Shown here: one piece after another, positions 1 through 64,000 of the stretch
Numbering within the stretch: position 1 is the first letter of the stretch
How the letters are laid out: each line of letters starts with the position of its first letter
Source: Tubulanus polymorphus
Lineage: Eukaryota; Animalia; Nemertea
NCBI RefSeq assembly: GCF_964204645.1
Contig: NC_134035.1
Location: 8,712,451 to 8,776,450, forward strand
Reading direction: 5' to 3'
Length of the DNA: 64,000 nt
Translations under genes and position numbers: made by a program
Notes under the pieces: generated by a model
The model's database searches: none
The model's input: the letters and a program-made list of their open reading frames with translations, nothing else
What the model was told of the DNA's origin: nothing

Positions 1-1764
1 TCTCGTTCGTCGAAATACTCGAAATTCTGTAATTATAAGTTAAAAAGTGAATCTTAAGTTGAACAATTACAAGTGAACTCGTTCTGAAGTACGGTCAACT
101 TGGTAAACTAGATCTCTAATCAGTCAATCGGCAATAGTCGAAAATGAAAGTAAAATTTACAATCAAAACTTTCAATTTACTTTACTTCAAAAATCAATTG
201 CTTAAATCGAAATGAAGGTTAAATCTAAATGACCAAGCGCTCAACAGGTTTTAATCATTATATCGAATTCATCAAAGAACTCCTATTATAAACCCGAATA
301 ACATATCCGTTCTGATGGCTCTTTTAAAGTGATTTTCACTGCGCGTCAAAGCTTCTATTATCATTGTAATCATTATCATTAATTCCCGATCGGATGAATC
401 TGCGAAAGTCGAATTTTACTCGCGTGAAATACGAAGATCGTAACGCGGGCTTTGTCCGCGACGCATATGTTGTCTTTGCGGAACAATAGCGGCGCGCTTT
501 ATTGCGTGGAAATAGCTGCTCATAAGAATCACAGAGCCTTTCACCTTATGGGCCCGGCAAATAATACAACAAGCTGTTGCACATCTTTATTGACTTATAT
601 CTTTTCGAGTTAATTCAATCATGTATATGAATTGTAGACATTCCCTGATTCGATTGATGGCCGCTGACACGGATTTACAAAATTCAAAGAACCTCCATAC
701 GGCATAGGCCTGATACATTATACATTATATTAAAGGTTCATTCGAATCACAAAATTGCGAATCTATACACGATGAAACTGCGATCGTTTCTGACATTGAT
801 TTCTTTGGGTAGAATTTGTCGGACCCCGATGTCAGGACTAACAATTAACTGTTAACTTCAACTATATTAAATGTTAAACAGTTGTGTTAAACGCGGGCCG
901 TTTGGAATTGGATGTTGTTTTGATTTCAAATGCCAGCCGTCGTTTATAGTTTTATCTATTCATGTATGGTGTATAATGATTTTTGAAGTAATCAATGCGC
1001 GCAATGACAAGCGAAACAGCGGGTTGTCGTTATTGACATGGGGCTAATAAAGCGAATTATAGTCATCATCGTCTAATCACAGATGAAATATCATATATAC
1101 AGCTTCGTATGCGCACGTTTTAAAATGATTTAGTTCGTTTGAAGAGGCGTGCAATTTAACACTTATATAGAGTTTTTATTGAAATATTCAATACGTTTTA
1201 TATAAGCTCGAGACGCCTATGTAAATAAATCATCTCCACCATTTTCATCTAGAAAACTTCACCCAAAAATGACTGTGGCGAAACTTGAGTGATAAAAATA
1301 TTAAAAAAAACGATTAAAATGCATTTCTAGTGAGGTTTTTTAAACATTAATCACCAAACGCGTGTTATTCTGCCAGGTCATATACCAATATAGATTTTTC
1401 CCGAATGTTCCATCATATCATATTGAAAAAGGTACAGAAACTTTGCCGGCTACTTAGCGCAGAGCAAATTAACATCTCGTAATAACTATTTCCGAAACTG
1501 TGTCGCCTCGCCTTACGCCTGTCACTGTTTAAGTGGTTTACGCAGGGTATATTTGATCATTTGACTCGCGGTTGCGCGCATGCCATGCTTACAATCGTAG
1601 ATATCAAAGTGCCACTCGGGATTCCCTATGATGACATCGCACCTGCGTATAACTATACATTGACACTCCACTTTGCAGATGGTTGTCATCTATATCTTCT
1701 CCGTGTATCGCCGTTTTAACGCGTATTATCAGCGTGTTCAGTTATCTCTTCGCTTTTTTTTCAG

Positions 1765-4700
1765 CTTCGGGATCATTTCAAAACAACACGAGCTCCAGCG
1801 CATTCGTCAGCTACTCGTCGCCGATGAACTGTCTCGCGCAATCGCAACAATCACTTCCGTCACACCATCAACATCATCATCATCATCATAAATTCTGTAA
1901 TCTAACGTCTGCCGGTATGAACTGTACGTCGTGCGGACCGCGACCGCTCTACGACAATCCGTGTATTCACCCGGCTATGATGAGACACCCGTTCTTCCCA
2001 GGTAAACATGCCCGCCTCAACTCAACAGCGTTAAACCATCGATTCTAAAATGGTTTTAGAGTCCATGGTTAACCTCGAAAACGAAGCCATCGGCGCTCTT
2101 TGCTGAAGTGTGTAGTTGTGTAATAAGTAAGATCCTCCGATATCCCAGTAACTGCAGTTATATTGATAAACATTCTTTTGATAGATTTAGTTCCTGGGAT
2201 GTTCGAGGAACCAAGCTACAGCACGTTTCCAAACGTCAACTACGAACTCCCATGATCGAAACCTCTGATTTTCACCTGGCCAATGTGAACTCAACTATCA
2301 ATATATTAACTCACAATTTAGTCTAATTAGTATAGATCCACACTGTTGAAAATTTGTTCATGATATAATCGTATTTTCATATTTGTATCTCGTTATTGTA
2401 TCTTATTTCCTATATCCGTACATGGCGTTTATTCATTCGCGTCGACTTTTAAAAGTTTCGATATAATCAAATATAAAAGGTGTTGACACGTGCTGATATC
2501 ATAACAACTCTCTTTACCCTCCTCGACACCCACTGATCGCAATATTGATTCCCGCGTTCTTCTCCGATTGACGAACTTTCGTCGAAAATAAAACTTTGCC
2601 ATTGTCAAAAATGGTGCTTGACATGGAAAATATAGTTGTAATGAAATTTGAGTCGACACGAGTCAACGACCCTTCAAATGAAACGATTTTCGTCAGTCGT
2701 AGACGGCCCTGGTTTCAGACGCTGGATGATTTATCGTTCATTTTTGGTTTATAAAAGTTAAGCCCGCAAATGATTTTGAAACCTGACTTGATTATTGAAG
2801 ATAATAAACGGAATGGTGTTAATTTTGAACTATGGCATCATTGACTCATGCGTTACCAAAACCACATAGAAACTGCATTGTATACACTAATATATAAGTC
2901 AAAAGTAATTTAATTGTTTAATTTTGTGGGGTAAATCAATATTTGAAAATTACATCAGATCATACTTATTACTATCACTAGAAAGTATAACATTTATAGT
3001 CAAACATTGCTCAAGCATAGAATTAGTTATACCTCCATAGGTACACTCGCAACACCCTACGCATACTAACAACTTCTGAACAAGGACTTAGAAAATATTG
3101 TCTCATGAAGACTGAATTATGGTCTGATATATGTAATATGTAAACACGACTCTTGTAAAAGTTATTTTCAAGTGTTGTGTTGCCCGCACAATACGAATTT
3201 CAATAGCTTTAACAATTTTGACTTGAAGTCCTACAAAATTCACACAAAAAAGATGACTGAAATTCCTTTATAATTGAACTAAACGTTTCATTTCAGGTTC
3301 TGCCATGTTACCTTTACCGAACGCTTTCACATTCCTGAGCAACATGCGAGGAAAACCGAGACGAGGAATGCTCCGACGAGCGGTGTTCTCCGACCTACAA
3401 AGGAAGGGTTTGGAAAAGACGTTTCAAAAGCAGAAATACATCAGTAAACCCGACCGCAAAAAGTTGGCAGCGAAGTTGGGCTTGAAGGACTCGCAGGTAA
3501 AACAAATTTCATATCGCATCGAAACATAACACCATGATATTCCAAAAAACAACTTTATTTCAAGCGGGGACGATATGAAAATCGATCAATAGATTAAATA
3601 GATTATATCGTGAGATAATCTTGATATAGCATAGCACGAATATTCATGAATAGCATGAATATAAGTAAAATATTCAGGCGCGTTGGAAGCAATATTTTTG
3701 ATCGCCACGAATTTACTTCAATTCCGTCAAAAACATGATATTCAAAGAAGAGAAGCGTCATTCAGTAAATTATTACCGCTGCAGTCGCTACGGTTTCAAC
3801 ACCAAATCAAAGCCTGTCTTCGTCGAGAATAACATAGCTAATGATTGTGAACATCCAAAAATATATAAACCCATTTCACAAAACTGTGAATTGTATCAAC
3901 TGAATTCTGCGTGAGCTTTGGTGTAACACTTCCAAAACTGAACGGTACTCAAAAACTTATACATCTCCATCAACTCGAGCGTACGCTGTTTTCATACGCG
4001 ATGTTTTGATCGAAGAAAACTGTGGGGGAGTCTAAAGCTGGATTCACTCCGGTCTAATTAACCCTTGTCGTGTCTTACTTTCATTAATACGGCTTCGAAA
4101 TTACTCGTCGAAGTGGAGCCGGGCGCCGCTGTCGACTAAACAATAGATACAACGAACGACAAACGGCGTTATTCGCCTTGTCATCATCATTAAATGGGAT
4201 AATTTCAATATCGCATCGCTGAAACTTTTACGGCCTCGTGTGAAATAGAGCTTCATGCGTTACTTAACTTACACCGTGACGTCGCAGGCGTTACAGTTGC
4301 AAACGTCGGGTGAACGTCATTTAAAGATGAAAACATATGAATTCGTGAAATGTAAATATCGAAAATCAGCGACACGTGGTTCCGTGAATTCAATTTTTAA
4401 ATTATGTTTTTCAATGTTTGGTTCTTGTTCAATCTGGAGTTTCAATTTTCAATATAATAGGCGGCAATTAAAATGTAACCGTAATCCGGCACATGTGTAA
4501 TTCTAGTTTGAATCGTTAGTTTTGACCTGTTTATCTGAGTTTTATGTCCGCTAATAACCCTTCAGATTTAGCAGCAGTTCGGTTCTCAAATTTACGATTT
4601 GCAGTATAACTTATATATATATATATATATATAACGTATCGTTTTCATTTCAAAGAAATGAATTGTTTCGGCTTTTCAGTCGAAAACCGCTCGAATACTG

Positions 4701-6569
4701 AGCGCGCATTCGCGAACGCGTCGCAGAATTGAAATCAATGCACCACGCTCGGTGGCGGGGCACTCACACGCACCTGTTACGTCGAATAACTCGAGAATCG
4801 GGTCCATTCTGAAGTGGAAACTCGACGCAAAACGCGCTATTCGGGGCGCTATTGAAACTTGTAGAACGTCATATACACGAGTATTCAAAACATCGAGAGG
4901 TTTTTTCATGTACATACGATGAAACACCGAGTATAATAGTCGCCAAACAAGAGTTTTTAATGGGAATCAGTCAGGTTTTTAAGTGTCTCTTTTGTATGTT
5001 TTTTTTCGCTAAACGTGTTTCTGTGCAATCGGTGGCCGTGGTTTTGGAATATTGTCCCGCATTCTTCGCCGTCATCCATCGTGTCTATCGTCTGTTGGGT
5101 CGAGTCTCACGGACGCGTTCGCGGACTGGACGTGTCGTCCAAAAAAAACGGACCGGAAGCCTTCTTTTGAAAAGAAGGCTTAAATCCGTTCATTACCTCT
5201 TAATTCGAATATCAATTATTCAAGTCAAGAAACCGATCTACTGTTGACGATGTGGTTTTGATTTCCACGCGAAAACAACGAACACGTCAATCAAAGACAA
5301 TTCGTCGACGTATTTCGAGGTGATATCTTTCAATTGCGTCCGAGTTTTTTCGGGGGTCGATAGCGCGCGAAGTGACCCGATCGATGCGACCGATCGTTCA
5401 GACGCGCGCATATTACGATGCTTGTTCAGAGCCGCATGTCAACAAAAAAGCTGACGGACCATGCGCTCGGTTCCCATAGGAAATCGCATTGTCAATACAA
5501 TAAAGTATTCGGATAAAACGGAATGACCCGACTGTTAATGTGTTCTGTTCGCTTGAATACGATACGAAATACGAAACAACGGCTTTATTTACACCACGTG
5601 ATCGCGCCGGCTCGTCCCGGCGTCGTTCAAACAAACGTCGTTCCGAAGCGAAGATCGCATTTTTGACGGCGATTGTCAACGATGTGTCGGTGGTAGTTGA
5701 TTCAGTAATTTAATTCGATTAGAAGTTTAACAGATGCGCGTCCGTTTGTGATGACAGTCGATATCCGATTTAGACTTGACACCCGCGTATAAATAGATTT
5801 TCTCGCTATAGCTATCATCAGTGTGATCAACCGGAGTTAAGATCGATGACCGGTTTAAACCCATTTTGGTTCTTACCCTATCTAACAAACAACAAACCCA
5901 CAATTAGATGAAACAAACTGACGAGTCGACTCGATTCTATGGGTCATTTTCAGAATCTGTGGCTTTTTCACTTAATCGGTATCAGACGTTTGTCTATAGA
6001 AACCAACAACAAACCTTTGAAGTATTTTAGAACGATTTTGGAAAATTTTCCCTTAGAATATATACGATATAGCTTGAATGATAAAGCAATTCCACCATTG
6101 TAGATTAATGATTGTGTTAATACAGAATCTATGCAAATTTCAGTTCGGATGGGAATGTACTAACTACTTAACCACGACTTTAAGAAACCTGCAGTTTAAT
6201 AAATCAGGATTTTTGCTTCGTATTTTGCAGGTGAAAATCTGGTTCCAGAATCGTCGAATGAAATGGCGAAATTCGAAAGAACGCGAACTGTTATCGTCGG
6301 GCGGAAGTCGGGAGTCGACCCTGCCCGGCAAGGGAAATCAAAATCCGGACTTGAGCGACGTGATGAACGTCGACGCGAAATCGTCGCCGCTTGACAATCT
6401 GAGTTTAGATAGCGAACGAGTGGTAATTAGCCCCGTGTCTAGTCACTGCGGGTCGCCGCTGATGATGATCGCGCCGCCGGATCGCAGCAAAGAAAACGAT
6501 CCGATCCTGTTGGAAGAGGATGATGACGACGACGATGACGATGACGATGAAGAGATAACAGTATCGTAG
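1765..6569 (+). CDS. DBX1: Dbx (developing brain homeobox) transcription factor, 5'-partial; exons 1765-2001, 3297-3496, 6231-6569
   Basis: Spliced translation gives GKPRRGMLRRAVFSDLQRKGLEKTFQKQKYISKPDRKKLAAKLGLKDSQ|VKIWFQNRRMKWRNSKERELLSSGGSRESTLP, the Dbx homeodomain and its flanks. Junctions are GT-AG and phase-consistent (phase 1, then 0). The upstream exon is His-rich and the tail is acidic, ending EEITVS. No first (ATG) exon was found, so it probably lies upstream of the window. Confidence 0.93.
2037..2067. mobile_element. Micro-hairpin insertion/footprint of the CATGGAC...GTCCATG family
   Basis: catcgattctaaaa-tgg-ttttagagtccatg flanked by gttaaac / gttaacc (6 of 7 matching). Confidence 0.55.
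4612..4632. repeat. (TA)n microsatellite
   Basis: Direct read. Confidence 0.85.
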
Positions 6570-7878
6570 TAAACAGTCACAGTGTATATGTATATAATAG
6601 AATATAGATCACTATATAATGTAATATATTGTGTATAAACATCATACATTATGTTAAAGCGCAATTCGAATCTATACATTGTGTACATAATCACCGGACC
6701 GCAAATCAAGATATCCTCTATTGTGGGTTGATTTTGTGTTATTTCCTCTTAAAGATGAATCCGTATTCCTCATAATTAACTACTGTGATTATGATATTTT
6801 CAATAATTTATTTGCCCAGCCTTAATAAGAATGAAGGAGTCAATATGAAAGTGGATAGCTATCATTCGACAGTGGTTAATCTACTATGTTTATAGATAAC
6901 GAATACATGTGCTAGTCGCGATTGTGATAGAAACAAGAACATCTGTAATTCCGATTTTTAAAAGACAATTCATTCATATACGCATTGATTAGGCTACATG
7001 TCGCTTGCAGGAGCGCAGATGTATGATAATCATATTATCTCGTTCGATAGCCTTTTTAACTTATCTGAAATGTCATATATAATGTCTGTAGAATCCACAA
7101 TCGCAGAAAATGTCGAAATGTCACATCGAATTCTAACTGAACGATGGATATCATATTGTATTTATTTTCCATGTGGAAATCGTGAATTCTTTAGAAAAAG
7201 TCTCTGTCCAGTTTTAAACATATACGCATCTCATCTCCAAACATGTTGATTTATTTGTGCCAATGATTTCATGATCTTTTCATGATTAGTGCTTAATGAA
7301 TTACTGGGGCATGACTTAAAATTAATAATTTCATCGAAAATTATAATGATAATCAGTCAAGCGAAATACAAAAATAACCATGTAAATATACACTGAATGC
7401 ACAAGTTCAGTCTAAGGTTGTTTTTATAAAGGAATCGACATAGTTTGTACATATCACGAAAATTGATTATTATAACCTATTTAATAAAGATAATCGGCAT
7501 AATTCAAAATCAGTGGTTTTTTGTGATTCTATTATGTTTATCACGAGCTTTGCACCCGGTAACACAACTGTCGGTCTGTATTAGAATTTAAGACATTTCA
7601 TTTAACGCCTTTTCTCAAAATTGAAGGAGTTCGAAAGGATTTTCTGGCATTTTGTCCAAATTAAAGGAGTCAGTAGCATCTTTAAAAGTATTTCCCGTTT
7701 TGAAAGAGTTTTTAAGGAACCAACGCGTCGTATCATAGGGACCTTCCCTGCGAAACAAACCACGACCGAAATGTTGTAAAATGAACGCATGTTCGACGTA
7801 TTGAAGTCCAGACTGGTGCCGTTTCGCCAATTCTCTCATTGTCACCTCAGTCTGATGATAAAAATGTTAGCACAACTA

Positions 7879-8056
7879 CAGTCAACCCCCAATAATATAC
7901 CACCCTCCCATTTACCGCCACCCCCGCCTACCGCCAGGTTTGCTTAATGTATATGTCTATACATAGTAACCCCCCCCCCCCCCAATATACCGCCATACTC
8001 TCTATACCGACAAAATCGGTCTGCACCGATGTGGACGGTATATCGGGGGTTGACTG
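7879..8056. mobile_element. Tc1/mariner-pogo (Tigger-like) MITE
   Basis: TIRs CAGTCAACCCCC(A/G)ATA ... TATCGGGGGTTGACTG with TA on both sides (7877-7878, 8057-8058). Confidence 0.8.
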
Positions 8057-9825
8057 TATATAGGAAGGATGGCGCCGAGGATGACATGCAACACCCAATA
8101 ATTCTAAAATATTACTGACATGAATTAATCCTTGTACTTAAAAAATTACATTACATATACAAGATTCAGGGAGTATACATCCTCAAAGATACGATGATTT
8201 TCGAGATTATTGTAATTTCTTGAAATGACCTGAATATTTTCATCGACTGCAGCGCGAGAGATATGTTGATTTTATACCGGGGGAGGCAATTATTGAAGAC
8301 GGATGTGAACGAAATGAGTCGAGCGAAAATTTGACACCAAAAGACCCGTAGATATGAGCCGAATACTTAACGATCCATTTACATCGTATAGAGTGGCATC
8401 TGGTCGAGGTCGGTGGAGCGTTATCCGCGGTGAAATCGAGCCGAAACCGAAATGTATCTCCGCCGCCATTAACTAAGTGAGACAGCAGCACCAGCAGCAG
8501 CAGCAACGATGGGTTATTTTAGTGAAATTGTCCGAAGAGATTCGAAGATTTACTACTTTCACTGCGCGGGAAGAAACTCAGTGAAAAGCATGTCATTACT
8601 ACAAAGACTTTCGTTTACGGGTGATATAGTTTTAGTCGACGCCGCCCACGTCTATTTTCGCAACGCGATTTGCACGGCTTCAACTGTGAAACATATTGAA
8701 AAACGAATATTGTTCTTCATGATTTAAGATTCCGTTAAAAAGTCTTTTTATCATCCGCGCGCGAGACATAAAAACGCTATTCGCGTCAATGAAATTACGC
8801 CTCGGCATTGTGATTCGATATGTATGAAATACGACTTGACGGTGAAAAGAATTCGTATCATTGAACTCAAAAATCTGAAGTCTCTTCGCCTCCTGTGGCC
8901 TATAGCGACACGTGCCTGGCATTCGTTCAGCCTTCACCAGCCGGTGAAAACTAGCCGGAAAACAATGAATCCAAACGCATGAAATTAATAAATTTGTCTA
9001 AAATACGCCGATATATCATTCGTTTATAGGCACGTTTGAAACGACTAGATTTGAACTAAAACTGTTTTGTTTAGGAAAGCGCAACGTCCTTTTCGCACTT
9101 GTTTGTCGTTTTCGAACCGACATCGCACGGAACCCGGTCCCAGGTGAACCCGCGCGCCAGATAAAGCTTCGCGCTATTGTTTCCTAATCAATTGTTCATA
9201 CGGGCTGTGTCAGAACGTTTCGAAACGTGAAATACAGAAGTACATAACGAATGATTCATCTAAATTGAAAAGATTGAAAAGCCGAAATGATAACAAAATG
9301 GATAATGTTTTCGATGTTCAACGCTACTGTCAATAGGGACACTTATGATTAGTTTGACATTTTGATCCATATGTGACCAACGATACGTATACTACTGATG
9401 TGTTATTGTTGTACAATAAACACGTGCGACCGATTTGTTTGTGACGACGAAGCTGCATCATCGTTTTACGGAGTTCAACATGTGTCCAGCCATGGTCCAC
9501 CGACAGCCTATTATGTCGATTATGCGATAAAACTGTTGTTAGCGTTTCAACTGACCAGTTTTCACCGGCTGTCGAGAGCTTGTGCACGTGGTGCGAGTTG
9601 TGACTGGACTACCGTGCCGTCGACGCGCGGCTGCTGACCCTAACACGCCGACCATTTCTACGCGCATCGCTGGTCGCTATTTAATAGAATCATCAACTGT
9701 TTAATTTTATGGCTTAATGCGAACGTTGATTCGTTATAGAAACAATGATATCGCAATAATAGAAAGACTAAAAGATTTGTAGACGATTCAAATCATCGCG
9801 CGCGATTCTTTCACAGTTGGCATTA

Positions 9826-10611
9826 AGGCTGGCTTATGTCGACAAGCAACGCGACGCCTACCGACGCAACTGGGTTTATCGCTGATTAGCGGCAACTAGC
9901 GGCCTACGAGAGGCGCCAGTTGCTCCTCAATCGGTTCGACATAAGCCAGCTTGCGACGGCAACGCGACGCCTACCGACTCGTCGCAAGCCGTATCCGGCT
10001 AGTTGCCCATGTTCTACTCCGGCCTACGGTAGGCGGGCAGTTGCTTTCGATCGCAGCCGACATAAGCTCACCTGCGACGCGACGGAACTGAGCGCAGGGG
10101 TTCCAGCCAATGAAAGACCGCATATACATAGTACAAATTATCACCACTAGTTAGCGTCAATCGTGATTAGTCATAAACTTTCAAATTCAAGTAGTTCAAA
10201 ACGTAAACCAAACCTTCAGCACGGCAGAGGACTGGACCGAAGATCTAGAAACGAAATTTGTAGAATCATGGTGTGAGCGGCCATCTTTATATGATGTCGC
10301 TAGCACGTTGTATTCAAAGCAGAATCAGAAAGATCAAAGTCTTAAAGAAATAGCTTTTCTAATAGAAATATATTTCCTAATAATTCAAATTTATTCTCAA
10401 AATGCTTATCACGTGACCATTTGAGCCGTTGCAGTTGCTAGTAATCGCATAAGCAGGGAAGCAACTGGGACGATCTCAGATCCCGCTAGTCGGCCTCAGT
10501 TGCTGCGAATCCGAGCGCAGTCGACATAAGCTGGGCTGCGATCGCGGTTGCTCTCAGTTGCGTCGGTAGGAGTCGGTAGGCGTCGCGTTGCTTGTCGACA
10601 TAAGCCAGCCT
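9826..10611 (+). mobile_element. Non-autonomous PIF/Harbinger element with a MADF/Myb-SANT ORF remnant
   Basis: About 40-bp perfect TIRs AGGCTGGCTTATGTCGACAAGCAACGCGACGCCTACCGAC and a TTA target duplication (9823-9825, 10612-10614). Internal CGACATAAGC repeats. 10233-10423 reads WTEDLETKFVESWCERPSLYDVASTLYSKQNQKDQSLKEIA, which is MADF-like. Confidence 0.85.
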
Positions 10612-11424
10612 TTACGAACCTCGGTTCGTTGAGCCTGACTCGGTCAAACCTTTTAGGGGTACTTAACACTTTCAGAAAAAAAATTGCCGAATCAGTATAA
10701 TGATATTGCTAACGTTTAATCTGCTAAAATTGTCTTCTTGTATCTAGTACGTGTATTCTGAATCTATATTGATCAACATAACAAAGTCGTAATGATATGC
10801 TTCAGGAATTGTTAGGTATTCAAATTCCCATGATCACAACATCAAAATATGTTCGGACAGATTTATCATTCCTATTTGATGCCATATGGATTGAAGTATC
10901 TAACTCATTTTATTGAGTTAATCGCTGAGTTATTTTCGCTCAAATTACAGAATATCGGGTGTCATTTGACTAAATTGAAAATTGCTCTCACGAATATTTC
11001 AACGGCAATTGTATGTGATGGAGCCGTGTCTTACACGAACCTATCAAAGAGATCCGGTCGTTGAGACACCTGATACGACCGGCTACCCTTACGCGCACCT
11101 GTTTGCATTGATTTGTTCTCTTTTTCCGTTCGATATTGACTGTTAATACGCGTGTATAGAAAAACAGCGGCTGCGTGTAAGAAAAATTGTAAAAGTCATA
11201 ACATTTGACAAACCCTGGCTCTCCATCCACTCTTCTGCGCACCTGTTCACCAGGAATTTGCACGCAAATTCATAAATTGAATATATGACCGAACTGAATT
11301 CAATCTGCATGAATCCATTTGACACTTACGGTACATTTTCAAATTCGATAAGGGTTAGCATGTCGTACGTCAATGCGCATAAATGACCCCTATAGTTGTT
11401 CATTGTTCATGTCTGATCATTTTC

Positions 11425-11951
11425 CAGGCGCGGATTCAGACGATAGCGCCGTATAAGGTACGTGCAACCATCGCGAAAAACCCGTCGTGCCCTTTTTTCA
11501 TTCGTTTTTCATCCCCAAAGTAAAAAGGGCACATTTGGTCGTCCCTTTGACTCCAAAGAAAAGGGAACATTTTCCTACAAGACGAAGCAGATAAAGACGA
11601 AGAGATTTCAAGCGATACGACACATTCAGTCGTCGATCAATTCCGAAAATTAAGAAAGAGGACTTTTAGTCGACTAACAATCCTGATTTCCACAAGACAA
11701 GGCGGATAATTTGTAACACAATTCTTCGGGCTTTCATCATCATTGCCTATAGAAACTACATCTCAATGCAGTAAATTTTCTAGAAAGCATTTCAGATCAG
11801 GACTTCATAGCTTATGGGAATTTAAGTAAAAAATGCAGTTATTTTCAAAGTTTTCCGCCGGGACCTCCAGACCCCCATTTGTTGTGTATTATCAATTATT
11901 CTTTATATAAGTTGTAATACCCTATAATAGTGGTCGCCGGACCCGCACCTG
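11425..11951. mobile_element. Degenerate MITE of the CAGG(G/C)GCGGAT(C/T)CAG type
   Basis: Ends CAGGCGCGGATTCAG ... CCGGACCCGCACCTG. Related ends occur at about 18872, 20307, 52024 and 53006-53265. TSD unclear. Confidence 0.45.
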
Positions 11952-14133
11952 ATTTTAATCACATTCTACTGTTCGCGATCGTCATTTCTACTCGTGTATC
12001 GATACATATACGGTGCACGTGTTGATCTTGAGAAAGACGACGGCTGGTGTCGATCGAAAACCGGGGCAAAAGTTCACTGCATAGGAAAGTCGTCACGCAT
12101 CCACGCGTTTACTAACAGTCGTGATTATACTTCGTAATATTTTCGGTAATAAATCATGCCTTTTTTTCTACGTGTGACTGGCGCATCTTTTCAGTGCCTC
12201 TATGAATATCGCGCGCTGGTAGCGAAACAAAACGCGGGCGTTAAATTCGCTCTCGAAAGAAATAAATCAGTTTCCAGTTCGCGGAAAGTCGAAGAAAGTT
12301 CAAACCGGGCTCCGCGCGGTGTGTCACAGATGGATTTCATGATATCCTATCGGGACAAAACAAAAACGTCAATGAAATGCTTTATGATATCTATACATAA
12401 TCAATTCATTGTGTCACAATCCTCTCCTCAGAGATGCATGGGTTCAGTGTGCGAGTGCGTGTCAGATGGGTTAAAAAACACACCTTTTTTACACTATTGT
12501 CCATAAATCTTCGTGGCCGATTCAAGGTTTCTCACCTGCCTCGAAATGTGTCGTATACTCAAAGCTTATTTGCCAACATATCGCAAGTGACAAACAGGTT
12601 AATTTTAAGAATGAACTTGCGGTACTGAAATGATGCCCAAAACAATTAAAATTGATGGAAATATTTTCATTGTTAAAAATACGGGGGTATCTCATGATCC
12701 TTATATTCCGCAATAGTTAGGCAACTAAAAAACCGACAATTCTCTTTGATCGGGGCAGAATGAGTCCTTCTTCCACAATGGCTACTTAAATGTACTCAAC
12801 AATAAGAATATTTCTTTGTTAAATCACAATACACCGAGTGAAGTTTTATTTACATTTTCAATCATGACGCTTTAAACGCGACTATGAAATATCCGCGAAA
12901 TATTGATCGGTGTTTTTTTTTGTCTGTCGGCTTTTCTTTCAATACATCTTCGAATCTCATAATCATTAAAGGTTCTCAGTTTGTGGCCTATGGCCCGCAG
13001 GCGCTATTCATAGACCTTAATCCGACTTTATCTGCTGTGAAATGCGTTTGTAGTTTTTTCCCATCTACTTCAATTCGTGTTTGAAGGATTATCGTATGCT
13101 TTCGAAAAACACGCGCGTACATATAGTCGGTGTTGGGCGATACTCGGCCTGTCCAATTACAGCTTATGCGTATAAACATAATTAATATAATACGCGCTTT
13201 AGAATAAAAAACCCTGCGACGATTAAAAGCTGTTTTAGGGCGGCATGACTGTTGTGAGAACGGCAAGATCCGCAAAATAAACACCGTCGGCAAAACGGGA
13301 TTAGTATTTCTATAGGTCGGAACGCGATAAATCTGCTGTATAGCCGATGATATTATACCGGCTCGATTCGCCATACCTCGGAGGCGCTTTTCTAAGCATT
13401 CACAGTCGTTTTGTGTGAGCTGATCGTTTGAGTCGCGGTTCGCGATTTCGAATTTCACAGATTATTAGCCAGTAAACGAACCGGGCGGTAAACCAAACAA
13501 CATTTTCGGTGTTTACAAGTAGATTTCGATGGCGCATAATAAAAGCCCATTTAGCGAACACTTAACACGTTTTGTATTGGATTGGCCGGTGGGTATAGCG
13601 GATGTAGAACCCATATAGCCACACAGCATCCGGGGGGAGTTCGAAATCTCATCACTGCACCCGCTCTATTGATAAACTTTCACGGTGTGGAGCAAATAAA
13701 AACACCCATTCTGAATCCGAGTATCGAGCACGTAGGTGCCGTGGCCCCGGGTAAAACATACCCGCCCGCATTAGAAATTTACAAAGAAATCCTGTTTGTT
13801 TTCATTGCAAATTAATACAAGATATTGAACACGGAATATTCAATCTGGGACCTTCCCTTTTGCGCTTAAGACGCCATCATTGTCCGGTATGGCTCCGGTG
13901 TCTACTCGATAAATCCAAACACAAACATTTTTCTCCATTCGTTTCGGCAAACAAACATTGTCTGTGATGATTAGTAAATTTGCCGATTTAGATGCAATCC
14001 GTGCATTATCGCCTAGAAATCTGTTTCTAATAGTCTCTTTCTAATAGCGGTGTTGCTACCGAGGCGCGCATAAGGTTTCTCATTTAATGATTTGTTTCGC
14101 AAACTAAAATCAAGTCTTAACACTTAATCTGAT

Positions 14134-14156
14134 CATGGACGTATAAAACGTCCATG
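14134..14156. mobile_element. Micro-hairpin insertion/footprint with 7-bp TSD
   Basis: atctgat [catggacgtataaaacgtccatg] atctgat. Confidence 0.75.
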
Positions 14157-17100
14157 ATCTGATAGAGTCTACATTGGCATGTTGAAAACCATGTTGACGG
14201 CCATTATCAGGTGCGATTATGGTCAACAGTCAGATTGCGATAGTCCATCTCTAAACCTAAGTTTGATCTTTCATTTTACATCGTTTCGGGGATTTTAAAT
14301 TAGTGTCAGTATCATGGAACAATCCAGTAAAACCTATACTCAAAACCTTTGCGATGCATCCCCCCAATTCGAATATTATTCCCGCGAGCATGTGGCGTTT
14401 ATACATATGCCGAAAGGCTTTTTTTAATTGTTTCTATGTATTCGCATGAGTTTATGAATCAGAGAATCCGACTGTCTTTACTTTTCTACTTTGCAAGCTG
14501 TGGCCTCTTTTGCGCGACATTGGTTTGTGTATTCGGTAAGAACCAATACACGCACATAGATCGAATATCGGCTACTCTACTTCTGTGTATAAATCCATGC
14601 AGATGTTGCCACACTTTTAAAGACATCTAACGTATGAATACAGTCTGTTACCTAATGCGTACATGATTGTCTTATTTCATCATATTACAGAAAGCATTAA
14701 AAACTGCTTTTATATATGGATTTATTTAAAGCACACCGCGTTAGATATCATAGAGGGTAAAAATGATTTGATCTCAAATGGGATCGAATCCTACCCGATT
14801 TTATTAGGAAATTACGATCAAACTTTTTCCCAATAGATCCCCTCGAATTTAGCTCCCGTCATAGCATTTTCAAGCGCGCTCTCAAAATCCAAATATCTGG
14901 CTCGAAGCCGGGATACATACTCGCGACCTAGGCCGCTCTAAAGCCAGGTTTGATAATGATGGCACGTTTTATATTCATATCGTTATGGATGTGATTAATT
15001 TCCGCTAGAATCCTCGTTACAAAAACCTGTTCTTGGCGGAAACAAGGGCTGCGAGCTACCCGGTAGCGGATGGTCTCATCGGCGGACGAGATAAGCCTGG
15101 TGTGCGAATATAAAATCATAGATTCGCTAAATATTCATTCAATTAGATTCGAGCTAAGATATGCCAGACAATGCCGCCAGATATTTCTTGCATGAATACG
15201 TCGATGATATTCATCAAATTCGCATCTATTATACAACGTACAACAAGTGAATGTGTTTATTTGAAGACTCCGTTTTATCATGTGGCGGATTCGATGACGT
15301 CGATTTCCATTATTCGAAAAAATCTCTTTTACAGTTGCTTTAATGGCATTACTTCGTGGATAATTCTATCCTTAAAACATTCATGGTCCCAAATAGTAAT
15401 AGCCTCTGTGACAACTAGAAACAATACAATCGGCCATTCATAACATTTCATATGAAGTCAAATCAATTTTGGAAATGCAAAATACATTATTCAATTCAAG
15501 CCTTGGGTAGTTGAAAAAAATACGGAAAATTCTTTATTATACAATTTTCTTGTAGTAGATTACAAACTGCACATATAGCTTCGCTTGTTTGGCTAATGGC
15601 GAGTTGGTAATTTGCAAAATATAACTATTGTGATCTGAAAATGATTTCAAATTATATTCAAATGCTCATAATAATGCATTCTTCAACATCTCCAACCTCC
15701 TGTGGCAATCGATGATTCCACTCATGGCAGGCGAGGATCCGTCGGGTTCGCTAGTAGTTACTCGGTCTTCCGCGTCCAATTTCTTCTACATTTCAATGAA
15801 AACCGAAAATTATTAAATAAATCAATCGTTTATGAAAACTATACCGATATCTGAGTAGAAAACTCTATATAACCTGTATTTGGTAGGTCCATTGATAATG
15901 TATTGATTATTTAGCCTAAGAATTCAGTTCAAAGTTAATCGAAAATGAACTAATTTTGACAACGTATGACTGAATGCTCGTCGTGCCATCCTTTATTTCA
16001 AGGAAAAAAAATCCTTTCTACAAAAAACAATATTCATTCAATACCCGGTAATTCAGTGGTGCGCCATTGTATCGATCCCATTTTTTTCAGTTTGAAACGC
16101 GATGCGCTCGATCGAAAAATATAATGGCGGCTCATGTACGCATACACTTTCAATAGAAATTCTATTGAATTTATGAGACTTACTGGCTTTGTGAAAATCA
16201 ATCATCACAGCATTTATCCGATTTCAATTAAACAGCATATGTGGCACAAGCGGCAAATAAAATGGCTGCTTACTTTTATTAGTTCTATATATTCCGCAAC
16301 GAAATCTGTGATTGTACTGTTGTCTAACCCCCAGTGTGTACAGCTGTTACAAGATCAATCTAAATGTTGTTAGGGCAAGCAAAGCATTTCCACTGTTGCC
16401 TCGACAGCAAGTATGTCTATTTAACTTTTCATGGGCTACGCTTAGCTGATGGGATGATAGTGGACACTTTTAGGTGGAACACAAGCCAAAATCCCGCGTT
16501 AAAACGTTGCGCGCGATCCGTGCCACGCGTCGGTCATTCACTAAAATCGCGGACGTTTAATTTATTTCATAAGTCCATACTAAGTTTATAAAAAAGGTTA
16601 CATAATTTCATTTTCTTCTAATAATCGGTCATCTTTGAATCGATAGTTAAGTGTATATGCATACTTTAGGGGACGGTGAAGTGTGAGCCATGTGCGCGTC
16701 CACTTCATTTACAAGACCCGGTTCCACAGTTAAGAGTTTAGAGTCAACTGAATAACGACCAGTTGATTTTTAATTTTCTAACGCGAGAGTCGAATTCAAG
16801 CGGGTCCTCGTGTAAACGTGACCTCGTTTTTTTTTTTTAAATAAAACTCGGTCGATAAGCCTTAAAATCAAGGTACACCGTCAGTTTATGGGATCGAATT
16901 TGGGGTAGGGGATCGTGATGGGGCAGAGCGCCAACCTCGACAACGGATGGATCAATCCTGTCTTCGGGCAGAGCGTGCGGTGTATAGAAATTGGTCTCTC
17001 AAATTCACGAATTTCTGACTTCAATTGAGATTTCTGAAATCCGCTCAGAAAATCATTATAACACGTCACTTTTGATCCGTCATTCGTATGGCCTTATGAT

Positions 17101-17959
17101 CGAAACGCATTTATAGATTGGACTATATGCGTGGCGCACATGTATTCAACATTGTAACGAAATCCTGATGATTTCACAGTTTAAATAGACTTCCATTCGT
17201 TGCGTTTGTATTGACATGACTATGTAAACTGTATTCATTAAACTAATTGTCGATACATTCAAAACGGCATAAACACAGATTTTTATTGGATTTAAATGAT
17301 TTCGGATTTAATGTGCGCGCGCGCTCGTGTTTATATAAACCAATGTATTCAGAAATGATTGAATTGAAAATAAAAAGCGAAAATATATATAAACTAATTT
17401 CTCTATTTACGCGCGCGTGTACCTGGTGGCACAGATTTCATCATTTTTTCACGATGTTATTATTTCTGTTTATTATGCATTAATCTATTACTTCATTGCG
17501 ATGTTTTTAAACGTTATTCGTATGCAAAAAACAACCCAATTTTTACAACGCGATTAGTCATGAGCAGTATGAAACTTGTACAAAAACTACCAATTTCTAT
17601 AGCCCCCGAAATTAAAAATCATCCCCATTTTGCATTAGCTACTGTGCGGAATGGGGTTTGCTGATATGGAATGAGAGTTCTACTGCGAGCACTTGGTTTC
17701 GGATGTCATATTTATTCACTTAGTTACATATATTTCTATATGTTTTTCTATTCAGATTTCGATGCCCGATATAGTCACTAACAGCTGACAAAAACATCAA
17801 CGTTTTATGTCATAATGTACATGCATAGAGAGACAGAGAGTAGTGTTGGCATAAAGAACGATATTCATTAGTAATATATCGATATCGATCGATCTGTTTA
17901 GGATGAAATACTATATATATGTATATATAGCAATATTCATTAAGTAACGAGTAGTACAA

Positions 17960-18132
17960 TAACAAATAAAAACCCACAGTAGATTTGTAGAAAAAGTTAA
18001 TTTTCTAGCAGTTTCGAGGTTAATTTTAAACCTCATCTTCAAAAAGAAAAGTTTAGAATCAACCTTTATTTTCTTACAAACTGTAAGAAAATAAACTTTT
18101 TCTACAAATCTGCTGTGGGTTTTTATTTGTTA
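17960..18132. repeat. Palindromic element, possibly a Penelope-like inverted terminal relic
   Basis: About 45-bp inverted arms taacaaataaaaacccacag(t/c)agatttgtagaaaaagtt. The interior on the minus strand reads tgaagatgaggtt...aacctcgaaac. Confidence 0.65.
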
Positions 18133-18200
18133 ACTATACTGAGATTTATATCAGTTCACTGCAGTCGAGTAGTACTATATAAGTTAATTGATTATCTGAC

Positions 18201-18288
18201 GCACGAGCTTTCGCTACCAATATATGGAAGCTTCATCGGGTGAATGAGTCTGATGAAGCGTCTATACATTAGTAGCGAAAGCTCGTGC
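18201..18288. repeat. Palindrome containing a hammerhead-like CTGATGA...GAAA core
   Basis: gcacgagctttcgctac...cttcatcgg / ctgatgaagcg...gtagcgaaagctcgtgc. Confidence 0.55.
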
Positions 18289-21200
18289 GCCAAATAGATA
18301 GTTAAACTATTAGTACTAATCGTCCTGTATTTATTCTTAACCCGTTTAAAACAAGGCTACTCTACGAATCTTCTCAATATTCATTAGTAGGCCTACGTTG
18401 TAGATATATCGTTTTATATATGCACCGCCATAATGCATTTACCCAACAGAACTCCTTTTTGTCTTGTAAGCCTAGGCTGGCTTTTATTTATGTATAAAAG
18501 ATGACAATAAACTAATCATATACACATATTGATCGTTTATATTTTTCTTCGTTATTTTGATTACTGAATTAAGTTCGTCCTCCTTCATAATTAGTCACTG
18601 AATATTGTACAGGAAGCCAAACATCCATAGTAGCGATAACAATAAAAACCTCATCTCTGATAGATGAGAAATAACAGTTTAAAGCGTCTGATTTAGGGAC
18701 TGGTGTACACCTAAATATTGCATGGTCAGATCATATAGTTACAAAGGTGCCCCGAAAGAAAGCTCCTCATGAATTTTGAAAGTTTTTTGGTTTCGGTTTA
18801 ATATGATTTTTTTTAAATATTTCCCGGTATAATTTCAAGGCAACCTGACATCTTGGGGATTCGTAGCTCCTAGATCCGCCCTGAGTTAAGGTTAACAAAG
18901 GTTATTAAATTACAAGAGCTAAATTCTAGTGCAAATTAATCATTGTTGAAAATCCTATCAACATTCGTAGCTCAAACCCTGAATTCATCGCGATTTGATG
19001 AACTCATCCGTATTTTTGAACCCATTGAAATCGGGCCTCTATAATTTGAATCAGAATAATTACAATACGTATAACAACCCCTTTGTAAATCAGAATCTGT
19101 TTCGGTACCAAATAACGAACCTCTAAATGCCCGCGAGTGTCATACGTTTCGGTAGTAAACTGGAACCTGAATCATGAAATAAGCCGCTTCGCCGCAGCTA
19201 TATTATCATAAAAAATACACCGAAACAACTTACAATAAACAACGTCTGTGCTCGCAGTCGATGATTTGGCCATTATTCATTTACATTAATTTAATTACGC
19301 GACGTCAGCTTGGCCGCAAATTAACGTTCATTAGCATACATCAATGCGCTGTGAAAACGGTTATATTACCGTGATTTCGCGCAATAATCGATTCGCTTAT
19401 AATAGTAACGAATGACGTCTACGACGACGATTGGATTGTGCGCTTTAAACGTTCTCCACGCACGATTTGCGACTTGGCCGTGTCTCCACATCTGGTCGTA
19501 ATTAGCGGTACTAATTACGCGCGGTAAAACGTATATATTCTATACGCCACGGGCTTTTTTTTGTAAATAAAACGTTTTCAATATACCTCAACTAAATACG
19601 TGTTAATTCTGCTACCGCCTATCGATAGGTTCCGACATTATTTTAGGTCGTTAAAAATTGAAAATTGCACAATTACGAAATTAGAAAAGACCTTTTTGAA
19701 TGAAGTTAATTGGGTGTAATGAAAATATATTTGAGATAATTGAAAACTCGACTTGCGAGTTGAATATTGAAGAGCTGCGCAGGTCTCGACAGGAACCAAT
19801 TCTTGAATTGAAATAGTTGAGAGAACTTTCTCATCTTGCAAATCAATCGAAAATATTCTTCGAAAAAAAAAACACTTTTCCCTTCCAGTAACTTTCCGGC
19901 TTAGATGGATTACAACAATATTTGCTTTGCTAATGATATTCGGCGAATATTCTCCATAATATGGCAGCAAAGTGTCTTTGCTGTCTACGGTCGAATAACA
20001 ATTTGCGACGGTAACATCGGCCCACGGCAGAAAATCGATGTAATTCTTTGGTAAGTGAGGCGATATTTGGCACGTATTGAGGAAACGTCAACTACAGGAA
20101 AATAATCATGGCTTTATTGCTCGGTTTTATGAAGAAGTTTAAGCAAGCGAACGGATCTGTCAGCCATTAGCCGCGAATGCTGATGACAAGCAGTCGAACG
20201 GTTCGATGACGCGTATTATAGCTCTAATTGCAACAGAAGTTCAATTTTGATGAACAGTAGGAACATATATAGATGAAGCACCAATTTAAGTTTTCATCTA
20301 GTTTACAGGGGTGGTTCTAGGAAAATTGAGAGGCCGCGGTACAGAAAAGAAAGAGCATTTTTGGATAAAGCAGCCATTTCATAGGGGCTCCAACCTTTGG
20401 TGGTATTATAGATATTTTTGATACATATATCCGAAAATATGCAATTTCCGAAATAATGAATGTCAAATTTACAGGTTTTAACAATCTTTGAATTGACGAA
20501 AAGGGCAACGTAAATGTGAAGGCTGGGGTCCGGACTCCTGAGGCCACCCCCTATATCTATAGCTTGAGGTTAGTGGATTTAGGTAACCATGGACCAACGA
20601 TAGAGCCAGGGCTATTCAATAAGCTTGAGGTTAGTGGATGTACGTATAGTCATGAACCAACCCAACCATAAAGTTCATGTAAGCTGTTTTAGTAATCATT
20701 TCACGAAACCAGCGCCTGCAATCCTACAAGTTAACTAACGATTGAGAATCATAGACGTTGCCGCTGCGCGATCGACGTGAGAGATAGGGGCGCTGAAACA
20801 GTAGTCATCGTTGAATTCCGCTTCCGGCGCAGCTCGTCATCATTTCGTATTTAACAAATAATATCTTCATGTTCGAGAACGTAATGAAACGATTATTAAC
20901 AATAAATCAAACGCAACAACGTTAAAACTCGGAACCGAACGCGGACGTTATCGACTCATTTGCATATCATTACATACGATCCGATATAAATATTCAACGT
21001 AATGGGGTGTTTGATGACAAGATAGGCGACTAATCAGCGGATTTTGAGGCTTAAGCAGGCTTTTGCATGTTAATAATACTGGCAGCGGACCAGTTATCTT
21101 TTTCTACTGCCCCCGATAAGTCGATAAGGCGCATTCGATTTCGACATTCGAAGATCCATTTGTTGCCAATGTCGATAAGCAAAAAGCGATATACGCGTGC

Positions 21201-22340
21201 GCTATTAATTATACTTCGTTCCGAGGAAAAATGAACTATTGAATATTATCGAATGATTAGACACAAAGCCACAACGATAAAAATAGACTCGATCGGCTTT
21301 TCAAAAATAAAACATATTTCCCGTTGCTTCCGTCATTGCATGAATACGGGAGTGTGTTATTTTAAAAGACAGTTATTTTTGGGTAGACTACATCTTAAAA
21401 CGCGTCCATGATATAGTTCCTGTATATGTGCACAAGATCTGTTAATACAGATGCGCTTATGGTATCTAAAGAACACGCATAACGTATGGTGATCGTGACT
21501 TTGAACTGTACATGTTCACCTCGTTTATGGAATTGTCTGTCAGGGTCGTATTTAGCAGAGGGATGGAGAAGTGCCTTCTGGCAAATATTATCGCTATATC
21601 CCGCAGAACTGCCGATATGACGAATGTGAACAGTGTACGAAATCGATCTATAGGGCTATATGCGTGAAATTGGTTTGCTCCGATGTAACAAAACGCCACG
21701 CTACGGAAAATTCGGTAACTAAAAGAGAACGCCAACACAAGAAACGACTGTGCGACAAACAGCGTTCACTAACACGACTAACGAAAAATATCAACCCGGA
21801 AATAACTAAAAGACAACCAACAGAATACATAATAAAAAACAGAGTTTATTAAATCATACGAAATGTGCGTCTAGATTTTGTCGGATATTTGGTAAACTAT
21901 TACAAAAAAACAATCAATCATTGGAAGGGAATCACAGCATGTTTGTTACCTGTATATAGTACAACAACAACTAAGCACATCACATATACAACCGACTCGT
22001 CTAATGAATATTTAACCCCAAAAAAAATTGCGATTACGACTGGTTCCACAAGGCGCCGGCACACGAGCGCATTTTGCGTACACAATTTGTGCTGAGCAAA
22101 GTTCGTACGCAAGGCCTTATAAACCGGGCTTTTGACGCGGAATGGATTCAATCTTGTACCCGGTCAACTCGGTGAAAAGCCCAAACTCTGTCGCTGAGTA
22201 AGACGGCGGGGTACTTTTCATGGCTCACAGCCGTCTCTACTGCAGTCCACTGATGGAACTCAAACCCTTTGTCTGTCTATAGACTATTGAATGGAACTGC
22301 ACCCAAATAAACACGATTCTTCGGAACGGATTTCGATGGG

Positions 22341-23765
22341 TTAAACATCGATTCCGATGGAAACTCTTCTGATTCGGGGAGAGCGAGAATCCATGGCGGC
22401 CGGTGGGAATTGTTTCGGCATGTTTCTACGACGCTCTATTTCTTCCTGTAAGCGTGCGTATTGCGGGTTGTTCAGTCTGTACGACATTTTATACAGATGG
22501 GGGTCCCTGTTGTGTCGCCGGATGTACCGACCGAACATGTCCGGCCTCATGTCGGCTGTTATCTCCGTAGCCGGGTCGACGCCGGTCGAAAAATCGTTGG
22601 GCGGAATGAACCTCGTGACGTAACGTTCGAAATCGGGCGGCGGGAGGATATTCCCTATAGAAGAAAAAAAAGAGAGTAAAGCAAAAAATTCAGAATAAAG
22701 CATCGGAGCGTTAGCGAATTCTGAAACATTATGAAGACGTTAGATGTCGAATGAAGTACTTTGATCTGTGTTACCTGTAGATAAATGAAAAAGTCCCATG
22801 ATGTTTTATTAGGTAAAATGTACCACGACGTTTCGGCTGTCAACAACAGCCGAAACGTCGTGGTTTCATTTCAACTGTGCAACTTTTTCGTTTATTGTTA
22901 AGATACTGAGCACCATTAAATATTTGTCAATAGACTTACCATCTTTGTCAATAGGCGGATACCGCGCTTCGCTTTTCGCTCTCAGTCTCCGAAATTCTGA
23001 AATATCGGTTTTAGATCGAATTATTGCCAGCGCCCTCCGTTTATCGTCTTTAAACACGTCAGATTCGCGTATATATTTATCGTAAGTATTTTTCGAAACC
23101 GCCGACGGTTTCGGTATGTTTATCGGGTACATCGACGCGATTAGTTCGGTAATGTTCCGTCCGTCGGAGCCACTGTCGAATCCGTAGTTTTTACGGAAGT
23201 TGCGCCAAATGTTGCTGTTGTAACTGTCGTCAGGTCTCGACGGATGCGGCGCGCTGTGTTTTCCAGCTTCGAGCCATAACTTATACTGCAGAGACGGATT
23301 CAGGTGAACCGAATCCGCGCGATCAGTTCGTAAAACATGATTGCATTCGATGTTGAGCATAGATTTGGGCCGACGGGTTACCGCCAGCTTTTCGACCGGT
23401 CGCGGCGTGAATCCGGAATATTTCGGAGTCACCTCCTTCATCAGATTCTCCCGCTCTTCCAGACTAGGAAGTTTAGTTTCTTCTTCGTCTTTCATCTTTT
23501 TCTAAAACAAAGATCGCATAAACGAAACTTTAAATCCGTGGATATCGTCAAAACATCGTAAAATCGATGCTGAAAAAGTAGAAATTACGGTGACAAAAAA
23601 AACATTCCTGAAATATGAAAATAATGAATGGAAATTCCTGAAAGACAACTATATCATGTATGTGCCATTATATCTCACCGATAGTTGTTTGTGGCGCGCT
23701 CTCCGTTTCAAAACGCCGACGCGATTACATCCAAGAGTTTTAGTTTTCAAATTACCCCCTGCCAT
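22341..23765 (-). CDS. TEX52: TEX52-like protein; exons 23765-23679 (possible N-terminal extension), 23501-22940, 22654-22341; ~320 aa (289 aa from Met at 23495)
   Basis: Motifs PSRPDDSYNSNIWR and RAKSEARYPPIDKDG|NILPPPDFERY match TEX52 as I recall it ([38 protein letters not shown]). Introns are canonical and phase-consistent. Confidence 0.8.
22822..22864. repeat. Perfect 19-bp-stem hairpin in the TEX52 intron
   Basis: accacgacgtttcggctgt-caaca-acagccgaaacgtcgtggt. Confidence 0.85.
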
Positions 23766-24551
23766 TTTACTGAGTCAAAGCGTTCGCGTTTCTAGGCTAT
23801 ATCGTATATAGCTCCTCTAGATAGAGAACAGTAGTTCTAATTACCAGAGATCTCCAAAGTGTCACTGCGCACGCATTGTCAAACTGGTTTTTATTCACCG
23901 GCGCGATTAATCATTTTGATATATGAATAAACAAATATATCCGAACAGTGACACACTTTTATGTAAATAACAATCAAATTCATACGCGAACAGTATACTG
24001 TCATTTTACACAGCCTCGAGATATATACTGACCTCAAACTAATTCATCATATTCCATATCTTAAAGAATAGCAAGAATTTTAATTGACGAAATTGAATTT
24101 CATGATTTTATTATCATGGAAATGTGTTCGAAGTGATAAAAGCATTTTATAGCAGTTTATTTCATTAACGTACTTGTATAAAAGCTCTGATTTATTATTC
24201 CTTTACATTATGGAATCGATGCATTTCTTCGAACTAATGAGATTCTAATACCCGACTGAGCGACGGAAAGAGACACACCGACGTCGAAAATTAGTTTTAC
24301 GTGTATCAGGATACATTCGATATGTCTGTGTAATTATTGTACGATCTATCAGAACCTATCGATCGGGTGATATATATTCATCTGACGTCGAAGAAGCACG
24401 AAAATATTCGATTGCTTACCTAATTTTATTGCGACGGTATATTGACGTGTTTGCATCCGTTGTTTTATTTCCGGGTACACTCGTCCATTAGTCGTCGAGT
24501 AGGTCGTTGTTTACCTTGTGAATGGCCGCCATTTTCAGGGTGTTACTGGCC

Positions 24552-24565
24552 GTTGCTAGAGAAAC
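24552..24565 (+). promoter_or_regulatory. RFX X-box-like motif in the divergent intergenic region of TEX52 and the CCDC181-like gene
   Basis: GTTGCTAGAGAAAC resembles the X-box consensus GTTGCCATGGCAAC. It lies upstream of a putative 5'UTR exon ending at donor 24868|gtgagt. Confidence 0.45.
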
Positions 24566-25256
24566 TACGACGCTCCGGCGCTGATCCGTGTGGAAACGTC
24601 AACCCGCTCGCCGATATAGAAATACCGCGTCGACGCGGCGGGAGTGCGACGAATGATTAGCTCGTCTCGGTATAGTACTGGTAGTTCACGCTCGCGTTGC
24701 CCGTTGAAACAGCACGTTGAAGAACCGTATATCGTTAACTGTGAACATACCTGTATTAGGAAATCAATTGATACGCCGATCAATAACTATATTGACAGGT
24801 CTGACACGTACAGTAATATATTGATATCGGGATAGATAAGACTTGACAGTACACGTGTTCGTGTTATGGTGAGTATATGTCTTCATATTGTCTAAGCTTA
24901 GACATTGTTCAGCATTTTCTCATTAACTTCAATCGTAGACGAATTTCTCAATTTATCTCAATCTCAATATCAATTTTGTCAGAAATTACTCGTTTGACAT
25001 AATAACGTGAATATGAGTCGTACTTTAATCTATCTAATGCATGAGAAATATACCATCATGACGAACCAGTTTTCACTAGACGGTGTAAACAATATGTAAT
25101 TGTATGGTAGAGTAGATTAGGTCCTATCTATAATTAAAAACCTACCTGTCGATATTAGCATAGGGCTTGTAGAAGTAAATAACACGTATACATTTATAAT
25201 TCAGCCTGAACTGAAATTACCATTTTCTACATTGAATACAATGTAAATTGTGTGAC

Positions 25257-25468
25257 GAGAGGAATCCCACAATAAATCAGCCAAAGATATAAAGTTCAAT
25301 AGTAAAAGAGTATATATTTTGAGCAACGTTTCGTAATTAGCCATCATCGGGCGTAAGGACGATACTGTAGTTAATTAGCCTTTAGCCGAAACGTTGCTCA
25401 AACATATATACATACATTTCCATTCAAGAACTTTACATTTTTTGGTTGAATTATTGTGGATTTCCCTC
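25257..25468. repeat. Palindromic element, Penelope-like relic family
   Basis: Inverted arms gaggaatcccacaataaatcagccaaa...tttgagcaacgtttcg / cgaaacgttgctcaaa...ttggttgaattattgtggatttccctc. Confidence 0.6.
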
Positions 25469-25543
25469 ATACGTTCATCTTACACGGATATTGTGTATCA
25501 TCTCGATCTATAATGTCAATTTTGTTGTGATTCTAGGGCAGAA

Positions 25544-28500
25544 ATGGCTTCAGTCGATATGAATCAAGGCGACGGGCGACTTTTGCGCACCATTCTGGAT
25601 ACCCAAGGTACCGACAGTTCCGCGAGTGCGACGAGTAGCGAACAGGACCAGCCAGAACCCTCGAGAAAGAAAACTCCCAGATCGGGCAGTTCAGAAAGCG
25701 AAAGCAGTGACAGTGAATCGACGCGTAGCGTTTCGTATCAGTCGAGCGACAGCAGCGACGATTCTGGAACGATCAAGTCCGATTCTTCCGATGATAGCGA
25801 GAATGATGATGATACAGTCAACGGAAAAGAGGAGCGAGTCGCTATAGATACAGATAAAGACACCGGCGACACGTTAGACAATGCTGACGTCGAGAACGTA
25901 TCCAGTAGATGTGCTAAAGATGAAACTGAGGGAGTAGATATCGTCGCGAAAGAGTCGGAATCTCCCAGAGTCGTCGAAGATGCTCAGTCTCCCAACGATG
26001 CGGTAAATGATGATAATCAAAAAGAACAATTCAACGATTTTATCGCTATAAACACCGTTGTTGCCGCTAATAGCGAAAAGTCGCAATCGAAACCTAAGAA
26101 ACCGAAACGTAAGCGTTCCAAAAGTGCCAAATATAGACAGGATGTGTTAGCGACTGGGTCGCTGTCTTCTGATAATTTTCGGTATTCGAAACACGAACGA
26201 GCGCAACGAGATGAACTGGCGATAGATGGCGTGGCAAATCGAAGGCGCAGGCGCAACGAGCAATCGGCTGCCCGAGGCGGCAGGCGAAAAACCGCGGACA
26301 CGTCTCCGGTACCCGTATCCAGCACGCTTTACCAGCCAGAACCAGCCAGCAATGACGATAAACTCCATATCAAATATCTCGAACTGATGTCGATTTTGAG
26401 ACAGACGGATCGACGAGCTTTTCGATCGTTACAATCAAGAGTCGTTCACATGTACGGCGAGAAAGTGAACAAATTCATGCCGGTCGAATCGTACCATGCG
26501 AAAAACAACAACAACGGATCGTGCAGTAACTACGTGAGGGTTCACGGAGCAGACGATTCCGTCGCTTCTACCGACAGATCCAGTAACCGCGACGAGTTCG
26601 TGTTCGTTCCGTCTATCGGTAAGAAGAATTCCCGCAGCCGACCGAAGACCGCAACCGCCAACGATAAAACGGATCGAGAATGCGGTAGTAAACCGAATCT
26701 CAGACGCAGTCGTTCGAATCTCGAAGCGAAGTATAAACATCTACAGGATCTACTGACCGAGCAATTCAAACACGAGTCTGAATCTTTGATTCGTAATCAA
26801 CTGAAACAAACAATCGACGTCGTGAAGCATTATCAGGAAGAACTGTGCAAAATAGACGATCGAGACGACGCTGCCGCCGAGGAAGCCGTGGACGAGGAAG
26901 AGACGGGATCCATAGATAGAACTGATAATCAGCAGCAGCAACAGCAGCATCGCCGCCGCCGCAACCACCGTAGACAGAGTGATACTAGTGACAGTGGTAC
27001 GCAAACACCTCGATCTGATGGTACAGGTGTTAATGATCATAATGACGATGAAAATGACGATGTGTTTAGCAAAGGAAGTGGTAAGTGTACATCGTAAATA
27101 ATGATATCGTTCTTACATCTTTATACGGTTATACAGTACATTCCCCTTTTGTGATTTTTATGTTCATATTTCTGACTCCTCTTTCTGCAGAACTAACAAG
27201 CAGCGAAAGTTCACTGTCGGCCTCAAAACGAGTGACATTTTCTGACGGTAATATCGAAGTTTCCGGTCGTTCGAACAGAGAGGAAAAGTCTGACGTAGGC
27301 ATTTTGAAGCGCCCGATCATCGTTGAAGTTAATGGTACGAGGCCTCGAGTTGGACGCCCCAAGAGACCAGACGCCCAAAGAGTACGTTCGCCGGAGAAGA
27401 CGAATAGCGGGGACTCCAATTTGCATCAAAGGCAACAATTCTACGGCTCCGATCACAGATTAGCCGACACCGATAACGAATCGATCTTAATTTGGTTGAA
27501 GGAGAAAAATAAACTACAAAAGCAACAGCGTAAACAAGAGCGAGCGAAGAAACGAAAGGAGCGACAACAACTGGCCGAAAAAGCAGCCGATCGACTTGAA
27601 CGAGAAAGCGAAGCGCACGATGCTATGTTGGGCTGGATGAAACGTAAGCGCCACGAAGAACAACTTCTTAAAAAGAGGAAGAAGAAAGAAAAGGAACGTC
27701 TTCGGAAAACTGAGGAATCGACCAGAGAGCCGGAGGAGACCAGTAATCGGCTGAAAACAGACCTTTCTTATAATTCTGGGAATTCTGCTGATGGAGTGAA
27801 TAGATTCGAAGCCGATCGCGTCGACAGTAGGTTCAGAGACGGCCCCACTAATGCTGAAATAGCGTCTAAACTATCTCACGGTGGTCGACCCCGATCTTCG
27901 TATACTTACAAAAGCGTTTCACAGAAAAAGGCGGCAAAACTCGCTATGGAGGAAGAGAAACGTAGACGGGATGAACTTCTCAAGAAGAGAATAGCGTACG
28001 ATCAGTGGCTGAAAGCGAAAGCCGAAGAAGCGATCAGACAAAGACGTAACGAGAAAAAGAAAGAAGCCGAAGAAGCGAATCGCGCGGATCCCGAATACGT
28101 CAAAATAATTCCCGATTTGGCCAAAAATCGATGCGAGAAAATCGATAGGAATAAAAAACGTATCGACACCGGTTTACCGGAAATAGATCGCCGGGCGAAT
28201 TCCTATCCGAGGCCGAAACGATCCGACCAAAATCAAGAACCGAAACAAACGACTGGTAACTATATTTGGAAAGAACCTAAACAAACGCGACCTCCGTCAT
28301 CGTCAAAACCGCGTTCGCCACGAACTGTTAAATCGCGTGATACCCCGGGTGCGATCCCCACCAGACATTGTATAGAGATCCCGGACCAGATAGCCGAAAA
28401 TACGTCGAAACCACCGCCACCAAACAACAAAACTAGACTGAACGATTTAACCAGTGAACTGTCGCCGAAACGACCGTCCTCCGCTCCTAGTGATCGTCCA

Positions 28501-28971
28501 TCATCGGGACGTCGTAAATGGACGTCTCCGACGCCGCTGCGCCAGTCTACCGAGCAAGGAGAGGAGTATTCCGAGTATATCAACGATAAGTTGAACGTCG
28601 AACGACCAGAGCCGCAAGGATGCGACCGACCCGAGGAACCGGTATGCAACAAAGCGCGGGATGAAAATGGTCATAGCGACGAATCGGTCCCAACGCCTCC
28701 ACCGACACCACCCGGTAAAAAGAAAGTATCGTTTGGCGCGTCGAAACTCGTCTACACGATGGACGATACGCCGTCGAGCGGGTCGTCAGACGTTACGCCG
28801 CCACCGGAGGAATCCGGAACTAAACGGGAGTCCGCCGATAACGATAGTTTAAGTCGCCAGTTGGACGATGTCATCAACGGCAGGAAGGATTACAATGAAA
28901 CCGATGCGCCTTTATTAAATAATGACGGTTTCTTTATTACATCCCTGTGCTCGGATGAGGATAGCGTTTAA
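25544..28971 (+). CDS. Large low-complexity, charged coiled-coil protein of CCDC181/CCDC34/MAP9 type; exons 25544-27080, 27191-28971; ~1105 aa
   Basis: Two long ORFs joined in phase by a 110-bp GT-AG intron. Repeated W-containing charged helices (IWLKEK, GWMKRK, AYDQWLKAK) are typical of the CCDC34/CCDC181 group. AATAAA at about 29063. Confidence 0.8.
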
Positions 28972-29261
28972 AAAACACAAAAGACAAAAAAAAATCAAAC
29001 CCGGATGGATAGCAAAGCAGATAATGTGCCAAACAATCTTAAAACAATTTCCTATTTATTTGAATAAATCACTTTCATACCACGTATTCACGTATTTATA
29101 AACACGAAATGTTTTTGTATGTTTACCCCGTTAGTTTCTATCAGACAGAAAAAATGTTAATATATCACACATCTTTTTATAATAATTTATAGTTACAATA
29201 TTATATACTGTCGACTTGTTTAGTTTATTTCTTTCGGGATTCTCTGGTGGTGTATCAATGC

Positions 29262-29490
29262 ATGATTAATGATAAATATTAATAAAGAATATTTATATAG
29301 CGCCTTTCCATGTTACATGCCCAAAGCGCTGTTTCTCCAAAGTGTTTGTGGAACAACCATGTTTTGAGCTGTGATTTTAAACTATTGATAAATTCCAGTG
29401 ATTTTAAGCCCGCAGGGAGGGAATTCCAAAGTTTGGGACCAGAAGCCGAAAAAGCACGATCACCAAAGTTAATTCTACGGAAACGTTCAC
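29262..29490 (-). mobile_element. 3' end of an L2/CR1-group LINE
   Basis: Minus strand reads FGDRAFSASGPKLWNSLPAGLKSLEFINSLKSQLKTWLF, an RT-ORF C-terminus. It is followed by the stem-loop gcgctttgggcatg-taa-catggaaaggcgc, then tatataaat and an ATT-rich tail. Confidence 0.85.
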
Positions 29491-29512
29491 AATAGCGCCT
29501 GCATGCTCCCTC

Positions 29513-30541
29513 TCAAAGGGATGTTGAAACGGTATCATTCGTGGTTCTTTCCGACGATGGTTCTTCGTGTACGATATATCCGGGACAACATCGACAACGA
29601 CAGCAACAGCGACGGAAACAGTTTTTGTACGCATTTTTGATGTTCGTGTTCAAGAAACCGTAGATGATCGGATTGGTCGCGCAGCCCGCGTACGCCATTA
29701 ACATCGTCCATGTTAATACTTCATCGAGGTCTGCTGTCGTGTAAAAGTCAGCGATGATAGCTCCCGCAACCGGGTAGAATAGGATGACATAAACTACGAA
29801 CGCTAGTAACAATACGGCTACCGCTCTTGTCTTGGCGTTCAGTCGTTTGCTGCTGCGGAAGACTGTATCTACGTTTCCCGACTGCGCTCGTCTGCCATAC
29901 TTCGTCCTGTTTGTCGTCGACGATGACGTATTTGCCGGCGGCCGGGGTTTAGACACAGCCGGTCCGGATTTCCTGATCTTTCTAATCACCATCGTATACA
30001 AACCGAGATTGATGAACGACGGAACCAAGACTCCGACTATGATCATAATCACCGCGAATGTCGGATATCGACGATCTATCGAACAGAGTTTAACTCGCTC
30101 GTCGTACGAATACACGACCCAACCCAAAGTAGCCGATCCTACGACCAACACCAGGCTGAATAGCCATATTCCTACGGTTATCAAAATAACATTTCGGCGG
30201 TTGAAAATCCTGCTGTACGCGTTCGGCCAGCATATCTTCACGTACCGATTCGTGGCTATAGCCGTTTGGCCGAAAAACGACACGAAAAAAGTCACGTACA
30301 TACACGTGCCGGCCGTCGTGCAGACGAGATTGCTGCCGTGATCGATGGAACGCCTTCCGAGGGTTCTCCTGGTTGCTGCGAGGACCAGACTCACCAGCAG
30401 GTCAGACGTCGCTACTACGATGATGAAAATGTTCGTCGAAGTTTGAATTCGTTTCGTCAACGCGAACACTGTTATCAGCGAGGTGTTACCGAATATGACG
30501 AACAGAGTCGTGATGATTTGTACGATGTCGTTTGCGCCCAT
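29513..30541 (-). CDS. Class A GPCR with intronless CDS, melatonin-receptor/Moody-Tre1-like (NRY type), 342 aa
   Basis: Seven hydrophobic segments; GN in TM1, D in TM2, TNRYVKIC in TM3, NPIIY in TM7; Cys-rich C-tail. Confidence 0.9.
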   Translation of the reverse strand: MGANDIVQIITTLFVIFGNTSLITVFALTKRIQTSTNIFIIVVATSDLLVSLVLAATRRTLGRRSIDHGSNLVCTTAGTCMYVTFFVSFFGQTAIATNRYVKICWPNAYSRIFNRRNVILITVGIWLFSLVLVVGSATLGWVVYSYDERVKLCSIDRRYPTFAVIMIIVGVLVPSFINLGLYTMVIRKIRKSGPAVSKPRPPANTSSSTTNRTKYGRRAQSGNVDTVFRSSKRLNAKTRAVAVLLLAFVVYVILFYPVAGAIIADFYTTADLDEVLTWTMLMAYAGCATNPIIYGFLNTNIKNAYKNCFRRCCCRCRCCPGYIVHEEPSSERTTNDTVSTSL

Positions 30542-31420
30542 CTTTTTCGTCAGTCAAACTGAACGGCAGTTTCTCATGAATGTGCGCATTGGATTCTGTG
30601 CATGACTGCAATGAATTTCGCAACATATCCGTTGAGGGGGAAATGTTTTTTTGTTTGTTTATTTGTAACTATTGTGGAAAATCCATAGGGTTAGACAATG
30701 TGACTAAATGACAAGGAAGTAATTGATGAGTATTGATATTTATTTCATTTTAATCGTTCTTAAAATGAATAGATCATCTTTCTATATGCAGTTCCACGAA
30801 TAATAACATTTGCGCTCATGTTCCGATGAATGTCGTTTGATATAAATTTTGAACGGAAAAATCTGTATCATCCTCGCATGCCATAGTTGTGAGAAACCTC
30901 AACCGTCAAGTGCCGCCCCTATACACATCGTAAGCGGTGAATATGCGAACTAGTTTATTACTCGCGCGCCACAGTTCAATTTAATTTCAACAGAGAGGCA
31001 GCACCTGACGGTCACTGATTGTCACCATTGACGGCGGGCCGGAAAACCACTAAGAAATTTTTAAAACACTCGAGACTGAAACTATATACACAAAACTGCT
31101 GTTATTTATCTACATATTTTTTCCTAGATAAAGAGGGACATATTGATCTGTATCCTTGTCTGTAACACACACGAATAAGGCGATAGATTTTAGGCGGTAG
31201 AATGATCACAGAGTTACTATTTGTTCTAGCGATACAGTATCACACTCAAGTCTGACAAAAGATCGATCGATTATCCACCTATGTAATAGATTATAGTGCT
31301 GCTCATACTGGATGCCTCTCGATTTTGACGAGAGGACATATTACGACTAACGAACCATTATTTTTGATGATTTGAAAATAATTTCAAATGATAGGCATGA
31401 TAACATTTTGTTAAGATTGA

Positions 31421-31543
31421 TTTAGTTCATTAAACAGAGTGTCTTCAGTTCATTAAACAGAGTGTCTTTAGTTCATTAAACAGAGTTTCTTTAGATCATA
31501 AAAACAGAGTTTCTTTAGTTCATTAAACAGAGTTTATCTAGTT
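31421..31543. repeat. Minisatellite, ~23-bp unit, ~5 copies
   Basis: Unit ttagttcattaaacagagt(g/t)tct in direct tandem with no spacers. Confidence 0.9.
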
Positions 31544-32832
31544 GAGTTTCTTTTCTGATTCAAATGTGTTAAAGAAGACTTTTAAACAATCCTTCAATAC
31601 AGTGTAAAATGGATATAAGAACGATGGTGTATTTAGACTGCACAGGTTCACTGCCTGATCGTATTACGACCGAATTGAGGCATGTGTTCCAAGCTTTTAA
31701 GAACTATATACCAAATAAATCGATGTTAGACTAAGAAAGGCTTTAGTGGATAAGAAGACCATCTTTTTCCCGGGAATCTTCCGTTTTCCAAAATGGCCGC
31801 TCTAAATGTGAATTACGTGTATACACCTGTAAAGATAATGCGCCCGATTATGGATCACTTAAATTGGATTTTTTATCAGCTGCCGATCTAGCGACCGTAA
31901 AGCTTATCCGACGAGATAAAACTGAACTCTACCCGCATCACGCGATAAAACACGAAGATTGTCGTATATTCAGCCGGTATCACAATCGCGTCGATCGTTC
32001 AGTTAAACCCAAACACCGATCGACTCAACTCGCGTCATATTTGTGTTTACGGTCATTAAGCGTCTACGCTTTCAGTTATATATGAAAACCGGTGTGATTG
32101 TTCTCCGATCATTATGCATTTGTTGACGGAGCGAATTTTCACAATACGGCGCGAAAGTTTAGATTGCTAACAGCATTTGGCTAAACGTGAAATATATTAG
32201 TTGATTCTATAAGTTCATATTGGAAATGTATATTGGAAATGGTTGATACTGAACAGGTGAGTAAATGTAATCTGACATTTTATGTTTCACGTCTATTCGT
32301 TGTACAGATTTTCTTTTCTTTTTTTACGAATCAGTAAGTTAACCTTTTATGGTGTTTGAATTGTTAGGCGTTAAGTTATGCTTAAATCTTTAAAGATACA
32401 CTCTTTACACCGCGTTGAATTTGTTTCATGTTATTGCTATCATCATGTTTCTATTCAATTATTCATGAGATTTAGATTGAATGTTTATCGTCATTTCCCC
32501 AGGGATTCATCCATCAGGGAACATCTGATGAGCTACCTCACTATCTCCACAATATTGCCATTTAATTCTAAACAATTGAGGTAGGTGGTTTTTCATCGTG
32601 TATTCCACTAATTGTATTACACTAATTTCTCTACAGAATGATGAGAGGATAGGCAGAGATAAACTCTAAATTCAACTGTAAAGTTTGTTTGAAAACTGCA
32701 AGAAAACTGCGATTGGGGGATTCAGGTTCTCGCGGAGGATATGATAAATTTTTCACACATTTCACTTAAAGATAAAGACCAACAAATTACTTTAAAATCC
32801 GATTATATTTAGGTGTATATGGTAAAATCGAG

Positions 32833-32941
32833 GGGCCGGATTTGTAGACTGCTATTACCTTTAACCCTGAGGCTTATCCAATTGAAAATGAATTGAGTTA
32901 ACCCCCGGGTTAAAGGTAAAACTAGTCTATAAAACCGGCCC
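32833..32941. mobile_element. Short MITE with GGGCCGG ends (Harbinger-like)
   Basis: gggccggatttgtagact...tacctttaaccc / gggttaaaggta...agtctataaaaccggccc. Confidence 0.6.
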
Positions 32942-33192
32942 GTGGATTTTAGTATGAGTTGAGAATGCTTCAACCCATCCGCAGAGATTTATTTGAAATG
33001 AAGATGCGAAACATCAGTGTAACTTATTTCCGTTGCTAATCACCAATATTGCGAACCTTTGATATACACACTACATATAGACTATGACTAATGTTAATTA
33101 TGTATTTTATGTATTTTATGTGCAGATGATAAAATCATGTTTTTAGTATCAGTTTACTCTTGGTTTACAGGTTGAATTACGAAGTCTACACA

Positions 33193-34236
33193 ATGACCAC
33201 GCCCATAACTGCGTCAGTGACAAGTCAACCATCCATCAAAAACTACACCGAATACCAAATCGGTCGGTTCATTTATCGCATATTCCCCGTTATTGGCATC
33301 ATCGTCGCCACGATCGGCAACACGATGTGCTTGATATTGATGAACCGAAAATCACTGCGCGAATCGTCTGCTAGCGTTTACCTGTCGGCCATCGCCGTAG
33401 CCGACACTTGTACCGTCTATACCGGATTACTACCCGCCTGGCTTCAGGCGCAGTTCGACATCAACCTGGCTAAAAGAAGCACGTTTATTTGTCACCTTAT
33501 GGAGTTTCTATTGTATTCGGTATCCGAGGTGGCTGTATGGTTAGTCGTGGCGTTGACTATCGACAGGTTTATATCGGTGGTTTTTCCGTTGAAGGCCCGG
33601 TATTTCTGTACGAAGAAGAAAGCGTCGGTAGCCATCGCGATTATATGCGCGTTGGCGACGATCAAGAACGTGCACATATTTTTCACGAGAGGACCCGTTC
33701 TCGACAACGCGCATCGGTGCCAGTTCCTCGAACCGTTCGAATACTTCGAGGCGTTCGTTCGGCCGTGGATCGCGTTCACGCTGTACGCGTTTTTGCCGAT
33801 ATCGATTATTTTCGCGTGCAACATCGCCATCGTTTATACGTTGATCAAAATCCGAAAGAAGAAACTCGTAAATCAAGCGTCGAAAAAGACCGATCGGAAC
33901 AAGCGGGTTAACAGTATGACGGGCATGTTTCTGGCGATTTCGCTGACATTCCTATGTCTGATAACGCCCTCTATTAGCGTGGTAATATCGATACCGTATT
34001 GGGGAACTGGAATGCACGACCGAGCTAGATTGTATCTAACCCTCGCCGTTACTGAGATCCTCGTCTACTCAAATCATTCCGTTAACTTCGTTCTGTATTG
34101 TATCACGGGCCGTCGTTTCAGAGAAGAGTTTCTGAAGTTGTGCTCGTGTTGCCCGTCTCGGAGTAGGGTGTCTCCGGTGGATGGAACGAACCCGGGAGGC
34201 GAACTAAGTAACTCTAGAACGGCGGACAGATATTAA
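33193..34236 (+). CDS. Class A peptide GPCR with intronless CDS, FMRFamide/myosuppressin/GPR139-142-like, ~347 aa
   Basis: GN in TM1, YLSAIAVAD in TM2, TIDRFISV in TM3, NHSVNFVLY...RFR in TM7/H8. ATG at 33193 follows an acceptor at 33170. Confidence 0.9.
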   Translation: MTTPITASVTSQPSIKNYTEYQIGRFIYRIFPVIGIIVATIGNTMCLILMNRKSLRESSASVYLSAIAVADTCTVYTGLLPAWLQAQFDINLAKRSTFICHLMEFLLYSVSEVAVWLVVALTIDRFISVVFPLKARYFCTKKKASVAIAIICALATIKNVHIFFTRGPVLDNAHRCQFLEPFEYFEAFVRPWIAFTLYAFLPISIIFACNIAIVYTLIKIRKKKLVNQASKKTDRNKRVNSMTGMFLAISLTFLCLITPSISVVISIPYWGTGMHDRARLYLTLAVTEILVYSNHSVNFVLYCITGRRFREEFLKLCSCCPSRSRVSPVDGTNPGGELSNSRTADRY

Positions 34237-35355
34237 TAAGTAGACACTCCATTAGATTCAACAAGCAATAGGAGGAACCTCGCGCTGCCAAAGTACCCCC
34301 CCCCCTCCCCTACTCTCCACCCTTCTCCCCAATACTTAGAGGGACAGGAAACTTCGAACTGTACTGAATGTTAATGGCCGATGAAAGTAACAAAGACTTT
34401 TCGACAATCAATCAGTGAGCTATTGTCATTCCTGAATATCACTCTTTAGAAATAGGCGATTTTCGAAACTGTTATGAAGATATCGGACCGTAGTTATTAA
34501 TAAGCCAAACGGTCTAACAATGTATTTCCCCCGAACTGAATTTATGATAGACCCCGTCTATCCATAGTTGGTTTCTATAATCGTATTTACAATGCACTGA
34601 ACTCTACCGTTTGTAATTATATTTGCGTGATTAATTATGCAGTAAAGCATGCTTGACTTTCATATTAGTGATAATCCTCCAACCAACCACCGCGAAATAG
34701 ATATCATGTAGACATAACCATTACTGTAGTTCTGCTTTTTTTCTAGAAAAATTAGATTGAAAAAAAAAAACATTCAAATTTCTCGATCCAATGGGTTTGG
34801 TATAGAGGTTATTACCTGCTTTTTGCCATGACCGACGCCATATTGGTTAGCAAAAACACAATAGTTTACACATTCAAACAGACGCTCAAAATCCGTAAAT
34901 CCCCTGATCATCGTTTATTGCTTTGTCATGTACGGCTAGTCTCCATAGCACTGACAGGCAAACAAACTATGACGTCACATACAAGACCTCTACAGAATCT
35001 CCTTTAGACGCTCCTCATCTGTATCGGCTTAGGTTTTCTAAGTCAAGTTGTCGGGAATCGATATTAGTTCGGTGGTTTTCAATGTTAGAACCTGTAATTG
35101 TTCCATTTTTGAAATTTCATACATAATTCGAGATATCTTGGAGTGAATAACGTTTTTTTCAAGTGCCTTCTGCTTCACGTTTGATGTTAATTTTCGATTT
35201 TACGAACCGTTTTTGCATCATTGGTTTCCTATATTCAATTTCCTCTTTGTCCATTTCCTATACGCGTAAAGCCGACCGCCTGTATATCGTAATAATTCAT
35301 TATGAGATCCTGTATAGCGATATCAGACTGAGGGAACATTGCGTTGGTAGCATAG

Positions 35356-35780
35356 ATGTAAATATTGCCAGAAAATGTCAATATTTTCAGAGACTTATTT
35401 CGTGTCGTATATATTGATTTAAGATAAAACCAAGCTGATGTATTCGTGGAGATTTTTGAGTGTCGCCACTTTCAAAGAAGGGCATTTTAAAAACGGATTT
35501 CACCTTTTCTAACAGTGGAGTTGGCAAATTACTAATTGGCGTTCAGACTGACAGCAGTGTTCAAAATAGTCACTCAGAAGGCTTCATCGCGTTCCGCCCA
35601 TTTATTTTCTATAACAACTACCTCCTCTTTGGATGGATACTTCGCTAGTAAATGTAAAAACCGCCTGAATTGTCAATATTTTCATAGACTAATTTCGTGT
35701 CGCAAATATTGATTAAACATAAAACCAAGATGATGTTTTCGTGGGGGAATTCGAGTGTCGCCATTTTTAGAGAAGGGCTT
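35356..35780. repeat. Diverged ~130-bp direct duplication (35356-35488 and 35651-35780)
   Basis: atgtaaa...tgtcaatattttca.agact.atttcgtgtcg..atattgatt..ataaaaccaag.tgatgt.ttcgtgg...gagtgtcgcca...agaagggc occurs twice. Confidence 0.7.
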
Positions 35781-36612
35781 ATCAGATGTTTGTCGTTTGG
35801 TTAGTCATACCGGGAGGAGACACAAACACACGCGGAAACACTCCCGGATATACGGCTTATGAACGGGATGTATTTATTTCATCGTGACCTCGTGGGAGGG
35901 TGGGGCATTGTTGAATTGACCATTCAGCGGAAAATCGCATAGTCTGGGCAGTTTTTATCCGTATCTAGGTATACGGACTCAAGATGTTCAAGTGCCCTTT
36001 GGAAAATAGAGAAAAAAAACATAAACGCATCAAATACCCGATGTACTATCAAATACATCGGGTTCGGATAAACAAAATACGATGTATTTGTTGCACTGAC
36101 CAGTCTGATTGCAACATGGTCGCATGGGGCTTTTTGGATGAACATATGAAACTTACGCAATAAGTGAATCAAGTCAATTCTGAAAATGAAATAGCCACGT
36201 TCAACACAAGTATACCGTGCAGCAGAGTTTTTGAATCATAAGAGTCCAACCCACGTTTTGGGAAATACTTCCGTCAATGAATTATATGAATTCTTACAAC
36301 GATTCCCTTCGCGATAGAAGCGGCTATTCCTATAAAATATTTTGAAATACGAGATGCTCGAATCTGACGATTGCGTGTACGAAAATTGCAGCGCGCGTGG
36401 ACACCTGTGAAATTGAAAAATTCTTGTTGATTGAATCAAGATTTACCACAAAAACAACTCGATTTTATTACAATTCATTATATGGCGATTAATATCATTC
36501 ATCAAGTATAGATAATTTGATTAAAGTTTCCTGAGATTGCTCTGCCGTGTATCACGACCTGGTTATTATTGAAATGGATTCGTTTCGTGTTATTTGAGAT
36601 AATGATGTAATA

Positions 36613-36645
36613 ATTACTCGAGTAATGACACAGATCGAGTATAAA
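36613..36645 (+). promoter_or_regulatory. Promoter of amidohydrolase copy A: palindrome ATTACTCGAGTAAT plus TATA box
   Basis: TATAAA at 36640 lies ahead of a non-coding exon ending at donor 36730|gtggg. The same arrangement occurs at copy B. Confidence 0.5.
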
Positions 36646-37089
36646 GACGCTTGTTACTTCACGCAAGTCTTCGTCGAAAAGCTTCGTCTTCTTGGAGAAA
36701 TATCAACCGCAAGAGCTGATACATCGTTAGGTGGGTTCGACGCATCATTGAGATTTTCAGTTATCAGTGTCGATATTACCGTATCGACGTTATGACTATG
36801 TATTTCGAACACATCACATGCATATCACATGTTATTTGGCTGATATACAAATGGTAAATTATTTCATTAAAAGATAGTACTCCAAATTATAAATTCCATT
36901 AGTACGATATCCATAAGAGTAGTTTTAAGCCTGAAATACCCTCCACCCTGATACAATACTTATTCAGCAAAATTCGGCAAAATAGTAACATCACTAAAGA
37001 GATGGTTGCCTAAATTGCCAACTCATTCTTGGGCCTTTTTTAAAGAAAGTTTTCTCGATGTATAAAAGATTGGAGTTTTCTTTGTAGAA

Positions 37090-40023
37090 ATGGACGTTGA
37101 TTTTCTACGCTCACTAATACTGGTGATTATATCAGTTTCTGTCGTCGATTCAAATCGTAAGTTTGATAAAAATTCATTCTTTACATTCCGAAATCTAAAT
37201 GACAATTTATCACGTACCAATGTTAATGATTTCTGAAATGTATTGATTATTACGATTAGTTTATTCGCCGTGTGGTAATTATCCATTCGTACGGAATTCG
37301 GCCGGAGCCGAGATCATCGCTGATTGTGATGTAGCCGATAGATTCATGGAGGTGAAATATACCTGCCAAGACGGCTACACATTACGAGACGATGTTGATA
37401 CGATAAAGTGTGATGAAAATACGGGTCGCTGGTCGCCGAAACCGGCGTGCTGTAAAGGTTCGTATTTATGGAATAGAACCAACTCTTTAGCTTTAACTTC
37501 TTTATAAAAGAATAACACGTTTTTCGGGATTTTCTAATTTCGTATTTTTTGAGTAATTCTCTGAGCTTTCTTTCCAAAGACATCGTCTAAGCACATCTAG
37601 ATCCTGTTGCTATATTGGTAGAGGATCTTATCTGTATACGAAATATTCAACATCTGTTTGATATGCTACGGATCAAACTCTTGGCCCGAAATAGCCAATT
37701 CCTTTTCGGATCCACTCTAGAGTCGAAATATTCCTACGCAACTAACGACGACATAAAATATTTCAACATACGTCTATTAAAGTACTGTGGCTGGGACTTG
37801 GTCAGTAACAGATTTATTTTAGGTGCAGTTTTTAATGAGTTAATCAGGTGAATGGTTCCCATTGACCGGATTGAAGTTACGTAACATAACATATAAACAC
37901 TATACATTACTAAAAACTTTATTCAAAAAAATCATTCAGCAATAGATCTACCTAAGTGTAGAATTATAAGATCGGACTGGGGCCAGGAAACTAAGCACTC
38001 CACACATGATTTTTAGTTAAAATATAAAACCTGCAATCACGAGATCAAAAAGTTATTCAACAAACAAAAAGCCAAACAAGAAAACTCCCCTGCCCTTAAA
38101 AGATTCAGGGATGTATTTCTCAATATAATGAATTGATATGTTTATGTCTGTATTTCTATTAGATGGCATTACTGACTGTATATCCAGACGTTCTATAAGT
38201 AACGGATACCGCGCGTCTCATACGGATAAAACATGCGGAGGATCAGTGAACTACGCTTGCAGTGATTCTTACAGACTATTCGGAAATCACTTGGTCACCT
38301 GCGAATACGAAGCCGATACAAATACAAACGTCTGGTCAAATCGTCCGTTTTGCATCCGTAAATATATTTACGAGTAAAATTAATTTCTCTCTTCACTGGA
38401 GAAGAAAAAAATGTGTGAATTTATTTGGACATACTGAGAACGAATAAACTGTTGATATTTGAGATATCGTCTTCACGTTTTTCAGAAAATGCTGATAAGA
38501 TGCAACTCACTCCAAGTCGCTACGTCGCATATATAAAAGGAGATAGTCGGCTTATGCTGACGTAAGTAAACGTTTTGCCAGATAAATCTTATTCGTTTAC
38601 TCCTCTGTATATTGGACATTTCGATTGCTATTACATACATTTTCGTTTATTCTAATTTTCTTGGGATGCCATAACCATTTCCTCTAGTTAAACGAAACTA
38701 AACTCAACTCAGAAAAAAGTCTCAGTATCCAATCAAAATTTCCAGAGTCCCACACGGCGGTTATATCAGAGCGGATGAGATAACACCACGGGTAGAAGCA
38801 GCGTGCCTGGATTCGAGCGATAATTGTCAATATATCGAAGGTTGCAGTAATCCTGAATCCGATAGTGTTTGTAAGAAACGTAAAATTTTGTCCGTAAGTA
38901 TTATAGGCAAAGTTTTAACCCAAACCCAGTAAATTTGCTTCGTACCTAGATATCTTGAATTCGTTCAGGATTCGTGTACGATGGAAATTACTTTCGATGT
39001 CGCTCACTACTTAAAAGAAGACTTTAACATCTCGGCGACGGTAGTTGCGATTTTAATGCATCGGAGTCGACTGGATGCGAATCGGTATCCCGACGAAGGA
39101 CCTTATGAACACGAGCGTGAAGCTGCTAAAAAAGCTTTCGAAGAATACGCGGATATCATAAAATCGGTGAGACACTTATTGACATATAAAATATTGGAAT
39201 TGTTTATTAATATGAAATTGATATTTTGCGTGAAGAACTTGTAGAAAATATGCAGAATTGATTTCTTAATTTTTTGTTATTTATTTACAGATGATAAACA
39301 CTACCCCGGATAAAAGTGGTCTGTTGCTGGACGTACATGGACATGCACAGAATTCATGGTTGCAGCTTGGTTACACTATATCTTCCTCCGAATTGAGCAG
39401 TAGTTCTCCCGATCCGAATAAATCTTCGATTAGAAACTTGTTCGGTAAATACAACTCAAAAACCGGACGCGATTTCAAAAGCTTACTTATCGGAGACAAG
39501 AGTTTCGGGTAAGAAACATACATAGAGCTCCACACTAGCTGGGGAAAACTATCCCATTTTATACGAGATCTTATTCCAAACGTTTACCTTGGTATCAGGT
39601 GAGATCGGGCTGCTGAATAGCTGATGTTCGAATCTAAATCTTTATCGTGAACCCTCAACTTATCACATTGGTTCAGCATACAACTATGTTCTTAGTCTTG
39701 AGATGGTTTAAAATCAATAGTTTTTTAATGGACATTTTGTGTATATTTCTAGTCACTATCTACAACAAGAGAACACGCCCGTCGATTCAATACCGTCACC
39801 TAAATATCCAACACAGGAAAGCGACGACAATAAACGAACGTACACCCTAACCGGCGGTTATACCACTCAGAGATATGGACGCGATCACCCAACTTTTAGC
39901 GCTATCCAACTCGAATTCCCGAAATCAGTCCGGGATTCTTCGAATGACTGCAAGGATACCGATAACTATCGCAGGAAGGTCTCAGCCGCTATTGCTGCCT
40001 TTTACAAGTATCATTACGAATAG
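37090..40023 (+). CDS. Secreted sushi-sushi-N-formylglutamate-amidohydrolase-like protein, copy A; exons 37090-37156, 37260-37457, 38163-38357, 38486-38561, 38746-38893, 38969-39166, 39291-39508, 39753-40023; 456 aa
   Basis: Signal peptide MDVDFLRSLILVIISVSVVDS. Two phase-1 CCP exons (C...YTCQDGYTL...KC..GRWSPKPAC; C...YACSDSYRLFG...TC...WSNRPFC). Enzyme motifs TVPHGG, DSCT, HRSRLDANR, LLDVHGH, QLGY, GGYTT..YG, AIQLEFP. All eight exons splice in frame. Confidence 0.85.
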
Positions 40024-40270
40024 AAATGTCCTCTCTCCTATTTCATCTTAGTGTATGAGAATAGATTATAAGAATAAACTCCAATCAAACGGCAAATAAG
40101 AAAAACTAAAATTATCTTTTGGTAGTTTTTTTTGTTTATATTCGAAGTTTGAATAACGTAGTATCACAACTTTAACTGACACTGACATTTATCATGATGT
40201 TCCAATCAATAAATGGCATAGATCTTACAAAGAACTGCGTCAGTTTATCTTCATTCTAACGAACAATTTT

Positions 40271-42082
40271 CTAGTCGATCTGGATAAGAATCATGATGAT
40301 GTAGTTGATTAGCAAGTCGGTGTAGTTCAACCACGTAAACGATTCACCGGTAGGTCTGGTTTTCGAGCACTTGTTATTATACCACCATCCACCGCCTATC
40401 AACGACGCGCAGTTCTGTTCGTCTGAATTATCATTATCCTCGTCGAACGTGCTGAAATACGAGCCATTGAAATCTAGATCCCGGTCGGTCGTATTGATCT
40501 GAGACAGCACCCAGCTCGCTTTGAACGACGCCTTGTACTTGTTCGACTCGTTTGCTACGCGGAAATGTTCGCAAAAACTCTGAAGCAACTTGTCTTCGAT
40601 AATGACATCGATTTTCAGCATGAAATGCTTTTCCGGGTTCGAATTGACGATCATGTATAGATTTTCGTTACCGAGCCAATAACTGCGAACTCCAGTACCG
40701 AATCCGTATTTGTACTCGACCCACGATCTGTTGAATCCGCCATTGCTGTAACGGGACAGGACGATAGTGGCGCAAGTTCGCGCGTACTCGAAAAAATAGC
40801 ACAACACACTAACTGATGACGGCGATAACCGAGGCTTTATAAACACCGTTCTATAACCAGCGGTTGAAAATGTACCAGCTCTTACGTAATCATCACATTC
40901 TGAAATGAAAATATATCAAGTTAGGCTAAAAACGATACCTTGTTTCTCCTAGAATATGCACATGCTTAATGGTTACAAGTTTTTAACTTCTCCTGGTATC
41001 CATCGACTTATATTACATTACCGTATTATTATCTGTAATTTTCTAATGTAATTTAATTCATAAATAAAGAATAATAATATAATTTGTAATCAGTTCATTT
41101 CCATAGCTGCCGGGTCTGTTATGGTTAGTTAGCTCGATCATGATTTTTAAAAAGTTCAAGTTCGGCAAAAATGAGAAACAAGGTATAAATCTTTTTTAAC
41201 CTTATTTGATATAGTTCTATCACCTTCAGAGGCGTTCTGTTCTTCGTTAACGCGTAATGGTTCCATCCTCCTATTTTGAGGTCCAATGTGATAAACTCAA
41301 AACTGTTTGGAGTATGATTTGACTTCAGAGTTAAATAAAACATTGGAAATGAACTATTTTCAGAAAAAAAAACTTCACAGTTGAAATGGTTCCTGATTTA
41401 TCGAATTCGCGTAGAATGAAGTCGGGTGTTATCATATTTTTACCTGTAGCCAGTATTTCACATTTCTGCCCGGTGTAAGATGGTGCACATATGCATGACA
41501 TACCAGTACGATTCAGCGTTCCTCCATTCAGACAGGGGTTATCCTAAAGATTTCGACAAACGTACATTTTATAGATACGGTAAGGTACATTAGACATGTA
41601 ATACTACTAGACGAAGGACTGCTTCGAAGCAACGGTTAGCTTATGTACAAGAAAGCAGCCCTAGAAAAGATAGAAAATACAATAAGGTAAAGAGGTGAGA
41701 AGAATAATTGAATAGGAAACGAAAAGGAACGACTTACCAAATAAAATGTCTTCCAACCGCTTCTGTCAGCCTCGCACCGCGAATCAGAAGCGGTATCTTG
41801 CAGCTGTTGACAGTTGTTGGTTGTCTCAGTTTTTGAGAATTTAATTCCCTTACATCGATCGTGAATTGCGCAGTATCTCGTACACTCGATCAGACTCCGA
41901 GCAGTTGTTATTAGACTCCTCCTGGTCGCGGTCGATGCTACGTTTATTGCCGGTTGAACGACGCATTGTGTCCTGCGAAAATGCAGTCGCGCTACGTCAA
42001 GAGGAGCGAAGTCTGCAAATACTCGAGCGCACAGAGTGCTAGCATACATAAGCGTTAATGAAAGAAATTTGCAATTGAACAT
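40271..42082 (-). CDS. Secreted PAN/apple-EGF-fibrinogen-related (FReD) protein; exons 42082-41738, 41543-41444, 40899-40271; 357 aa
   Basis: Signal peptide; PAN-like SLIECTRYCAIHDRCKGIKFS...CQ; EGF-like NPCLNGGT...CICAPSYTGQKC; FBG motifs FNRSWVEYKYGFG, YWLGNE, FSTFDEDND, CA..GGGWWY..C. Phases are consistent. Confidence 0.88.
40924..41201. mobile_element. Harbinger-type MITE (TTA TSD) in the FReD-gene intron
   Basis: tta|ggctaaaaacgataccttgtttctc ... gagaaacaaggtataaatcttttttaacc|tta. A second copy lies at 61620-61838. Confidence 0.7.
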
Positions 42083-42723
42083 CTTCAGGTGAAAGTAGGA
42101 CCTTTAAGAAATGCAAGATTCCAATCCAGAGGCTAACTAATGACTGAATGGCACACGTTTTGTTCCAACGATTTTATCAATGTAGTTTTTCTGTTTTGCC
42201 CGTTAAACTGAAAGAGCGATTTATCCCAAGTTGTCAGAACACGAGAACAATGCAAATTTGCGAGATAATCTATGATTCAAATCGAGCTCATAAATTTCAC
42301 ATTAATCCAAACGTATTGATGTTTAATGGCGTGACGTTTGTAACCCAAGTATCTTACGTATACAAATCTTATATTCATGCTTGGGTCTCACAAGTTTTAG
42401 CAAACCATGTAAAAGAATTACATGAATTCTTACAACTTCCTCGTGAAAGAGGTATACTTTACGCTAAAACATAAGATCCTTAAATTGGTCGATTGTATGT
42501 GCGAAAATGTTTTTAGCACGCGTGGACACCTGCGAAATTGAAAAATTCTTGTCGATTTAATAAAGATTTACCACGAAAAAACGATTGTATTACAAGAATG
42601 ATTTATATCGTACATGTTATAGACGATTTGATTAAAGAATCCTGATATTTTTCTCTGCCTCGCATCACGATTCGGTTATTGAAAATTGATCTATTTCGTG
42701 TTATATTTGATAATGATGTGATA

Positions 42724-42780
42724 ATTACTCGAGTAATGGCACAGATCGTTTCGTTAATATCGAGTATGTAATGTATAAAA
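42724..42780 (+). promoter_or_regulatory. Promoter of amidohydrolase copy B, in the region shared head-to-head with the FReD gene
   Basis: ATTACTCGAGTAAT at 42724, TATAAAA at 42774, non-coding exon donor at 42866|gtggg. Confidence 0.5.
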
Positions 42781-43213
42781 AGACGCTTGTTACTTCACGC
42801 AAGTCTTTATCGAAAAGCTTCGTCTTCTTGGAGAAATATCAACCGCAAGAGCTGATACACCGTTAGGTGGGTTCATCGAAAACTATCATTATTTTCAGTT
42901 ATCAGATATGTTCGCCGTTTCGGTGTTATGTCCATTTTTAGGCCTCTTTTTCACCTCTATCACGTAATACAGACTGTAGTATGAACTTAAACATATCATT
43001 GAAACATAGTTCTAATGTCGTTCTAATGCAATTTTTAAAAAAGAAAGAAATGCTATGAAGAATAATAGAAGTATTTTGTAGGCCTGAATAGCCTCCGCTC
43101 TTACTCTACAAAATGATAACGTCACTAGCCTAAAGATGCTAGCTTAATTTGCCGATTGTTTCTCGGAAATTTCTTGGTTTTCTCAATGTATAACAGATAG
43201 CAATTTTTCAGAA

Positions 43214-46200
43214 ATGGACGTTGGTTTTCTACACTCGCTGATACTGGTAGTGATATCAGTTTCTGCCGTCGATTCAAGGCGTAAGTTCGATAAACATTCA
43301 TTCTTAACATTCCGAGATGTGAACGACAAACTATCACGTACCAATGTGAATAATTTCTGAAATGTATTGATTTTTACAAATAGTTTATTCGCCGTGTGGT
43401 AATTATCCATTCGTACGGAATTCGGCCGCAGCTCAGATCATCGCTGATTGTGATGTAGCTGATAGATTCATTGAGGTGAAATATACCTGCCAAGACGGTT
43501 ACACATTACGAGACGATGTCGATACGATAAAGTGCGATGAAAATACGGGTCGCTGGTCGCCGAAACCGGCGTGCTGTAAAGGTTCGTGTCAGTATCGATA
43601 TGATTATAAGGAATGGAATATGGAGCATTCATAACTTTCAGTTCTTTATGAAAGTATTCCCCAAAGACACGTAAAGACACATTTTTCTTAGAATTGTCTA
43701 CGAGTTTTTCCGATCAGAATTATTTCTCGGGGATTCCTTGCACATATATAAGATTCACGGTGAACAAAAACACTGACCGAAATTTAAAAAAAGAAAATAC
43801 CCCTGGTGTCCCCGGGATGTATCCTTAGTTAGATTTGTGGAAAGAAATATTGCCCAATTGTCTAAATACATCTCAATCCAGTTTCTAAATATGAAGAGTG
43901 GAATCGGGTCCCATCCGTATACAAAACTACACCATATGTTTGATAATAAAATGATGTGTATATTGCTGTATTTCTATTAGATGGTATTACTGATTGTACA
44001 TCCAGACGTTCTATAAGTAACGGATACCGCGCGTCTTATACAGATAAAACATGCGGAGGATCAGTGAACTACGCTTGCAGTGATTCTTACAGACTATTCG
44101 GAAATCACTTGGTCACCTGCGAATACGACGCCGATACAAGTACAAACATCTGGTCAAATCGTCCGTTTTGCATCAGTAAATATATTCGTGATGATAAATG
44201 ATCAATTTTTTCTCTTCGCTGAAATGAATAGATAGTGGACATTTCGATGAATAATATAGAAATGATAGATCACTTACAAAAAGTCTGAAAGTCTGTAAGC
44301 CTGCCAATGCGCCTGAAAGAAGTATCTCTAAGGGGAGTGGCCTGGAAATGGAAAGATTAACTCGTTATATCGGGGGGACGAAACTGCATAAAATCGGTAG
44401 ACTTAACTGAGAATAAATCAACAGTAGATATTTGAGATATCGTCTTTCAGAAAATGCCGATAAGATGCAACTCACTCCAAGTCGCTACGTCGCATATATA
44501 AAAGGAGATAGTCGGCTTATGCTGACGTAAGTAAAAGTTTTAACTGGTTTATTTTCATTCGACGTCTTTTTTCCGATAAACGTTTTTATTGACTTGTCTA
44601 TTTGACATGCGGGTTGCCTGAGGTAGCCCGCAAAGTTTACACGTGTCACAGTTATATTCCTTCAAATGACAGTCAACTAACTGCGATGTTTTTACATCAG
44701 TTGACTTCTTGCACTTGGCGAATTCGCGCATTACCTTTATATAATCCAGAAAAATATCCATTTGATATTTCCAGAGCCCCTCACGGCGGTTATAACAGAG
44801 CGGATGAGATAACACCACGAGTAGAAGCAGCGTGCCTGGATTCGAGCGGGAATTGTCAATATATTGAAGGTTGCAGTGATCCTGTATCCGATAATGTTTG
44901 TGAGAAACGTAGAATTTTGTCTGTAAGTATGGGCGAAGTATGGTGGCTGATAAGGCCCAAATACAATAATTTTCACTCGACCTCGAAATAATAGAAAAAC
45001 ACAAAAAGAAACTTATAGAGCAAAAACGAACTTTTCGTTATTGCTAGGGCGCAAAAACGAAATATTATAGAGCAAAAACGAACATATTCGTTTTTGCTCT
45101 GTGATTTTTCGTTTTTGCGCCCTAGCAAAAACAATAATTCAATAGAGCAAAAACGAAAGTTCGTTTTTGCTAGGGCGCAAAAACGAATAATATGGAGCAA
45201 AAATAAAAAATCATAGAGCAAAAACTAATATTTTCGTTTTTGCGCTATAATATTTCGTTTTTGCGCGTTAAAATTCGTTTTTGCGGGGTAGCAAAAACGA
45301 ATTTTATGGCGCAAAAACGAAAATTCGTAGAGCAAAAACGTTTTTTTTCGTTTTTGCGCTATAATATTTCGTTTTTGCTCTATAGGTTTCGTTTTGCATT
45401 TTTCTATAATCGAGGTCGTGTAAAAATTAATGCATTTGGCCCTTATCAGCCACCATAGTGAAGTCTTCACCCAAAACCCAGTAAATGATTATAGATCAAA
45501 CAAATCCTATTGAATTCGTTCAGGATTCGTGTACGATGGAAATTACTTTCGACGTCGCTCACTACTTGAAAGAAGATTTCAACATCTCGGTAACGGTGGC
45601 TGCAATTTTACTGCATCGCAGTCGACTGGACGCGAATCGTTATCCAGACGAAGGACCTTATGAACACGAACGCGAAGCTGCTAAGAAAGCTTTCGATGAA
45701 TACACGGACATCATAGAATCGGTGAGAGATTTTTGTAAATTTGACAATATTGAAAATATTGGATAATAGTTCTTGAGTAGGTAATAGATTTCCTGCTTGA
45801 AGAACTTGTAGAAAATACACCAGAAGAAACTAATAGAAAATTGACTTTGTAAAATGGTTGAAATGAGGAAAACGGAGAACGCATATTTTTCACGGTATAA
45901 ATATCTTTATTTTTGATTATTTAGATGATAAACAGCAGCGCGGATAAACGTGGTATAATGCTGGACATGCATGCACAGGCGAAGAATTCGTGGTTGCAGC
46001 TTGGTTACACTATATCTTCCTCTGCTTTGAACAATGGATCCCCCGATCCGAATAAATCTTCAATTAAAAACTTGTTCGAAAAATACAACTCTAAAACCGG
46101 ACGCGATTTCAAAAGCCTACTGAACGGAGATAAGAGTTTCGGGTAAGAGAAACTATTAATCGAATATCAACATAAACCCACCGTCCTGACAAGGTCATTA

Positions 46201-46834
46201 GTCCAGGGTATCCTCGCTTGCAAGGGTTTGATTACCTACCGCCGAAGCTACCTTGGCCAAAGACCTTCTTTGGTCTATTTATGGACTTAAGTCCATGGTC
46301 TATTACACCGCCCAGGATTTCTTGGGTGAGCCGGTTGCCGCTAAGCGGCCACCAGTTTATATATGTATTATAAGCGATTAGATACGAAAATTAGTCCAGG
46401 GGTTTTTTCACCATGAGGTGAGATCAGACTAGGCTGCCTAAGAGCGAATTTGTGTCTTTATCGCAGACCTTGAAGGTATCACTATGTTCAATACCGGCTT
46501 CATTTTTATCGTCGTAATAATCCATGATCTTAATGCAACGTTTTTTTGTGTATCTTCTAGTCACTATCTACAAGAAAACATACCCGTTGATATAATCCCG
46601 TCACCCAAATATCCAACACAGGATAGCGACGACAATGATCCGAAGCGAGCATACTCACTAACCGGTCATTATTTCTGTAAGGTCTATGGACGCGATCATC
46701 CGACTTTTAGTGCCATCCAGTTGGAAATACCGAAATCAATGCGGGATTCTTCGAACGACTGCCAGGATACCGATAACTATCGCAGGAAGGTCGCAGCCGC
46801 TATAGCCGCTTTTTACAAGTATCATTACGAATAG
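43214..46834 (+). CDS. Secreted sushi-sushi-N-formylglutamate-amidohydrolase-like protein, copy B; exons 43214-43280, 43384-43581, 43981-44175, 44451-44526, 44775-44922, 45524-45721, 45925-46142, 46561-46834; 457 aa
   Basis: Exon-for-exon paralog of copy A with motifs APHGG, DSCT, HRSRLDANR, MLDMHAQ, GHYFC, AIQLEIP. Confidence 0.85.
44939..45457. mobile_element. Foldback MITE with TATGG...CCATA termini and a 6-bp TSD (IS3EU-like)
   Basis: About 60-bp imperfect TIRs TATGGTGGCTGATAAGG.CCAAAT.CA.TAATTTT; flanks gcgaag / gtgaag; interior made of GCAAAAACGAA repeats in both orientations. Absent from the equivalent intron of copy A. Confidence 0.8.
46280..46297. mobile_element. Micro-hairpin insertion/footprint with 7-bp TSD
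   Basis: gtctatt [tatggacttaagtccatg] gtctatt. Confidence 0.7.
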
Positions 46835-48368
46835 AAACGTCCTCTCTCTTATTTCATCTTAGTGTATGAGAATAGATAATAAGAATAAACTACAATCTCT
46901 AAACAGCAAATAAGAAAAAGTAAAACTATATTTTGTTTTTTTTTTGTTTATATTCGAAGTTGGAAACCTTGCTGATTTATTGCAGTTATTATAAATGTAA
47001 CCATTATGTAACTTATAAAGCGTATTACTATTTCATAATCAACTGTAATCTATTCAGGAATAAAGATAGTATAGTTATAGTAGGAATAACGTGAACCTGC
47101 AATACAACTTTATCAGACACCGACACTATTGATTATATCCGTTCTAATCGGGACTGTATTTTCCCGTATCTCATTGAAGTAGATCCAGATCGATACACAT
47201 TTATCAGAAAGTACGTGATGGTATTAAACTTGTTTGCGACAGGTGTATTTTATTCCGTACAATAGAAATCATAATGTCAACGGTAAAAACGGTAGAAGAC
47301 ATCTGCTGTGTATTCATACTTATCAATTAGATCTACAATAAATCGGGTATAATATAGTCACGCCGTATACACAAATCTGTAAATTGTGAGTTTGCCTATA
47401 TAGGTAAAAAGCACATTCATCTCTGAAAATGGGGTTTCGTTCTGTCTGTCAGGTTTAATATATTCAGGTTCAACAAACGATATGTTTAGGAGATATTTAC
47501 TGTTTTTCCTAGTGGCACTATTCATCTCACGTAAGTAGGGCAATATACAGAGATCGATCCCGGCTTCGCCTTCCGTGTCGTTGATATGAAGAGAAACCCT
47601 TATTCTCGTGAACTGTCTGTCTGTCAGCAGTCAGTGTCTGTCTTACAGCAACTTACTTTCGTAAATAATAAGTCGGTCTTGAAGAAACTTGGGTACGGGG
47701 GTCTAGTCATGCAGTGCAAAAAATAGGCCCAGTGCGATGTTTAGCTACGAAACTAGGCACTAGAAACTCTTTTTCATGGAAGTGACCTTGAAGATGACCT
47801 CCAAACTGAGGAACAGGTTTGAAATTCAAAAAGTCGACAAAATTTGGCCATGGGTCCGCGATACAACAAATCAAAAATGCAATGGGAACTTACGCGTGGT
47901 AATTTCGGAGTTTGAGTCTGAACCCGAGAACTGCTGTCGCCTATGTACAGGATAATCGGAATAACTTTTTTGGATGCGAAGTGAGAACTGTGTTCTGAAT
48001 GCAAAATAACATCGTTCGACGGAACCATGTCGCGGGTTCATCGACCAATATAATGAGAATTCATGATTGACTGATCCAGCTCCTTATTTAGCTCCAGTTC
48101 AAAATAGAAATATAACCTGATTGTTTTCCATCTGACTGGCAAAAATAAGCCTAACGATAACAAAGATACGTGGACGTTGCAAAGACGTTTTTATCTTTTT
48201 CGTATGAGTTCTACAGACGTTACGTATGATTTAAACAATATTGCTCTAGATAAGGGTCACTCGACATGCGTAGATTTTTTCCAATATTTCGAACCATATA
48301 TTCGATATCAATTTTTACCCGTTTGAACGAAGTTTGTATCATTAGTAAACAAATAGTTAATCAACTCA

Positions 48369-48743
48369 TAAGATAAAAACCCACTATTTACAAATTAAAA
48401 GAAATCAAAAATCGAGAATTTATTAATTGAAACAATCTAAAATAAGAACACGACGTACACCTGACGATGATCTCTAGTGTGAGATCGTAACGTCGTGTTC
48501 TTATAGAGACTAGAGATTCACGCGGTTTGAATGTTGCTGTAACTGTCAAAATCCATTCATGGACAGATGAAATAAGATACAACACACATCACGGATAGTT
48601 TTTAAAAAAAGAGAAAAAAATGACCCAACAATACGGGACAAAAGTACCCTAACAAAATGGCGGCTAGCAACTGTAAAATGGTTTATTAATAAATTCACGA
48701 TTTTAGATTTCTTTTAATTTGTAAATAGTGGGTTTTTATCTTA
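48369..48743. repeat. Element bounded by ~58-bp inverted repeats
   Basis: taagataaaaacccactatttacaaattaaaagaaatc.aaaatcg.gaatttattaat and its reverse complement at about 48685-48743. Confidence 0.7.
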
Positions 48744-48830
48744 TCATCTGTTCATCTCGTTTGAGTGTGGTTATCGTACCATTAGTTAATCAACCCGTTT
48801 GAAACGAAATAAGAAGCCAATTCGCCGGAA

Positions 48831-50808
48831 ATGCGTATGTTATTTTTTTCAGAATATTCCACGTTGTTATATCTGCTTTCGACGTGTCGCGTTTATTGGA
48901 ACAAGAAACTACCTCGGGATATCAGAATATCCAAATACTCAGCAGGTATATTATACTTACACTTTACACGCTACTAAATAGTGTTTATGAAATACCCAGT
49001 TATTTATGAGACGTCTTTATCAACTCTTTTACCTAAGAAATGGAAAAAGTCACACTGTTGAGTCGAACTCCGAGTCGCTACGTGGCATACAGACAAGGCG
49101 ATAGTCAACTCATATTGACGTAAATATCATTAGATTTGAGATGGATTCTAAAGGTTACCGGACCCCTTTGATCTTTTTTCATGTTATCGACTTAGTACTA
49201 TATTGTACTTCGGGGGCTGCGGTGACGTAGACCAGTTTTTCATAAAGCCAGACCTAAAAGTTCTGCGCTGTTTGTATATCTATAGATGAAACTAAATATT
49301 TTCCCATATATGTAGTTTCTGTACTTTTGTTTTGAGTCCAAGGGAGTTTTATACCCGTTATTCAAAGTGCATCCTACACTGCAACTATTTCAGAGCTCCT
49401 CACGGAGGTTATAATAGGGCTGATGATATCCGACGACGTGTAAGGAAGGGCTGCCGTAATGGAAGTTTTTGTTACAACGATAAGGCTGTACGTGACGTAT
49501 TCCAAAGGAATTATAGTTTGGGTATTCGTAATTTCAACTGGTGCAACTGGTCTTTGGAGAAGAGCCCGATTGTTATATTTTCAGGATTCGTGCACTATTG
49601 AAATGACTCTCGCAATTGCTCATTATCTGAAGGTCGATCATGATATTCGAGCGACTGTTGTTTTAATGCTGTTACATCGCAGTCGACTGGATGCGAATCG
49701 TTACGAGGACCAGGATCGTTACGAGGACGAACAGAAAGCCGCTGAAACGGTTTTTGACGAATACACTGACATCATAAAATCGGTGAGACGGGAGCACATC
49801 AGCTCCATACAATTTGTATTTAACCGAAATTAATAGCTTTAGTATGACAGAAATTGTCTTCATAGAATAGCTTCATAGAATAGGTACGCACTGCGAAATG
49901 CACTGTTCAAACGACCACCATATTAAATCAGTCAGTGAACTTATTGAATTTGTATTGGAATTGAATACGCAGGATCTGATGACGTCGCCATTTTATGTAT
50001 ATATTGCGTTTAAGAAAATATTTTGACGCCGGTCATATCCTTACTTATAAATGACTTATCTATTGGAATTGCATATCCTGAATGTTAACGTTACATGCAT
50101 ATAATGTTATATGCATGCACGCTATCATAGTTATTGCTCCTGGTTGTGGGGTTTTCCACTTACTTTCGTTTTAGGCCATAAGCAGAACTAGCGGCAAAAA
50201 CGGTCTCATATTGGATATACACGGTCATTTACGGAACAACTGGGTCCAGATGGGATATGCTGTTCCGTCGCGATTACTGAATCGTGGAAAAATCGACTCG
50301 AACCATACGTCGATAAGAAACCTATACAGAACGTATCGTAGAAAAACCGGCCGTGGTTTTAAGAGTTTGTTGAGCGGGGATAAGAGTTTGGGGTAAGAAA
50401 TCGTGAAATAAGACATTCATTTTCTCATTTAGATCGTTGTGCTTTTTACATTTAACAAACAGTCTAGTATTCCGCAAATATTATTCGACTAGGTTTTGAT
50501 CAACGATAATCATCATTACAATGTTTTCTAGTCACTATCTACAACAAGAGAACACGCGCGTTGATTTAATACCGTCACCTAAATATCCAACGCAGGAAAG
50601 CGACGACAATAACCCGAAACGAACGTACACACTAACCGGCGGTTACACCAGTAAGGTGTATGGACGCGATCATCCGACTTTTAACGCTATCCAGCTCGAA
50701 TTCCCGAAATCAGTCCGGGATCAGCCGAACGGGTGCCAAGATGTGAATGACTATCGCAGGAAGGTCGCGGCCGCGATTTCCGCATTTTATCGCTATCATT
50801 TTGAATAG
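48831..50808 (+). CDS. N-formylglutamate-amidohydrolase-like protein, copy C (no sushi domains); exons 48831-48945 (tentative), 49038-49119, 49394-49487, 49585-49782, 50175-50392, 50532-50808; ~327 aa
   Basis: Motifs RYVAYRQGDSQLILT|APHGG, DSCT, LHRSRLDANR, ILDIHGH, QMGY, GGYTSKVYG, AIQLEFP, with the same intron positions as copies A and B. The first exon MRMLFFSEYSTLLYLLSTC is in phase but less certain; Met 49040 is an alternative start. Confidence 0.8.
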
Positions 50809-50879
50809 AGAACTCAACCAGTGATGAATTTCCAGCGATTTAACTTTACCGCGCGTTGTTCCTGAGTGATTTCTGGTAA

Positions 50880-53800
50880 TTAGTCAGAACACATTTTCAT
50901 AAACCGATCCAATAAAACAACGATAAAACAATGGATGAAAATGATCCAATTACGTTTCGTGGAGCTGTTGCTGTTGATGACGGATGAATTGCACAAATTG
51001 TGGCTACAGAAACAATAAACAGCTGTGTAATGACCATGTGTGAACTTACGACAACCATCTGTGAAATTGAGCCCAAAGATTTGGTTGTCCAGATAGCATC
51101 CACGCACGGCAGCTATAATGTATACTGAAAAAACATTAAAACAAGTATAAGTGCAATGAAGGTGAAAAAAAGATCTTTACCGATAAACTGGAAGTTTCTT
51201 TTTTACTAGAGAATTAGTGTTGAATCCGGAGATGTTGTTAATGGTCTTACGCGCGACAAATGAATTATTGTCATTATTGTCATACGTCTAATACTTTATA
51301 CAGTTTATATATATAGATATGAGAATCCCACAATAATATCGAAAAATTTTCATTGAGCTAGAAGTTGATTGAACGTTTCGATTATATTCCGGTAGTCATC
51401 TTCCTCCTGAAGATCTGAAGATGACTAATAAAATTTAGTCGATACGTTGAATAAACTAGGCCTACTAGCTCAAGGAAACAATTTCGGACTTTTTTATTGT
51501 GGTATTTTCTATGGATGATCTTTATGGTAGTGTTTTATCAACGGTGATATTATGAGATATATTGAGAACACCTTCAAAGATAAATGAAATAATTTGTATT
51601 TCAACCCGACGAGCTCAATGAATGGTGTGAGCCTACACTTACAATTTTCTCGATTCGGATATTGCACTTGTACGGCGCATGTTTTGACGTGACGCCCGCA
51701 TCGAGTGGGCACTATTTTCCACGGATTAAAAGGGTAACCGCAGCCTGGATTGACCGTGCTAACACACCGATAACACATGATACACGCTACACCTGTGAAC
51801 AGAACAAGCGAAATCAACTTTATTAAAAATGGGACAAGAGATGTCTAAGAATTATCCAGTGCATTTTCATACAACTTCTGGGCACTTGAGGGACATTGAA
51901 GAAAATATAAACTAAATCTCGTGCTGCGGACCGCTGTCTTATAAGTTTCGAAAAAGTGCCCTGAAAAATATTACCATTGAATTTTTAAAGGGGCACTGGA
52001 AAATTGTGACAGCTCCCGTCTCGATCCACCCCTGACTGACAACCTGAGATGACCGATCTTGTTTTAAAATCTTTGAATGAATGTATGAAGTAAAATGAGG
52101 TAGACTTTCTCGTTTTAGCCTATACTATAGCTTTTTCAGTCAAAAAGCCAAAAATGTATCATACCTCAGGAACAAAAGGGTATTTTCAATATTAATATTA
52201 CCAGCAAATGATTTTGTTTTTCGAGAACAACATTTTTACATTACGGCATATGAATCGCAGACGGTAGATATTGACAATTTGAGATTTGCAATGTCACTCC
52301 CATTCTCTCTACGGGGTTCACCATTTTCTCATCCACCCGCCGGCAATGCGCTTCTACCAACACCAGAGAGTCGCTTTGATGCTTCGAAGCGCTCTCTCAA
52401 ATTCAAAGCTACCAAAAACGTTACTAGGTTATTAGATTATAGGGAACATAAGCCGACGTGGACACGAGGCATTCCACTGAGAAAATCAGCGCGTGAATTT
52501 CTCAGTGATTAGCATTCTCCGGTAAAGCGTCACCGAAACCTCTTTAACATTCGCTAATTGTGTGTATGTTGTGCTAGAATTCAGTAATAAAGCTTATTTC
52601 CCTCGTCTTGTTTAGCGATTTATAATTCGTCGTGTATTTTGGCGTTAATTGTCACGTTCTTCGCAATCAGTGAGGTGCGTCTTCCCCCTTGTCGGGTAAT
52701 TTTACCATCTTTCACAGATTACTCCAAGGTCAGACGAAAGATACCTTCTCAATTTATGAACCAACAAGTTCTCGTCTTTTTTACGAAGAAAAACTAATAG
52801 TTGCGACTAATGAGCCATTTTCATATCTAAGAGAGTCGTGACATTTCGACTCAATTCTATACGTGAGCCATTTTCAAAACCTTTGTAAAAGACTAAAAAC
52901 AGTTTGTAACTGTGGTTGCTTGGATGGAAATGTCGATGCTCCCTTAGTTTTTCTTCATAATTTGTGGCTTTTTCTCAAACTGAATTATTGAGAGTCACTC
53001 GTCTACAGGGCAGATCCTAGGGGAGGGTGCAGGGGTGCGACCCCCCCCCCCCGCCTAAAAATGTCAATTTACCCTGATATTTCACGGGAAAATGAAAAAC
53101 ATCGAACTTTTACCTGAAAAAGTTAAAATCCATAAGCTTGTCATCTGTATTTCCAACGATGAGTTCATGATTTGCGATGAGCTTTCTTTCGGTGTGCCAA
53201 TATGATGTGCCCTATTTTGGTGATGTACCCCTCCGTGAATCAGACCCTAGATAGATCCACCCCTGGCTCTATATGGAAACAAAGTTTCTTTCCCCTATGT
53301 TGAGAGCCCCGCGTATAGATGGGACAAGTCACTGAGAGATGACAACGATTTGAATTCACCACGGACACGCGTAGACATGCTCCCTGAGGATTGATGTATT
53401 ACCTGTTGTATGAAATGGGCCCCGGCATTTTAACGCGTTGAGAGAGGCCTACATTTATTTTAGCCTTTACGTAAATGTCGCAAGAAGCTGCAGGGAACGT
53501 GTTATAAGATATTAAGATGTTTGTCCTGCGTCGCCGTCTGCGCCCGTTGTTGAGCTACTCCGGTATAGATCACTGGCTTAATCTCTTTGTCAGGCAACCG
53601 CTTCGATGAAACATAGGTGCTCAATCTTCTTTCCTTACAGTCTAAATCCCGACCAATTTTAGATCGCTTTTACTTCAGATCGATGGCTCCCGTAATTTTA
53701 TACACTATTCCAGACAGCTGCACAGTGCGGTTTTTCTTATGGAGAAATTCTACGTTTAGTTAAGGTCTCGATGGGAATTGCGTGTTCGGGGGATTAAATG

Positions 53801-53965
53801 CACAATATCCTGAAATTGCGGGATTTTTTTTCATTACTTTCCTTGCCGCCGCCGCCGAGACGAATGTCAAGCCTTACTCGGTCTTGTGTACATGGTGTAA
53901 ATAATATATAGGAACAGCACATGAAGCAAAGTGTATCCAAGAATAGAATCATACAAACAACGCAT
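50880..53965 (-). CDS. Quiver/sleepless-like Ly6/uPAR three-finger protein; exons 53965-53878, 51792-51643, 51124-50880; 160 aa
   Basis: Hydrophobic leader exon, then IMCYRCVS..NPGC...C....TC|...VRGC...GC...YCFCSHNLCN, then a hydrophobic GPI-signal-like tail. Phase-1 junctions. Confidence 0.82.
51321..51510. repeat. Palindromic element with a ctgaagatgacta...tagtcga(t)ac hammerhead-like core
   Basis: Arms gaatcccacaataa..ttgagctag / ctagctcaa..ttattgtggtatt; same family style as 17960 and 25257. Confidence 0.55.
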
Positions 53966-54266
53966 GCGAATGGAAATAGTTACGAAAACAAAACATTTTC
54001 TCGAATTTTTATCCAAACCCAATTGAGAAAATTGACTGACTAATATCCATAACGGACTATTGGCCGTGTTTGATGCGGTTTTTCTATCACTGGATGTGGT
54101 CATCAAAATTTTGATGAATCGATGCCAAACTCCGAACTATAATGAAATAGCCCTAGCGAGCAGATTGGTTCGACATCTGTATTTCATCGAAATGTTTAGA
54201 TGAAGCATTTTATATGAATATCTATAGTACGTTTTTTTTTTCAATTTAACTAAATTTTCCGCATGT

Positions 54267-54418
54267 AAAACCCCGCGGTCTAAAAGCGTTTATTGTCTGA
54301 CAGTTTGGAAGTTTATCTAAACTCCATCATCTTGAATTTTTTTTTCTCCGTTGATTGAGTTTAGATTAACTCCGAAACCGTTAGTCAATAAACGCTTTGA
54401 TATAAACTGCGGATTTTC
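54267..54418. repeat. Palindromic element
   Basis: aaaaccccgcgg..aaagcgtttattg.ct.ac.gttt.g.agtt.atctaaactc and its reverse complement. Confidence 0.6.
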
Positions 54419-55331
54419 ACTATAAAGTTAACTCTAAATACTGAGATTAATATCAGTCGAAGTTCTGAATCACCGTTTGAATCGTTGAAACGATCCGATT
54501 TTAGCCAAAATCTTTACGTACCTTTCACGCAGCTTTTCACTGTCAGTAAACCAACGAAAATGATGCAAAGTTTAATGAACCGTATTCCCATGACGGCTTT
54601 ACCGTCACTCTAATCATTACCACACGAAGCCGGTAAGATGCGCGCGCGATCAACTGAAAGCTTGTCTAAGAAACGGCCGTAATCCGTGACAAAACGAACG
54701 AGCTATTCAGTCAAAAAGAGAGCTATATACATCTATTTTTACCAAAAACACTCTGTTCATTGACGTGATATTCCAAAAATGAATCGGGCATTCGAAGTTT
54801 TCCGGAAAACACATATTTTAATCTACACTGAATTTTCTGGCCCAACACACAGGATTGTTATCACAATACGTTAGAAGGAGTTAAGCATACGGATGTAGTT
54901 AAAGTAAGTAAAATTTACTTAAGAGAGGTATTTTGAATTCAAGAGAGGTACCTACATCACAAAGGACACTAAAAATTTGAACTAAGAGGCTGTCTCTACA
55001 TAGACCTATTGCCTTCTATCTCTGATGATAAATGATGATATGATGATATGACAAAGGCCAACATCGGTGAAGTCTCAGAGAATAAGTTCGTTCAGTTTGT
55101 ATTCGAGACCACGCCGTTTCGGATGCAAGCTATATAGTAAACATCCATCACGGCGGTAATAGCAGATTTGATGACGGTGTTTTAGTAAAACAAACAGTTA
55201 CAGTCTAACCATCTTCCGTCATTGTTTCAAATCACTGTTATTTCGATTATTGATGGGCCTTACAAATAGTTGTTTTGTTTCTTTCGTCACGATCGTCACG
55301 CGACCCGATCGCGTTTCTCGAGCAGATGCTG

Positions 55332-57116
55332 CTAGGACCACGCTGTACCGTAAGTAGGAGGCGTCCATCTTTGATATCCGCTATTCAGTTTGCATATGCC
55401 CTCGGGTCTCCACCAACGATCGTAATTCGACACGTAGCGCGTTTTAAGCGCGTCGTCGGCGTGGGCCAGCATACACAGACGACACCAGAAGAAACGTTTA
55501 GTGACGACTCGACCGGTTCCTTTCCATCGAAAATACGAATTATATAAATCGTCATTTCGGTCCAATATGTGCAGATATTCGGCTAGTTGTTTCGGAGACT
55601 CGAAATCGTCGACGTGTATGAACGAATGCGGTGGAGAAACGCGTTCGTAGTCATCTTTATGAGCGCCGTAGACTATAGGTAGAACATCTCGACTGAAAGA
55701 GAAATATTCAATCCTAGAATTTATCTTAAATCTGAAGAAGAAAAAAACAACAAAAAAGGACGGAAAGTGACAGTGAACCATCACCACTTCGATACTGGGT
55801 CTCATGCATGAAGCGAGCGTGCTAACCACTATCATGGACTATATTCGTTTTATAGTCCATGCAGCCAAGTCGAACTAATCCTCTTGACCAGCGGTTACAA
55901 GACTTGTCAAGTATACAAAACGAGAGGGGGTTGCAACCCCCCCCCCCCCTCCTCCCCGAAGATTTGATAGAAACAATGCCATTTGTGAAATGATTTACTT
56001 AGCGAAAGAGGGGAAAGATGCAGCTGCTCTAAGTTTTGATATATCTTACGATAAACCGTTTAGGAAGAATTTCTCCGTGATGTACTCTCTGCAGTTGGAA
56101 TTCTCGAAAGCCAGATAGAATTTGTAGCTCGTGTTCAACAAATCTAAACATTCATTTTCCCTGTCTCTGGTACAGTTCAGCGCACCGCAATCGCCGTAGA
56201 CATCCACGTCGATATACTTGGACAATTCTTTCGCCAAATTTTGTCGGTCGTTTTTCTCGTAACAATTCGAAACGAACCAGGCGACTTTTTTCCTTTTACC
56301 CCTGGCGTAATTTTTTTTGGGAGAATCGAATCGAACCGATTCGTCGAATGGAACGAACACTCCGTACGGAACGGGAATCGTCGAGTCGCGTCGATACGTA
56401 GCCGTCCAGTTTAAACCGGATTGATAACCGGTTCCGTTGTGTAGGGGAGTATGCAGCGGCGATTCTACTGCAAACATCACTCGTATTTGATGAGCTGGTC
56501 TTGGACCTTTCGGTTCGGGGGTTTCAGTCCCGATTACGTGACGTTCGATCAAAATGACGTCAGCCGTGCTAGATTCAAAACGGTTTTCAATGATTTTACA
56601 CGTATTCACCGGGCAGTTTTGAAACACTTGTTCACCTAGTTCATAAATGAAAGAATTATTGATTCCTCCCCACGATAAAATTGTTTTCGGCTTTCGTAGT
56701 TTTGATCGTTCGGCCGCCTGTCTGGGGATGTGTAGTAATTGAGCTGTTAGTCTTCGACCGCTATCCATCTCGGGCCATATAGCGGAAGAGTCTGATAGCG
56801 TTAAGAGTCGTTCCGCTTTAACAAATTCTAAAGCGCGTCTGTGAAGGCTGTTCGTTGTTCCTATATCGTATTTGACGGACGACATTGATCCGCTTTCCTC
56901 CCGATGCACACCACCGCCCGATCCATCGCGGGAGGTATCACTAACAATATCTGAACGCCTTCCTCCGTTATTGATACGTGACATTGCGGCATTTTCGGGA
57001 CGAATCAATTTGCTTTGAAGTAGACCATCGTTGAACGCGCAGATGATGAAAACAACTCCGAGTAAAACAATTCCGATGAAGTAAACCTGATATCGTTTCG
57101 ACATATATGAATCCAT
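55332..57116 (-). CDS. FucTA: Alpha-1,3-fucosyltransferase (GT10), FucTA-like; exons 57116-56050, 55692-55332; 475 aa
   Basis: Type II TM anchor; motifs ESP, NWTATYRRDS, VAWFVSNC, YKFYLAFENSNCREYITEKF, PPHSFIHVDDF, YFRWK, FWCRLC, WRPEGIC. Orthology to FucTA specifically is not proven. Confidence 0.9.
55833..55861. mobile_element. Micro-hairpin of the CATGGAC family (TSD not evident), inside a tRNA/SINE-like fragment
   Basis: catggactatattcgttttatagtccatg. The minus-strand flanks rejoin to tggctg..agtggttagcacgctcgc, which is A-box-like. Confidence 0.5.
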
Positions 57117-57719
57117 ATCCGAAAAGTGTCCAAATCCGTTTCCCCTTCTCTAAATGATGTACAGATACATTACTTCCCGAATCTCTGTATTATGGCTCAC
57201 TTGCTCTAGTCAGAAATCCATGGAAATGATGACGATTTCGTCATTACATCTGCCCAAATGCCGTCAACATGTGTCATAATGTTTAGTCAAGGACTGCTGA
57301 TTACGCGCTCGTAAACCATTATCAAAGACTAATTCGCATCAGCTGATACTTTATTTGATCATGAAGATCAAAAGCAGACAAATACAAAGCCTTTTCCAGG
57401 CGCCATGAACCGGTTCCGAGTTAGAGTTAACTCTGAGTTAAAGTTAGTTCATTTTCAATGTTTTAACCCAGGGTCATATCTTAACTCAGAACTGTGGAAC
57501 TGGACCAGTTTTTGGGTACTCGCTAGGTTGACATTGTTGAATTTTTGATTTTTTTATTTCGTTCATAGCTCTGGATTGAATGGAGATAGAGACAAAGTGC
57601 AAATGTCGATCAAACCGGCTGATAATTATCTTTTTATAATGTCATTCATTTGGATACTTACCGCAACAATGCGCGCTGACGAGGATACAAACATCGATAC
57701 TGTATCTCGATAATTCAAC

Positions 57720-57745
57720 CATGGACTCTAAAACGAAGAGTCATG
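57720..57745. mobile_element. Micro-hairpin insertion/footprint with 7-bp TSD
   Basis: attcaac [catggactctaaaacgaagagtcatg] attcaac. Confidence 0.72.
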
Positions 57746-57817
57746 ATTCAACTGAAATCTTTATTCATCTTAATCAATAGCTCATAAGGATCGTTCATCA
57801 TCTGAGAAGAATACAGC

Positions 57818-57956
57818 AGGGGCCAGTTGGTTGATAAGCTGACCATAGTGGATAGTGGATAGTTGACATAATTACAATCAAAAGTCCATGATTGTTACTA
57901 AAAATAAGGGTCTACCCACCGGTTATCTTTAACCACCCTATGAGCAACTGGCCCCT
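57818..57956. mobile_element. Short MITE with AGGGGCCAGTTG termini
   Basis: aggggccagttg ... caactggcccct. Confidence 0.55.
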
Positions 57957-59579
57957 AGGTCCGGTTTCACAACAAAAAAGATTAAATGTTTGAGTTAAAT
58001 TTCAACACAGTTACACAAATAATATTAACTCTTAAATCGATTCGAAAATGAGTTCAATTTCACCCATCGCAGGAGGAGGATTAAATATCCTTATATCGAT
58101 TTCAAAAAGAAGATGGCATTTTTTGATCACACGAATTTTCGATTACAAAGAGCCCCGAGACAATTTCACAGGCTACCGAACGATCTCGACTTATTCAATA
58201 ACGATGAACTAATTCCATAACCGTCCACTCAATAACCGTACAACCAAAACGAGAACTGAATTTAGTAGTGATAATGTACATCATTTATTTATCTATACAC
58301 ACGAATCAAATACAGCGAATTTAATATAGTCAATAAAATAAAATGGCAAAACAGCGATGAAACTATTCCGGGTTGACTGAAATAGTAACTATTTTCCATG
58401 ATTAATTAAAATACATTTTTTCCTAATTTATATATATATATATATACACCTATTAGCACCCGATATTTCCCTTATAATCAAATAGAGTCATCTTCGGATT
58501 AACTATAGGCGATTTTTTAACATGCATCAACCTCTCATTCAATAAATACCTAAAATCATCTCAAATGATCGTAATTACAGAACAATATTTCTACAATCGA
58601 TAACCATACAAAACTCATACATACATGTATCAATATATATTTACTATAACACTGGCAGTGATAGTTTAACTGGTTATATTGAAAATATACATATCTATAC
58701 ATATATAGTCAAATTATAAATATCTTAACAAATAGATACAGACAGACATAACATATCAATGTCGACGGCCTGCGATATATAAGATTACGCTAACAAATAT
58801 GTGTTAAAATGAAAGTTTCGGTCCCCCCAATTTGTAGGTTTTGTGGCGACAAGTCGCACCAAAATGTTACCACAAAACCCGCGTGCTACAACATACGAAT
58901 TGACTGAAGAGATCGATTTGTTATAAATGTGTAGAAAAAGGAACAAATGATCAAACCACCCCCCCCCCCCCCCCCCCATCGCCTTACGAAAGACTCTTCT
59001 CAGTAACCAATCGGTATTTTGTAAATGGGGTACCGGGGTCGAGTCAACTTTTCTCATCGGCAAATCTTTTTTAGTAAAACTATTCCATACACTCATCGGG
59101 GACGCTAATCTTATATTTGATGACTTGTTTGACAAAATTCTCTAAGTTCCAGTCCAAAGCTGATTGAAAATGAAATAATTTTCACCATCTATAATTGAGT
59201 GCATTGTTGCGCCATCTGGTGGTGTGCCGGTACCCCATTTCACCAGTCGTTACTTTTCATCATAAGTCGTGTGCTCGTCTTCTGCAACTCAACGACCGAA
59301 GCATGTAGAAAATACGCGAAATTAATTAAATGCTACCTCAGCGTAAAAGAATACAAAAATATAAATTGTTCCTATATAGCTGATTAGAAAAGAGTAAATT
59401 GCTGCCATCATCGTCAAAATCATTCAAAACATAGATGAGGTAAAACCACGAATTTACAACGGTAATATACAAAATATATAAAAACAATGAAGAACGCTCG
59501 GATACAGTGACGTCAGAACACTGGAACGTGGCAGGATTCAAACGGGAGTTTATTTTTCTCCCAGAAAGTCTCTTTACGG

Positions 59580-63832
<4,253 letters not shown>

Positions 63833-64000
63833 CTTTCGTGCGCGCAATCTCTATTGTGGAAATTTGTTACTCCAAATAAATATTCTCTGTGTCAAGTAGG
63901 CCGTAGAAAGCGCGAAATATTCACCAATTAGTTCCTTTTTTGTATCATCCTCTGGAGACAGTGTTACCGGATCTCGAACAGCGAACTCGATGGTTTTGAT

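Follow-up and report, generated by a model that had tools for sequence, protein, structure and literature searches.

The window, a stretch of 64,000 nucleotides from the nemertean Tubulanus polymorphus, contains three intact FGase-like paralogs (A, B, and C), all on the + strand and spliced at GT-AG introns. These tandem paralogs, of expressed type, are probably extracellular enzymes belonging to a poorly known branch of the FGase family (PF05013), with a Zn-carboxypeptidase-like fold. In A and B, a predicted signal peptide and two sushi (CCP) modules are encoded in frame before the enzyme. It is this predicted fusion that is new, the FGase-like family itself being already known, through automatic naming, from many animals and bacteria.

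In the three gene models, all exons are open, all introns run from GT to AG, and all split codons are sense codons (Table 1). The four introns of the enzyme part occupy the same alignment columns, with the same phases, in all three copies and also in a paralog on chromosome 8 (see following), as one would expect from the common intron positions described in the initial annotation of this DNA. The length of 456 aa given there for copy A is that of the eight-exon model. The array had been placed at 36600-50808 and the three copies do lie there, but no coding sequence was found in 36600-37089, copy A starting at 37090. Between A and B, exons are 81-99% identical and introns 53-86%, and dN/dS is 0.24-0.32, sushi exons included (0.24 for the enzyme exons). 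Because the exons are more alike than the introns and dN/dS is in this range, the models of A and B are not chance products. The gene models are intact and under purifying selection. The divergence between A and B is larger in the 3' exons than in the 5' exons. The array lies on a 14-Mb chromosome-scale contig, where it is flanked by animal genes.

Table 1. Exons of the three FGase-like paralogs, in positions of the window
Feature	Position	Strand	Remarks
Copy A, 8 exons	37090-40023	+	1371 nt, 456 aa
Copy A exon 1, start codon and predicted signal peptide	37090-37156	+	phase 1 donor; 85% identical to copy B exon 1
Copy A exon 2, sushi/CCP module 1	37260-37457	+	198 nt, phase 1-1; Pfam Sushi E 1.1e-7, 32.6 bits
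Copy A exon 3, sushi/CCP module 2	38163-38357	+	195 nt, phase 1-1; Pfam Sushi E 8e-4, 20.2 bits
Copy A exon 4, linker and predicted first beta-strand of enzyme domain	38486-38561	+	98.7% identical to copy B
Copy A exon 5, PHGG motif and four-Cys insert	38746-38893	+	gene model
Copy A exon 6, D-x-x-T-x-E and HRSRLDANR	38969-39166	+	motifs; junction with exon 7 in X3 contig
Copy A exon 7, DVHGH and LGY	39291-39508	+	motifs; both flanking junctions in X3 contigs
Copy A exon 8, GGY, AIQLE, and stop codon	39753-40023	+	motifs; X3 contig continues to 40176
Copy B, 8 exons	43214-46834	+	457 aa
Copy B exon 1, predicted signal peptide	43214-43280	+	outside RefSeq model
Copy B exon 2, sushi 1	43384-43581	+	outside RefSeq model
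Copy B exon 3, sushi 2	43981-44175	+	outside RefSeq model
Copy B exons 4-8, enzyme	44451-44526, 44775-44922, 45524-45721, 45925-46142, 46561-46834	+	RefSeq LOC141913021, from internal Met
Copy C, 7 exons	47482-50808	+	336 aa; identical to RefSeq XP_074660561
Copy C exons 1-7	47482-47530, 48853-48945, 49038-49119, 49394-49487, 49585-49782, 50175-50392, 50532-50808	+	XP_074660561 maps at 100%

For copies A and B, the analysis covered the single exons and the RefSeq proteins of copy B, copy C, and the chromosome-8 paralog. Exon 1 of A and B encodes a hydrophobic core of 12 residues (Kyte-Doolittle means over 10 aa, 3.25 in A and 2.98 in B). Each of the two sushi exons holds one module, delimited by phase 1-1 boundaries, and shows the C..C..C..W..C frame with extra cysteines (six and five per exon). 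Relative to the gathering cut-off of Pfam Sushi (PF00084; 20.7 bits), module 1 scores above in both copies (in B, E 1.7e-7, 32.0 bits) and module 2 is borderline, just below (20.2 bits in A; 20.6 bits, E 6e-4, in B). In the comparison of copy B with copy A, exons 1-3 have dN/dS of 0.15-0.66. The two phase-1 sushi exons, which the initial annotation had read in A and B beside a signal-peptide exon, are borne out by these matches and by the 198- and 195-nt phase 1-1 exons. The full order of signal, two sushi modules, and enzyme also fits the sequence, and RefSeq models the same order for the chromosome-8 paralog (LOC141909816), in two isoforms (XP_074656555, XP_074656554) and eight exons. This protein matches Pfam Sushi with 48.9 bits over two stretches; in its full-length structural model the sushi part has a pLDDT of ~30, the alignment there being shallow. 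Copy C has another hydrophobic N-terminus than A and B, no sushi modules, and a shortened Cys-rich insert. A relic sushi exon was looked for upstream of copy C and none was found.

RNA-like contigs (run X3) show three of the copy A junctions exactly, 37457/38163 (the contig reaching just 20 letters into exon 2), 39166/39291, and 39508/39753, and copy A exon 3 lies within such a contig with zero mismatches. The predicted splicing is thus seen at these three junctions, but not at the one between sushi and enzyme, no X3 RNA-like contig covering copy A exons 4 and 5. From phases and splice sites, we infer that exon 3 is joined to exon 4 in both copies. Alternatively, the first three exons of A and B (signal and sushi) would form a separate gene for a small secreted protein with two CCP modules, and the enzyme would start without signal peptide at the internal Met of exon 4. 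This is unlikely, even if the RefSeq product of copy B (299 aa) does start at that Met, retention of the intron after exon 3 leads to a stop six codons on, and exons 3, 4, and 5 are not bridged by any X3 contig. The phases are in fact compatible, exon 3 ending and exon 4 beginning in phase 1, and the AG acceptor of exon 4 is conserved in A and B; copy C and the chromosome-8 paralog use its homolog as an internal acceptor. The 98.7% identity of exon 4 between A and B includes the bases preceding the Met. Furthermore, the enzyme domain has a four-Cys insert and every animal relative that was examined has a signal peptide, because of which a cytosolic form would be odd.

We therefore favor a continuous sushi-enzyme gene in A and B, and the annotation of copy B in RefSeq is corrected accordingly: its product maps exon by exon at 100%, but the model omits the signal and sushi exons and begins at the internal Met, whose equivalent is also found in copy A exon 4. 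The protein collection searched yielded no product of copy A or B with sushi modules, and an exact look-up of the RefSeq copy B product and of protein P0082 returned no record.

The assignment to the FGase family is supported at the level of the fold. The AlphaFold model of copy C (pLDDT 85.3) has the two solved FGase-family structures, 2q7s and 2odf, as top Foldseek matches, and superposes on 2q7s with Z 17.4 and rmsd 3.4 over 213 aligned residues (VIA) and on 2odf with Z 16.9 over 202 aligned residues (VIA). The next structural group, M14 carboxypeptidases and the hydrolase PghP, follows about 4.5 Z below (Z 11-12.5). Sequence profiles reach less far. Pfam FGase (gathering cut-off 28.9 bits) has no match among the single exons of A, B, and C or the RefSeq proteins of copies C and B, a six-frame search of the genome with PF05013 gave no match, and the chromosome-8 paralog scores 15.2 bits, below the cut-off. 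Searches of PDB sequences with copy C, a family profile, and a bacterial profile retrieved T9SS tails only and no FGase. The assignment is also supported transitively, because PF05013 matches 30 of the 42 aligned relatives at E <= 0.01 (best 6.3e-11). In an hhalign comparison with a bacterial PF05013 protein (E 5.7e-4, probability 29%), PHGG, D-x-C-T-x-E-M, the D-x-N-R motif, and D-x-H are aligned. The FGase-family fold first proposed from motifs thus finds support in both the model and the motif order.

All motifs of the FGase-like series that had been listed for the three paralogs are found in A, B, and C, copy B having DMHAQ for D-x-HGH and GHY for GGY. In copy C numbering, H78, D107, R138, D142, N144, R145, D186, H188, Y283, and E301 are invariant or at least 90% conserved. 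The domain would be a metal-dependent amidohydrolase. By motif analogy, three side chains may bind its metal: the PHGG His, Asp or Glu from D-x-x-T-x-E, and the D-x-H His. The free carboxylate of the substrate would be gripped by Arg, Asn, and Arg from R-S-R-L-D-A-N-R together with the GGY Tyr, and the Glu of A-I-Q-x-E may be the general base. The putative reaction, outside the cell, would be the cut of a small amide of N-acyl or gamma-glutamyl type beside a free carboxylate, with the two sushi modules possibly tethering the enzyme to a surface or ligand. PF05013 also takes in a gamma-glutamyl-glycine amidohydrolase (PMC9397018).

One may ask if the domain, at least in copy B, has ceased to be an enzyme and serves as a binding module. 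Copy B has lost two nearly invariant glycines (HAQ for HGH and GHY for GGY), and the 3' exons of A and B are those that have diverged most. However, the presumed catalytic residues (PHGG His, D-S-C-T Asp, R..D-A-N-R, D-x-H His, the Tyr, and Q-x-E Glu) are kept in A, B, and C, the enzyme exons have a dN/dS of 0.24, and the Gln that replaces the second His of HGH in copy B also occurs in several vertebrate orthologs. The loss of activity is therefore improbable, and a working enzyme remains our preferred reading.

The nearest relatives are uncharacterized proteins with signal peptides from amphibians, birds, a crocodile, a lungfish, and annelids, and T9SS-tailed proteins from Bacteroidota. Export, which the initial annotation had also proposed, is hence no innovation of this locus, and only the sushi fusion is lineage-specific. 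The architecture, of which the initial annotation knew no described case, was found elsewhere only in the chromosome-8 paralog of the same species, but the enzyme family itself is widespread in animals, and its relatives carry the automatic name "N-formylglutamate amidohydrolase" in UniRef as well as in the ESM Atlas, where clusters are named FGase. Searches with each half of the chromosome-8 paralog as query gave no further relative with sushi modules. On the sequences available, the fusion is the rare part, seen so far only in T. polymorphus. Literature searches retrieved nothing on secreted or animal FGase-like proteins, nor on these genes in papers on Tubulanus. In 80 bacterial gene neighborhoods, no neighbor family occurs in more than 7 of the 80 loci and none at a fixed position, so that they give no clue to an operon or substrate.

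In the phylogenetic tree, all bacterial sequences form one separate clade, the branching of vertebrates follows the species tree, and the Tubulanus branch is long, with sushi-bearing genes in both of its subclades. The fusion may have originated once in the nemertean lineage, before the split between the chromosome 8 and chromosome 11 genes, with later losses in copy C and in a truncated chromosome-8 copy. It could be argued that these are true HutG enzymes of histidine breakdown, bacterial contaminants, or products of very recent transfer, given the automatic names of relatives in some sources and the 30-35% identity with bacterial relatives. This is highly improbable. The genes have seven or eight spliceosomal introns [sic], one of them at a position common to the annelid Owenia, and they are located amid animal genes on a chromosome-scale contig. 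Contamination and recent transfer are rejected on the introns, the chromosomal context, and the tree, and a cytosolic catabolic role is opposed by the signal peptides and disulfide-rich inserts.

If the three paralogs are extracellular enzymes, one may speculate on their role. The FGase branch of animals and Bacteroidota might consist of extracellular amidases acting on glutamyl or N-acyl compounds that are microbial or borne by mucus (e.g., gamma-glutamyl or iso-glutamyl links, N-formyl or N-acyl amino acids), and the CCP modules would turn the nemertean proteins into effectors of mucus or body fluid whose action is coupled to recognition. We regard this as a tentative and rather doubtful proposal. 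If the proposal is true, these proteins would represent a previously unrecognized class of animal defense or digestive enzymes, apparently absent from mammals. The array points to a whole secreted FGase-like family in amphibians, birds, a crocodile, a lungfish, annelids, and the nemertean, with exported bacterial proteins as closest kin, and the sushi fusion hints at a target that needs to be bound outside the cell. The substrate, once found, would allow hundreds of "uncharacterized protein" entries to be functionally assigned, and such work could also show whether animals acquired the FGase-like enzyme from bacteria.

Among known systems, the FGase structures of Ralstonia (2q7s) and Agrobacterium (2odf, Atu2144) have the same fold as the window copies and the same order of motifs (His, Asp-x-x-Thr-x-Glu, Arg..Asp-x-Asn-Arg, Asp-x-His). 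The identity is only 9-14%, beyond the reach of the Pfam model, and the window copies differ in being predicted to be secreted, in their Cys-rich insert, and in having no link to histidine-utilization genes; their closest relatives are secreted proteins, unlike the cytosolic HutG. The animal proteins of Xenopus laevis (LOC108700207), Bufo bufo (LOC121009228), and Owenia fusiformis share the catalytic domain (27-33% identity) with every conserved column, and likewise have a signal peptide and the Cys-rich insert, but lack sushi modules, and the frog gene examined is intronless. The T9SS-tailed proteins of Bacteroidota and Ignavibacteria (Saprospiraceae and others) have the same catalytic domain (E 1e-20 to 1e-26), are also exported, and are often fused to extracellular binding or Ig-like modules. 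They carry a C-terminal Por_Secre_tail instead of N-terminal CCP modules, and a short C-x-G-C instead of the long Cys insert. LOC141909816 (contig C8) has the architecture and exon plan of A and B (signal, sushi, sushi, linker, and four enzyme exons), with 39-44% identity in the enzyme part, but stands head to head with a truncated copy and not in a tandem array. Finally, M14 metallocarboxypeptidases and the phage poly-gamma-glutamate hydrolase PghP share the superfold of the copy C model, with a lower structural score, no sequence similarity, and an H-x-x-E zinc motif that has no counterpart in the window copies, where no conserved Glu stands at +3 after PHGG. The M14 site has two His plus one acidic ligand, binds the substrate carboxylate by an Asn-Arg pair, and uses a Glu as general base, a layout to which the proposed FGase-like site would be analogous.

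Copies A and B, two of three tandem paralogs in the window that resemble N-formylglutamate amidohydrolases (FGase, Pfam PF05013), carry a putative signal exon and two sushi exons; copy C has a different hydrophobic N-terminus and no sushi module. The genes were reconstructed in an assembly of 268 Mb and 77 contigs (the window being C11:8712451-8776450), guided by open frames, tblastn of stored relatives, and the genomic alignment of A with B; evidence on A and B is taken exon by exon or via stored proteins. All introns of the three copies have GT..AG ends, exons are stop-free, and split codons are all sense. Two Tubulanus polymorphus (Nemertea) proteins of RefSeq, P0001 (LOC141913021, copy B from an internal Met) and P0010 (LOC141913022, XP_074660561, copy C), map exon by exon onto the window at 100%, which identifies the genome as belonging to this ribbon worm. 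A 76-nt exon of copy A (38486-38561) is shown via P0001 and P0003, the product of LOC141909816 on contig C8, to encode the linker and the first strand ahead of PHGG. The rebuilt models bear out the tandem family noted in the initial annotation, including its length for the copy A product.

Features of the window and of related loci
Feature	Location	Strand	Description
Copy A	37090-40023	+	8 exons, 456 aa
Copy B	43214-46834	+	8 exons, 457 aa
Copy C	47482-50808	+	7 exons, 336 aa
Fibrinogen_C gene	40271-43214	minus	between A and B, oriented head to head with B
High-copy repeat	40940-41200		inside the Fibrinogen_C gene
Repeat in copy B fifth intron	45156-45395		114-nt unit, twice, made of 21-nt units
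Low-complexity coding region and open frame	25544-28971 and 29513-30541	+ (coding region), minus (frame)	frame of 342 aa, uninterrupted
Contig C8 pair (L001/L002)	G000 C8:13118458-13123381		P0003 and truncated inverted copy P0060
Frog orthologue (L084)	1001-1918		Pelodytes ibericus, single exon
Owenia fusiformis gene (L085)	9793-10650		entire enzyme domain in one exon, after signal exon
Flavobacteria locus (L086)	183-3199		canonical-type PF05013 gene between two ORFs

In the alignment, the four introns of the enzyme part fall in identical columns in all three copies and in the chromosome-8 paralog. Between A and B, identity is 81-99% in exons and 53-86% in introns. The exons for signal, sushi, and linker give a dN/dS of 0.32, and those for the enzyme one of 0.24; hence purifying selection acts on both halves. 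At synonymous sites the two copies differ by about 0.12 in the 5′ part and by about 0.38 in the 3′ part, which suggests that the 5′ part underwent gene conversion or that the two parts differ in age. The fifth intron of copy B (between 44922 and 45524), which holds the tabulated repeat, is 601 nt long; its copy A counterpart has 75 nt.

The minus-strand gene between A and B encodes a Fibrinogen_C domain (Pfam, E 2e-23); it also has an EGF-like exon and a PAN domain with a weak score (E 0.001). Over the repeat inside it, contig depth in sequencing run X1 rises to about 800, with numerous variant contigs joined at 40951/41081. Elsewhere in the window, a long Ser/Lys/Glu-rich coding region accounts for a local AT-skew peak, and the minus-strand open frame tabulated with it has, by eye, the look of a seven-helix receptor.

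In A and B, the sushi modules are encoded by exons 2 and 3 (198 and 195 nt, each phase 1-1). The first scores 32.6 (A) and 32.0 bits (B) with Pfam Sushi, and the second 20.2 and 20.6 bits, for a cut-off of 20.7. Both modules have the frame of four cysteines and a tryptophan, plus additional cysteines, and the short N-terminus encoded by exon 1 has a core that is strongly hydrophobic. The proposed order of signal, two sushi modules, and enzyme is supported, the junction of sushi to enzyme in A and B being one that we infer from compatible splice phases and a conserved acceptor, from the homologous acceptor being internal in copy C and P0003, and from the marks of an extracellular protein in the enzyme domain. 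None of the runs is recorded as RNA, but run X3 was treated as cDNA-like, because its contigs skip introns with GT..AG ends. These contigs match the copy A model exactly at junctions 39166/39291, 39508/39753, and 37457/38163 (the last with just 20 letters on one side), and one extends to 40176, beyond the stop codon. Exons 4 and 5 have zero X3 coverage, and so the sushi-to-enzyme junction is not seen in this run. The RefSeq model of copy B lacks the signal and sushi exons, and the protein collection yielded no sushi-containing product of either copy A or copy B.

The full architecture is present in the RefSeq model of LOC141909816, whose two isoforms have signal, two sushi modules, and enzyme, with the exon plan of A and B. 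This gene belongs to an inverted pair on contig C8, so that the genome has five loci. P0003 is full length; its neighbor P0060 is 91% identical, starts in the linker exon, and lacks a signal peptide. In a search of the protein collection, the sushi fusion was found in T. polymorphus alone; it is lineage-specific.

The enzyme family, in contrast, is already catalogued and auto-named, and a literature search found no paper on it. Pfam FGase matches no single exon, and phmmer with copy A exon 8 returns just nine matches among 1.8 billion representative proteins, including P0001, P0003 (470 aa), and P0005. The last of these, a protein of 600 aa and eukaryote-like origin encoded on a 2.5-Mb ENA contig, combines a signal peptide with two FGase-like domains in tandem, both of which contain the Cys-rich insert. 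Searches with P0003 and a frog relative widen the family. Its vertebrate members (many amphibians, birds, a crocodile, a lungfish) are uncharacterized proteins about 300 aa long that have signal peptides, and the annelids Owenia and Paralvinella have similar ones. Bacteria add hundreds more, many of which combine PF05013 with a T9SS sorting tail; the best 120 rows include no mammal or teleost. Pfam FGase matches 30 of the 42 aligned members (best E 6.3e-11), none of them from Tubulanus. The AlphaFold model of copy C (mean pLDDT 85) has the two solved FGase-family structures as first Foldseek matches, and VIA-align gives Z of 17.4 and 16.9 with these, against at most 12.5 with M14 carboxypeptidases and poly-gamma-glutamate hydrolases. 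Its Atlas neighbors are bacterial clusters named FGase, frequently fused to cadherin-like, He_PIG, Big_2, or T9SS modules. Profile comparison with the bacterial PF05013 protein of L086 is weak (E 5.7e-4, probability 29%) and places PHGG, D-x-C-T-x-E-M, the D-x-N-R motif, and D-x-H in register. The fold match, the Pfam hits on relatives, and the Atlas neighbors thus uphold the original FGase assignment, and we file the domain as a divergent superfamily member. Its identity as an orthologue of HutG, the bacterial histidine-catabolism member, was rejected.

A tree of 54 rows, hand-picked from the matches with most omitted (quick method, SH-aLRT support, midpoint root for drawing only), places all bacterial rows in a single clade (95) and the vertebrates in another (99), ordered as the species tree. 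Tubulanus forms a single long-branched clade (100), in which the C11 genes make one pair and the C8 genes the other. Because both pairs include sushi-bearing genes, the simplest history is a single fusion followed by two losses. An intron at L-G | H/Y is common to Tubulanus and an Owenia gene (L083) that has five introns in all. As the frog gene is intronless and the L085 domain lies in one exon, the animal genes may have come from bacteria long ago.

Positions that show no variation, or conservation of at least 90%, in the animal and bacterial sequences are, in copy C numbering, H78, R90, D107, T110, R138, D142, N144, R145, E149, D186, H188, G189, G199, Y200, G281, G282, Y283, Q299, E301, and R307. 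By analogy with carboxypeptidase-type enzymes, the metal would be bound by two His residues together with an Asp or a Glu, Arg, Asn-Arg, and Tyr may hold a free carboxylate of the substrate, and the Glu of Q-x-E would act as general base. Every residue with a proposed role is retained in copy B, in which two glycines next to such residues are altered (HAQ and GHY).

Bacterial gene neighborhoods gave no substrate clue. The reactions known for PF05013 are hydrolyses of small glutamyl amides, including N-formyl-Glu. Gamma-glutamyl-glycine is also a substrate (PMC9397018). At L086, one flanking ORF resembles, by eye, an ATP-grasp ligase, and the other has a QEGLA motif; should this reading be correct, the surroundings of the gene would suit glutamyl-amide chemistry.
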